64,000 bases of DNA from Sporopachydermia quercuum (taxonomy: Eukaryota), in assembly GCA_001599295.1 (NCBI GenBank), contig BCGN01000002.1, positions 2,108,001-2,172,000 on the forward strand, in the 5' to 3' direction. This document shows, piece after piece, positions 1 to 64,000 of this stretch. The first letter of the stretch is position 1. Each line of letters starts with the position of its first letter. The notes beneath the pieces were generated by a model. The model made no database searches, was not told where the DNA came from, and saw only the letters and a program-made list of their open reading frames with translations. Position numbers and translations under genes: made by a program.

Positions 1-443
1 TCTGTTTCAATTCTGACTTGTTCAATTGCTTTTCTGAGGGTCCCTGATTCCTGCTCACCGAACTGTTTACGAGACAGGTCAATCATTTTTTTAGCGTACT
101 CCTCTTCAATGGAAATTCGTTCCTGATAGAAAGAGTGAGCATCTTCAAGTGTCTTTCTAGATATTTGAGATTTGTTCAGAAGAGCTGATGCACCTTCATC
201 GTTTGGTCCCTGCATCAAAATATTGTTAGTCATAGTCTGTTCCATAAGAATAGAGTGAAATCTTAAATTTTTTCAATGACGACCTATGCCACTATCCAAC
301 AAAATTTTGTTGAGAAAATGAAAAGTGACTCGAGTATCATATGAGAGATACGTTGAATATGCTCCACCTAGAAAGGAACAACGAAGAAAACATACCCAGA
401 AACTATTGACAAATGCAAATTTGTCAGAAACAATCGAAGCCAT
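1..443 (-). CDS. HOF1: F-BAR (FCH) cytokinesis protein, Hof1/Cdc15 family; 5' part only, continues beyond the left edge
   Basis: Exon 1 is 443..396 (MASIVSDKFAFVNSFW). The intron is 395..210 (GTATGT...GACTAAC...CAG). Exon 2 starts at 209 (GPNDEGASALLNKSQISRKTLEDAHSFYQERISIEEEYAKKMIDLSRKQFGEQESGTLRKAIEQVRIET). The F-x-N-S-F-W-G and ER-x-x-IEEEYAK patterns are the FCH domain signature. Not in the ORF track. Confidence 0.85.
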
Positions 444-796
444 TTTCAGCTTAAGCTCAATAGTTTGCCAATTTCTCCAAAGAATCTGTGATTGAGTAAT
501 ATATATTCAGTAGATAATACCTGTTTGGATAGACAATAATAGGGTGACAACAGATTACTCATTAGCTAACAACGCTTCGCTTGCAGTTAGTTGCCTTTTG
601 TAGACCAAACTTGTTATGAATACAACAAAGCCTTCTCAAATAAGAGTAACTTGCCAGCAAAATACAGACTGCTCTCATGATGAAGGGAACAGGAAAATGA
701 TTACGACAGTGATAGTCGTTATATCAAGAATCCAGAAAAAAAAAAAGTACTATTCGAGGTTTGCACATTGAATTTTGGCAAGTGGAATAGGTTCTG

Positions 797-822
797 TGTT
801 TATATACTTCCTAATTTGGTAT
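797..822 (-). promoter_or_regulatory. Composite Mcm1 (CArG box) plus forkhead site upstream of the HOF1-like gene
   Basis: CCTAATTTGG (810-819) lies next to TGTTTAT (797-803). On the minus strand this reads TACCAAATTAGGAAGTATATAAACA, the CLB2-cluster arrangement. Confidence 0.55.
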
Positions 823-1396
823 AGTAATTGAAGTTAATCACGTGATATGATATCGGAAATGATAACCAAGAGAGATAAGAAACTGAATGTTACATAAGTT
901 GAACGAGTTATTGAAAGTTATATTTTGTCTTGCAGTCCAAATCCAAAATAGCTCTCATATATACTAAAAAGTCAGTAATGATTTGGTCAAATGATTGAGT
1001 CAACTGTTGTTTCATCGTTACTTCATATGACTAATCTGGAAAACATACTATACTATCACCTCTGCATGGCAATACAGAAACCTGCATGTCAGTGCATTCT
1101 TGTGCATAGTCGTTGCATGCTATTCTGCCATCACAGAAAAATAAGCAACGCTTGTTCTTCCAATCATCAAAAACATTTAACTTATAACGAGCACATCCTA
1201 CACATCATATGTATTATCGCCTGTTAGATCATATAGCAATATTAAGAATAAATATAAATTTTACCTATACGAATGATATCCCAGTACAATTCTGCTAGCA
1301 CTCTATCTAAAACCAGTAATAAGCTATTAATTAATATAACAAAACGGAGCCCATACTTCAAATATTATACACTTAACTTCATGTAGATGTAGGCTT

Positions 1397-3214
1397 TTAA
1401 TGGGTCGTATGACCCTTATGATACTTCAAACCGTTCATGTTCTTATACCGCTTACCACACACATCACATCTAAAGGGTTTGCTGGCATCATCATCATCTC
1501 CACACCAATTCCCACTCATCACACGGCCAGTTGCTGGATCTATCACAGAATATGTTACACCATCAGGGTTTAATCTTAATGTCTGATGTTGATGTCCGTG
1601 TGCTCTATGATACTTTAATCCATTCTGATTTTTATACGTCTTATCGCATCCTACAACAGGGCATGTGTATGGTTTATTCGACGAAGGTTCCTTATTGTTC
1701 ACCAGATACAGATTTCTGGCAGGGTCCGGAATATAGAAGTCCTTTTCCTCATCTTGAGTAGAGTATGGAGTTATGGGTAATTGCTGTGACGTTATCGTAG
1801 AATTCGTTGATGCCATTTGATCAGAGGTATTGTTAATTAATGTTGGAGAAGGGTAAAATTGTTGTGCTTGAGATGAAGATGCGTTTTGTCCATTAGAGAA
1901 CAAAGTTGAGGCATGTGTAGGTGTAGTTGGTTGATTCGAGTGTATTGATTGTAGGGAGTGCGATGTTTGCATAACCGTTCCACCTATATTCCTGCTGCTA
2001 ATATCATGATTAGTGTTATTACCAGGATGCATAAGTAACGATGAATGAATCTTGGGTGATCTTCCTTCACCACCTAAATCATCCATCTGTAGATCCATTT
2101 CATAATCCATATCTTCACCAAAGTGACCAAATGGACTAGTAGGTTCTTGGCTGCCTCCAGTTGATGACAAGTGCTGATCATTATTATGAGGGGCCATAAA
2201 TACATCACTAGTTGCAACAGTAGTAGGTTCACCAAAGTTCAAAGCCGACATAAAATTAGACGTCATATGGTTTTGGTCTTTCACTTGCATGTTTTGCAGT
2301 TGCATACCTGTGATGGATTCAGTAGTAGGTGATAATGGATCAAACATCGTATTCGTGATTTGCCCATTATTATCAATCATTTTATGACCTATTATGATGT
2401 TCTTCGCGCTTATACCTCCTGTTGTCGTAGCATTTGACCTTTGAGGACTTGTCAGTTGAATTGGATCTGTTATTTTGTTATCTGATGCACCAGCCCTATC
2501 ACTAGAACCTGAATGCATGGTACTTAAACCTGGATGACTGCGAGTAGCATTGGAATTATGGGAAGAATTAGTGGCATTTATCGTTGATTGTGAATTTGGA
2601 TTAAGTGCTGATGGATTAATAGGAGCATTCAAATGATTTGATTGATGTGAGTTATAATCATTCATACCAATCATTGTTCTTCCATTAGCCATAGGATTTA
2701 AAACATTAGCATTTGATGCTCCCATAACTTCTAACTCACCATCAAGATTACTATTCATTTCGAGTATAGCAGCGTTTATCGAATCATTCAAATGATCACT
2801 ATCTTGGAGTATATGACTTTCTTCATAATGATGTAACAATTCATGTAATGTTGGTAACACTTTCCCACAGCATCGATAATCTTTACAGTAATCTGCTTCT
2901 AAGTTCGACAAATAAGAGACAGTATTCATATCAGGAGTAAACTGATTCAAACCTCCCACAGAGCTGTTTCTATGACCAGTAATATTCAGATTATTAGTTC
3001 CAGTACTAACAGAATTACCAAATGCTGAATTAGAATTCATCATCACTTCATCTCTGAGCCAGGATCCAATAGAGAGTGAACCCCATGATATACCACCTAG
3101 CCCTTGTGCATGTGTAAAGGAATCCTTACGGAAGGTCCTTGGATGGGAGCTTTGCACAGTAGCAAAGCTCCTTTTTCTGTATTCATCTGATATATCTATT
3201 GGTGCAACATTCAT
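1397..3214 (-). CDS. SFP1: Split zinc-finger transcription factor (ribosome biogenesis regulator), 605 aa
   Basis: N-terminal RKDSFTHAQGLGGISWGSLSIGSWLRDEVM block and CCG..LPTLHELLHHYEESH. Two C-terminal C2H2 fingers (CPVVGCDKTYKNQNGLKYHRAHGH and CDVCGKRYKNMNGLKYHKGH) are separated by a long spacer. Confidence 0.93.
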   Translation of the reverse strand: MNVAPIDISDEYRKRSFATVQSSHPRTFRKDSFTHAQGLGGISWGSLSIGSWLRDEVMMNSNSAFGNSVSTGTNNLNITGHRNSSVGGLNQFTPDMNTVSYLSNLEADYCKDYRCCGKVLPTLHELLHHYEESHILQDSDHLNDSINAAILEMNSNLDGELEVMGASNANVLNPMANGRTMIGMNDYNSHQSNHLNAPINPSALNPNSQSTINATNSSHNSNATRSHPGLSTMHSGSSDRAGASDNKITDPIQLTSPQRSNATTTGGISAKNIIIGHKMIDNNGQITNTMFDPLSPTTESITGMQLQNMQVKDQNHMTSNFMSALNFGEPTTVATSDVFMAPHNNDQHLSSTGGSQEPTSPFGHFGEDMDYEMDLQMDDLGGEGRSPKIHSSLLMHPGNNTNHDISSRNIGGTVMQTSHSLQSIHSNQPTTPTHASTLFSNGQNASSSQAQQFYPSPTLINNTSDQMASTNSTITSQQLPITPYSTQDEEKDFYIPDPARNLYLVNNKEPSSNKPYTCPVVGCDKTYKNQNGLKYHRAHGHQHQTLRLNPDGVTYSVIDPATGRVMSGNWCGDDDDASKPFRCDVCGKRYKNMNGLKYHKGHTTH

Positions 3215-5801
3215 AGTAGAAATAATTAATTGCTGAGTTATGTATAAACGGTTTAAAACCTCTGTTGTCTAATGCAATGTATCCAATACTTTTTCTCACA
3301 AATAAGTGTAATTTGGATTATAAGTTCAACAAATAAGAGTACAAGTAATGCTCAAATCTAATGCAAGAATCCTTCTTCAGATATTTTAATATCAAATTAT
3401 TTTCCTTAAGATATCAATATTCTTTTGTTGTGTTCTTCTGCTCTTCTGTTGTTTTTTATTCTGTTCTGTTCCCACAGTCGTTCGTTGTACTCCAATCTCT
3501 CTGTGCCTCTCCCCTTAAAAGTAAGTAATCAATCACACACAACAAAAAACCTTATAATCTATCAGTTATATTAATGTTTTATCAATGTGAAAATATCTAT
3601 TCAAACAGAACGTGTTATTTGTTTGATTATTTATTCCCAGCTTTTATTTCTATTGATTTCTCAATCACAAGTAATGTTTCCTCCTCTTTCCCCTCTATTA
3701 TACATTCATATCACCCCAGCCAACTATTGGTTCACTTAATCTACACAAGTATAAGTTCTAGGGAATGTGTATCGTATCACTTTCTCTCGGTTATTGTATA
3801 ATAGCCTAGTGAATATTTTACCTATTTTATCGCAAATATCTGGTTACAGCAAACTTATATTGTCTGTATTATGATTGGCACCGATTGGCTCTTCAATCTG
3901 CGTTTATTCATTTAATCAATCATTATCTTCGTATGTATGTAGTCTTTTGTTTGGCAATAAAATGGGAAGCGGAAGGCAACCGACGTAGAATGAATAGGAC
4001 TAATTGTGCAATTTCAAGGATGTGTTATGGGACAGGTGGAGGTGGATCATCAGCGGTTCAAAGGATTCACTGATTGACAAATAGGAAAGAAAGATAAGAA
4101 GAGATGGAAATGAATTTCTATTTATAAAATAAATAAATTATTTTTAAATAACAGCGGTTTTGCATTAATTTGATAGGATGTAGTAATGAGATTGAATGTA
4201 AATGTATAGTTTGTTGGTGGCTATTATGTTGATGTTGAGTTTATCTGTTGATAAGCATGGGTAGTTATGTACCTTAATAATGAATATTATGGAAAACAGA
4301 TATTTCATTTTTTTCCTGGGAGTCTAGTATGTTGATTGTTTTATCACGATTTGTTTATCTACAGTAATAGAACACAGATCTCGATTGTACTACTGTTTGA
4401 AGTGATTTACTAATACGGACTGATTGCCTTATGGATAGTCGATCATCTGATGATGCGGAGTGAGAATCATACATAATAAAACAAGCAATTCGACCAGTTC
4501 TTTGATCTCTAACAGTTCAATCGATTCATGGATTTCTCTACCGAATTCATTCGNTTTGCTTTTTATGACTGTCAACTACAAATATCGACTACATTCTCCT
4601 GCCTATTGCTCAATAGCTATCGCCTTAGACTCGCATACAACTTCCTGTAAGCGTCTCAGGTTTCATAGAACTTTTATACCGCACCAATTGCTACCTGTTG
4701 TAAAAACCATAAATCTCAATAAAGACTACACGTACATTCATCCATATAATCCTATTACTATGTAACCAAATAATCAATTACTTATAACCTATCTTCTGTT
4801 AGCTATATCAATCTACAAAGTTTTTAAGACCTTTCATCAATCAAACAGATGCACATCAAAACTTCCTTATATTTATTGCCTTACTTAATCACGATCACTG
4901 CCCTTCATTCAACCTTTCAACCGTTGTAGCACTGTTAACAAACCTATTCCTGGGGTAAATATCAATCACGCATTATGACATATCTGGATTGTGATATGAC
5001 ACACCCATTCATCACCAATCAGATCGCAATCCAACGCCATTCGGTGATTATTGTATTTGGGCAGGGTAACTAATCATAAGAGCCAAGTATTACTCATCAA
5101 ACTTTGTTGCACGTGACTGGGTAAAATTTTAGAGTCACGAGAGTTCTAAAAAACAATAGACGATCATGGAAATTTTTCTTGATAGTTAACGCCGTGGTGG
5201 ATTCCAGATGATCATCTGTTTGATGTTAACAAATAACGCAACTCTAAAAAGTAATCAATCAAAAATATCATTATAATGAATATTGTAGTGGATAATTCGG
5301 GTTGGGGTTCAAAGAGCAGAGCTAGAATTAGTACCGAAANACGGGCATTGGAAGGGATAGAACAATAGAAGAGTTAAATATTAGCTTCTAACTCAACACT
5401 ATGGAGTTGTAGTATTAAGTAATTTCATTAATGGCTAAACTTTCTTTTAACCATCAAACACGAATTTTATTCAACGCAGACATAGCCACATTTCAATATT
5501 ACAAGCAATGTAACCAAGAAATGTTTCCATAAACCTACAAATGCAAAGTATGACTGACATTAGCATATAGTTTAAACTAATTATTAAAATCTATACACTA
5601 TAAAACCTCTAATAAAACCCATTAAGTAAAAGCCAGTGTACACCGATGTAGTAAATATATTAACGATTGTATGAAATGGTGGATAGAGAAACCATATAAT
5701 ACATCTCATCAAACTTTTAGTCTTCCTTGAAACCATGAGTTTTTATCAACAGCCATCAAGAAAGCCCGAAACACCTCCCATGTTTTCGTTCATTGAGAAA
5801 C

Positions 5802-6041
5802 TTACAATAAGAGAGCAGCAGCACCGGCAACGGCAGCACCTAGTAAACCAGCGTTGACACCATTGGCAAAAGCTCCATCAGGAGTGACAGTGCTAGAGGG
5901 TTGGGTTCCGTTTCCGCTACCGGTATCGTTACCGGAACCAGTATTGTTGGTAACACCAGTATCATTGGTATAATTGCTGAATTGAGCAGAAGCAACAGAG
6001 GCAGCGGCAACAGCAGCGATGACAGTCTTTGAGAATTGCAT
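5802..6041 (-). CDS. Small secreted, probably GPI-type cell-wall/stress protein, HOR7/DDR2/YDR524C-B-like (79 aa)
   Basis: Signal peptide MQFSKTVIAAVAAASVASA, an N/T/S/G-rich middle with several N-x-T sequons, and the hydrophobic C-terminus NAGLLGAAVAGAAALLL typical of this family. Confidence 0.85.
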   Translation of the reverse strand: MQFSKTVIAAVAAASVASAQFSNYTNDTGVTNNTGSGNDTGSGNGTQPSSTVTPDGAFANGVNAGLLGAAVAGAAALLL

Positions 6042-6239
6042 TTTTGAATAGTGTTGTATGTAAATTATCGATAATTATCAGCTTATACTAACTTCTAGTA
6101 ATTGCAATAGACTTTAGAATGTATACTTCGAAAACAAATTCAAATAAATTGAAGGCGAAAACTGAAAGAGAAGAAGAACATTTTTACATGATAATGGAAT
6201 TCTTCACTTATTTATAATATTTCTCTCGCAACTGAAAAC

Positions 6240-6303
6240 GAGGCGTTCATTGTCGCGAAGATAAAGAGAAAAGTTTAACTACTAGGTCTCGGTCTAAATA
6301 TAG
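6240..6303. promoter_or_regulatory. Cluster of cell-wall-stress elements (Crz1-like GAGGCG, SBF-like CGCGAA, Rlm1 CTA(W)4TAG)
   Basis: GAGGCG at 6240-6245, TCGCGAA at 6253-6259 and CTAAATATAG at 6294-6303, all 200-260 bp upstream of the small cell-wall gene ATG. Confidence 0.45.
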
Positions 6304-9300
6304 TAATAAGTTAAAGTTTTACAAATACCTTAACTTTAAATAAAAACGAAAAAATTTTAAGAGAAGACAGGAACGAATTTTTTTTTAAATTGGGCAGAAT
6401 AATAATCTTTGTAAAACGAGAGTTAGAACTTCTCATTGAAGAGAATTTGCTAGCAATCACAACAGATGCTCAGACTAATGGATTGTTTAGTTGTTCTCAA
6501 ATTGGAAAAAAGCCAGTTGAAGTGTTAAAGCAGAGCTTACAATAGTTACAATATAATTAATAATAGTATCACATAATTCTTGCTCGATGCAATGCATATT
6601 GGAATGTTGATGTATGTGTATTGGACTACGAACTTCGGTAAGAACTCTTTTTAGTCTATTATTGAACTTTCACTAGTAAAAATATGTTCTAGACCACGTC
6701 TAAACTAAGAAAACAGTAATTAGCATTGGAGAGCGATGAATCTCATAATCTAAGGTATTGAACAGCCAGTAGAAGGAAACGCAAAAAACTAAGGTTCAAA
6801 GTCTATTCTCAATTTGGCATAAGAAAGGTATAATTAGAGTTGTACCTTTCTATTTTGTTTCAATAACTTGATAGTATTACTTATGAAAGTAATATTCGAA
6901 TGGATATGGATGAATCTCTTAAATGGCCTAAAGATGAAAAGAAACCAGTTTTGACTTCGTACAATTAAAGAAAAGGTATTTTTCCTACCAAAACCAAGAA
7001 TTTACTGAGACTTATCACTCAACGATTACTTGGCCCATCTGCCTCACGTTCCCGGCCAAGAAGGTTAAAGAGATGGATTGAGACACTTTGCAGATCCTTG
7101 CGTGAAACTATGTTCCATACCGATAACCAATGCCTAACTATGCTGTCCAGAACATTCGACGACGACCGAGACTTGATTCACAGTGTAACAGACCTATTGA
7201 ACAATAGATGAGATAGATAGCTTCGAATTGTTTTAGTATACTTATTGATCATGATCAAAAATGAAGCTTGAAAGCTGTATTAACATTCTGAGGGTTGACG
7301 ATGTGAGACAGAAAAGTAAACAAAGCTGGACGCAAGGCTAGTCAGAAAGTTGTAACAAGGACATAAGGATAAGTGAGAAGGGTCCTCCTTCTCTTTGGTA
7401 TTTAGTGTAAGGAAATTGTCGATATGAACCAAAGAACATCATGGTCAATCAATCCAGTAATTGTTTGTTAAGTGTCTGTCTTGGAAAAGAGTTAGCGATT
7501 CTACGTCTCCCATTTCAGCAAATAATTGCTTCTCCATAACAATAGTTTATGGCGCCCCGCTAGGGAGCGGTAATGGCATAGCTATATTTGGGGTAGAACC
7601 CGATGCTCTCGGGAAAAACACTGGAACTATTTTCCGGCTATTGAAACGTTAGATGACAATGCTTTCAAATGTCATATTTTCGATAAACGGCTGATTTACT
7701 TCAACGTTAATTATAGGGTTTTTTTATCGAGAAAGTAGAAAAGTTCAAATGCAGTTGCGTAAAAAAGGTCTAGGCCATTGTTTTTGCACGTTCGTTCCCT
7801 AATCATGTGACGCTCCTCATAATAAATTCCCAATGAATGGAATGTAATTAGTCGTGGCGGTTCGATCGGCAGCTTCGTTCTTTGAATAATGGCGGTACCT
7901 CTTTCTCCAAGTTTTAGACAAAGGAAGAAACAGAATTAATGTCAGTTCTTGAATTGTCTTTGAATCTGATTATTAAGAAGCAAATGATATTTCGTCAGTT
8001 GAGACAATTTTTCTATTAACCTGATGTGATGATTATATGCTNAAAGTAAGTAATTCAAGGCGTCGGTATACCTCTGCACCGCATACTCTTAGTATCAGCA
8101 ACGAACCGTCCAGAATCTTTACTTGTGATTCGTTTTCATGGGATTCCACGGATTTGTACGCTTAGTTTAAGCGTATTTCTCCTCTGCTCCTTTGTTCTGA
8201 ACTCATCATATATCATTGACTAGCTTAACTGTAGCAACTTCCTAAGTACATTGGTGCCTATTACTGAGAAAATCTATACTTTTAAGTTTTAAATTTCGGC
8301 TTAAGGTTTACCCTAAAGTTTGACAAGAATGCAAGTCAGCGTTTTTAAGCGATTGGATTGCTCCAATAGGAAATGCTTCGTAAACTAAAACCTCGTGTGT
8401 TTGATTGGAATTATAGATAGTTGTTTGTCTGATGACCATGAGAAAATAAAGAAGAGGAAAAATAGTAGAACGCGATTAAAGAAGTGAAGAGGTTTAGTAT
8501 GGAAATGAAAAATTGTATAATATCATGAACTCACTGTTGTGGCAGCCTGCATAACAGATTAGTTGCTAATTAGTTGCTAATGAATTATCTTGATGATGAA
8601 TAATAAAGCTTATTGGAGACGAAGTGTGAAATGATGAAATGTTGTATGAAGTTTATGTAGAGCTTTGAAGATAAATTCTAGGTAAATCTGGCCAAAATAT
8701 GTCTACTTCCGGAACGTTAGATTCAATATGAGAGAATTGACTAAAACTAATCCGCCTTCTTGACAGTTGGATATCAGCTACCACTACATTTTCAGTTCAG
8801 CTTTCAAACAGTATACATTGAATCATATTCTTATTCATTATATTCATGGTATATGGCCTCCTTGTTAAATCGTCGGCTCATACTTTGAATATTCATGTCA
8901 ATATCCAATTTAAGCAATGAAAGTCCTTAATCTGNATCGATTATTAGTAGCCTAACCGATTTGAGAAATCACATCCCATCGCAAAATTTTTCGTCCCTTA
9001 AACGAGGACTCTCACCCTAATATTTCTTTCACTGTTTTCGTGCGCGGATATAGAGTTTCTTACTGAACAGAAAAGCGAAACAACGAAAATTTCATTCTTC
9101 GTGGTTTCCAATACAGCACTTATTATTCACTAAATGATTAAATCAGTTGAGTTTAGTTGGTTGCAGTTGACTTGCCTATTTCGATCACTTTCTATTCGTT
9201 TTCATTCGTTTTCATTAAATCGTTTTATTCTATAAATAGAATAAATGGAAAGGTGGATAGTTTGGGAAATATTCTCGCCAAGTAAGACTGATTATGATAT

Positions 9301-10144
9301 ATTAACAACTGAAGAAAGCTCAAAAGCTATTACTACGAATTGCAGTTCGAGAATAAATTTCTCACTTTTCGTCGCTCTTTCTATCAACCTCTTTAGTACT
9401 TTTCCTCCAAAAGTCAAGCAGAAGTCTTAACCAGTCTTCTTTTCTTCTGCTCCATCATTCGCAAATCTATTGCGTTACATCACCATCCATTGAATAATGC
9501 TTGAGGCACAAGCAAAATTTTTACTTTCACATCTTGACTAAAATAGTTTGCTAATGGAAAATTACTATTTTCAGTTAGTTGGTGTTTGGGATGCCTAAAA
9601 TTAAAATTTTAAACTTTAAACTTAAGATTTCATAACGCGTTAATTTACGTGTTCGTGTTAGACAGCGTTGATGGATAACTTTCGTTGCAAGCAGATTAAA
9701 GGAAATTACTGTTTGAAGTAAAAATCAATTATAAATAAAACTGAATTAAGTCTAGGCTTTCTGCAAATGAATTTATCGTGAGAAATTGGGAATTGGGAAT
9801 TGGAAACGTTCCTGGTACACTTCATTGAGTCACATTAGATCTTCTCAGGCATTTAGTATGTCTATACCTGGGAGTTCAGTCCTGCGACGGTACGGTGACC
9901 GGGNTCATTAGAAATACAAAGCGCAATAAATAAAACCCGGATTCCCGACTAACTGGGTGTCTCTAATAACTCGGAGCTACGTTATTAGAAATTTATTCCT
10001 GTAATTAACAAGAATTTATGAGAAAGGGATCAAATGCATAGTATTGTTCTTATTTTCTTATGTGTATTGCTATTATTAGTATTTGTTGATCCTCATTGTA
10101 TCAAAAGAGTTCATTTGATAAGTAACATGATACGGCTGTAGATA

Positions 10145-10828
10145 CTAATAGTTACCTGCACCTAGTAGAAACTTCAGTTCTTCAGCTTTGGCTTCACCAA
10201 CTAGCTGAACTAATTCAGTCATGTTAGGCAAAAATCGATGATCTTCGAATTCAAATCCAGGAACAACAACTTCACTGATCAGTAAACAATCATTGCCCTC
10301 TCCTTCATAATCATCGTTTCTTGGCTTGACAAAGCTAGCTTTATACACTCCACCCTCAACAACCCATTGCTGTCTTTCTCCATTCTTACGATCAAATCCA
10401 ACATCAAAAGATTCAACCTTACCTTCTGGATGGATCAAAACATAAGTTCCACGTCCTTTCTGTAGTATATGAATAATTCGTGATTTGTTTCTATGAAAAC
10501 GACCAACTGGCGATTCCGAGGCTAAAAGATAGAAAATCAGAGTGGAATAATTTCTGTATGGAGTTAAAGTTGTACCATCCCCAGCAGCAAGGGGTTTTCT
10601 CGTCTGGTCTTTTTCTATTGTCCTTAATGCGGATTCAGTAGTCTTGCCATTATTGTTTCCAGGATAATATGGACTTTCCATATAGAATGGCGAACGATCT
10701 GTTTCAGAATAAAAGCCACCTTCTGGATGAGCCAATAANTTATAATCCTTGATCAATTCTTTCACCTCTTCGGATGCAGGAACGATTTTATCAAAAAAGT
10801 TAGGTCTAATGATATTCACTCTTTCCAT
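10145..10828 (-). CDS. Cupin-fold protein, DUF985/Cupin_5 family (S. cerevisiae YML079W/Cff1-like)
   Basis: Motifs HPEGGFYSETDRSP, RNYSTLIFYLL, FHRNKSRIIH, QWVVEGGVYKAS and LISEVVVPGFEFED. Confidence 0.88.
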   Translation of the reverse strand: MERVNIIRPNFFDKIVPASEEVKELIKDYXLLAHPEGGFYSETDRSPFYMESPYYPGNNNGKTTESALRTIEKDQTRKPLAAGDGTTLTPYRNYSTLIFYLLASESPVGRFHRNKSRIIHILQKGRGTYVLIHPEGKVESFDVGFDRKNGERQQWVVEGGVYKASFVKPRNDDYEGEGNDCLLISEVVVPGFEFEDHRFLPNMTELVQLVGEAKAEELKFLLGAGNY

Positions 10829-11360
10829 ATTATCAAATTCAGTAGCAAGGTAATATCATTCGAGGCCTCAATTATGTGTCAATAGTTGAAAGCTGTACAA
10901 TCCTGGTTCAACCTCATTTGAACAATTACTCATAAATAATGCATGCTAAGTAAAAATATACATGATTGATGTATCATTTTATTTTACCATTTGATAATAC
11001 ACTTTCAGCAAATTCTCATTTCAAGTCCATAAGTCTCCTGTACTTTTGAAAGAATCTCGTCACCAAATATTCTTCACAGGTTACCCGCAAATTTTGGTCT
11101 TCCAACATCGAGTATCATCACACATATGAAGTGNAATACCTGTCGGATGATCCGAATTCTCGGGTATCGGTAGTTAAAGATATCACTGAATTTAGCTGTA
11201 AATATATATTGGGTGTGATTATAGTATATGAATACAGAATGTATTATGTGATATGCAGCTTTCATTTAAAATAACACGGATAATATGCATTCATTCTTCT
11301 CATATCGGGAGGACTTTCTCTCCCTCGCACGATATCTTATGACAGTGTATTGTAAAATGT

Positions 11361-11909
11361 CTAATCATAGACATCGGACGGTAATTTTCTGTCCACCAAT
11401 GCAGTATTACCTCTTCCTCCTTGTCGATCAACTTTGCCCCATCTATCAAACGGATACACTATTCTTGTGACTACACCTTCAACCAATGCAATAGAAATAG
11501 GCCCATAAGTATTACTATCAACTGAGCGTGAACTATTATCACCTTCCACCCATAAATGATACCACTTTATTTTCTCAACCTTTTTGCCGTAGTTGCCCCG
11601 TGTTCTTATTTCATCGCCTGGCACTCCTATCACTCGTTTCGTTACTACAGAATTTGGATCTGTTGGTGATCGTAGAAACACAATGTCTCCTCTCTGCACT
11701 TGATGTGGTATTCTAGCATAGTATTTCCATAGTAGCACTACATCTGATGACCCCAAATTTGAGTCTGGATTCAAAGCTGGATTCATAGAATCGCCGTCTA
11801 TCCTCCCTAAAGTGACAACATGTGTATTCATGAAGGCGGCTACCGGAATCCAGGAGATTCCTATTAGACCGACTTTCAAGGAATGCTTCAGTAGTTGGTA
11901 CGTCGACAT
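11361..11909 (-). CDS. IMP2: Mitochondrial inner-membrane peptidase subunit 2 (peptidase S26)
   Basis: Catalytic Ser box GDSMNPALNP, DVVLLWK, Lys box TKRVIG and WVEGDN...DSNTYGPI. Confidence 0.88.
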   Translation of the reverse strand: MSTYQLLKHSLKVGLIGISWIPVAAFMNTHVVTLGRIDGDSMNPALNPDSNLGSSDVVLLWKYYARIPHQVQRGDIVFLRSPTDPNSVVTKRVIGVPGDEIRTRGNYGKKVEKIKWYHLWVEGDNSSRSVDSNTYGPISIALVEGVVTRIVYPFDRWGKVDRQGGRGNTALVDRKLPSDVYD

Positions 11910-12510
11910 TTCACCGACTGCAGATTAAAAGAGGTAACCAACCAAGGCTGTAAAAGCAAATACTGCGACTTGTTCTCGTTGGATACCAAATCCACCGAGA
12001 GCTTCACCATATTTATAGCCTTCATAGGTTATGTAATGAAAAATAAATAGCTTTGGTAGCAAATGAAGAGTTGGGTTTCTCTGATGAAGATATTTGTTAC
12101 ATAATCATAAATTCAAAAATCAGTAGGGGTGCTCTGCGAGATAATTTATAACAGGTATATGAATTTGGTGATAAATGAGATGAAGGTAATCGTTGATAAT
12201 ACGGAGGAAACTCAGTTTTCCAACGTTTTACAGCGTTCAATAGTTTAGGACTTTGAATAGGATTCAATTTTGTTGTTTTCCTGTCAATTAATATACGGTT
12301 TCATCAAACAATCAGCCTACTAACATATTTGTTTAGCGCATCTGGTTCCTTTCTAAGATTAAACATAGCAACTAACTAATGCTTTCTCCCCCAAATTCCG
12401 TGAGTAAATAAACTGAATTAGCTTCACATTTTACGTTCATATATCGTATTTCTTTCCATTCATTTCCTCTGTTTCTACTTTCGTTCCAGTACGATACAGA
12501 AAGTTGACTT

Positions 12511-12580
12511 TCCTGCAAAAGACTGCTCCTCAATGTATGCTCCTGCAAATTGATGCATCTCAATGTATATTCCTGCAAAA
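12511..12580. repeat. Imperfect 30-bp tandem repeat (about 2.3 copies) in the divergent IMP2/PTI1 intergenic region
   Basis: TCCTGCAAA starts at 12511, 12541 and 12571. CTCAATGTAT recurs at the same offset in the first two copies. Confidence 0.8.
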
Positions 12581-12872
12581 CTCTCTACAATACCCCTTGT
12601 TAATATTCAATTCACCTAGAATTCTCATTGCTGTAACATATCAACTGACAAACATCTTTTTCATCAGAGATATCACAGCTAACTATCATAGAATAGTCCA
12701 AATAAAATAGGTATTTAATAATTCTCTCATTTGATAAAGTCACAAGTGTATTGCATCAGAAAACTCATCTTATATTAGCTTTTCCGACTTAAGTAATGCA
12801 ATAGTTCTTCCTACCAACACAGTAGCATTGACCACCACAGATCACATATTAGCAAGCGTCTTCACCAGGAAA

Positions 12873-14112
12873 ATGGGAGATAAGGGAACAGTAGTAGCGA
12901 TTACGGGGTTCCCTCGCAATCTAGATGAAGATACAATTAAACGTATGTCTTTATTCCTTATTGAAGTGGCTTTCAGTGACAAATGCTCTAGGCATGACAT
13001 CCTGCCGTTCATATATACTAACTATTATACCTCTAGAGATTGTATCTTCATTTGGTACTGTATCAAACGTAGTTGCCATGAGAGACAATTCTGGAAGATT
13101 TTCAGGCAAATGCGCTGTGGAATATGTCAGTAAGTAGAATATTAAAATGTAGGACGTCCTGGATGTGATGCTCATTACTGGGGTTTGTTGCACTAGTAGC
13201 AATGACCATGTTCATTGTGCATAACGTAATTACTAACTAATCATTACTATAGATTATGAAACAGCAGAAACAGCTGTGAATCTTCTTTCACAGTTGAAAA
13301 GTGAATACTATACATTAACGGCGGAAATTGTTGATACTGAAGGATCATCGCAATCAACAGGAGAGAGAAACAATAAATCAAGAAGAGGTGATGCTAGTAC
13401 ATCGGAAAGGCTCATAGAAGAAGATGCTCAAACACAAGCTAAAAGAATTCTTTCTTTAAACCAAATGGAGGATTCAGCTGGAAGTCAAAAGCAAAAAGAG
13501 GCAATAGAATCGAAAAAATCAGCTACTAACAAAGAGAGTGAATCCGAAGCCCAAGTTCCACCATATGAAGTAAACACTGCCCAGTCATCAATTCTAACAG
13601 TGATACCTCCAGATCAGCTGCTACAGATTCTTTCATCTTTCAAACAAGTACTTGATAGCAATGCCAGCAATCAAGCTCAGATATTCCAAATGCTTAATGA
13701 TCCTACTCAGAGGGAACTAGTTCAGGCTTTAGTACAATGCTTTTTGCTAATGGGATTAATAAATATGGACGTAATAACTACAGCTGTTGCCAATGCACGA
13801 GGAAATGCACCCCTTGATAATTCGTTTGTATCTGGTTCTAGTTCTGCCACAGACTCTTTTCAGTCGCCTCCGCTACCGCCGCCACCTGGTCCGGCTCCAT
13901 CCCAACGGTCAGTTGAGGCTCGAAGGGGTTATGGTTCATATGGCAATTCTGCACCGGTTGCACAAACAACCGGACCTCCTGGATTGGATGCTCAACAGGA
14001 GGGACTTGTCAAACAGCTACTTGCGTTGACTAATGAACAAATCTCACAATTACCTTTTGATCAACAGCAGCAAATATATGAATTAAGGCGGCAATACGGT
14101 GTTTACGCCTGA
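12873..14112 (+). CDS. CstF-64 family 3'-end processing factor (RRM, hinge, CSTF_C), closer to Pti1 than Rna15; 340 aa, 2 introns
   Basis: Exons 12873..12942, 13037..13129 and 13253..14112. Introns are GTATGT..TACTAAC..TAG and GTAAGT..TACTAAC..TAG. The spliced product has a degenerate RRM (VAITGFPRNLDEDTIKQIVSSFGTV...GKCAVEYVNYETAETAVNLL), the hinge IPPDQLLQILSSFK...LLMGLI, and the C-terminus VKQLLALTNEQISQLPFDQQQQIYELRRQY. Confidence 0.82.
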
Positions 14113-14947
14113 ATGTAATATGGCACAACTGAAACATGCTCATGAGACTCCAATTGTGTATCGTTCGGTGACATATCATATAATAGCCAGTCAGTGTAAA
14201 AGCTGTTGCTGACTCACCAGTTAAGAGAGTAAATGTATGATTAATTGCACCACTTTATGTTATGGGCTGGACATTAGCTCGTGTTAGCTCAAATCTAGCT
14301 CTCTATTGACAGGAGAGGTATTAGACGAAATATACCAGATTTGTCTTACCTGTTCAAAAAACATTGTGAAATATTTTCTTGGTATCTTGAAAATTTAGAA
14401 AAATGACCATTGGGAGTGGGATCGTGACAGTTTTTTCTCTGACGACAATTCAGCAAATATATAATGAACGTGCATTGGTCGATTAAGGGTTTTACTTATG
14501 AAATTATGCCAAACAAGCGTTCTGATACATTAGTCATGCCGAATATTTGCATTATTATTCCGATACTAGATTTTGTATATATGTTCATCAAAGCATGCAA
14601 TTTAAGCGGTACTTCATGATAGGAGGTATGGTTTCACAATTAAGTAGAAGTATCTTCCTTAATATCGATCATTTATTTCACTATAAAAACAATGATATCG
14701 AGGCATCTTTTGTACAACTATATTTACTATGTACATTGTAAGCTCTAATAAAAGATACATAGCGGAAATATCACTTGTCTCTGAATCCAGAACGCTTAGA
14801 AAAAGTACAGCATCAGCTGAACTATTCCACCAATTAATTCAATCCAATTATAATCGAGCACCAAACTTATCGTTATCAATAACACATTCATAAGTAGATT
14901 GAAGTAAAATCGTTGAAACGTTATACTCAATGCTTTCTATAATTTGC

Positions 14948-15862
14948 TTACCGAGTCCCGCATTTCGGTAATAAATTTATTCATTAGAACAAAAGCGGAA
15001 GACTGTATGAAGTATGTGAANAGAATAAAATTAACCTTTAGAAAAGAACGTTTCGGTTATAGACGAAAGTTCGCATTTTGCGGGGTTTTAAGTATTTCAG
15101 ATGCATGAGAGTGCATGAGTAGTTAACTACGAATTACTGGCTGTCAAGGAGTTTGTTTGTCAGATACAGATATATATGATGTGAGTTGATTTAGATATTG
15201 TTCTCAGAATACAACTCAAAAATTAAACAAAGTCAATTGTACTTCCCAATGTTTTCAATGCGGTTGGGCTATTTTGATCGATAATTGTAGGTAAATAGGT
15301 TGTAATTTGTCCTGATATAGGTGATAAGTAACCCCAACGGGAAAAGTTTATTATTTTGTCTGCATATGTTCTCAAAGACACAACACCTACTTGTTTCTAA
15401 ACTCATCAGTAGAGATTTTTGACTACAACATAGATATTAACTATCAAAGAAGTCAGTTCATGTTCCAAAGCTTCATTGATCACACAATATTTTTTAGACC
15501 ACTCTTCTACCTAGTCATCTTGTAGCGTAGTTAATTATTCATTGTTNTTAAAGATCCTCTCCCGAATAAAATTCTGATATGCCAACTCTATTTTTGAATA
15601 TGCATGAGTACTGCATTAGCTATTTTTGAGCCTGTAGCAAGTACCCCCTTTTCGCCTTACTGAATTTCGGTAATAAATAAGACCAGCAAATACCATACCA
15701 ATATTCAATCAAAACAGCTATGAGGTTAAACTATTTTCAAGCTTTTACTAGTAGATTTTNAACTCAGATCGGCCCGATAATTTGAAATTCACACCCTAAG
15801 TTAAACAATGGGATTTCTATATAAAGCTCTATGTAGGAACAAGTAAAATTGGGAGGCCTCGG
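14948..15862. promoter_or_regulatory. Zn2Cys6-type elements upstream of the peroxisomal acyl-CoA ligase
   Basis: Perfect inverted repeat TTACCGA-N10-TCGGTAA at 14948-14971. The 15-mer ATTTCGGTAATAAAT occurs at 14962 and 15664. CCTCGG (FarA/Por1/Ctf1-type site) is at 15857-15862. Confidence 0.45.
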
Positions 15863-16642
15863 TAAACGCGTTGTTCTTCAGTTGCTACTGGTAAAATTTT
15901 AACTGGGGATGCATCAGAATACCTTTTTTTTTATAATAATTTAATACTCATAAATNGTTTACTGATTGAATAAGGATTAAATGAATGTGTTTTGCAAGCT
16001 AAAGTTTAAATATTAATATAAAAATCTCTGCAAGTTCTATGCATGTTGTTTATGGATGCAGAAAGCTTATTAATAACCTAAGGAACAACTGTCGGATTAT
16101 CCTAGGCTTCGTGAGCATCTTGGAAATCCATCGGTAGAAAAATCACAGTAATATATTAGATGCTTAATATTAGAAAGTTATAATAAACAGTACCAATCCC
16201 CATCTACTATTGAGTCAAGATTATCCTTTAAACGATACAATTTCTTATTCCCTATCTTCCTACAATAGACGAGGGCTACATTAATAAATTATTGAACCCT
16301 TTTTTCAACCTTCCCTTTTCAGTTCATCTGCCTAAACCTTATCTCACTCATTGGTCACTATAACTTTAAAATAAAGTGATGGTTCCTAAATAACATTCAG
16401 TTAATGTCACAGTATTGATCAACGGAATGAATGACTTGAATAGTTAGTGAAACCTTTAATGATATATGAGAAAATTATATAACTAGGCAATTGCCATCTG
16501 GTTATCATTTAAAAATCTGTAGCATAATCCTTGGAACAAAGAAACGACTTCTTGGGTATACACACGCGTTAGATGTCCGTAATCGAACTATCGTTTGAAC
16601 GAACACAATAATTTGTCTAAACCTATCTGAAAATCCATCAAA

Positions 16643-18286
16643 ATGAGAATCTACAAATCTCCTCGACCAGCTATTCCTTTGTTTAAAGGTAATATTGCTC
16701 AGCTCATTCGTGAAATGAGAACACCTGCTACTAATCCTGATAATCCTTTATACATCGATGCTGTCAATGGGGAATCACTATCATACAGGCAAATGCTGAA
16801 ATTCACAGAGAAAATGTCATACAATCTGAAACATTTATATGGGATTGGCTATGATGATGTCGTTACTTTTTTCTGTAATTCTCATGTTTACGTACCCGCT
16901 ATGCATCATGCTATCTTATCAGTAGGTGGTGTAGTATCACCTGCAAACGTTATGTATACACCAGAAGAATTGCTTCATCAACTGGAAATCACAAGACCAA
17001 AACTAATCATCTGCAGACCCTATTTGAAAGAAGTGGCTGAAAAAGCAGTTCAATTGGCTCGGCCGGAGATAGCTAATAATATTCGGGCAGTTGTCACTAG
17101 TCAGGAACTAGTAGTTCAAGTATATGGCGACACTAATGAAGACCATGTGCTTTACCCAATTGAAATAAAGGAAGAAGAAGCAAAGGAAAAATTAGCATAT
17201 CTTTGCTTTTCTTCTGGAACCTCAGGTAAACCGAAGTCTGTTATGACAACTCATGCGAATATCATAGCTCATACTCAACAAATTGCTGATAGTTTACCTT
17301 CATGGGATTCCACATCAGTCCATGCTGCCTGCATACCNTTAACTCACATGCTAGGTTTACTCCTTTATATATATGTATCATCATATATTGGTTCAAGAGT
17401 TGTTACGTTTGAAAAATTTGACTTAGAATTATTACTTCGGAAGATAGTTGAGTATAGAGTAACCCATGCAAGTTTAGTTCCGCCAATGCTAGTTTTGCTT
17501 GCCAAATCTCCAATCACCGATAAGTATAAATCTGAAGTGAACAAAACCTGGAGAGTTATCCTAAGCGCAGCTGCACCTTTATCAAGGTCTTTATGTGAAC
17601 AAGTTAATGAGAAGATCCCAGATGTTAAAATCATGCAAACATATGGTATGACTGAGATTTTACTAACTCACGTCAATGATCCAACCAATTTGACTGATTC
17701 TGGTTCAATTGGATTCTTGATGGCTAATCAACAAGCAAGACTTGTTGATGAAAATGACAATGATGTTCCTGAGGGTGAACGAGGGGAGTTGTTAATAAAA
17801 GGACCTACAATAATGAGAGGTTACCTGAATAACAAACAAGCAACTGAAGAAACTATTACCAAAGATGGTTGGATGAGAACTGGTGATATTGCTCTAAAGA
17901 CACCAGATGATCAATGGTTCATTGTCGATAGAAGAAAAGAATTGATAAAATCAAAGGGGAACCAAGTAGCTCCTGCTGAACTTGAAGCCATATTGCTGCA
18001 ACATCATGGGGTAGCTGATTGTGCTGTCACTGGCTATCATGTACCAGAAGAAGGCACTGAGTTACCAAGAGCATATGTGGTTTTGAAACATCCTCATGTT
18101 CATCCATTAACAATCAAGGAATGGTTTGACAGTAAAGTTGCCAAATACAAACGTTTATTTGGCGGAGTTGTGGTTTTAAACGAAATTCCTAAAAATCCTT
18201 CTGGTAAGATTCTCAGAAGACATCTTAGAGATCGTAAAGATGACTTTGCCCATGGCTTCAGTTTATCAAAAGAGTCCAAATTATAG
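16643..18286 (+). CDS. Peroxisomal adenylate-forming acyl/aryl-CoA ligase (4-coumarate-CoA-ligase-like, Yarrowia AAL-type), 547 aa
   Basis: AMP-binding motifs FSSGTSGKPK, YGMTE, RTGDI, DRRKELIK and IPKNPSGKILRR. The C-terminus is the PTS1 tripeptide SKL. Confidence 0.92.
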   Translation: MRIYKSPRPAIPLFKGNIAQLIREMRTPATNPDNPLYIDAVNGESLSYRQMLKFTEKMSYNLKHLYGIGYDDVVTFFCNSHVYVPAMHHAILSVGGVVSPANVMYTPEELLHQLEITRPKLIICRPYLKEVAEKAVQLARPEIANNIRAVVTSQELVVQVYGDTNEDHVLYPIEIKEEEAKEKLAYLCFSSGTSGKPKSVMTTHANIIAHTQQIADSLPSWDSTSVHAACIXLTHMLGLLLYIYVSSYIGSRVVTFEKFDLELLLRKIVEYRVTHASLVPPMLVLLAKSPITDKYKSEVNKTWRVILSAAAPLSRSLCEQVNEKIPDVKIMQTYGMTEILLTHVNDPTNLTDSGSIGFLMANQQARLVDENDNDVPEGERGELLIKGPTIMRGYLNNKQATEETITKDGWMRTGDIALKTPDDQWFIVDRRKELIKSKGNQVAPAELEAILLQHHGVADCAVTGYHVPEEGTELPRAYVVLKHPHVHPLTIKEWFDSKVAKYKRLFGGVVVLNEIPKNPSGKILRRHLRDRKDDFAHGFSLSKESKL

Positions 18287-19265
18287 CTTAGTACTCGCTA
18301 GTTAAACCAGCTTACAGAGTGGAGCTTTAATGATTAGTAATGATTTTATGAAAAATTTATGTCTGACTTATTCTTTGATTGATTTGTTTATCGTAGATTT
18401 AGTACAATGAAAAGAGAGTGAGAGATGTGCCAGTGTCACATGCAATAATGGGAGGAGACCTGTTGTCAGTTGAAGCGAGTTTGATGATAGAATGAAAGGA
18501 GTGGTTATTGGATTATGAAAAAGGATTTGTGTGTCCATTTCATTGGTTTATCTGGCTTCAATCAGATGTTTGTGGTATTTTATTTACATCGATTACATGA
18601 TTCTAGTTCTNTGGAACTAATCAGGTTAAATTTGCTGGCTTTGTGCTGCATGATTCTGCAATACTTGAATATGGTGTATCAACCTTAAACTCCTTTCAAA
18701 GATGGAGTTGTAAATCTTTGAATATTAATACTTTCTTCCATTATAGAATATCTAACAATGTAGAAATGGCAAAAGTTATGCATGAAGAAAATAATATGGT
18801 GTCTACTGAATCTTTAGAAATACTGCCTTTCTTACCTACCTTTCACCTAANAAGCAAACTCCAGCCGTCAATACAGTATAAATGCACAATTATGCATCAT
18901 ACTACAAATATGCAAAACACACATACTCATGCATAAACTCCTAATCCTTATTNACCTCATCTGAAGCATTTTTTTGTATTACTTCAAAAATGAGAATCTT
19001 ATAGATTCTTTTTTTCCTTTGCTAAATATCTTTATCCGTCATTAATATTTATCATTGTTTCTCTTCTTATTAACAATACTTTAGTCGAACGCTAACAGCT
19101 TCCATTTGAGAAATCCTTTAATACAGAACGTTTGTTACGTCTGCAGAAATTCCCACAGTTACTCAAAAGCTGTAGTGATTTATTAAAACATCATAACATG
19201 ACAAATGATTTTATTAACCATTTTCAGTCATTGTCCTTATCGTCACAATTATAATCCTACCGGAA

Positions 19266-22200
19266 ATGTCAATAGTCTATAGGAAATTTCCTACAGGCAG
19301 AGCAATTGNATTTTCAAACTGGAGAATATACAGCGAAAATGGGTTTCCTAAACGACATAGGCAATTTGGACAGCTCTTTGGTCGTGAATATTTACATACA
19401 TGCTCCTCTTCCCTCACAACGACATCAACATCAACGTCAATATCAACAGTTCCACCTAAAACCGTCAAACGGCTGAAGAGAACTCATTCATATTCAAAGC
19501 TGATGAAATCTCCTGTTGATAGACAGGAAGTTGAGTTTATTAGGTCTTTCAAATCCAAACTTGACTCCAGTGATGTGTTGAGCTGTTTAGATGCTGTTGT
19601 AAGCTATATATCAAAGAGTTATATTAATAGAATGAGTACAGAAGAAATTCAACCTTTACTTTCACTGATTTTGTTACAAGCTATCAGGCAAGACCAATCC
19701 TTGAAACTATTGCATGATGTTTACTCTCAAATGATCTACTTCAACATCGGGTTTGAGTATTTTGATAGCTCCTCTTTTGCTTGTTTATTGAAACTATTTC
19801 TAGCTAGCGGCGATAGTAATGGAATCACAAAAATAATGAACCATTGGATATTTGTGCTGAAACGTGATGCTGAAACACTTTTACTGGATCCAGGAGTCTT
19901 AACGCCTGAGGAGATCATGACCATAGTAAAGATTTCAAAAGTAGATTTTGATGCAGAAGAAGCAAATAAAAACAGAAGCGTAATTTCTAGGGAGAATAAA
20001 ATGTCGGATAGGCTTGGAATTGTGCATGAAAATGAAATAAATGAGAATGTCAATGAAAATAAGAAAAATAACATTGATAATAGTATCTCAGAAATAAAGA
20101 GCGATGAGAACTTCGGCTCTGGTTCTACAGCATCTATTCGTTTTGCTGAAGATATCATCCAGAAAAAATTCAAGTTTTCATTCGATCCTACAAAGTATCC
20201 ATTTATCAACGCCGATGATTTCTACAATCTTCCTTACTATGAACAATATAAACTACTATCAAAGGACGATCAGCTGCGATTTGATCGCCAATATAGAAAT
20301 TTCTGTTTTACCCGTCAATACCAGTTAGAAACAGGTCTCATCGAGTGCTCGAGGAAGGAGTTTATATATGATATACAGCACAATCAACATATGAGAACAG
20401 GTGTTATATTGAAACTGTGGAGCAATTATATCAACGAATGGGCATCTGATGTTGCAGCATTAATAGANAAGTTTAAAGCTGGTGATTTGGATCAGGCAGA
20501 TGAATTGAACACTGATATCAAGAAACTTAGGAAAGATCTGGAATTATCAACACTATTATTCAGTGTATGCAAACCAATAGACATTGCATATTTGATTATC
20601 ACTGAGACAATGATTTTTCTATCAAATGCGTCGGAGGAAGAGACTGGGTCACCAAGAGTTATATCATTAATAAGAAAGCTNAATAGAAGTTTGAACCAAT
20701 TGATGTTTAAGATGTTTAGAGCCACAGTTGAAGATATTAACAATAATGGGTTAGCCGCCAATGAGGGTACTGGGGATAGATTTAATAGTCTGTTTAGAAG
20801 ATTCCATTGGAATGACGTTGAATTAACCAGAATATCTGCTGGGCTTTTAAATCTTTTAATCAATGTGGCTACTGTGAACATTGTGAATGGAGAAATAGAC
20901 ATGAACTTTGACACTGCTAATAAGACCATACTCACTGACAGCAATTCTACAACTCCTGTGTTCCATACTCAAATTGTTATGTTAAGGGGTAAAAAATATG
21001 GCACTATTGATGTGATACCTCAATTTTATTCATACCTGGGCAAACTGCCTAATATGGAGGGAAAGCTTGACCCTCTCAGCTTCCCAATGTTAATTACACC
21101 AAAATTGAGAACCGGAATCACTTCTGGTGGGCATCACTTTATCCCTGGTCGGCTAGTTTCACATGTGAGATCAGAGGCTGAAGTTTTGAAAGTGATAAGT
21201 GAGTATTCGGACCGTAATAGATTAGACGCTTTATATGCAGCACTGGACGTTATTGGATCCACTGTTTGGGCTGTCAATAGGAATATCTTGAAAGTATTAT
21301 CAGCAGTTATGAAAAATGGGCTCAATTTTCTTGATGTTGCTATAGAAGTCGATAAAAGCCTACTAGAACAATCTGGAGATGCAGGTTTACCTCGGTGGGA
21401 AAGAAGGAAAGCAAAAGCTAAGTATGGGAACCAATTTGCAGAAGCTAACAATAATAAACATATATTATACCTTGCAAACCTGTTTGATAGATCAGGAGAT
21501 CAAATGTTCTTTTCTCCTATCATTGATTTCAGAGGAAGAGTTTATCCTTCTGCTGCTAGTTTTTCATTCATAAACACTGATCATATAAGAGCAATATTTA
21601 TGTTTTGGTATGGAAAACCATTAGGAAGAAAAGGATTAGATTGGTTGAAAGTTCATTTAGCCAATATGTACGGCATTGATAAAGTCTCCTTTAAAGATAG
21701 AATCAAATTTGTTGATGATCATATCAATGAGGTGTTTGATTCAGCAGAAAGGCCATTAGATGGAAAGAAATGGTGGTGCAAAGCTGATAAGCCATGGCAA
21801 GTATTATCTGTGTGTTTTGAGCTGGCTCAAGCCCTTAAAATGAGAAATCCTGAAAATTTTATCTCTCATTTGCCTATCCATTTGGATGGTAGTTGTAATG
21901 GATTACAACATTACGCTGCGCTAGGTAAAGATTATGAAGGAGGGTCACAAGTAAATTTGATAGATAGTGAACTACCCAGTGATATTTATAGTGTAGTATT
22001 GGAATTAGTTAAAAAGCGGATGGAAAATGATAAGGAGGATGGCAATGAAAGAGCTAAGATCATTCTACCTTATATGAATAGAAAGATAGTCAAACAGAGT
22101 GTCATGACGAAAGTTTATGGCTTGACAGTTTACGGTATGAATCAACAAGTATTAGAAAAGCTTAAGGACATTGTTAAACATGAAAAAATGGAAAAGAATG

Positions 22201-23222
22201 AAAGGGATCCAAGCTTTGAAAATGATATCTACACAATTTCCAGTTTATCAGAAGCTGAGCTAACGAATATATCTGGTTATATTGCCAGTAATATCGAAGA
22301 AGCAATATCTACACTTTTCTCAGGGTCAAAATTAATTCAAGACTGGCTGAATAATGTGGTATCATCAATAGGAACATCAATAAGATATGATACATACTGT
22401 GCCATTCAAAGGAGAAAAATAGATGAGTTGGATTTGATTGAACCGAATACGAGGTCTGTTATGTCAATTATATGGACATCGCCAATTGGATTACCTGTTG
22501 TTCAAACATATAAGCAAAAATCGACTATATCCGTAAGGACTTCATTGCAAGCAATATATATTGATGATCCTTTCTCTAAAGATAAGGTGGATATTAGAAA
22601 ACAAAGGAATTCTATTGCTCCTAACTATATTCATTCTCTAGACGCTTCACATTTATACTTGACTGCTTTAGCCTTGAGTAAGAAGACCTCAAATGTTGAT
22701 ATTACCAAGTATAATCCGAAGATTGAATTTGCCTCGGTTCATGATTCTTTCTGGACACATGCATGTGATATTGATGAATTGAATAGAACATTGAGACAAG
22801 AATTCGTTTGTATGTATAAAAGTGATCCTGTAGGTAGGCTCAGGAAAGATTTCATGGAGAGATATGATGGCTATTTATTGTATGGATATATTAGATGTGA
22901 TACTGAAGCAGGAAAAAGTGTTATGGCTTTCAGACAAAGGAATAACCTGCCGCAGTTATCAATTACTGTTAGAGAACTGAAGCTCGAGTATGACAGGTGG
23001 CAACTGATCAAAGATGGGAAAAACAGTAAAATAGAAACGCCTATGNGCATAATTGAGGATTTAAGGGCTGCGAGTGAAGTTGAATTGGATATTAAAGGTA
23101 AGAGAAATCATGGTAGAGTGAAATGGGTTCCAGTTTTCAAACTGCTGGAAATACCAGAAATTCCAGAGTCTGGAGATTTAAATGTAGAAGAAGTACTTAA
23201 CAGTAAGTATTTTTTCTCGTAA
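19266..23222 (+). CDS. RPO41: T7-phage-type single-subunit RNA polymerase, mitochondrial RPO41 family (divergent; possibly a paralog), 1318 aa
   Basis: DFRGRVYP; motif A PIHLDGSCNGLQHYAAL; motif B RKIVKQSVMTKVYG; PNYIHSLDASH; motif C FASVHDSFWTH; C-terminal YFFS. The R/S/T-rich N-terminus looks like a presequence and is followed by a PPR-like helix pair. Confidence 0.9.
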   Translation: MSIVYRKFPTGRAIXFSNWRIYSENGFPKRHRQFGQLFGREYLHTCSSSLTTTSTSTSISTVPPKTVKRLKRTHSYSKLMKSPVDRQEVEFIRSFKSKLDSSDVLSCLDAVVSYISKSYINRMSTEEIQPLLSLILLQAIRQDQSLKLLHDVYSQMIYFNIGFEYFDSSSFACLLKLFLASGDSNGITKIMNHWIFVLKRDAETLLLDPGVLTPEEIMTIVKISKVDFDAEEANKNRSVISRENKMSDRLGIVHENEINENVNENKKNNIDNSISEIKSDENFGSGSTASIRFAEDIIQKKFKFSFDPTKYPFINADDFYNLPYYEQYKLLSKDDQLRFDRQYRNFCFTRQYQLETGLIECSRKEFIYDIQHNQHMRTGVILKLWSNYINEWASDVAALIXKFKAGDLDQADELNTDIKKLRKDLELSTLLFSVCKPIDIAYLIITETMIFLSNASEEETGSPRVISLIRKXNRSLNQLMFKMFRATVEDINNNGLAANEGTGDRFNSLFRRFHWNDVELTRISAGLLNLLINVATVNIVNGEIDMNFDTANKTILTDSNSTTPVFHTQIVMLRGKKYGTIDVIPQFYSYLGKLPNMEGKLDPLSFPMLITPKLRTGITSGGHHFIPGRLVSHVRSEAEVLKVISEYSDRNRLDALYAALDVIGSTVWAVNRNILKVLSAVMKNGLNFLDVAIEVDKSLLEQSGDAGLPRWERRKAKAKYGNQFAEANNNKHILYLANLFDRSGDQMFFSPIIDFRGRVYPSAASFSFINTDHIRAIFMFWYGKPLGRKGLDWLKVHLANMYGIDKVSFKDRIKFVDDHINEVFDSAERPLDGKKWWCKADKPWQVLSVCFELAQALKMRNPENFISHLPIHLDGSCNGLQHYAALGKDYEGGSQVNLIDSELPSDIYSVVLELVKKRMENDKEDGNERAKIILPYMNRKIVKQSVMTKVYGLTVYGMNQQVLEKLKDIVKHEKMEKNERDPSFENDIYTISSLSEAELTNISGYIASNIEEAISTLFSGSKLIQDWLNNVVSSIGTSIRYDTYCAIQRRKIDELDLIEPNTRSVMSIIWTSPIGLPVVQTYKQKSTISVRTSLQAIYIDDPFSKDKVDIRKQRNSIAPNYIHSLDASHLYLTALALSKKTSNVDITKYNPKIEFASVHDSFWTHACDIDELNRTLRQEFVCMYKSDPVGRLRKDFMERYDGYLLYGYIRCDTEAGKSVMAFRQRNNLPQLSITVRELKLEYDRWQLIKDGKNSKIETPMXIIEDLRAASEVELDIKGKRNHGRVKWVPVFKLLEIPEIPESGDLNVEEVLNSKYFFS

Positions 23223-23373
23223 CATGTATATATAATATGAACAATCTAATGAAACTATGTATGTGATATTTAGTACGTAATATGAAATAGGAATAAGTAA
23301 AATGAACGGAGTATACTAGTATCCAAGTTTGTTGATCGTGGTGCGTTGTAGTACGTCGTGGCACTGCTATTCT

Positions 23374-25504
23374 CTATACTTTATAATTTACCAACTCTGA
23401 TATCAATTTCACTACAGCCACAGTCTTCTCTTCTTCAAATCTTCGGCAGAGCAACTGTAGGGATACAGGCATTCCATCATATAATTCACTACTATATAAA
23501 TCCATGTGAGTTTTATCAAAAGAACTAATAGGTGTAAACTCTTCCTCGGTATATTTCTTGTCGACATTCTTATCAACTTTCAACACTGGGAATGTCATTG
23601 CTGGACAATCTAGTACATTGACAAACCTTGTTATTACCGTTGAATGAATAGAATCCCCTGGTAAACATGAAGCAGAGGTCCAAGCAGGAACAATTATGCC
23701 ATCCAATGGTTCACCATTACCTGTTTTTTCTTTACTTGCTTCCCATTTATTGAAGAATTTTTGTTGGGCATTATATTTTCTCATTTCTAGATCCCAGTAA
23801 TCATTAATCGTGTAGTGGCGACTATTTTTTTCCAAATTAGCAACCGCATGAGCCAAATTCGGTATCAACGGTTCACCAGACAATTCAGCTAATTTGATTA
23901 TCTCATGATAATCATCAGAATGATAGATATCTGAGGATATATCAAACAACTCAGGTATATCTTCATTAGACCATTCAATTACCTCATGACCAGTTTTGAG
24001 GAGCAAATCATGNATATAATCAACAGCTCTGTTAATAGGAGGATGCGGTGTTAGCAAACTGTCATTTTTAATTAAACCAAATGTCAGTTTCTTCCCCGGA
24101 GATAGTATCTGTTGTACTATTTCATTTCTCCAAGGTAAGGGGACCACCCATGAATCTGATCTCCAAGGATCTAATGAAAACACTGCACTCAAAACATAGT
24201 GAATATCATCAGGACTTTTGCTCATTGGACCTATAACGCTAGACATGATATTTTGTCCGGCCATTGTATTAGCAACCTTGTAATAGGAAAGTCTATTAGA
24301 CGTTGGTCTTAGACCNTACATTCCATGGAAAGCACTTGGGATTCTCACGCTACCACCAATGTCAGTTCCCCAGCCAAAAGCTGTAGCAGAAGCACCAAGA
24401 AGACAACCTTCTCCACCTGAGGAACCACCAGATGACAGTTCGCGGTTTATCGAGTTTTGGGTGTAACCCATAAGATTTGATAGAGTTTCAGCAAACATCA
24501 TTGACATTGGTACTGCTGTTTTGACATAGAGTACAGCACCCAAAGTTCTTAGAGCTGTTACTATATTAGACTCATCATTTTCTGTTGGTAAAGGGTTATC
24601 AAGTAAACCTATATAACCTAGAGTTGTTGTTTTACCCTTAACGTTGAATTGGTCCTATAGNTGTTAGCAATAGATAAATATGTTATGAATTAGATATTCA
24701 GAGAGAAAGCTAAATGGACATGAAGAAGAAAGGCCGTAAGCAATGATGATGATCAACGGATTACTCATACACCCAGCAAGATATATTCATGCAGGTAAAA
24801 TTATGAATTAAGGATCAGTAACCACTGTGATCATTGGAGCCTTGTCCCGATAATTGTAAATTTCGCTAAGTGGCCAGAATATCTATAATACCAAACAGAA
24901 GATGAAAGTGAATGGTGTTCCTAGAAAAACAGCTCAATTAGCCAAATTACAACTATTGGGCATAGAATACTCTAAAAGGTGGTAGTTGAAAACTTAATAA
25001 TTCATTATAAATAGCCACTTTCAAATTCAAACGTACCTTAAGAGAAATGGGGACACCATGTAAAGGGCCTATAGTTTTACCTGTTGATTCAAAGAACGCA
25101 TCAAGTTCTCTGGCCCGTTCTAAAGCCTCATCAAAAAACACTTCCACCAAACAATTACACTGAAGCCGTTATTATACAAATCCCATCCAGTTTTACCAGT
25201 TTATACTACCAATCAATAGTCTTTACAGAATTAATCATACCAATTGATGAGCTAATGCTGCTCTATGACAATAAGCTTTACAGACTTCAACGCTCGATAA
25301 TTCTCCAGATGATATCTTATTTGACAACTGAACAAGAGTCAAATGACAGATAAAGTTCTCACGTTCATTTGTCAACGAATTGATAAATATTCCCGCATTT
25401 TTGGCCTCCTCAGATGATGGGATTTTATCTAACTTCCATTCATCAGGTATAGCGTTTGTGATTTTATCTCTATGAGCTTTAGCTTTTAATTTATAATCAC
25501 TCAT
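23374..25504 (-). CDS. Amidase-signature enzyme (acetamidase/Amd2-like), 555 aa, 2 introns
   Basis: Exons 25504..25241, 25159..25037 and 24654..23374. Introns are GTATGA..CAG and GTACGT..TGCTAAC..TAG. Splicing rebuilds GPLHGVPISLKDQF (catalytic Lys); GGSSGGEG and GTDIGGSVRIPSAF are also present. Confidence 0.92.
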
Positions 25505-25594
25505 GCTTATAAGTATGCTTNAAAGGCATCAGATGTGTTAGGTTATGATTGACTTGTCCCAGTATAGCATGACAATTTGACCATCAATTGGATG

Positions 25595-25906
25595 GATAAA
25601 TAGATAAGCAACACACAATGAAAAGTTCAAATGAAGAATGGAATAGGCATAAAATCAACTGAACTACCCAGCAAAAGATAAACTGATAAGATATATTGAT
25701 GACATAATCAGGAAAATCTGACATTTAGTCAGATGATAAAACAAATGACATATATAAGATAAACTAGATAAGAGTCTACTCAGAATAATGATCGTTGATA
25801 ACAAGCAAAGGATAGCTTAATAGCTATCAGCCGAGATTATCTTTCTGAATAGAGATTAGGATACGAATGTTATTGTTAGATTGTTTGAATTGACCGTCTT
25901 TTTATC
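25595..25906. promoter_or_regulatory. Dense GATA-factor (nitrogen catabolite repression) site cluster in the amidase promoter
   Basis: GATAA or TTATC at 25595, 25603, 25677, 25685, 25735, 25758, 25767, 25837 and 25902. Confidence 0.7.
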
Positions 25907-26279
25907 GATAGCCTTAGCACTTCTTTATAGAGTCTTATTTTAGAAGAGATATTCATTCAATCCATATCTAAGTACTATTGCATTGTTTCTTTACAATTCA
26001 TTTCAAAGTATATAGTGAGCTATATATAAATCATTCACGACGTTTGTTGACCAACAAGAAGTATTATTAACGAAAACAGAGAAGTTTAATGGTATAAAAA
26101 TAATATTAGAAGTAACTATAGAAATAAGTTGACAACCATTTTCCAGAATCAATAGAAATGACAGTAAGTAAAGAGAAAGAACGTACATTTTGAGATAAAT
26201 AACCAGTAAAGATGTGTGAAAGAAATGAGAAAAAGAAAACCAATTGCGTATCAATATATTGTAGATTGATTAACAATGC

Positions 26280-28336
26280 TTAATATTCTTCCATTTCCTC
26301 GTAAGAATCAGCTCCTACTTCTTCATAATCCTTTTCTAAAGCAGCCAGATCTTCCCTTGCTTCGCTAAATTCACCTTCTTCCATACCTTCACCAACGTAC
26401 CAGTGGACGAAAGCTCTCTTATTATACATTAAATCAAACTTATGGTCAATTCTATTCCAAGCATCAGCAATCGCAGTAGTATTACTTAACATACAAACAG
26501 CTCTATCGACCTTAGCCAAATCTCCATCAGGAACAAATTGGGGAGGTTGGTAGCAAATACCAATCTTGAAACCAGTAGGACACCAGTCGACCAGCTGAAT
26601 GTTCTTCTTAGCTTTAATGCTAGCAACTGCACTTGTGACTTCCTTTGTAACAACATCACCACGGTAAAGTAAACAAGTAGCCATGTATTTTCCACTTCGA
26701 GGATCACACTTGACCATTTGGTTAGTTGGTTCGAAACAAGTGTTGGTGATCTCAGNAACAGAGTTTGCTTCATGGTGAGCCTTAGCAGAAGAGATCACTG
26801 GAGCGTAAGAAACTAAAGGGAAATGGATTCTTGGATATGGGACCAAGTTGGTTTGAAATTCGTTCAAATCAACGTTTAAGGAACCATCGAATCTCAACGA
26901 TGCTGTTACAGAAGAGACTACTTGAGCAATTAATCTGTTCAAGTTATCAAAAGAAGGACGAGCAATATCCAAATTACGTCTGCACATGTCATAGATAGCT
27001 TCATTATCAACCATAAAAGTACAATCAGAGTGTTCTAAAGTAGTATGTGTAGTTAAGACAGTATTGTATGGTTCAACAACCGAAGTGGAAACTTGAGGAG
27101 CAGGATAAACAGCAAATTCAAGCTTGGATTTCTTACCGAAATCAATTGATAATTGTTCTAATAACAAGGCACCGAAACCAGAACCGGTACCACCACCTAA
27201 AGAGTGGGTGAAAAGGAATCCCTGTAAACCTCCACAGTTATCAGCAACCTTTCTGACTCGATCCATCACTTGATCGATCAACTCCTTACCAATTGTATAA
27301 TGACCTCTGGCGTAGTTATTGGCGGCATCTTCCTTTCCTGAGATCAATTGCTCAGGATGGAAAAGGTCTTTGTATTTACCGGTTCTCACTTCATCGATCA
27401 CATTGGGTTCCAAATCAACATAAATAGTTCTTGGGACATATTTTCCAGATCCTAATAATTTCGTCGTTAAAAACTTTGATCAAATCTCATTTTATTATTC
27501 AAAACACAGCATGACGACTTACCAGTTTCAGAGAAAAAAGTAGAGAATCCTTCTTCTCTCTTACCAAGAGATTGGTGTTCTGGTGCTAGGTATCCATCGG
27601 GCTATTGGATAGTTAGAATTTGATTTCCAACAATTGCAAAATGTCGAAGTCTTAATTTAATGGTTGAACAATCTTTATCCAACTTCTCTACTGGTTATAA
27701 CATCACCACTTACTTGAATACCATGTTCCAAACAATATAACTATAATAACGTTAGTAACTGAGATCGAATCACACCAACTATTTCCTTGTCTTCTTCATA
27801 TCCATAACGTTCAACAAAAAAACAATAAAATACCTACCTCCCAGCAAGAGTTACCAATTTGACAACCGGCTAGCAAAAATGTTAGAATCCACAATACTAG
27901 AGATAACGCACCTTTGCCCATACACAATGACTATTATGCATCTCACTAAATCAAGTTGTCATGTTCCACTTTTCAATGATCCAGCATATTCTATCCCTGA
28001 GATCTTCATAAAAAATTCCTTTCATCCACGTACCTTGACCAACTAGTGATTAACTTGTTAGTATCCTATTCTGAACAATCAACAATATAAAGTACATTAG
28101 CACAATACCATGGATCAATCCAATCAATCGATAGACCATAACAAGTAGCAATCATAAACAATCAAATGTCACAAAATCATTCTTATATCAACAACCTCTT
28201 GCTGGATTCTTATCCTTTTTCCAAACACACGCTTCTATTATGATTCATTCAATTTGCTATCATGCCTATCCATGTATTGTAATGCTCAATAACCTATTTC
28301 CAAGCACATACCATTTATACTGATAACTTCTCTCAT
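26280..28336 (-). CDS. TUB1: Alpha-tubulin, 447 aa, 6 exons
   Basis: Exons 28336..28312, 28042..28034 (9 nt), 27869..27838, 27740..27714, 27601..27523 and 27451..26280 sum to 1344 nt. They give [34 protein letters not shown]...GGGTGSG...EEMEEY. Confidence 0.97.
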
Positions 28337-29444
28337 GATGGCTGATCTAATGTATAATAATCAATAAACACTACCAATTAGTTTAGGAAAACAGTCAAGT
28401 AGTTCAATCCTAATTCTTAATGTACAATTGATAAAATCTTTGATACTATTTTATTGATAATAAAGGAAAGAACAATGAAGGCAAGTAAATCATTTTGTTC
28501 ATAGGAAGCATGGAGAAGTAGGATTACTAACAGCGTGATTGAATATTTGGGAAATGTAAACAAACACATTAATGATTTGATGAGTTACCCTACTATGGCA
28601 TTACTTTATCGTTACGATGCAGGAACTAAATAGGTTACACCCAAACATTTGAAGATATGCTTAGTTGAGAAACGCGTCTGCAATTAAGGTTTGCTGGTTG
28701 TCGAGGTGATAAGAAAGAAGTTCAGTATTAAATGATTATGTGATAGTAAAATCGCTAATGCTTCTTTCGGATTATATTTATGATTATGTAATAATGTTTG
28801 TATCTTACATCTGGGGAAACATTGTACGAAGTTGCAATTCTGGTGCACTGGTACAACATTAAACACGCGGATACAACTGACCATGATATGAATATTGTTG
28901 GTTAAAGCATGCACCTTATTAGGATATATAATCAAATTCAACACTCAGATTTTTCTAGCTGTTGAATGGATAGAAATATCTATACATATATATCTTTTTC
29001 AATTAGTATCAATAACTATTCTAGAATTGTACTCTTCATGTTCCATTTTTCTCTCATCTAACGTACATTGATTTTCATACGGAACCACTGCTAAAACCCA
29101 ATTTTATCCGACCGAGGCTTCATGTGGTTCTCATTAACCCTACCCCAGACAAGTAATAATGTCTTCTCTTTTTGATAATATATAAAGGTTATTCCCACTA
29201 TATGGACTCCTCAAAGCTATTAAATGTTACACTGCTGAACCAATGTGGATGCCGTCTGCTTTAACTGTTGCCTAAGAGCTGAACCATCGACGAGCTCTGC
29301 TTCGTTCTTGATGTATATGATATGAAACGTCTGATAAGCTAATTGGATTGAATAAGCTAACTACACAAGTTCTAGATAATTAACATTCTGACCGGTAATG
29401 GAATAATATAATAATTACAGGGCCGACTATAGAACTTTCCAACA

Positions 29445-30572
29445 ATGTTAAAACATGGTTTATACACTGCTAAAGTAGAAGTTGTTGAGGCTGCATATCC
29501 TAGAACTAAGCCTGGATCTACAATCTTACCCACAGATAGGTTAGAGGTCGTTTATACCAGGTATGACACAGTTAATTCTGGCAGTAATGCTAATAAAACA
29601 TTTAACCTGATATTTATTCATGGGACAGGAATGTCAAGAAACATTTGGGAGTATCATATTGATAAGCTTTTCTCTTACGTGGATGAAAACAAACCTGATT
29701 GGCACTTGGGAACAATTATAGCTTGTGATTTTGTTAGTCATGGAGACTCAGCTATTATTAATGCTTCAAAACTTGGATGGGAAATTCATTGGAGAGATGG
29801 TGGTAGAGATATTTCTAAATTACTATCAGAATTAAATTTAGAAGGACGTACCATTGGTATTGGACATTCAATGGGAGGATATGAAGTAGCTTTATCAGCT
29901 ATTGATACACCTTTATTATTTGACGGTACTATACTTATTGATCCTGTATTGTATATGACACCGGGACCTGAAGATGCTCTTGGTAAAAAGAACCATAAGC
30001 TGTTTGCTGCATTAACAAAAGCCATAAAGGATGAATTCCCTGACGACAAGTCATATATTGAATTCTACAGTAAGCTTTCGTTCTTAAGAAAGTTTAAACC
30101 TCAAATATTGAAAGAATTCCTAAAATCAGAGAGAATTGAAGATGAGAAGGACGGAAAAAAGGTGATTAAGATGAAATCTTCACGATTCCAACAGTTGGTT
30201 GCTTACTTGGGTGCCAAGGAATCTACAAACTACATAATGCCAATTATTCATAGACTTGAGGTTCCTACAATGCATATATTTGGAACAAAGTCGACTTGGA
30301 ATCCATCGGAGAGCACCGGTTGGTTGCGTAAATTACCTAATGTTATTGGATATGATATTGAAAATGGTGAGCATTTAGTCAATTGTGAAATGCCTGATGA
30401 AACTCTGGAAGGTATAATATCTTTTATTTCTGCTAGAGCTAAAGAACCACCATTTCATGTGGCAGATTTGAATCAACATGCATTATCTGTGGAGGAACGA
30501 GAGAAAATTATGAAGCCACATTTTGATGATATTGTGAGCCTGAAAATTTTGGAGAAGAATCCAAAACTGTGA
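29445..30572 (+). CDS. LPX1: Peroxisomal alpha/beta-hydrolase (lipase), Lpx1 family
   Basis: NLIFIHGTGMSRNIWEY, D..SHGDSA..N...LG....WRDGGRD, nucleophile elbow GHSMGG, and the PTS1-like C-terminus PKL. CCGAGG lies upstream at 29112. Confidence 0.8.
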   Translation: MLKHGLYTAKVEVVEAAYPRTKPGSTILPTDRLEVVYTRYDTVNSGSNANKTFNLIFIHGTGMSRNIWEYHIDKLFSYVDENKPDWHLGTIIACDFVSHGDSAIINASKLGWEIHWRDGGRDISKLLSELNLEGRTIGIGHSMGGYEVALSAIDTPLLFDGTILIDPVLYMTPGPEDALGKKNHKLFAALTKAIKDEFPDDKSYIEFYSKLSFLRKFKPQILKEFLKSERIEDEKDGKKVIKMKSSRFQQLVAYLGAKESTNYIMPIIHRLEVPTMHIFGTKSTWNPSESTGWLRKLPNVIGYDIENGEHLVNCEMPDETLEGIISFISARAKEPPFHVADLNQHALSVEEREKIMKPHFDDIVSLKILEKNPKL

Positions 30573-31533
30573 ACGGTTTTCAGTTTCTTGTTCTTTGTTA
30601 TCTCGTATGATAGTGAAAGTAGTTAGTAGTAGCGTAGAGACTGAGATGTAGAAGACTTATAGAGGTGAATGCAATTAATTAATTCTAAGATTGTTATTAT
30701 GGATGGATAAATTTGATTTAAATCTTACCTAAGTCTTTTAAGATCATTCACTGCTTATAATCATGGCCAATATTCCTTTTATCGAATGCTTCTTGTATTT
30801 CACTACTACTATTTCAGTAGAACACTCAGGTAGAATAAAGTTCCACATTTATGCGAGATAAACGTATGATTATGCATAAATCTCGTAGAGAGTCATAGAG
30901 AGCTAACCACAATCTTATCAGGTGGTCNTTACTCTCCAAGCTGAACTGCTGAATACTTCTCTCTTAAACGTTCAGAATAATCTTATATAGAACAGTCATG
31001 AATACCTGAAAGTAAATTGTACTAGAAGTAGTAACTTTCAAGCTCATATGCATACCATCTATGTCATGTATGAAATGATTTGATTATGTAATTTACACGT
31101 GACATGAAAATTATACTTTAATCTTCCGAATCACCCCCGTATTTTGATCATTCTCTCGCCTCCAACATGAAAATTTAAAAAGCCTAGGAAGTAAGTATCA
31201 TCATCAGCTCTATTGTTGCGGTTTCCTTTCTTTCATCCTTTACTATTATTCCTTATCCCAACTATCCATCAATTGCATTCAAACCAATTTTGGGTATCTA
31301 ACTGGCTGATTCATATATTCACTCTTTGTCCACTTTCTTTAGCTGTTTCTTTGTGCTATTTCCTTATCCTGGCAAGTGAATACCCACATAATATTTAGCT
31401 ACCAAACTTTCTTCTGGTATACCATTAGCCAGCTTTGAAGTTTTGTCACTATTAGTGATAAATAGAAAGAAAGGATCATTCACATCTTTTGAATTAACTG
31501 CCTCGATAGAACATCTAGATCTACGTTTCAATC

Positions 31534-34155
31534 ATGACGGAACAGGCTACGGAACAAGCTCGTGAGTTGAAAGTTAGTGACATCTTTGGTAGCGATGATT
31601 CTGATGGGTACAGTGATTCAACTGCAACAGATGATAGTGATTTAAACGAGGAAGATATAGTAGTGAAGAAACCCATTAGAAAAGGAGCTGGTAAAGAAGT
31701 GACTTCGCGATCGCCATCACCACAGAAGAAGCGAAGCACTACTAAGACCAAGAACGCAGCTCAGCCAGAACCTCTTACTCAACAAACGTTCCAACAAGAT
31801 TTCCCTGAAGATTTTGTTCCAGATGTTGCATCTCGAATGTTTGCCAAACATGATTTCTCCTACTTAAAACTGAAACCCGATCACGCATCTAGACCTATAT
31901 GGATTTCACCGCACGATGGTAGAATCATCCTGGAGAGTTTTTCGCCGTTAGCTGAACAAGCGCAAGATTTTCTGGTGACAATAGCTGAACCTATAAGTAG
32001 ACCAACGTTTATACACGAGTATCGTATTACGGCATATTCATTGTATGCAGCAGTATCAGTTGGTTTAGAAACCGATGATATAATTGCAGTATTGAATCGA
32101 TTATCCAAAGTACCAGTACCAAAATCCATTATTAGTTTTATTCATTCATGTACTATATCATATGGTAAAGTAAAGTTAGTTTTGAAGCACAATAGATACT
32201 TTGTTGAAAGTTCTCAAGCTGATGTTTTACAAATGCTGCTGAAGGATCCTGAAATAGGTCCTTTACGTATTGAATCTACTGAAACCTTCTCTAAAGATGG
32301 TTTGGTCAAGCAAAAGGCTCCCGAAATGGGCAATTTGAAGATACCTGGGACCAAGAAGGATAATGATCAATCAATCAAACCAGAAGATGATAAAGGAACA
32401 AAACGAGAAGGTGATAGCGATAATAAGGGAAAATCTGGTGATGGTACAGGGAATGAAGATTGGGACAGCGTAGGAGACTTGTTTTCAGCAGTTGTAGGAG
32501 AAGATAAGGAAGACGACGAAGACGACGAGGATACTGTTCATTCTTTTGAAATATCTTCTGAGTCAGTAGAAATTGTGAAAAAGAGATGTCAAGAAATAGA
32601 CTATCCAGTGTTGGAAGAGTACGATTTCCGAAATGATGCAAGAAATCCTGATTTAGATATAGATTTAAAACCGTCGACACAAATTAGACCTTATCAAGAG
32701 AAAAGTTTAAGCAAGATGTTTGGTAATGGTAGAGCAAGGTCAGGAATTATTGTTTTACCCTGTGGTGCAGGTAAGACATTGGTTGGCATTACAGCAGCAT
32801 GTACTATTCGTAAAAGTGTCATTGTATTATGTACATCGTCAGTGTCGGTAATGCAATGGCGGCAACAGTTTTTACAGTGGTGCACAATTCAGCCTGAAAA
32901 TGTTGCAGTTTTCACATCCGAAAACAAGGAAATGTTTCAGGGTGATGCTGGTTTAGTTGTTTCAACATATTCCATGGTAGCTAATACTCGTAATCGATCG
33001 CATGATTCTCAGAAAGTAATGGATTTTTTGACATCAAGGGAATGGGGTTTTATTATTCTTGATGAAGTTCACGTTGTACCTGCTGCAATGTTCAGAAGAG
33101 TTGTTACTACGTTAGCTGCTCATGCCAAACTTGGTTTGACTGCTACATTAGTACGTGAAGATGACAAGATTGGTGACCTGAACTTTCTTATTGGCCCCAA
33201 GCTTTATGAAGCCAACTGGATGGATTTAGCCCAGAAAGGTCATATAGCAAATGTTCAATGTGCTGAAGTTTGGTGCCCAATGACAGCGGAGTTTTATCAA
33301 GAGTATCTCCGGGAGAATAATAGGAAAAGAATGCTACTGTATATTATGAATCCAACCAAGTTTCAAGCTTGTCAGTTTTTGATTCATTATCATGAAAATA
33401 GAGGTGATAAGATAATCGTTTTCTCAGATAATGTATATGCTTTACAAGCATATGCTTTGAAGCTCAAGAAACCATTTATTTATGGATCAACACCTCAACA
33501 TGAAAGAATGAACATTTTACAGAATTTTCAATACAACGATAATGTGAATACCATATTTTTATCGAAAGTTGGTGATACCAGTATTGATTTACCTGAAGCT
33601 ACTTGCTTGATTCAAATATCCTCACATTATGGTTCCAGAAGGCAAGAAGCTCAAAGACTAGGTCGTATTTTGAGAGCTAAGAGAAGAAATGATGAAGGTT
33701 TTAATGCTTTCTTCTATAGTTTAGTATCGAAGGACACGCAAGAGATGTACTATTCAACAAAGAGACAGGCATTTTTAGTTGATCAAGGTTATGCATTCAA
33801 AGTGATCACCCATTTACATGGGATGGAAAATTTGCCTGACTTGGCATATGCATCAGCTAGGGAGCGCCGTGAGTTACTGCAAGAAGTGCTATTGCAGAAT
33901 GAAGATATGGCAGGGTTAGAAGTTGGTGATGATGCAGATAACTTTGTTGGTAGAGGCTCAAATGTTGTTAAGAGACATCATGGAGGACAAGTTGGTAAAG
34001 TGAAAGCCAAAGCTAGAAGAACAACGGGCTCATTAGCAAGCTTAGCTGGTGGTGAAGATATGGCATATGTTGAGTATAATAAGAGTAGAAACAAAGAGTT
34101 GAAACATCACCACCCTCTTATACAAAAGTATTATTATAACAATGGTAAGAAATAA
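31534..34155 (+). CDS. SSL2: TFIIH/NER DNA translocase XPB, 873 aa
   Basis: LPCGAGKT (Walker A), [21 protein letters not shown] and the conserved XPB N-terminal domain. Confidence 0.98.
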
Positions 34156-34585
34156 AGGATGAAATCTTTTCAATTTGTTAGTATCTTCAAATACTCACAT
34201 TAGTCGAAGCCAATTAAATGGATGGGCAAACGGTATCAATTGTAGAATTGCTGATGATAAATCAGTAATAAGTAACAAAGAGAACTTCGGTTTTTGGTGT
34301 GTAAATAAAAAAGGGAATATAGGGAATACATGGTTTGTTTAGAATGTTGGAACATTACTTAGTAACTAAAAGTATGCTGATACTGTTACATTATAAATTT
34401 AGGTTTATTCATGCGGTAAATAACACCTCCCAACCCAAATTCCGCTAAAGCCTGTTACCCAATCAAACTACCAATCCTGTTCCGCAAAATATAGAAAAAC
34501 AAAAAAAAAAAAACCAACCCCTAGTCTCATATTTCGATAGTCTTTTGATAGAGTGCTGAATCAAATAAATGATATCCGGTCTCAC

Positions 34586-35462
34586 TCAGTTCTTCAATAA
34601 GGGCTTCTTGTCACTCAAAATGTCAGGTAATTCGCTTTCAGAGATTCTTTCAAACTCCGAGTCTGCGCTTATTTGATCATCATCAAGTTCATCGACAGAG
34701 GAGAAAAATCCTCTTGGTTTCTCATCATTCAACGAGCCCAAAGATGAATCAGAACGGTCTCTAATAATAACAAAACTTCTTTTACCTGTACTTGAGCTAC
34801 CTTCTAATGCTTGCGATTGAGCTTCACTTTTAAAACTGGCAGTAGCTGAGGTATGAACAGTATCTGCATGAAGTGGTTCTGGCGATTCATAGATCACAGG
34901 ACTTTTAAATGCATCACTAAAAGGATCAACCGTATGTTTTGATGAATCTGTATCATTATTTGGGTGAAAGAATAGAGTATCATGCGACTCAGCACCGGTT
35001 GCATAGCATGAATCATCAGGTTTATCCTTAGAAACCTTCGAAGAAGAAGATTCTTTGGAACAATCAGATTTCTCGACTTCTTCAGGATTCTCCTCAGTCT
35101 TCTCATTTTTCTTCAGTCTAGCTAATCTCTCTTGTCTTATCTTATCAGACACCTCAAGAATCTTCAGTTCAAATTCATCTCTTACATTTAACATGGCGGC
35201 CTTCAACTCTTCTCTATGTAAATACAGGATGTAGCCAGCAGAAACAGAACCACCTACCACTATAAATATGACGTTAGACTCACAACTTATCATTATTGTA
35301 TCAATCTAGGCTTGTAACAATTCCCTATGACTATCAAATATCTCTCCTTCGATATCAATAGAACAGGGAGTATCGTCCCACAATGAGTCTCTATCTCACT
35401 AGCTGTACTTCAAACTTACAGGTGCCCATAACAAAGCTACTAACAAGAGCAGGCCAAGGCAT
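34586..35462 (-). CDS. Uncharacterised protein with N-terminal membrane anchor, coiled coil and acidic/Ser-rich tail; 238 aa, 1 intron
   Basis: Exon 1 is 35462..35420. The intron is 35419..35260 (GTAAGT..TCTAAC..TAG). Exon 2 is 35259..34586 and joins in frame, giving MPWPALVSSFVMGTLVGGSVSAGYILYLHREELK... The start in the ORF track (35293) lies inside the intron. Confidence 0.75.
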
Positions 35463-38400
35463 GATTAAATGTTCAGGTATACTAATAAATACAATTCTCT
35501 TATGGTAAAATCAATAATATTTACCAACGTAAATCCTTTCGCAATCATCAGCTCTNCAAGGAAATTGTACGTATATTTTTACCATTTCAAAGGGTGTTTG
35601 GGAGGTAGGTATATTGAGGGTTAGAAGATGGCGAATTGTTTGATAAGGAGTACAAAGCGCTTCCCCAGTTTTTTTGAGATTTGATGTCACATGGAATTCG
35701 CCTTCAATTATTGGAATGGGTATTTGGAGCTGTGCGTTGGGACAAGGGAATTGTTGATTATGTGAACTTATAAACAGGAAGCAGGGATGGTTATCTAAGT
35801 TTGGTTAGAGATACCTAGGGCAGTGGCTTAGTTGGGTATTAGCTGAACTTGATGTAGTTTGCTCCTGTTTACAGAAATGATAATGGTTAGTTCTGAGACA
35901 ATACTTGACATTTTTAGAGTGGCTTATGTTATGAGAATTACAATCAACGGGATCAGCCAAATACGGTTCTCCGAGAATGGTGATGAGTTCTTCGAAGTAT
36001 AATCTATAAAGTCGCATTCGAATTTTTGTTCTACAATCTTTATTTCAGTAATGATTATCATACTTGATTTATTCTCTTCTTTCTTCAGTAGAGTCGACAA
36101 TTCAGTGATCGATCGGGCTTATTCTATCATGTAAAATGGGAGAGACCTAAATATCCTCCCCAACAAGCATCCGGATTCTCTACCGAATTCCCTGCTGATT
36201 CCGCAACAACGAAAATTACAAGACTCAAAATTGAACCTTCTTGTAGCTAAGTACCTCACTACTAGATAATATACAACTGCAGTAGCAACTATTCTCATCT
36301 TGAAACTCTCCGAAAGTTTTACGACTTGTTTCTTTGATAAAATAAATACCTTTTGCCGTTGAAACGAAATAAAGTTAGTGTTTAGTGGACCCATTAAATT
36401 GAAACCTCCAATAGAGCCTTCAGCTGATTGCAAATAAAGTTAACGTTTAGTTGTATCGTTAAATGGAACTTTTTTTGAGATAACCAAGAATAAAAAGGTA
36501 NCATAATAATTCTCACAAACTTTAAAACCTTTGGATAATGTATTCTTTTTTTTTTTCAATAGTTTTTGGGGATGTTCTGAGAAAGAAATAACAATATTAT
36601 GTTTATACGAATACCCACCAAACTTGAGGACTTATAATACCATATATAACTCACTTTATGTTCATTTATTTTCATTGATCCCAAGGTAGCAATCTTATAA
36701 CGAGAGATGATCAATCAATGACTGATAAAAGCTAACCAGAAAGTAATAGCAAGTGCTCTCTTTGAAATTCACCCGGTTCAGATGGCCAAAAACGTCGTTG
36801 GAATTGTTTTCAATAATACTTCACAATTGATCTACCATTTCCTTTTTTATTTTTGAGCATTTTCTTTACTTTTTCTGTCAATCGAGAGTTTTTCATTAAT
36901 GTTTCCAATAAGTCCTCAGAGAAGGCTAATTTTACAGAAAATAATCAAACGATTGCTGTAACCAGACTCAGTAGCTTTAGAATAGGATAGTTTATTTTAT
37001 TGTATTGCACAATCATTATTTGAAGGCCGGAATTACCGATTCTAGGGTCTTTAACGGACAGCAATGACTAATCGACTCAGTTGACGTGGTAAGACACATT
37101 GCTATTTTATCAATTGAAGTGATTCAAATGGGATAAATAATTGTAAAGCAGCAAAAGTAATCGAAGCTAAGGAGATCGTTTTACAAAAGAATATGCTTGC
37201 TACATATAGTGATACCATCATCAGAAAAATTATCTTCTTCTGCTTAAAATACTATAACTACAGTTTGGCGTGAAGCCCGTTTATTGACTATAAGCAATTC
37301 GAATATACAGAACATACATAAGTTTATTTATAAGGAAGTATTGCATAAACCTTTGAGGTACTATTTCTTCTTTTACTACTATTTGATTGATCACACTGGG
37401 ACGCAGAAAGAGAATTCTAGATATTAATGAAGAATATAGTTATAATGTAGATTGCTTTTTCCACATTGAAAGTTCTCATACCCATAAAACGAGAAATTAC
37501 TCTAGAAGGATTACTTAAATACAGTCACGCAACAGAAGGAGATTGATATACTAAATAGAATTCACTGCCCCGACTTGAATTAACTTACCCATTAACTGTT
37601 CTTCCTACTCACATTATGAGGTAAACAATTATAATAAAATTAAGTAATCAAGCTAGTAGAAGCCTTATATACCCTCCAAGAAGTATCAAATGGTTGGTTT
37701 TCTTTCAGTGTGGGGTCTCATTAGGTCGCACATCGGATAAGATTATCTTTATTCGGTACTCGGCGATCATTGCAACACGAATGTTTGACGATTCCTCAGT
37801 CTTGCAATCAAGATACATATAAAACACTACTAGCTGGTCTTCAAACCCGGTCTGCTATATGTTGGTACAAACAGAATATTTGCTCCGAAAAAGTACTTAT
37901 ATTATTGATTGATACGGACGATATCCAAATATTGTCTTGAAGTTGTTGAGTATTTATATCGACAAAATACAACCTCGATTGATTCATCAAATCAAAAAAT
38001 ATGTATAACAAAGAGTTTCATTTCTATTACGAAATCTTAGATGCAGTGAATGAATTCAGTCGGAACCTCGATCAAATATTATTAAAAGTATTTTTTGGCA
38101 ACTATCATATTAATGAGCCAGGAACGGACAGAACAGAAGTTTTAGCTCTTTGAAAAATATACCTAATATAGAACTGTCTCATCTCAGACCCTAATAACCT
38201 TCTTTTAATTTTTTTTTTGAACCGGCATTTAATCTTCAATGAACGAAGTAATAAAGTGTGCTTGAAAATCCCGGGCTACAACCCTAAAATTGGTTTCAGT
38301 TTATATAATAATAATTAATTATTTAAGTTTGCTTAGCCTTGAATTTGAATCTTGTCTCTGAGATTCTCGATTTGATTGCCTGCCTGATTCAGTCATTTTA

Positions 38401-39965
38401 GATAGTCAACAGACCTACTGATGTAATTCCAATTTGAAAGTCTTTATTAGATTATAGTGCAGCCAAAGCCTAATTTCTCACATCGTAAAACTAGAAGAAA
38501 ACTGAAAGCTGATAATGATGTATTTATTATTCCCATCGATATCAAACTTTTTCTCAATCAAATATTTCAATCGAAACCAATATATGCTCACCACTTTGAA
38601 TAAGGTTTGGAGGATTTCCACTTGAGTTCTTACCTCATCTGACTGGATTACTATCTTGGGGTCTCCACCTTAGAAACGAAGAAAGCACCATGCTATATAA
38701 GCTTGTTCGGGTAATTGTCACATGTGATGATTACTTCTTTAGTAAAGCAAAAGATACTTCCATGTAATGTAATTACCAAGTTAGTCTATCCTCCTTTCTA
38801 AGTATTTGCTCGTAATCAGGTACTGTCAAGTAAACACTACATGATTGGAGTTTAAAGCTTTTGGCGGTGAGGAACAATTGTCTCATCATACCGAACTTCA
38901 CTTGAGCCTGATGACAACAAGCAACTTAGAACCATATATTGTTAATGACTGATATATGGCTAAACAGCTACAAAGTGATTTTAAGTACAATCTTAAGATC
39001 TAATTGATTTTAAACCTCAGAATCAATATTCTAGGTTCACCGTAAGCGCAATTGAGAGCATAAAATAATATCTTACCCCGTTTGCAGCAGCTCAATCTGT
39101 AGCTCTTATATTATAATAGCNACTTAGATAAGCAGAATAATTCGAGACTCCCCGTGTCATTTTGACAAAACATATATATATCATTTCGTATCATTTAGCT
39201 TGTTTGAGGAATCAATAGATGGGAACTATCTATTTTCTTTCTCGGACGTTTTACTTCTGTGTTTCATTCAATTTTTCAGTCGTTACCCCATACAAATTTA
39301 TTTGATTTAGCCTTGTAGTCAAATACAGTAATTCTTTTTGGAGTAATACTTATTGAACGAGTCAGGTTCGTTCCTATATCTACGTTTCTACCCTCCTCTG
39401 GGTCTTCCAATTCCAATGGGACTCAATTTAAGCGAGTATAGATTAAGTTTTTCATCAAAAGCGCTTATTTTTTAAGTGCATGGTTCTAGTAACCCAACTT
39501 CAGTAAGAACCATGCACATGTAATCACTTTTTTTGGGCAACAAAATCTCATCTCGAGAATCTTAACTTGAAATGGCATTCTGACCTTATTTGAAAAACCG
39601 ATGAACGAAAACATAATTAGTACTGGAACTTTATTCCCAACCTTAAAGTTACGCTGAACTAATTGGGAATACCACAAATATATAAGGTTCTGGAAAGCGG
39701 GTTAAGTTTTGAAATAGGCTTTCAACCAAACTTCAAGCGGAAAACCAACCAGTCCTCAGGCTAAACATAGTGACAAATATTTTGCGCTTTCAATTGAACT
39801 TTATTTCATTTTAACAATCACCTAATTCGACGATCTGCATACTTCAAATTACCCACTTCATCCATGCCGTTTTTCCTTTTTAGTAGTTCGCAGGAGATAA
39901 TTTCAGAAAATTTCTAAATCGGTAAATCATTGCATAGTTATTTATTCAACCTTCTGTTGATCCAT

Positions 39966-40350
39966 TACTAACTAATTTATTAATCTCTTTCCCCTTAGTT
40001 ACCAAATTGGCAATGCGAGCTTGGTTGTATGACAGAATTTGATTTTAAAACTTTACATACTATTTCCGAACTTTATTATCATATGCTCATCCACCGTTTC
40101 AAGTAACTATTTAGCTCTACTTATTCCCCATTCTCATTTCCATTTAAAGATAGTCTCATCCAGTGTTTATCGATTATGTTCTGTATTTCTTATTTTCTTT
40201 TATCTATTATACATATTTTATTTTCTTTTTCTCTTTGAATATATCAAAAAGCTGTATTTAATGTATAATTGATTCAACAGCGATACTAACATTCACTTAC
40301 AAAGTATCCAATTTCCTTTTATATAATTGGATACATTTACTATTTAACAG
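39966..40350 (+). other. Probable pair of 5'-leader introns upstream of the 309-aa gene
   Basis: TACTAAC at 39966, a pyrimidine tract and TAG at 39996-39998. A 28-nt exon follows, then GTATGA at 40027, TACTAAC at 40284, and an acceptor at AAG 40304 or CAG 40350. Confidence 0.5.
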
Positions 40351-40518
40351 GACACTACTAATAGATTATTGGCATCCTTATATAAACTACATTACGATTA
40401 CCTGTCAGCGACAAACACCAAATCTTAAGTGCTCATTTTTATAACAATTCAGTGAAACCCTCACACATAGTACAAGCATCTAATTCATCCTCAAATATAT
40501 AATCAGTTTCACATTATC

Positions 40519-41448
40519 ATGTCAAATATCCTCAGTCCAAAGAGTTCAGTTTTGCCGATGTTGAGGGAAAACCGAGACTCAGTCTCAACTAATGGAGCTG
40601 GGTATTTTTCTGGCCCAAGATTGAATACCAACAATTCCTGGTTGTTACCTGCTGCAGAATTATCTCCTAGACAGTATCCTGATGTGCATTTCACTCATGA
40701 ACGATACGCTCACAGCGCTATCTCGCCAGTTTTGCTATCACCAAGGCAAGAGGTTACTTTACCGCCAATTCCAAGATCCTTAAGTGTGNCATCAGCAGTT
40801 TTACCACCTATCAATTTTGCAATTGAAAGAAATTCTTCAGTTGTACCTTCGATCTTAAAACCGGTTATGGACTCAGAACAACAGTATAGCAGCTGCGATT
40901 TAAGTGATGGCTCATCTTATAATAGTGGTGTGTCCAATGTCCAGACATTCGGTTCATTTGGTTTCCATGATCCATTCCATAAAGGAAATTCGATCCTAGT
41001 CAGCAGTCAGACATATGGAGGCCGTGTAACTTCTCCAAGCACTTCAGGATCAACTGGATCTTACAATGAATCATTATCATCATCTAAACAAAGCTTAGTC
41101 AGTTCAATCGTCAACGTGAAGCGCAGCGTGAATCCGAACAAGAGGAGAAATAGTTCAAGCAGTATTAATAAGTTTCTGACGCCAATTCAGTCTGCAATAC
41201 CAAAGAAATTGGAGAAGTTTCACGTCATTTCTAAACCGGGATCGGGCTATAAGAAAAGAGACAGCAAGCTAGACATTTCCAGTATAATCAATGAATCGCC
41301 CAAAGGCTCGGGCAAACATAAGGAACACTTGGAAATGCATCATGATCATAGATTATTGAATAATTCTTCATACAGTACTTTTAGGCTAAAGCCTGCCAAA
41401 GCAGAAAAGAAAAGCAGCAAAAATCGTAAGACTCATCCTCAAGCTTAA
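40519..41448 (+). CDS. Uncharacterised Ser-rich, probably disordered protein with a basic C-terminus (possible nuclear regulator), 309 aa
   Basis: 930-nt ORF in AT-rich DNA with repeated LPPI motifs, SPR/SPK sites and a K/R-rich end. I recognise no folded domain. Confidence 0.7.
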   Translation: MSNILSPKSSVLPMLRENRDSVSTNGAGYFSGPRLNTNNSWLLPAAELSPRQYPDVHFTHERYAHSAISPVLLSPRQEVTLPPIPRSLSVXSAVLPPINFAIERNSSVVPSILKPVMDSEQQYSSCDLSDGSSYNSGVSNVQTFGSFGFHDPFHKGNSILVSSQTYGGRVTSPSTSGSTGSYNESLSSSKQSLVSSIVNVKRSVNPNKRRNSSSSINKFLTPIQSAIPKKLEKFHVISKPGSGYKKRDSKLDISSIINESPKGSGKHKEHLEMHHDHRLLNNSSYSTFRLKPAKAEKKSSKNRKTHPQA

Positions 41449-44400
41449 ATTGAGCAACCAAGTGTATTAATATTTTTATTTTCTCTCTCTGGTGGCTTCA
41501 AGGAATTATATACGATAATATGAATCACTAATGAACGGATGGTAGTGATTATCATCTGTCTTATTTTTATTCTTCACTTTCAATGGGTTATCAGGTTTAA
41601 CGGTTAATTTATGTAAAAATAGGAATCTATAGTATCATATAGAATATAATATATTTAATGAAATAAAACACAATGCTATTGATATTGAAAACATGCTTCA
41701 TTCACATTTGGGAGCATGTTAGATTAGAATACTCGAGCCGAGATTCCAGAGCATTGGGTTGTATCTTCCAAATAATAGTAGAAATAACCAGTGTGAGGGA
41801 CATCTCGTTTTTGACTCGATGGATGATTCACTTTAAAACAGGCGAGCAAAATGTGACTTGTAAGTATAACATACGGCACTGGCTANATGCATGATAGATC
41901 TCTTTCATAAGTATTGTAGCCTTTTCCTTTGATGAAAATAATATCCTTTGAAACATGGAGTATCTTCTGCCCAGCCGCTTGGTAGTTAAGTGAGAAATTG
42001 TCAACCGACGATATCATTCTGTTCATTTGTTCCATTCCTTTTTTTCTGGGATTTCTTATTCCAACCATTCTGACATGCGCACTGTCATTATTGGTCTAGA
42101 CTATATAATTAGTAAATTGAAAATGAAACTGTTCGTAAAAGCAAAAGAGATTGAGTAATTCCAGTCTATCTTGATAGAGTTATAGTTGTGTCGCTACTGA
42201 TGAGCACCATTTATAGTTAAGTTGTGGGAGTTTCAGGTTATCATGATCCGTAAGTATCCAGTACAAGCTTCAAACTCTAGAAGTTAATAGCTCATCACCT
42301 TATGTAATGTATAGTTTCCAACCAATGTCATAATGTACGCTAATTAATGAGATATATCAATCTTTTTGAGAGTACAGTGTAACATTAATTTCTAAAGTGG
42401 TATTTTGGAGACCTTTTTTTTATTTGGTGTGTTCATCAAAAACAGTTATCTAAATGCTGATGCAATGGAAATGCACCTCTCAATTGGAAGTAGCCCATTC
42501 AACTGTTTGTGTGAAATACATTGGCAATCCCCTGTATCGGAATACGATGCAAATGTTTGTTCAATAGTTTGAAGATGGTATTAAGGTATAGTTTGAAATA
42601 CCAAATTGACTAGCAAGTCTAACACTTCAATACAGTTTGACATACGAACCGATGTCATATGCCAACACCAACCAATTATGGAAATACTTTATTGGTGTTT
42701 TTCGTCTAGAAACGTTAGTAGTGGATTAGAACTACTTTATTAGTCCAAGTGATACTTGGCGTGCATACCAAAGTTCTTCCCCTAACGAAAATTAGCTATG
42801 ACACTCTAGTTTAAAGTTCAACTACGAATTACCTGCTTTTGTCAGCGTCAAAGTGGTGTTGGGTTGTCTCATTTAACTTTAAGGTGGAAGGTAAACGTTA
42901 ATCCCCATTTAGTAAGAAAATACCGATTGTACCTAGTTATTTACAAATTTAATAGGTGCAAGTTATATAGAGGCAACATTCATATTCCGAATATTTTCAA
43001 TTAAATTTTCAATTGTTTTTCCAAGAGCTAACCTGTTTTTTGCTCGATACACCTCGAACTTTATCAAAACATTAGGCTCATTGTAGTTTAAAGCGGTAGC
43101 TCACGAGAATCGGCACGTCATCATAGGTTTGTGTTTAAAGGTTTGGTATGTGAGGATCTATGATAATAACTTGGTTAATTTTTTTGTACTTTATTTCTCT
43201 CTTCCTAGGTTCAATCGGCCAACAATTAAGTTCTTTTGTATGAGAGGGCGGTGAATTGAGTTGATCAGTTTATTAGAAGTTCAAACAATTATAAAATGAT
43301 AATATAATGAGGCATCGTATGACGCTTGAAGTCAATATGCTTTGGTTCTAATAAGTCGTAGTACATCTGCCAGGTTGGTGATCGATAAAGGATTGTTTTC
43401 AAATGCCAGTATTTTCTACTTAGGTTTTCTTGCAGTTATGTGTCAAAAATATAGTTCTGTTCTAAGTAGTTAACGCTAATGCAATATTCCTTTTTAAGGA
43501 CTATCTCCCATTATAATAGATATTTTTGTCGACTAATTCATGGGATTAAAATGGATTGTCACATCAAAATTCCTTATTTTGAATTACGAGCTACCATTTT
43601 TTTGGAGATACTGTATAGAATACAGTCAGGAACATAAACTACAGGGCTATCGATTCCAGATGTATATATAATATGGAAGTAATGTTAAATATTCCTAATG
43701 GAAGAAACCTGTTATGATGTTTTCAATTTGAAGAATCAGATTAGAATCTGTTTATTATCACATTTACAAATTAAAAGAATATATCTCCATAAAAACTGAG
43801 ATGACAATGGAGATTGAAACAGAACTGAACAACAAATATTCTACCGTATTTTTTCGTTCCCAGTATCAGTATCTTCTATATTTATCAGTATTCATTTGAT
43901 CTTTTGGGCAAGGTCATTAAACGATAACAGTCAAACCAAAGAACTTAGGTCAACTGGAATTCATGGCTTAACATGATGCCTGCCTGCGTCAGCTAGTTGC
44001 TTCTCCTGTGTCGTAACTGAATACGGTAATATGCCAAAGCTCAAAACAAAATATGATTACCACATGGAGCAATGAGGTTGGATACTCAATGAAGTTAAAG
44101 TATGCCTTTGCCGTATTTAGTAATTAATGTAAAAGCATTTGACCAGAGTGGAAAGCCAGCTAGGCTAATAATTACTTAGTGCACTAATTAGGTAATACCC
44201 TCATATGAGTATCAAAACTTAAATCTTAAACTTGATACTTTTGATTATTAACCGAAGACTCAAGGTAGGTACGGTGTCTTGAGCAGTAACAGCTTCATCA
44301 GGACAGCTCGGGATTTGCCTCCATAACAACGTGTTACGTTACAGGTAAAGTCTTTTTGCTGATAGGTAAATTATCAAAACTCTTCGNACTTAGGATGTGA

Positions 44401-44601
44401 GGAGAAATTAAAGGAGTTTCAGCATTGTTTATTCAAGTCATAATATCAATTAGGAAACTGATACTTTGCCTGAGTTCAGGTCTTCAAGTCAATCATAGAC
44501 TTTACTATCACTAGGTAATTGTCAACTTTTGTTGAACCATGAATGACTCTCGAAACAAATACCTGCTTGTGGCAATCAGTTCAACCAGTGAGAAGTATTT
44601 A

Positions 44602-44640
44602 TGGATACAATCTTGGATACAATCTTGGATACAATCTTGG
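44602..44640. repeat. Perfect 12-bp tandem repeat (TGGATACAATCT) x3.25
   Basis: Read directly at 44602, 44614 and 44626, followed by a degenerate copy. Confidence 0.9.
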
Positions 44641-47600
44641 CTTCAAACTTGTTTGGATCCTTCTTATATAACGCCTTTCTATATTTTAATAGTATTGATT
44701 TCTAGGAATTGTTTGACCTGTTCAGCTTACAAATAGAATCGTTTGTAGCTATTGGCCACATTTGTCTACAGACCAGTGAACAAACATTCTGTCACATAAA
44801 AGCAAGACAGTAAAATGCAAGATAGTAAAAAAAAGGGGGAATAATAGTTAAGCCCTTAAGAAAGAAATCGATCACTGAATAGTANTATTTCTAGTTGAGA
44901 TAGCGGACCGATAATGGTTCTACAATAATTTGCAACTAATATTTTCATTATCAAGTCACAATCTTGGAGAATCAATATTTCAATCTCTCTAAATAGCCTT
45001 TCAATGGATAGGTCCGAGGAACAATAATTTAAAGTAACGATTGTGCGACACTTCGCCTCGTTCAGGGCCTACTCGTATTTCTGATCGTAAATGCCCGTTA
45101 TTGGCAAATATGACAAAAACTTCCTTTTTCCATNTTGAGATAACGTAAACCTAATCATGCAATTTAAATTTAATGTGATATTTTGAATTAAAAATCGTAC
45201 TTCTTAATAGGGTAGTCACCACTATGTTTTTTATGAACTTTATTCAGTTACTCATCGAACCCTATTTGTTGGGTAGATGAATGGGTTGATCACACAGCTG
45301 ACCTTCGTCCACTAGCTAATTGTCAAATGTTTTGACATAGATAGTTTCGTAAATACCACTTTTCAGCATACAGTGAATACTTTGTGCTAGTTTTTGAAAA
45401 TACTAGTAAGAAGAACTTTTGCTGAAACCTTGAATGAGATGAATCAAAGCTGAAAGTGTGAGAAATTTTAGTATTGCAAGAATTCCAAATCTCTCGGGAT
45501 AAAAGGTATTACTACTACTATCAAATGTTGGATATTGATTGACCAAATCACCTTCTTTTCGAAAGGCGAAACGAAGAAAGATGGTAACCTTTGCAAACAA
45601 ATTAAAATTAGAAAGGATTTTATAATCTTGCCGATTATTTGTCATCACTGAAAAATAAGTCAGATGGATCTTTAGGGAGAGGAACTAACTGCATTAAACA
45701 CTCTGTTTTCTATATCTTTCCAAACGCGATTTATAAAGGATATATCAGAATAATAATGACAGAATGAGAACCATATAAAAATAACATGATACTGGGTACT
45801 CCATATATAATGCAATGATAACTACGATACTTTTGTCTTTTTTTTAGTTTAAACAATTATATTGAGCCTCCCCATACTCTTCTGATAATCTGTAACAGTT
45901 AGCTCTCTGCCTATATCATAAAGCCATTTTATCCCCCCAGAAACCGTTGGAATAATTTGAAGTTATTTTAAGCAGATTAGTACATCATCTCTCATTATGA
46001 CATCATTATACATCTATATGTATCTATCAAGGATTTATTGAAACCTTAATTTACATCTTGACCTCACAATATTTGTCAACAAACAAGTGGGCTTGAATGT
46101 TATATTGCTTACCAAAACAAACAATAGTTTACTAGATTTGATAGAGAGCCATAAATGCACTGACGACATCGGCAAGGAACTATAATTTTATTCCTGATTT
46201 ACTCTAGTGACTGACGGTAAATCTTAATGTCAGTACCAATTATTGAGTGCTCCAGTTTGATTCATATCAGAAATAAAAAATAAATATGTAGGAGATAGAG
46301 TAGTGAATAAATATACGTATGTTGCACTATAGAAACCAATTTATTCGCAGCAGTTGTTGAAGATATTTGTTGATGCGATATTATGCCCAATATTTTCATT
46401 GACTCAAATCCCTGTTTAAAGTTCTGTTAGGGGAAAAGGAATTGACGAAGTTTAATATTACATAAATTCATTCACGAGTCGGCTATTATCAAATTAATGG
46501 TACCTTATGATATCACTGAACAAATAAATCAGAGTTTTTTTAATGGTAATTTTCAAAAACTAAATATTAGCTGGTTGATAGGAGCTTGTTATCTCTCTAT
46601 TCTTTGTTGGAAATAGCCTTCGATAGTCTTCTCCAAATTCAAAACTAAATGCTCAATTCCAAACCTTGAAGGAATTTATAAACGCTAATTGGACTATGCA
46701 TATCAAGACATTACTTTATTACTACTTTCTTGTAAGCTTCGGCAAATCTTACTATTATACACCTTACTCAAAGGCTCGTTACGTTCATTGAAAAGGTGTC
46801 AACTATCCAAACCAACATCTGGTATATGCATATAAATATGAGTCAATACTTGAAAATGAATGCCTTATATATACAACTTTTCAGGTTGCATCAATATAAC
46901 CTAGCACTCTTGGCAGACCCAATGCACTACCTATTTTCTTGGTCCTCAAGTTCATGTATCTCTCATTCCCATTCTCAAGGCAGTGCCACCTTCTCAAGTT
47001 TCTTCACCTGTATTTATATACATTAAAGCTCTCACTTCCCAAATTCCTCTACCGATTAACATCATTTACTATCTCAGTTGTTCTCACTTTTCTAGCTTCT
47101 AGCGCTATCTTGACATATTATCTCAGTCATACATCGCAATTAATCACTCAACTACTATTCACCATTTTTCTCCTGCACTTACTATTGACTTTTGAGCGTG
47201 ACTTAAGGTTTATGCGCAGTATCTGCAGTTTTATGCACCTTCCTTAACTCAATCCACAACCACAAATGCCCCTGTTGCCCACATTTTCGACTTTATATTA
47301 AGAAAAGTATATTCCTTTAGTCTGTGATCGTCACCTTTTTCTGTTGCAGAACAATTGTTTATTCCTTATCACGGACTTCACTTTATTCACAACGTGTAGA
47401 AAGTTACGCCCTGAGTTGCTTGTGAAAGGGATTCAATAAGNGTTGCGTTGTTGTAGTGAATTCACTTCAGCCTACTGTTTCAACTCCTGAAGAAGGCTTG
47501 TTGACCGACCACCGACAGTGAACCTATGTTTATGGAAACTCAAGAGTAACGATTACTTTCTTGCTCCATAAAAAAGAAACTGGGAAAAATTTTTTGATAC

Positions 47601-47967
47601 AATTTTGACATTTCCGGTACCTGAAACTATAACCGTTGTTTTTCTAGGCTGACTGTTTCAAAGATTCCGGGAAGGATTTGAACTGACAACAATTCCATTG
47701 TGATTAAGTGACATATCCGACATCTCCGACAAGCATTTTCAATAGAAGTGTAATCAGGGTGTCTTGAGAGTTGAGAGTTGAGTAGAATAATTCGAGACCT
47801 CTGTGAAAACCTTTTTTGTTGCTTCAGCCAGATTTACACTTCAAGCTATTGATTCAAAATACAGTGTCAACTTATAGGAGCAACTGAAGCCTCTATAGAT
47901 TCACATTCGCACTCACATTCAAATTCAGGCTCTACACTGAGCCCCAGCAATACCCAGTAATTTTATA

Positions 47968-50550
47968 ATGACACGACCCCGAGTGTTTTCTTTTGGTAAA
48001 GTGTCGGTCTCCAGTTCTGGAACAGGCTCCGGTGCAGGCTCCGGTGACGGAAGTGACCTTGATTACGCATATGCTTCACCAGTACTAAGTAACCCTCCGG
48101 TGCCGCCTTCTCCATCGTTCAAATTTTCACCAAAGGACCCTCAATCACCTTTCAATGAAAAAAGGCTATCGCTGCCACCTTTGGGAATACCCAAACGTGA
48201 CGTTCAGTTTGGAAACTCTACAGTTCAAGATCCCCTTACTGGATCTACACCTATCAGTAGTTTAGGTTCCAACAACTCAATGCCTACTAGCCCTATTTCA
48301 AACCATGGTTTAGATACTGGCAGTTCAACAAGTTCTTCTCTACCAGCAACAGGTTTGGTAGCCAATGTCCCCTCAGAACTTGTTCCTATCATTACTCTAA
48401 TCAATGCCCAGCAAGCAAGAGTATACTTGGAAGGTACATTTATGCTTCTGAAAGATATTGAGGGATCTAAACTTTCTCAAGATAGAGAATGGATAGTAGT
48501 ACATGGTAGATTGCAAGGTACAGATTTATCAATGTACTACGTAGAAGATCATACGGTAGCTAATCCTAGACTAGCTCAGAGAATGAATGTTGCGGATTCA
48601 TTCATTAAAGCTTATTCTAGTTTACCTACTGAAGAAGGTTCTGAAATCAAGCATATCTTATCTTTATCATCCACCATGAAAAACAGATATTTACTGCAGT
48701 TCATTTCTTTGCAATCCTTCAACGACTGGCATGCAGCTTTAAGATTGTCTGTGTTTGAATGGAACTCCTTACAACAAGCTTACACGGGAGCGTTACTTTC
48801 TTGTAAGGGATCTCTAATTCAAGATATCAATAACGTTTTAGGCCATAACAGGTTCAAACGAGCTGATTGGGTAGATGTAAGATTTGCNGGCGGTGGCAGT
48901 GAATGGATCAAATGTTATGCTGTTATTACTCCTAGTGAAAGAAAGAAATCCCACAGTCGAGCGANCTCTAACGCTAGTGCTCAAGACGTTCCCAGCAGTA
49001 ATGGAAATGTGATCAGTAGGCTATTCAGAGCTAGAACACCTTCAGGATCATCAACATCCTCTACAAATGATTATCAGAATCCTGAGCAGAAATATGTACC
49101 GAAACGTTTGGGTCGTATCGATTTCTATTCCAGCGAGAAAACTAACAAGAAACATCTTATAGCAAGTGCTACTGCATTAGATGCTTGCTTTGCTGTATAT
49201 CCTTCTACTCCCAAGTTAATCGACTCTTCAGCTGTAATTAAAATGACTGGAACTGTCACGATATATGCTCACGTTCAACAAAATCGACAAGCAGGCAAAC
49301 AGGGAATCTCCTTGACTGCACTAGAAAAACCGGTTACTATTCCCTCTATATACTTAATTCCAAAAGAACATGGAAGCGTTAAAGGGTACGAAACTTTGAT
49401 ACGGTTTTTAATTCCTGTATTTGATGGATTTTTCCTCTACGGAAGACCTACTAAGCTTGCATCAAGTAGATCTAACAACTTGTCTTTATTATTTGCAATG
49501 CCTATATTACCTAAATCACATTATCTGGACTTGAATACTATGGTCAATAAAATAATCATTCCTAATCAACCCATAGCAGAACGTGACAATTGGTCTGAAA
49601 ATGATTGGTCTACTGAATTGAAGGAATATTTAGCCAATAAGATTGCTGTGGATGGCCATGAAGGTGTGGGAAGAGTTTCGACAGTGCTAAGCCCTATCAT
49701 AGCTCAAGGAGCTACATTTGTGGGCCCTCATATATCTCAGTCTTCTAACNTATCAAATGGTGTCATAATTACCAATGAATCAGAAGAATTTATAGATAAT
49801 GGGAGGAAAAATATACTAGCAGATCAAGAAAAGGTGATAACACAAGAAATANTACAGCCAGTTGCAAAAACCTATGAGAGAGAGGTTCGTGTGGAATCAC
49901 AGGTACCATTACAGAATAGCAACTCTGGAATTTATCACCAGGATTTAGTGCCACCATTTTCCCAACTCGAATCATCAGAGGATATTTTATATACTCCCCC
50001 ATCAGAGTTTAGGTCAGAAATACATGTAGAAACTAGGAATTCCTCTTCACAACTACCACAGCAGCTGTCACAAGAATATTTACCAGCTCTGGAACAATTC
50101 ACCCCAAAATCTGTTGCATCTGATAATTCATTTGGCCGTGATCTTGCCAGCATAGCTCCTGAAATTATGAGTGAAGGTAAAGTGACGCCTCGTACATTAA
50201 GTCCGAGAAAATCATATGGATCATTAGCTACAGGGAACAGTTTTGATAGTGAGGTACCTGAAGGAACTGCCAATAGGTCTAGCTTCGGTTTATATAACCA
50301 ATCAGTACGCAGTCCATCAAGTCCATTATCTAATCCTCCTCTCAATAACGGGTTCAATAAAAACTCACCCAGAAATTCAAAACTCAACTTCCAGAATGAA
50401 GAATTGGTATTTGATCTGAATGGTCTACAGATTGCTAAACCTGGAGGAAATTATCCTTATGCTACATTGGCTGTTCCAAGTAATGGTAATAACAATTCAG
50501 ACACATCAGCACCTAGCAGAGGTCTTGGCACACCCTATGAATTCAAATAA
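47968..50550 (+). CDS. Skg3/Caf120 family PH-like domain protein, 860 aa
   Basis: ELVPIITLINAQQARVYLEG, STMKNRYLLQF, W.AALRLS.FE..SLQQAYTGALLS and YETLIRFLIPVFDGFFLYGRP match conserved Skg3/Caf120 blocks. Confidence 0.85.
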   Translation: MTRPRVFSFGKVSVSSSGTGSGAGSGDGSDLDYAYASPVLSNPPVPPSPSFKFSPKDPQSPFNEKRLSLPPLGIPKRDVQFGNSTVQDPLTGSTPISSLGSNNSMPTSPISNHGLDTGSSTSSSLPATGLVANVPSELVPIITLINAQQARVYLEGTFMLLKDIEGSKLSQDREWIVVHGRLQGTDLSMYYVEDHTVANPRLAQRMNVADSFIKAYSSLPTEEGSEIKHILSLSSTMKNRYLLQFISLQSFNDWHAALRLSVFEWNSLQQAYTGALLSCKGSLIQDINNVLGHNRFKRADWVDVRFXGGGSEWIKCYAVITPSERKKSHSRAXSNASAQDVPSSNGNVISRLFRARTPSGSSTSSTNDYQNPEQKYVPKRLGRIDFYSSEKTNKKHLIASATALDACFAVYPSTPKLIDSSAVIKMTGTVTIYAHVQQNRQAGKQGISLTALEKPVTIPSIYLIPKEHGSVKGYETLIRFLIPVFDGFFLYGRPTKLASSRSNNLSLLFAMPILPKSHYLDLNTMVNKIIIPNQPIAERDNWSENDWSTELKEYLANKIAVDGHEGVGRVSTVLSPIIAQGATFVGPHISQSSNXSNGVIITNESEEFIDNGRKNILADQEKVITQEIXQPVAKTYEREVRVESQVPLQNSNSGIYHQDLVPPFSQLESSEDILYTPPSEFRSEIHVETRNSSSQLPQQLSQEYLPALEQFTPKSVASDNSFGRDLASIAPEIMSEGKVTPRTLSPRKSYGSLATGNSFDSEVPEGTANRSSFGLYNQSVRSPSSPLSNPPLNNGFNKNSPRNSKLNFQNEELVFDLNGLQIAKPGGNYPYATLAVPSNGNNNSDTSAPSRGLGTPYEFK

Positions 50551-52361
50551 CAAGAGTGTTTTGAATAGTGGATATAGTATCTTNAATACTTTTTGTATGT
50601 AATCATCATTAGTAGTGAAAGTAGTGGTTTAGCGATTATGGCATGAAAACTGATAAAGTATCTGGTACTACTTTATGAAGAAAGAAACATCAAAAAAGGT
50701 TGCTTTCCAGCTTTGTATTGTTCTTGCTTACCGTTCGAGGGGTGTGTATTATGACGGTCAAATATAACATATCGTAACATTATGTGATATATAATCGTAT
50801 TTGATCAATATAATGAATGGAATATTATTTATCCCTTACCTTGGAAGTTTTAGATGACATAACATGCAAGGAGTTGCAACAATCTATGTCGCATTCGGAT
50901 AATATTCAGACAATATTCCAATAGACCTACTTTTCAGTAAAGGGTTATGAAATCAGAACTCAAAGAGAGGATATTTGCGTACGAATAATGGAATGTCAGA
51001 TGGCAAAAGTGTGAAGAATACTCTGATATGCTGGTAAAACTCTCATTTCATACCAACTCGTAATAACTATAATACTGCTGTTGCTCTTCTCATCTCATTG
51101 GAAATCTTATTAATATGTAACCATTGTTTATCTCAATAGTAAGGCCCCTTATTCTTCTTAAAGCGGTTAGGTACAGTAGGAATATATCTACCGAGATGAG
51201 ATAGGGAGAGTTTAGCAGGAGATAATGGTTGTCATGTTTGTCATGGAATATGGGGGCATAGAATGAAGTTTAGTTGAAAACATGTGAACTGATATGAAAT
51301 GAGTTATCTAGTAGATCAATTTTAGCAGTTACGCTGTTGATTTGACTTGTCATATATTGATAAGAGCTCTAATTAGCTATGTTACTTTGTTTATTCACAA
51401 GTTGAATACTTCACTTGCTGGTGAGATGTATGTACATAGAAGAAGTATGTTGGAAGAAGAATCCGAGGCAATCTCCTAGTAATGTTATTTGAGTCCTGAA
51501 CATTGAATGCAAAACTCATTAGTTTCTATCAACACCTATTCAAACAAAAATTGGATGATACTTTAACGTTACATCATCATTAGTGATGAAGATATTCAAT
51601 GCTAGTTCTTATTCCTCTATATAATCCGGAATTTCACTCCCTTAATCCAGGCATTCAGGGACTTCTAATGACAATTCAATGTCACACTTGCAAAAACAAC
51701 AATATAAACAACGGTAAACATAATAAACAGGAATTGAACCATATTAATCCAATCAACAAGTTTAATACAAAGAAAAATTCCTCTGGGATACTATTCAGTT
51801 TTGTTTACATCAATCCAGATATAGAAAGCGCGCGTCCTAAATTGTAAACAGTCATGTGCAATCCACGTGAGCATTTTCAAAAAATGGTGTTTTCGTGTTT
51901 GTTACTTCAACAACAATAAACTTATATGCATTTAAAGTTTGCCCTATTAATTTTTGCCCTCCATGTCCTTGTCACAGTTACTTCAAATAATGAAACTCTA
52001 ATTGGAAATATTTCACATGTACATGATAAACTTCCTGCTATGTCCCATTTCCCGTCATTTGTACATACATTTTAACTATTTCTTTTATTTTTGTCATTGT
52101 TTCTTTATTTCACCAAACACTTCTTATTGCGTTTGTCAAGAAATTATATATACTCTGTGGTTTCTGGTTTTCTTTCCCTATTGTTTATATGCAGCAGTTA
52201 AGTGTTCCTTTGATTTGTCTATATGATTCATATTATACAATAATTGAATTACAATTTCATAGTTGAATCTATAAGCAATAAAGGTTCAAACGATTGAGTA
52301 GATTACTAAATTAATTTACATTGCCAGACACGAGCGAAAAGAAGAAACACGAACTGTTGTT

Positions 52362-52367
52362 ACGCGT
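52362..52367. promoter_or_regulatory. MCB element (ACGCGT) upstream of RNR2
   Basis: ACGCGT lies about 60 bp before the ATG. A second CGCG core (GCGCGCGT) is near 51828. Confidence 0.4.
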
Positions 52368-52425
52368 CAGTTGAAGATCTAATTGACTTTCATTTATCCT
52401 CTAATCATAACACAGTATCTCTAAA

Positions 52426-53646
52426 ATGACTACTCTTGAAACACCATCTAAATCTACAGCTAAGGCTTTAGATGTCCTAGCATTGGATTCTCCTGTCAAG
52501 AAAGATCTTACTGCTACTTTAAAGGAAGCCGCCGCCAGAAAGGAGGCTGCTGCTGGAATCAAGACTGAAGTTGAAGAACTCAACGAAGAAGATAAAGCTC
52601 ACAAGAAGTTCTTGGAATCCCATAAAGTTCATAGACATAAGCTCAAGGCACTTGAAGTTGACGAACCCTTGTTAAAGGAAAACGATAAAAGATTTGTTCT
52701 TTTCCCAATTAAATATCATGAAATCTGGCAAATGTATAAGAAAGCTGAAGCTTCCTTCTGGACTGCAGAAGAGATTGACTTAGGAAAGGATGTTCATGAT
52801 TGGGAAAACCGTTTGAATGACAATGAAAGATTTTTTATTTCAAGAGTCTTAGCTTTCTTTGCTGCATCTGATGGTATTGTTAATGAAAATTTAGTAGAAA
52901 ACTTCTCAGCTGAAGTTCAACTTCCTGAAGCCAAGTGCTTCTATGGTTTCCAAATCATGATGGAAAACATCCACTCTGAAACTTACTCCTTACTGATTGA
53001 TACTTATATCAAGGACACAAAGGAAGCAGATTATTTATTCAATGCTATTGAAAACATTCCATGCATCAAACAAAAGGCTGAATGGGCTTTACGATGGATC
53101 AATGACGATGAAGCATTGTTTGGTGAAAGATTAGTTGCCTTTGCTGCTGTTGAAGGTATTTTCTTCTCGGGCTCGTTTGCTTCTATCTTCTGGCTCAAGA
53201 AGAGAGGTTTAATGCCTGGTCTCACATTCTCTAACGAATTGATCTGCAGAGATGAAGGTTTACATACTGACTTTGCTTGCTTGTTATTCTCTCATTTGAA
53301 CAACAGACCTGACGCTGTTATTGTTGAAAAGATCATTACTGAAGCTGTCGAAATCGAAAAGGGCTACTTCACCGATGCTTTGCCTGTCTCTTTATTAGGT
53401 ATGAACTGCAAGCTCATGTGTCAGTATGTTGAATTTGTTGCAGATAGATTACTTCTTGCTTTGGGCAACAAGAAGGTTTACAACTCTTCCAATCCATTTG
53501 ACTTCATGGAAAATATCTCTTTGGCTGGTAAAACTAATTTCTTCGAAAAGAGAGTTTCTGATTATCAAAAGGCTGGTGTTATGGCTGGTACCAAGAAGCA
53601 AACTGGAGGTGAAGAATTAGGTTTTGGTTTAGATGAAGATTTCTAA
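52426..53646 (+). CDS. RNR2: Ribonucleotide reductase small (R2) subunit, 406 aa
   Basis: The iron ligands and radical Tyr are all present: [32 protein letters not shown] and RDEGLH. The C-terminus is LDEDF. Confidence 0.97.
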
Positions 53647-54777
53647 ATCAGTTCATGTTACGATAAGATTTCTTTCAAAGGAAATTTAAAAAATTAGCAC
53701 TACACATACCCTTTGTATTATTAGTATAAGTATATTTTATGCCTTGTTTCTGATCTATTGATTTATTGCTTTAAAGGATTTGGTTCGTGATCATGTTATC
53801 GGTCCTCAATTCCTGTCATTTTTGTTTCATTTATTTTGTTTTATGAATACTTTGTCCGCGGGTTTGGTTGTGTATTTCTCTTTATCTATACAGTAATTTT
53901 ATACATAATGAATTATTAATTGCATTGAAATGGAAAGTACTGTAGACTACTGTATCGACTACGACAAGCCGAAATTGGTAGTGTTTTCTAATAAACTGAC
54001 TCAGCAGAAAGGATAAAGGGTTTAGATATTAGTTATATAAGTTATAGAACTAAGGGTATAGTAGTGCTGACAAGGAATATAATCGTTTGCATGAATTACT
54101 AGCTACTTCGTGTGATCTTTGTCTGATGTCTCTTAAGCATCCTAGTTTCCCGATTATTGCTATTTGAAAGAGAAAATCTGAAATGGGGTTGTGGTTTAAT
54201 GCTTAACGGTGCATGATTCGACATGGTTCTAGCTTACCCAAACAATGCTGGGAAATACTTAATGATCGAGATATCAATCTCGATTGTAACAAACTACAAA
54301 CTAGAGATTTGTGGCATTACCTAGTTACCCTATAAGTAGATTTAACTGAACCGTTAGAACCGTCAAGGAAGCTTACGCATGTACATATATGTACATAAAC
54401 ATGCAGAAGCTTCCAGCCCACAAGCCGTATTAAAATTTCCGTTATTTAATCTTTATCCTCATACATCATCTCCTATCTATTCATCACAACACCTTTTTCG
54501 TACTTTTTCTTCTTTCTATTTCAAACTTCTACAGCATCATAATTCTATTATCATCTACTTACCATATATTAGTCCAATCTACAACAAAATAGTATATAAC
54601 CTCTTTGAAACCAGTCCGATTCAATACAAATCTGTCCCAAGCTAATAGGTGCCACACTTCATAGAATTCTACAATATCCATAATTCATTCTCTGATATCA
54701 ACTGATTGCTTATCTCCCTATTATTACTAATTCTGTCACTGGACCGAGAGAGAAGCTATCAAAGACTCAAATCCAGA

Positions 54778-56312
54778 ATGTCAATTCGACCTGCTACGCA
54801 TGCTGGTTCCTGGTATAGTGGTTCCAAAACAGTCTTAGATGCTCAGCTGGATAAATTTCTACAGTCAGTGNAGTTTCAGGGCTGTAAAAAGAATGCAAGA
54901 ATTCTTGTTGGCCCGTAAGTATTAGAAATACGAATTCTAGATTGGAAACTTTGAGATTGGTGTTATTTCTGTTCAACTTCTAGCACCCTGCTTCTCTTCT
55001 AGGTCTTCTGTTGCTCAATTAGTAGTCCTCTAACATTTTTGAAGACATGCAGGTTATAGTTATGCTGGTAAAACATTAGCTGAAACATATAAAGCTTGGG
55101 ATCCAACTGGATGTAAGAGAGTGTTTATCTTAGGACCATCACATCATGTGTATTTCCATGGAGGAAAACTTTCAGCGTTTGATTATTATGAGACACCATT
55201 AGGTGATTTGCCTGTCGATGTTGAAGGTATGTATTAAAGACTTTATGATACCGAACTTAGGGGGATTGATGGTAGAGCCTGATTTGATCTTAACTGGGAG
55301 ACAAATGTTATGATCATGTGTTGATTACAACTAACATTTAATAATAGTTGTTAATGATCTTAAGAAGAATAAAAAGCTGTTTGAAATGATGACCACACGG
55401 GAAGATGAAAACGAACACAGCTTCGAAATGCATATGCCTTTTCTTTTCAAAGTTTCTGAACAGTGAGTATCAAAATGCGAAAAAATACAAGTGAATCTGA
55501 ATCTGAGCTATTAATGTACTTTTACATGCAATCTCTATCAATTCTATTTTAAATCAAACAAGCATTGCAAACTAGCACTGCTATCGAACAAGCTCATTTA
55601 TATATATTAACATAGGTGATTTGCATCTCCCACCAGGTTACCAAATGGTCCACCAAGTATTATTCCTATAATGATTGGTCAAACAACTGTTGAATATGAG
55701 CAAGAACTTGCAAAAGTATTGGCTGATTACTTAAAAGATCCTGCAAATACGTTTGTTGTATCAACGGATTTTTGTCACTGGTAAGTTTCTAATAACTGTT
55801 GTCTTGCACTATATATTATTGATGCCACTTATGATTCTGGCATGTCATTATTTTTATTACTACTTTTTTCCCATTGAATCTCCTCCCACATCCTTATTAT
55901 TACTAACACTATAAAACTATATTCTAGGGGAAGAAGATTTGATTATACTGCGTATTGTTCTGATAAATCGATCGCATCATTGACTTACCTAAACTCCTCT
56001 TTTGACCATAAATCAACAGCTGCAATGAATTTTCCAATCCATAAATCAATTGAGTTTTTGGATCGAACAGCTATGAAGGTTTTATCTACAGGTTCTTATT
56101 CAGAGTTCAAAGATTATATTGAAATGACAGACAATACAATATGTGGTAGAAAGCCGTTGAGTATTTTATTAGCTAGCATTGCCAATGTTGTTGGTAAGAA
56201 ACATAGTGCTGGTTCAGGCAAACTAGAATGGATTGGATACTCGCAGAGCAACGAGGTTACCAGAGTTAATGATGGCAGTGTTAGTTATGCTAGTGGATAT
56301 GCTACTTTATGA
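54778..56312 (+). CDS. MHO1: MEMO1-family protein, 320 aa, 4 introns
   Basis: Exons 54778..54914, 55045..55226, 55348..55462, 55637..55780 and 55928..56312 total 963 nt. Motifs RPATHAGSWY, PHAGYSY, LGPSHH, EHSFEMHMP, STDFCHWG, NTICG and SVSYAS are rebuilt across the junctions. Confidence 0.93.
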
Positions 56313-56902
56313 ATTTGTGGATTGTTTTTGTGGGCAGGAATAGGTCAAGTCAGGCTATGTTAGGTTAGGCTGGTTCATGTTAGATTGGTTCTGTTTAGGC
56401 TATGATGAGTTGGAATTGGATGCAACAGTTTACTTGAGAACTGTATTGATAATGAATTAGATACTGAGAATTTGGAATAAATCGTATAGAAATTGTTAAG
56501 ACTAGTCATAGAATTATGCTCAATCGATAGTATTCTTGTCAGATGTAAGCGATGCGTCTTTATTGTTAACCCATTAGTCTGACAATTGGCTAGCTCCTTA
56601 AATATGTCATTCATCAGTTAAATTGTTAATTGTTCATATACAGAATAGATCATGATTTTAGGAACTATTGCTTGAAGTATTTTTGTAAGTAAGCCAAATT
56701 AGGATCTAATTATTGTTAGTAAGAGTTTGATTAGTATTCATCTTTGCCTTTAAAGTTGTCATGGCATAATTCATATTATTGTATTACAGTGCATCTATTT
56801 ATCTACGTCCCTTCCTTAACATAACAAATATCTAACTACCTTCTATTTGAATTGTTTCCGTTCCGTTTATTCGTACAAACTATAACTCATTATATATCAT
56901 TA

Positions 56903-58003
56903 TTATGCATTTACTTTCTCCGACCCACTTTCAGTAGCTAGTTGCCTTAAATTCAGTTCAATCAACTTCTTATCACCTAAATATTGAATGAAATCCAGTA
57001 TGGTGTCACTATCCATATCAACATCTCTTTTAACAAGCATTTTGTACAACGACGGTAATTTTGCTTTGCTTCTCCCATATTGTGCACGCAACTCTGGTAA
57101 CTGAAAATTAGGTGCGTATAAATTATATTTCTTAATTGCAATTCCATCTATCAGTACTGTTTGGAAAGGGGGGCCATTTGGTTCATTTCTGTTTTTATTC
57201 TTGAAGATATTATCGGTATTACTATTATTACTTTTGGCATTGCTGGAAGTAGTATCATGCGAATATCTACATCTATTTCCATTCCTACATTTACCGTTTT
57301 TCAAGAAAAATCTGCAAATAGGCTTCGCTAGTTTGCCATTAGTCGTTTCAGTGGTTGTTTTGCTTTCTTCGTTATCATCTATATTACTTGATTCGTCAGT
57401 TGGGAATTCATTTTTTTCCATTTCCTCCTTCTCGGCAATCCGTTTCTTTGTCGGCCAGTTTCTCTTCCGTTCCTCGATCCATCTTTTCGTATCTTCTTCA
57501 GTTTTGAGCAGGATAGAAGTGCCTGGAATTGGAATTGGGATGTTTGGTCTTTTCGATTTGCAGTTAATGAAGGTCTCCTCGTCACCAAGCAGCTCCTCGA
57601 TATCAACTCCTGAATCCACATTAAGGTCAACAAAGGAACAATGACTACTTGTCTGATAAATTTTGTGTGATAATTCACTTTCTTTGTTCTTATTTTCAAG
57701 TTTCTGTTTTGTCGTGTTGCCTGACAGTTCGTTCTTTTTTCTCTTGCTATTGTTGTCGTGGTCAGTGTTATTTGGAACATTCTTCGGCGTTTTAGGCAGC
57801 GATGGAGGCCTCTTACTTGACAAGCCTGATGCAATGTTGATGCTACTAATACCAGAGTCTAACTGCTGATTATTATTCTTACCTTTCCTCTTCCTATTCT
57901 TATTAAGGTTGCTATTAGTATTGTTTTCGTTGGTCGGATTAGACGGGTCATTTGACCTAGAAGGTGGAGCCGGAGGCGGTGGGGCATAGATATAATCATC
58001 CAT
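56903..58003 (-). CDS. RSA1: Rsa1/NUFIP1 box C/D snoRNP assembly factor with a CCCH zinc finger, 366 aa
   Basis: NUFIP1/PEP motif IPGTSILLKTEEDTKRWIEERKRNWPT and a C-x8-C-x5-C-x3-H finger (CRFFLKNGKCRNGNRCRYSH). The first true ATG is at 58003. Confidence 0.82.
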   Translation of the reverse strand: MDDYIYAPPPPAPPSRSNDPSNPTNENNTNSNLNKNRKRKGKNNNQQLDSGISSINIASGLSSKRPPSLPKTPKNVPNNTDHDNNSKRKKNELSGNTTKQKLENKNKESELSHKIYQTSSHCSFVDLNVDSGVDIEELLGDEETFINCKSKRPNIPIPIPGTSILLKTEEDTKRWIEERKRNWPTKKRIAEKEEMEKNEFPTDESSNIDDNEESKTTTETTNGKLAKPICRFFLKNGKCRNGNRCRYSHDTTSSNAKSNNSNTDNIFKNKNRNEPNGPPFQTVLIDGIAIKKYNLYAPNFQLPELRAQYGRSKAKLPSLYKMLVKRDVDMDSDTILDFIQYLGDKKLIELNLRQLATESGSEKVNA

Positions 58004-58595
58004 AGGGAAATAGGATAAGCGTATATGATTCTGCAAAACAGACCTCTAAGCTNTTGATACCAGTTGTGTTTTGAGTGTGTCTACACGTCTCCAGTTTTTT
58101 GAATATGGTTCTTTTCTTGTGATAGTTTTTCATAAATTATACAGCTTTCGATCAAATGTGATTAGTGGTGCTAAAATATCTAGAATGCTTCCAATACAAA
58201 CAATAATTTTTCAGACCTATGAATATCACGTGGTTAATCATGTGATATATATGGGCTGTGATTTTGTCATGACACATCAGAGAGTGTCTGTCATTTAGTA
58301 AGATCAAATGAACAAGGATACTATTTGGTTATCTATGCAATGCACTTTGCGCATGAGCTTTTTTTCTTTGCTTACCACATTTTTGTTTTATTGTCTTTTC
58401 ATCAGAACTTAAAACGTAGCCATCAAGAATAAAATAAAAATGAAGTTTAACACATTGATTGATGTTTATAGTAGTACTTCCATTGATGTCAAATGTAATA
58501 ATAATTAGTCACGACAAACATATAGCAATCATATTGTATATCACGTAATCATAAATACTCTACATTTTTCACATGCATTTCTGCCTTGTTGAGAT

Positions 58596-58642
58596 CACAA
58601 ATTGATTCAATTTTACACAGAAACATTGGATAACACACAAAA
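58596..58642 (+). promoter_or_regulatory. Two MSE-like (Ndt80, CRCAAAW) sites upstream of the FKS gene
   Basis: CACAAAT at 58596-58602 and CACAAAA at 58636-58642. A third copy (CACAAATA) lies just inside the 5' ORF at 58824. Confidence 0.4.
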
Positions 58643-58797
58643 GCAGAAAGTATATAAACAATTACAATCCCCCTTTCACGTTTGTTTGTCTTATAAATCA
58701 TCGTTCATTTTATTATGTCTTACTGTTGTGCATTGTTTGTTGATGCTTGGATCTTTCTGAGTTCAGCAAGCAAGTCTAAGGGCTGAGTATTCCAACA

Positions 58798-58956
58798 ATG
58801 ACAAATAATCTGCAATTGAGCCACACAAATAGGAAGGCCAGTAGTAAGGATGGCCATACTTCATCGGTTACGATGGAGGATAGTTTAAAGACGGTAAGCT
58901 CATCTGAAGCAAGACGAAAAGTGGAAGAAGAAATAGACGAAGACGAAGACGAAGAC

Positions 58957-59018
<62 letters not shown>

Positions 59019-62000
59019 GAGTAGTCATAATGGCAGCATTGGAAAAGGACACAATGATAGTATAATATAACCAACTTTCTTTGAAATGATACTGGTCTCC
59101 AGATAAAGAATCTGATTATTTTACTAACTCGCTGATAGATATAACTTCAATCACTGATAGTAAAGAAGACAGATTAGAGAGTTCTTCAGTTTCNNNNGAA
59201 ACTGAAGAGTTTCCAGACAATGATCTAACATCAACATCGGGTACGGTGAATGATCAATTGACCATACTAGGTGTAACTAAGAATATAAAACAAACCTGTT
59301 CAGCGAATGACGCAGGGTTCATCACTCCAAGGCTGAAAACTGGAGCATTGAAAACGCTCCAAAAGGTTTCGAAGCCTCTTTCTGGCAGTCAATTTACTAC
59401 CTTGTCTGGAAGACTGCGAACTCGCAACTTTTTAGCCGGCGAAGCGTACTCAATTTATGATTTATATCCTAACTGGAACCATTTTTCTTCTAAACCGCCC
59501 CCCGTTGGACAAGCACAGATTTGGGAAGTGTTCGAGAAACTAAGAGACATATTCTGTTTCCAGCAGGATAATGTAAAAAATCAGTTTGATCATTTGATGA
59601 GATTGCTAGATTCAAGATCTTCCAGAATGACTTGTGAACAGGCATTATTTAGTTTGCATTCTGACTACATTGGTGGACACAACTCTAACTTTAAGAAATG
59701 GTATTTTGCTTCAAGGCTACATGAACTGGAACCTATTTATTTTGCAACGAATGTAAAAGTACAAGTATTACACGAAAATGATGCCAAAGACTCGAAAGTG
59801 TACTTTGAAAAGCTTGAAACAGAATGGAGATCAAAGCTAAATTCTTTGTCTACTGTTGACTTTATACATCATATTGCTTTGTATCTACTTTGTTGGGGAG
59901 AAGCAAATACTGTACGATTCATGCCTGAATGTCTCTGTTTTATCCTTAAATGTGGTTTGGATTTTTACTATCATGAGTTGAACTACAGTGACACTTTTCT
60001 AACAGAAAAATCAACATCTAGTTTCCTCGATGATGTTATAACACCAATCTACAAATTCCAGCGTGATCAAATCTATCACTATGAAGGCGACAATTTGTAT
60101 CGTAAGAAAGTCGATCACAAACATGTGATAGGGTATGATGATATCAACCAAACATTTTGGTCTAAAGAGAGCTTGAATATGATATATTTAGGTGATAACA
60201 CTAGATTACTAGAGTACCCATTTTCAAAACGATATACTCAGTTGAAGAATATTGATTGGTCTTGTTCTTGCAAGAAGACTTATTATGAAACCAGAACATG
60301 GATGCATTCACTTGTCAATTTTAATCGTGTTTGGATCATTCATTTATGTACCTTTTGGTTGTTTGTTTCCTCAAACTGGCCGACGTTGTTTGTTGTCAAT
60401 TATCAATCAAACTTGAATAGCAAACCTGGAGCTCAAGCTGTCATTTCAAACGTTGCACTTTCTGGTCCCTTGGCTATTTTTATCAATTTGGTGGCTTTAA
60501 TATCGGAAAGGATGTATATTTCAGGGTCGTGCTTTGATAGTCCTAAGTTCATACTTCGATTAGCTACTCTGGTAGGATTGCTTCTTATAGGTGTGATGCC
60601 TTCAGTTTATGTATTTCACTTTTTACCATTGGACACAAACAATACTGTTGGGATTATTATATCATCTTTGCAGTTGGTGTTTTCTATTCTTAATATGATC
60701 TACATGTCGATTGTCCCTTTGGACAGTCTATTCACCACTTTTAGAAAGAAGAGCGAAGATAAATACATTGCAAACAAAATATTCACAGCTGCTTTTCCTA
60801 CTATATCTGGGTCAGGAAGGTTAGTTTCAATGGGTTTATGGCTTGCAGTTTTCACATCAAAATGTTTAGAATCCTATTTCTTTATGATCCTTTCGTTGAA
60901 AGATCCGATTAGAGAGTTACAAGTCATGAACATTAAAAGATGTGCTGGTGATAAACTTCTTGGCAATTTTTTATGTTTGGCTGAACCAAAGATTTTATTG
61001 GTGATTATATTATTAACTGATCTCACCTTGTTTTTCCTTGATACTTATCTATGGTATGTGTTATGGAATGCAATAATCTCCTTGTTTCGGTCATTTTATC
61101 TTGGAATATCTATCTGGACCCCTTGGAGAAATGTGTTTATTGGATTACCCAAACGAATGTTCTCCAAACTGCTGTGCCATGATGATCATGAAAATTCTAA
61201 TAGACCTGAGATCTCTGTCTCTAGATTGTGGAATACAATCATAATAACACTTTACCAAGAACATTTTATATCTGGCGACAAGCTTGATAAATGGTTGTAT
61301 AAACCTGTGTTGACTTCGGATCATGAAGAAGAATTAAAAGAACCTACCGTCTTTGTGTCGTTGGAAGATGAGTCATCTAAGTTCAGTTTGTTTGACTACA
61401 AGTCAGAATCAGAGAGAAGAATTTCTTTCTTTGCACAATCTTTATCTACCAGTATTCCTGAATCCTATCCTTTAAAAAAAATTCCAGCATTCACCGTTCT
61501 CATCTCGCATTACAATGAAAAAATTATGTTAACACTAAAAGAAATTATTAGAGAAAATGAGTTTTCGAAAACGATTCTACTTACTTATTTGAAAAATCTG
61601 CATCCAACAGAGTGGTCGAATTTTGTTCATGACACCAAACTTTTAGTTCAAGAGCAATACGAAACAAATGAAAAGAACTGTTATAACGATGAGGATTCTG
61701 AAGATGAGGGCAATGAAAGTGAAATGAATGGGAAAGCGTCTGATCTTCCGTTCTACTGTATTGGATTTAAATCGGCCAGTCCTGAATATATTCTTCGGAC
61801 AAGAATTTGGGCGTCTTTGAGAACGCAAACCTTATTCAGGACAATATCAGGATTTATGAATTATTCTAAGGCGTTGAGATGTTTATATGAAATTGAGACA
61901 TTAGAACCCCAAAGTTTGAAAAGATACCAAGCTCAGAATAATGAAAGAGCTATTGAGTTTGCTAGAAGAAAAGTCAGAATCTTAGTGTCAATGCAACGGT

Positions 62001-64000
62001 TATGTCATTTCAGCGAAGAGGAATATTCTGAAGTAGAAGGACTATTAAGAAATTATCCTGATTTGCAAATTGCATATATTGATGAAGAGATATCAGAATC
62101 CGGTGAAAAGAAATATTACTCAGCTTTGATCGATGGTTACTGTGGTTTTGCAGGAAACAATAGAAGGAAGCCTTCTTTAAGAATAAGATTATCTGGTAAT
62201 CCTATACTGGGAGATGGAAAAAGTGATAATCAGAATCATGCAATAATATTCTATAGAGGTGAGTATATTCAACTCATTGACTCTAATCAAGATCACTATT
62301 TTGAAGAATGCCTTAAGATAAGAAATGTATTAGCTGAGTTTGAAGAAATGAACCCGTCACTTGTTTCTTTTTATCGAGATGACGACCATATATCATCAAT
62401 GAATAATGATCCAGTTGCAATTGTTGGAACAAGAGAGTATATATTTTCTGAACAAATTGGTGTACTTGGTGATGTTGCTGCAGGAAAAGAACAAACATTT
62501 GGTACGCTATTTGCTCGTACATTAGGTCATATAGGAGCAAAGCTTCATTATGGACATCCGGATTTTCTACATGGAGTTTTCGTGACCACTCGTGGAGGAG
62601 TTTCTAAAGCTCAAAGAGGGCTACATTTGAATGAGGATATATATGCTGGGATGAATGTTTTCATGAGAGGAGGTAGAATTAAGCATTGTGAGTATATGCA
62701 ATGCGGTAAAGGTCGTGATATGGGGTTTGGCTCTATTTTGAACTTCACTACCAAAATTGGTGCTGGTATGGGAGAACAGACGTTATCGAGAGAATACTAT
62801 TACTTAGGCAGTCAGTTACCTATTGATAGGTTTCTTTCATTTTACTACGCCCACCCAGGATTCCATTTCAACAATGTCTTTATATTCTTTTCATTTGAGT
62901 TACTACTACTTGTGGTGATCAACATGGTTTCACTAGTTCATGAGTCTATCATATGTGAGTTTGATAAACATAAGCCGGCATTGGAAATTCATAAGCCTGC
63001 TGGTTGCTACAATCTGATTCCGGTGATTGAATGGTTAAAAAGATGTATTTTATCCATCTTCCTTGTTTTTATGATATCATTTGTGCCATTAACTATTCAA
63101 GAGTTGATGGAACGAGGTTTATGGAGAGCATTCACGCGTTTAGGCAAGCATTTCATCTCACTATCTCCTTTGTTCGAAGTTTTTTCCTGTCGTATTTATG
63201 GTAAATCCCTTTTAGATGATATAACCATGGGTGGCGCCAGATATATTGCAACAGGGAGAGGATTCGCAACATCAAGAATTCAATTTACAACACTTTTTAC
63301 TAGATTTGCTCACGAGAGTTTGTATTTGGGATTCAAACTGTTTTTATTGTTACTTTTTGTTAGTATCATGATGTGGCAGTATACGTTCCTTTGGCTTTGG
63401 TTCACGGTTATCTCACTGATTTTATCACCATTTATTTTCAACCCAAATCAATTTGTATTGTTCGAGTTTGTTCTTGATTACAAGCAATTAATCCATTGGT
63501 TTATTATTGGAAACTCGTCATCGAATACGAACAACTTGTCCTGGATTGGATTTATTAAACGATCAAGGATTAGAATTACGGGAATAAAAGAAGAAAAAGA
63601 TGTTGGGAAATCATTCTCAGATAATAGCAACAAAGATGTATTTGTTCCAAGTCTGATGAACCTACTATTCACTAATATACTCGTGCATTTGTTTGTGACT
63701 ATGTGCGTTCTCACAGCCTATTTTTTAGTTAATGCTCAAAATGATACTAAAACAAGTAAAGTTTCTAATGCCTCTGCTCGTCTAATTGTCTGTACCTTTG
63801 GTCCAATCTTAACGAATGCAGTTTTCTTGATTATCCAAGAAAGTATTGTTTGCTTATTTGGACCACTGTTGGTTTATTGGATCAAATCATTACCATCGGT
63901 AATAGCTGCAATATCTCATGTATTCTCGATTTTAAATTACGTTGTGTGGATTGAACTGTTGTGGTTTCTTCAAGGCTGGATATTCTCTCAAACACTGATT
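58798..64000 (+). CDS. 1,3-beta-glucan synthase, FKS family (divergent, FKS3-like); 3' end beyond the window, 5' structure unresolved
   Basis: The frame opens at 59090 and appears to run to the window end (the ORF track reports no stop in it). It contains FQQDNVKNQFDHLMRLLDSRSSRM, WGEANTVRFMPEC, ERRISFFAQSL, RIWASLRTQTL, GDGKSDNQNH, KLHYGHPD and LHLNEDIYAG. The upstream ATG ORF 58798..59070 is in a different frame. Confidence 0.9.
58957..59016 (+). repeat. (GAT)20 microsatellite (poly-Asp if translated)
   Basis: Twenty perfect GAT units, preceded by (GACGAA)3. Confidence 0.95.

What the first reader, a model, noticed from the sequence alone, without database searches (positions are those of the whole stretch)
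19266..23222. Unusually divergent T7-type (RPO41-like) RNA polymerase: candidate second mitochondrial RNAP
Seen: an intact 1318-aa ORF with catalytic motifs A, B and C, a presequence-like N-terminus, the fungal insertion after motif C and the YFFS end. It therefore looks derived from a fungal nuclear RPO41 rather than a phage or linear-plasmid enzyme. Known (from memory): the block FPHN(L/M)DFRGRxYP..PHFNHLGxD..R(G/A)LL is almost invariant from yeast to human. Here it reads FSPIIDFRGRVYPSAASFSFINTDHIRAIF (about 21510-21600). PKPW...GGY has become PKLR...GGH, and the thumb S.RC..NYKL.IA has become AEANNNKHILYLA. Neighbouring essential genes (SSL2, RNR2, TUB1) are highly conserved, so the divergence is gene-specific. 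The gene sits between two members of expanded, accessory-type families (acyl-CoA ligase, amidase). Inference: a duplicated, neofunctionalised mtRNAP (a primase, a polymerase for a subset of promoters or an mt plasmid, or a stage-specific enzyme), whereas yeasts are generally described with a single RPO41.
Basis: partly seen in the sequence, partly recalled or inferred. Interest (0 to 1): 0.85.

Follow-up and report, generated by a model that had tools for sequence, protein, structure and literature searches.

The report
Divergent second-type mitochondrial RNA polymerase gene
This yeast gene encodes an intact but highly unusual T7-type RNA polymerase from a little-noticed second family, which in several related yeasts sits beside the normal mitochondrial polymerase, so these yeasts may run two such enzymes.

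Summary
Window 19266..23222 (+) is an intact 1318-codon ORF with full Pfam RNA_pol and RPOL_N domains. Its best solved relative is yeast Rpo41. Both catalytic Asp and 7 of 7 NTP/hybrid residues are kept.

It is only 27-32% identical to named yeast Rpo41s. SSL2 next door is a normal 76-85%.

It is not a fast-evolving ortholog. It belongs to a separate long-branched family (SH-aLRT 100). Every family row has a 2-residue insert (23/23 against 0/38 canonical rows). Holding it with canonical Rpo41 is rejected (AU p=0.0002).

Three named Dipodascales species carry a family member and a canonical Rpo41: Geotrichum candidum, Blastobotrys adeninivorans and Trichomonascus vanleenenianus. The family is therefore a paralog.

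Divergence is concentrated in the thumb and the hairpin that hold Mtf1 in S. cerevisiae.

Not testable here: whether this genome also has a canonical copy, because no genome is held. I estimate about 0.75-0.8 that it does. My six literature searches found no description of a second yeast RPO41.

The parts
19266..23222 (+). Whole ORF, 1318 codons plus stop: the divergent RPO41-family RNA polymerase
   Evidence: Contigs of runs X1-X3 cover it without a difference.
19266..19400 (+). Presequence-like N-terminus (aa 1-45), basic with few acidic residues
   Evidence: K+R=8, D+E=2, first acidic residue at 24. This rests on composition only, with no predictor.
19311..20312 (+). N-terminal extension (aa 16-349) with no Pfam family and weak PPR-like leads
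   Evidence: One search found no family. In one search all atlas scores were 0.87-0.89, below the 0.9 bar, so this is a lead only.
20313..21260 (+). RPOL_N domain (aa 350-665)
   Evidence: PF14700, 65 bits, cut-off 30.1.
20871..20957 (+). Equivalent of the Rpo41 MTF1-supporting hairpin (aa 536-564), longer than and unlike the canonical one
   Evidence: Region identity is 45% among canonical rows and 7% between this protein and canonical rows. The hairpin tip has low confidence in the model, residues 70-81 with pLDDT below 50.
20958..21017 (+). Intercalating-hairpin equivalent (aa 565-584); S. cerevisiae H641 N642 correspond to L573 R574
21099..21110 (+). PKLR in place of the canonical PKPW
   Evidence: W615R is one of the 13 private losses.
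21351..21497 (+). Pre-thumb and thumb (aa 696-744). The canonical LPPAPP..DP segment is shortened and the RCDxNYKLEIARAF motif is lost.
   Evidence: The model shows one long helix at aa 710-743.
21489..21494 (+). Family-defining 2-residue insert (R742 S743)
   Evidence: these columns are filled in 23/23 family rows and 0/38 canonical rows.
21525..21632 (+). DFRGRVYP (T/DxxGR kept) followed by the altered block ASFSFINTDHIRAIFMFWYGKPLG
   Evidence: R756, R758 and Y760 are kept.
21615..23219 (+). Pfam RNA_pol catalytic domain (aa 784-1318)
   Evidence: PF00940, 535 bits, model positions 1-448 of 448.
21870..21917 (+). Motif A with catalytic D874. DGSC is the family state; canonical rows have DGTC.
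22080..22124 (+). Motif B / O-helix with K943, M947 and Y951
22506..22670 (+). Specificity-loop region up to IAPNYIHSLDASHL. IAPN is the family state; canonical rows have FPPN.
22734..22760 (+). Motif C with catalytic D1160, preceded by a private insert with low model confidence
   Evidence: Model residues 664-671 have pLDDT below 50.
23208..23219 (+). C-terminal YFFS

Best explanation
The ORF encodes a catalytically competent single-subunit (T7-type) RNA polymerase of the fungal nuclear mitochondrial type. It is not the canonical RPO41 ortholog. It is a very divergent member of a second, fast-evolving RPO41 paralog family, which in named Dipodascales yeasts coexists with a canonical RPO41.

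The polymerase core is under constraint. The two elements that clamp the initiation factor Mtf1 in S. cerevisiae, the thumb and the MTF1-supporting hairpin, have been remodelled or released from constraint.

Most likely reading: the protein is imported into mitochondria and acts as a second, specialised RNA polymerase that starts RNA chains without the canonical Mtf1 grip, either with another factor or with none. Candidate roles are a separate set of start sites or primer synthesis for mtDNA replication. A canonical Rpo41 encoded elsewhere in the genome would do bulk transcription.

Shown: the intact ORF, the fold, the catalytic residues, family membership, paralogy in three other species, and where the divergence lies.

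Inferred: the canonical copy in this genome, mitochondrial location, altered factor use, and the specific role.
For: Enzyme type:
- Intact ORF.
- PF00940 at 535 bits over the whole model, plus PF14700.
- Best solved relative by sequence is yeast Rpo41, E 2e-152 over aa 301-1318.
- The AF2 model of aa 480-1318 has pLDDT 82.4. Its best fold matches are yeast mtRNAP complexes at TM 0.67-0.73, then human POLRMT, then T7.
- D874, D1160, R756, R758, Y760, Y908, K943, M947 and Y951 are kept. These positions are invariant in all 61 aligned rows.

Family membership:
- An IQ-TREE LG+C20 tree of 35 rows gives the family SH-aLRT 100.
- The 2-residue insert is present in 23/23 family rows and 0/38 canonical rows.
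- The protein has the DGSC and IAPN family states and departs from canonical VMTNVYG.
- Holding it with canonical rows costs 59 lnL units, AU p=0.00018.

Paralogy:
- G. candidum has DV454_001059 (canonical) and DV454_004153 / CDO53110.1 (family).
- T. vanleenenianus has a 1432-aa canonical protein and a 1060-aa family protein on different large contigs.
- B. adeninivorans has A0A060T4A8 (canonical) and A0A060T809 (family).

Where the change lies (mean region identity, canonical-canonical / family-family / canonical-family):
- MTF1-supporting hairpin: 45 / 18 / 12%.
- Thumb: 49 / 28 / 15%.
- Motifs A-B: 68 / 52 / 49%.
- The roles of these elements come from passages of preprint 10.1101/2020.04.13.038620.

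Other:
- Divergence is gene-specific: SSL2 is 76-85% identical to the same species.
- The N-terminus is basic.
Against: - No second, canonical RPO41 was seen in this genome, because none could be looked for. The protein collection does not hold this organism's SSL2 or RNR2 as exact sequences.
- Only 3 of the 8 named Dipodascales species that turned up show both types. The other 5 show one type only, in lists cut at 120 rows.
- This protein and its sister P0113 are the two longest branches (1.59 and 1.98), so long-branch attraction to the family cannot be fully excluded. The AU group was named after a first tree had been seen.
- This protein and P0113 lack the extra residue after RxYP that the other family rows have.
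- Several family gene models, those of the Geotrichum type, start with acidic N-termini and no presequence. Mitochondrial location of the family is therefore not settled.
- The protein has 13 private losses of otherwise invariant residues, including Q873L next to the catalytic Asp. This could mean weakened function.
- There is no expression evidence.
Confidence: 0.6

Rival explanations
1. It belongs to the divergent family but is the only mtRNAP of this organism. The canonical copy was lost and this enzyme does all mitochondrial transcription and priming.
For: No canonical copy could be shown here. The catalytic core is fully intact. The N-terminus is presequence-like and the N-terminal extension is long, 349 aa before RPOL_N, closer to canonical lengths of 287-414 than to most family models. 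In 2 named species, S. lignohabitans and M. paraingens, only the family type was seen.
Against: In all three named species where both types were seen, both are retained. The lists were cut at 120 rows, so 'only one type seen' is not absence. The elements that hold Mtf1 are the least conserved parts, which is odd for a sole promoter-specific polymerase.
Confidence: 0.2
2. It is simply the fast-evolving direct ortholog of canonical RPO41 in a long-branch lineage, with no paralogy.
For: The organism has no close relative in the databases: best SSL2 identity is 83-86% and best RPO41 identity 41%. Long branches can attract each other (warnings).
Against: SSL2 shows no general acceleration. The 2-residue insert and the DGSC / IAPN states are shared with the family. 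The AU test rejects placement with canonical rows, p=0.00018. The family is shown to be paralogous in three species.
Confidence: 0.04
3. It is a relaxed, decaying duplicate with little or no remaining function.
For: It has the fewest canonical-invariant columns kept of the 61 aligned rows, and its branch is the second longest among the 23 family rows after P0113. It has 13 private losses. Of the 4 ambiguous bases in the ORF, 2 must change the residue.
Against: A 1318-codon open frame in DNA of 35% G+C. All nine catalytic and NTP-site residues are kept. The model is confident, with 400 of 839 residues at pLDDT of 90 or more. All 20 rows of alignment A1 keep the catalytic-site residues (D315, K384, Y392, D601 in A1 numbering; DFRGR).
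Confidence: 0.06
4. The family works outside ordinary mitochondrial transcription, in another compartment or on an extrachromosomal element, or it entered yeasts by transfer rather than by duplication of the yeast gene.
For: Acidic N-termini without a presequence occur in many family gene models. The free ML tree puts the family next to Pezizomycotina rather than next to canonical Dipodascales, at SH-aLRT 80 (98 in FastTree).
Against: This protein's own N-terminus is presequence-like. A Dipodascales-stem duplication is not rejected, AU p=0.117. All named members are Dipodascales. The protein is collinear with fungal Rpo41 including the YFFS end. G+C of the gene matches its neighbours. Linear-plasmid RNAPs were not fetched, so that comparison was not made.
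Confidence: 0.08

Closest known systems
Canonical fungal mitochondrial RNA polymerase Rpo41 (S. cerevisiae YFL036W; PDB 6YMV/6YMW, 8C5U and others)
   Same: Same domain order (RPOL_N then RNA_pol), same fold (TM 0.67-0.73), same catalytic and NTP-site residues, same DFRGR motif and same YFFS end.
   Different: Only 29% identity over the whole length. 40 of 164 canonical-invariant columns are changed. There is a 2-residue insert after the thumb. The thumb motif RCDxNYKLEIARAF is lost, the pre-thumb segment is shortened, and the MTF1-supporting hairpin is unrelated in sequence. It falls outside the canonical clade.
Unnamed second RPO41-type proteins of Dipodascales: B. adeninivorans A0A060T809, G. 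candidum CDO53110.1 / DV454_004153, T. vanleenenianus 1060-aa protein, S. lignohabitans 'Rpo41p', M. paraingens SAPINGB_P002023
   Same: Same clade, same 2-residue insert, and the same DGSC, IAPN and FWYGKPLG-type states.
   Different: At most about 32% identity to any of them over the whole length. 13 private losses against 0-10 in the others. It lacks their extra residue after RxYP. It has a longer N-terminal extension. The organism's SSL2 does not fall inside the sampled Dipodascales clade.
Plant RpoT gene family (RpoTm, RpoTmp, RpoTp)
   Same: Nuclear duplications of a T7-type polymerase gene give several organellar polymerases with divided labour. Basis: titles and starts of abstracts of PMC3022604 and PMC3895441 in the listing, otherwise recalled.
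   Different: An independent duplication in fungi. There is no plastid to serve, and division of labour here is only inferred.
Phage T7 RNA polymerase and factor-independent single-subunit RNAPs
   Same: Fold and catalytic motifs. The DGSC and IAPN states are also those I recall for T7; this was not checked by a call.
   Different: Much weaker match: 215 bits against 512 for Rpo41. This protein also has the fungal N-terminal domains and C-terminal region.

Membership tests
Single-subunit T7-type RNA polymerase (Pfam PF00940) | Full-length match to the RNA_pol model above the curated cut-off | tested here: met
   535.4 bits against a cut-off of 22, model positions 1-448 of 448.
Single-subunit T7-type RNA polymerase (Pfam PF00940) | Catalytic Asp of motifs A and C, the motif B Lys/Tyr, and T/DxxGR | tested here: met
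   D874, D1160, K943, Y951, and DFRGR with R756 and R758.
Single-subunit T7-type RNA polymerase (Pfam PF00940) | Right-hand polymerase fold like the solved members | tested here: met
   Model pLDDT 82.4. Foldseek E values are 2e-51 to yeast mtRNAP, 1e-38 to POLRMT and 1e-32 to T7.
Canonical fungal Rpo41 orthogroup | N-terminal RPOL_N domain and collinearity with Rpo41 | tested here: met
   PF14700 at 65 bits. A single alignment covers aa 301-1318 against 6YMV.
Canonical fungal Rpo41 orthogroup | Keeps the columns that are invariant from S. pombe and Pezizomycotina to Saccharomycotina | tested here: not met
   Keeps 124/164, against 155-164 in the 38 canonical rows.
Canonical fungal Rpo41 orthogroup | Groups with canonical orthologs in a tree | tested here: not met
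   It sits in a separate clade with SH-aLRT 100. Holding it with canonical rows is rejected, AU p=0.00018.
Canonical fungal Rpo41 orthogroup | Mtf1-dependent promoter-specific initiation | not testable with these tools
   The only evidence is indirect: the Mtf1-contacting thumb and hairpin are the least conserved regions.
Canonical fungal Rpo41 orthogroup | Mitochondrial matrix location | not testable with these tools
   Basic N-terminus only.
Divergent RPO41 paralog family of Dipodascales (no published name found) | 2-residue insert between the thumb helix and G(D/E)xFYF | tested here: met
   R742 S743. The columns are filled in 23/23 family rows and 0/38 canonical rows.
Divergent RPO41 paralog family of Dipodascales (no published name found) | The states DGSC, (I/V)APN and VMT(S/T)VYG | tested here: met
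   DGSCNG and IAPNYIHSLD are present. VMTKVYG has K, which is neither the canonical N nor the family S/T. These states are not exclusive: canonical W. sorbophila has DGSC and P0086 has IAPN.
Divergent RPO41 paralog family of Dipodascales (no published name found) | One extra residue after DFRGRxYP.. | tested here: not met
   Absent in this protein and in P0113, present in the other family rows shown.
Divergent RPO41 paralog family of Dipodascales (no published name found) | Monophyly with the named members | tested here: met
   SH-aLRT 100 for 12 rows. FastTree support is 100 for 13 and for 21 rows. The long-branch caveat applies.
Divergent RPO41 paralog family of Dipodascales (no published name found) | Coexists with a canonical RPO41 in the same genome | not testable with these tools
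   No genome is held for the window. Coexistence is shown for 3 named species only.
Phage or linear-plasmid RNA polymerase | Closer to phage or plasmid enzymes than to nuclear mtRNAPs | tested here: not met
   T7 scores 215 bits against 512 for Rpo41. T7 chains rank from 31 downward in the fold search. Plasmid enzymes were not fetched.

The most novel reading that the evidence does not exclude
Budding yeasts of the Dipodascales and at least one neighbouring lineage run a two-polymerase mitochondrial system. Besides Rpo41-Mtf1, they keep an old second T7-type polymerase that has shed the Mtf1-docking thumb and hairpin and initiates on its own or with an unknown partner. It could be the dedicated primase of mtDNA replication or serve a separate class of start sites. 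The gene in this window would be its most divergent known member.
Probability: 0.3. Interest if true: 0.8.

Novelty: new variant of a known kind. Interest (0 to 1): 0.62.

Why it matters
Fungal mitochondrial transcription is generally described as one polymerase (Rpo41) plus one factor (Mtf1).

A conserved, catalytically intact second polymerase would make division of labour directly testable in fungi. The split between transcription and primer synthesis is one example. Until now several organellar T7-type polymerases were known from plants. The family member in B. adeninivorans gives an entry point, because I recall that yeast as genetically tractable (not checked by a call).

The altered Mtf1-docking surfaces also offer a natural experiment on which parts of an mtRNAP are needed for factor-dependent initiation.

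For annotation: in B. adeninivorans and T. vanleenenianus both paralogs carry the same mitochondrial/DNA-directed RNA polymerase name, and in G. candidum and S. lignohabitans the family member is the one labelled RPO41 or Rpo41p. Orthology-based transfers are therefore wrong for one of the two.

Tried and rejected
- Earlier findings of this scan: nothing by place, sequence or words.
- Looking for the organism's own proteins in the collection: the exact SSL2 and RNR2 sequences are absent, and there was no self hit. The databases therefore cannot show or exclude this organism's canonical copy.
- Metagenome loci for synteny: 80 loci were kept of 581 confirmed, and 0 of 80 are of the divergent type. 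There is no synteny information.
- Sequencing runs: no RNA holder listed.
- Laying contigs of X1-X3 at 80% likeness: one record per run, so no second copy at least 80% alike in DNA. A canonical paralog would be far below that threshold, so this says nothing about it.
- Ambiguous bases as a measure of constraint: only 4 in the ORF and 14 in all ORFs of at least 200 aa. Too few to use.
- Protein atlas on the N-terminal extension: two calls failed on X. The X-free stretch gave only PPR-like leads below 0.9.
- Whole-genome duplication as the source of the paralog: rejected. The three WGDs proposed in Dipodascales are placed within Dipodascus/Geotrichum and Magnusiomyces (PMC12424943, abstract and section 4 read), while the family also occurs in Trichomonascaceae.
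- Placing the organism: the SSL2 tree puts it, with unnamed P0135, between the sampled Dipodascales clade and the other orders. This is one gene with no outgroup, so the position is unresolved.
- Complex prediction with Mtf1: not run, because no Mtf1 of this organism is available.

Full report
**Observation.**
Window 19266..23222 (+) is an open frame of 1318 codons. An in-frame stop lies 48 bases upstream of the ATG. Four single N in the DNA give four X in the translation. Logan contigs of three runs of one coded organism (two studies, possibly the window's own source) cover 19000-23400 with no differing letter and no gap.

**What kind of protein it is.**
- Pfam gives RNA_pol (PF00940, 535 bits, the whole model, aa 784-1318) and RPOL_N (PF14700, 65 bits, aa 350-665).
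- Against solved structures the best sequence match is yeast Rpo41 (E 2e-152, one alignment over aa 301-1318). Human POLRMT follows at 1e-90 and T7 RNA polymerase at 1e-62.
- An AlphaFold2 model of aa 480-1318, built with a 30-row alignment, has mean pLDDT 82.4 and pTM 0.79.
- Foldseek ranks yeast mtRNAP initiation complexes first (E 2e-51 to 7e-47, TM 0.67-0.73), then human POLRMT, then T7.
- Both catalytic aspartates (D874, D1160) are kept. So are the seven residues that the Rpo41 cryo-EM preprint lists at the NTP and hybrid site: R827, R829, Y831, Y979, K1014, M1018 and Y1022 (10.1101/2020.04.13.038620, passages seen). These positions are invariant in all 61 rows I aligned.

**How divergent it is, and whether that is gene-specific.**
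- In a search of 5.8 billion clustered proteins with aa 640-1318, the best 120 of 3515 hits are all 34-41% identical.
- Over the whole length it is 27-32% identical to 11 named yeast Rpo41s, which are 33-69% identical to each other. SSL2 from the same window is 76-85% identical to the same 11 species, within their mutual range of 75-89%.
- Of 164 alignment columns that are at least 95% conserved in 38 canonical rows (Saccharomycotina, four Pezizomycotina-type rows, S. pombe), canonical rows keep 155-164 and this protein keeps 124.

**It belongs to a separate family.**
The alignment showed that Sugiyamaella, Blastobotrys and several unnamed proteins share its odd features.
- Trees place it in a long-branched clade. 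FastTree on 121 rows gives a clade of 13 with support 100. FastTree on 58 chosen rows gives a clade of 21 with support 100. IQ-TREE with LG+C20 PMSF on 35 chosen rows gives a clade of 12 with SH-aLRT 100. Its sister is unnamed P0113 (95).
- Its end branch is 1.59, against a median of 0.41. Only P0113 is longer, at 1.98.
- A discrete character backs the tree. A 2-residue insert after the thumb helix (here R742 S743) is present in 23 of 23 family rows and 0 of 38 canonical rows.
- The family also has DGSC where canonical rows have DGTC, and (I/V)APN where they have FPPN. These two states each also occur in one canonical row.
- Holding this protein and P0113 with canonical rows costs 59 log-likelihood units (AU p=0.00018). 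The group was named after a first tree had been seen, and the test shares the model's weakness with long branches.
- Of the 40 canonical-invariant columns it has lost, 19 are lost in at least half of the other family rows and 13 are private to it.

**The family is a paralog, not the local ortholog.**
Names printed by the sources show both types in three species.
- Trichomonascus vanleenenianus has P0270 (1432 aa, canonical clade, branch 0.2-0.3) and P0248 (1060 aa, family), on different contigs of 383 and 284 kb.
- Geotrichum candidum has DV454_001059 (P0007, canonical) and DV454_004153 / CDO53110.1 (P0301 / P0299, family).
- Blastobotrys adeninivorans has A0A060T4A8 (P0452, canonical) and A0A060T809 (P0091, family).
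- The signatures of all six proteins were checked.
- Five further named Dipodascales species showed only one type. S. lignohabitans, M. paraingens and G. galactomycetum showed the family type. T. ciferrii and W. sorbophila showed the canonical type. These come from lists cut at 120 rows, so this is not evidence of absence.
- All six named species that I looked up, among them the family-type carriers G. candidum, T. vanleenenianus, M. paraingens and S. lignohabitans, are Dipodascales of the families Dipodascaceae and Trichomonascaceae, as is the genus Blastobotrys.
- A profile of the family, searched against 1.84 billion representatives, gave 12 proteins at 1057-1647 bits and the next at 931 bits, which is canonical W. 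sorbophila. Ten of the 12 were in the profile, and two (P0259, P0320) were new and carry the signature.
- The family is therefore small. This protein has no relative above about 32% whole-length identity.

**Origin of the family.**
- The free ML tree puts the family beside Pezizomycotina at SH-aLRT 80.
- A tree with the family as sister of canonical Dipodascales Rpo41 is not rejected (11 lnL units, AU p=0.117). A duplication in or before the Dipodascales stem followed by acceleration therefore fits.
- The whole-genome duplications recently proposed in Dipodascales are placed inside the Dipodascus/Geotrichum and Magnusiomyces lineages (PMC12424943, abstract and section 4 read). They cannot explain a paralog that Trichomonascaceae share.
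- The organism itself is not placed. Its SSL2, together with unnamed P0135, sits between the sampled Dipodascales clade and the other orders (the one plant hit, P0134, was left out of that tree).

**Where the protein has changed.**
Mean identity by region, in the order canonical-canonical / family-family / canonical-family:

| Region | can-can | fam-fam | can-fam |
|---|---|---|---|
| Motifs A-B | 68 | 52 | 49 |
| DFRGR region | 60 | 60 | 48 |
| Intercalating hairpin | 56 | 50 | 35 |
| Pre-thumb and thumb | 49 | 28 | 15 |
| MTF1-supporting hairpin | 45 | 18 | 12 |

- In S. cerevisiae the tip of the thumb helix and the K613-P632 hairpin hold MTF1 (passages).
- The family has lost the canonical LPPAPP..DP pre-thumb segment and the RCDxNYKLEIARAF motif. 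P0113 lacks the hairpin altogether. In this protein the hairpin is longer and its tip is modelled with pLDDT below 50.
- The catalytic core is therefore constrained, the promoter-contacting hairpin and specificity-loop region are moderately conserved within the family, and the factor-docking elements are not.

**Likely mechanism.**
Shown: an intact, correctly folding T7-type polymerase of the fungal mitochondrial type that belongs to a paralog family.

Inferred:
- a canonical RPO41 elsewhere in this genome (my estimate 0.75-0.8, from the three species with both);
- import into mitochondria, from the basic N-terminus with 8 K+R and 1-2 D+E in 40-45 residues, although many family gene models start with acidic residues;
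- initiation without the canonical Mtf1 grip.

A specialised role is the most economical reading but is untested. The candidates are other start sites or primer synthesis, which I recall Rpo41 and POLRMT can also perform.

Rivals are that it is the sole mtRNAP after loss of the canonical copy (0.2), a decaying duplicate (0.06), a non-mitochondrial or transferred enzyme (0.08), or a plain fast ortholog (0.04).

**Literature.**
Six full-text searches found no paper describing a second or duplicated RPO41 in yeasts or other fungi.
- The phrases 'second mitochondrial RNA polymerase', 'two mitochondrial RNA polymerases', 'RPO41 paralog', 'RPO41 homolog' and 'duplicated RPO41' hit only three plant papers.
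- In PMC8979003 the matching passages are unrelated.
- The library lacks most subscription journals, and no supplements were opened, so the family may be mentioned somewhere I could not see.

**Verdict.**
It describes an old, shared paralog family rather than a private duplication. For this genome it still needs the one search I could not run.

Noticed in passing
window, 45 positions (for example 4554, 19309, 24316) and 59194-59197: There are 41 isolated single N and one run of 4 N just upstream of the glucan-synthase ORF. The density is 0.55 per kb in ORFs of at least 200 aa and 0.81 per kb elsewhere. They may be ambiguous or heterozygous calls turned into N. Contigs of X1-X3 showed no listed difference over 19000-23400.
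   Followed up: partly
window 23374-25528 (-): The amidase gene appears to have three exons: stop-to-stop frames at 23374-24654, 24953-25168 and 25235-25528. The 377-aa ATG ORF matches only Pfam Amidase positions 103-444. An N at 24316 sits in a TAN codon, which reads Tyr or stop.
   Followed up: partly
window 26280-27479 (-): The alpha-tubulin open frame runs 399 aa from stop to stop and starts inside the Tubulin domain. At least one short 5' exon must therefore lie upstream across an intron.
   Followed up: no
window 59597-64000 (+): A 1,3-beta-glucan synthase (FKS-type) gene runs off the window end. Its N-terminus is rather divergent. Which FKS paralog it is was not examined.
   Followed up: no
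window 3215-10144, 35294-40518, 41449-47967: Long stretches have no ATG-started ORF of at least 200 aa. Given the introns seen in the amidase and tubulin genes, split genes may lie there.
   Followed up: no
proteins P0111, P0242, P0244, P0245, P0072 (family members of the Geotrichum type): Their predicted N-termini share an acidic motif (..GPIK.D.LGNIN.SLD....LDVE..FG) and show no presequence. Either the true start lies in an upstream exon or this sub-family is not imported in the usual way.
   Followed up: no
proteins P0086 and P0135 (NCBI source, unnamed): P0135 is the sister of the window's SSL2. P0086 is a canonical Rpo41 at the base of the later yeast orders, the same tree position. If both come from one lineage, a relative of this organism has a canonical Rpo41. 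This was not pursued, because the records are unnamed.
   Followed up: no
named database records: In B. adeninivorans and T. vanleenenianus both paralogs carry the same mitochondrial/DNA-directed RNA polymerase name. In G. candidum the family copy is labelled similar to YFL036W RPO41 while the canonical copy is a hypothetical protein. In S. lignohabitans the family member is the one labelled Rpo41p.
   Followed up: partly
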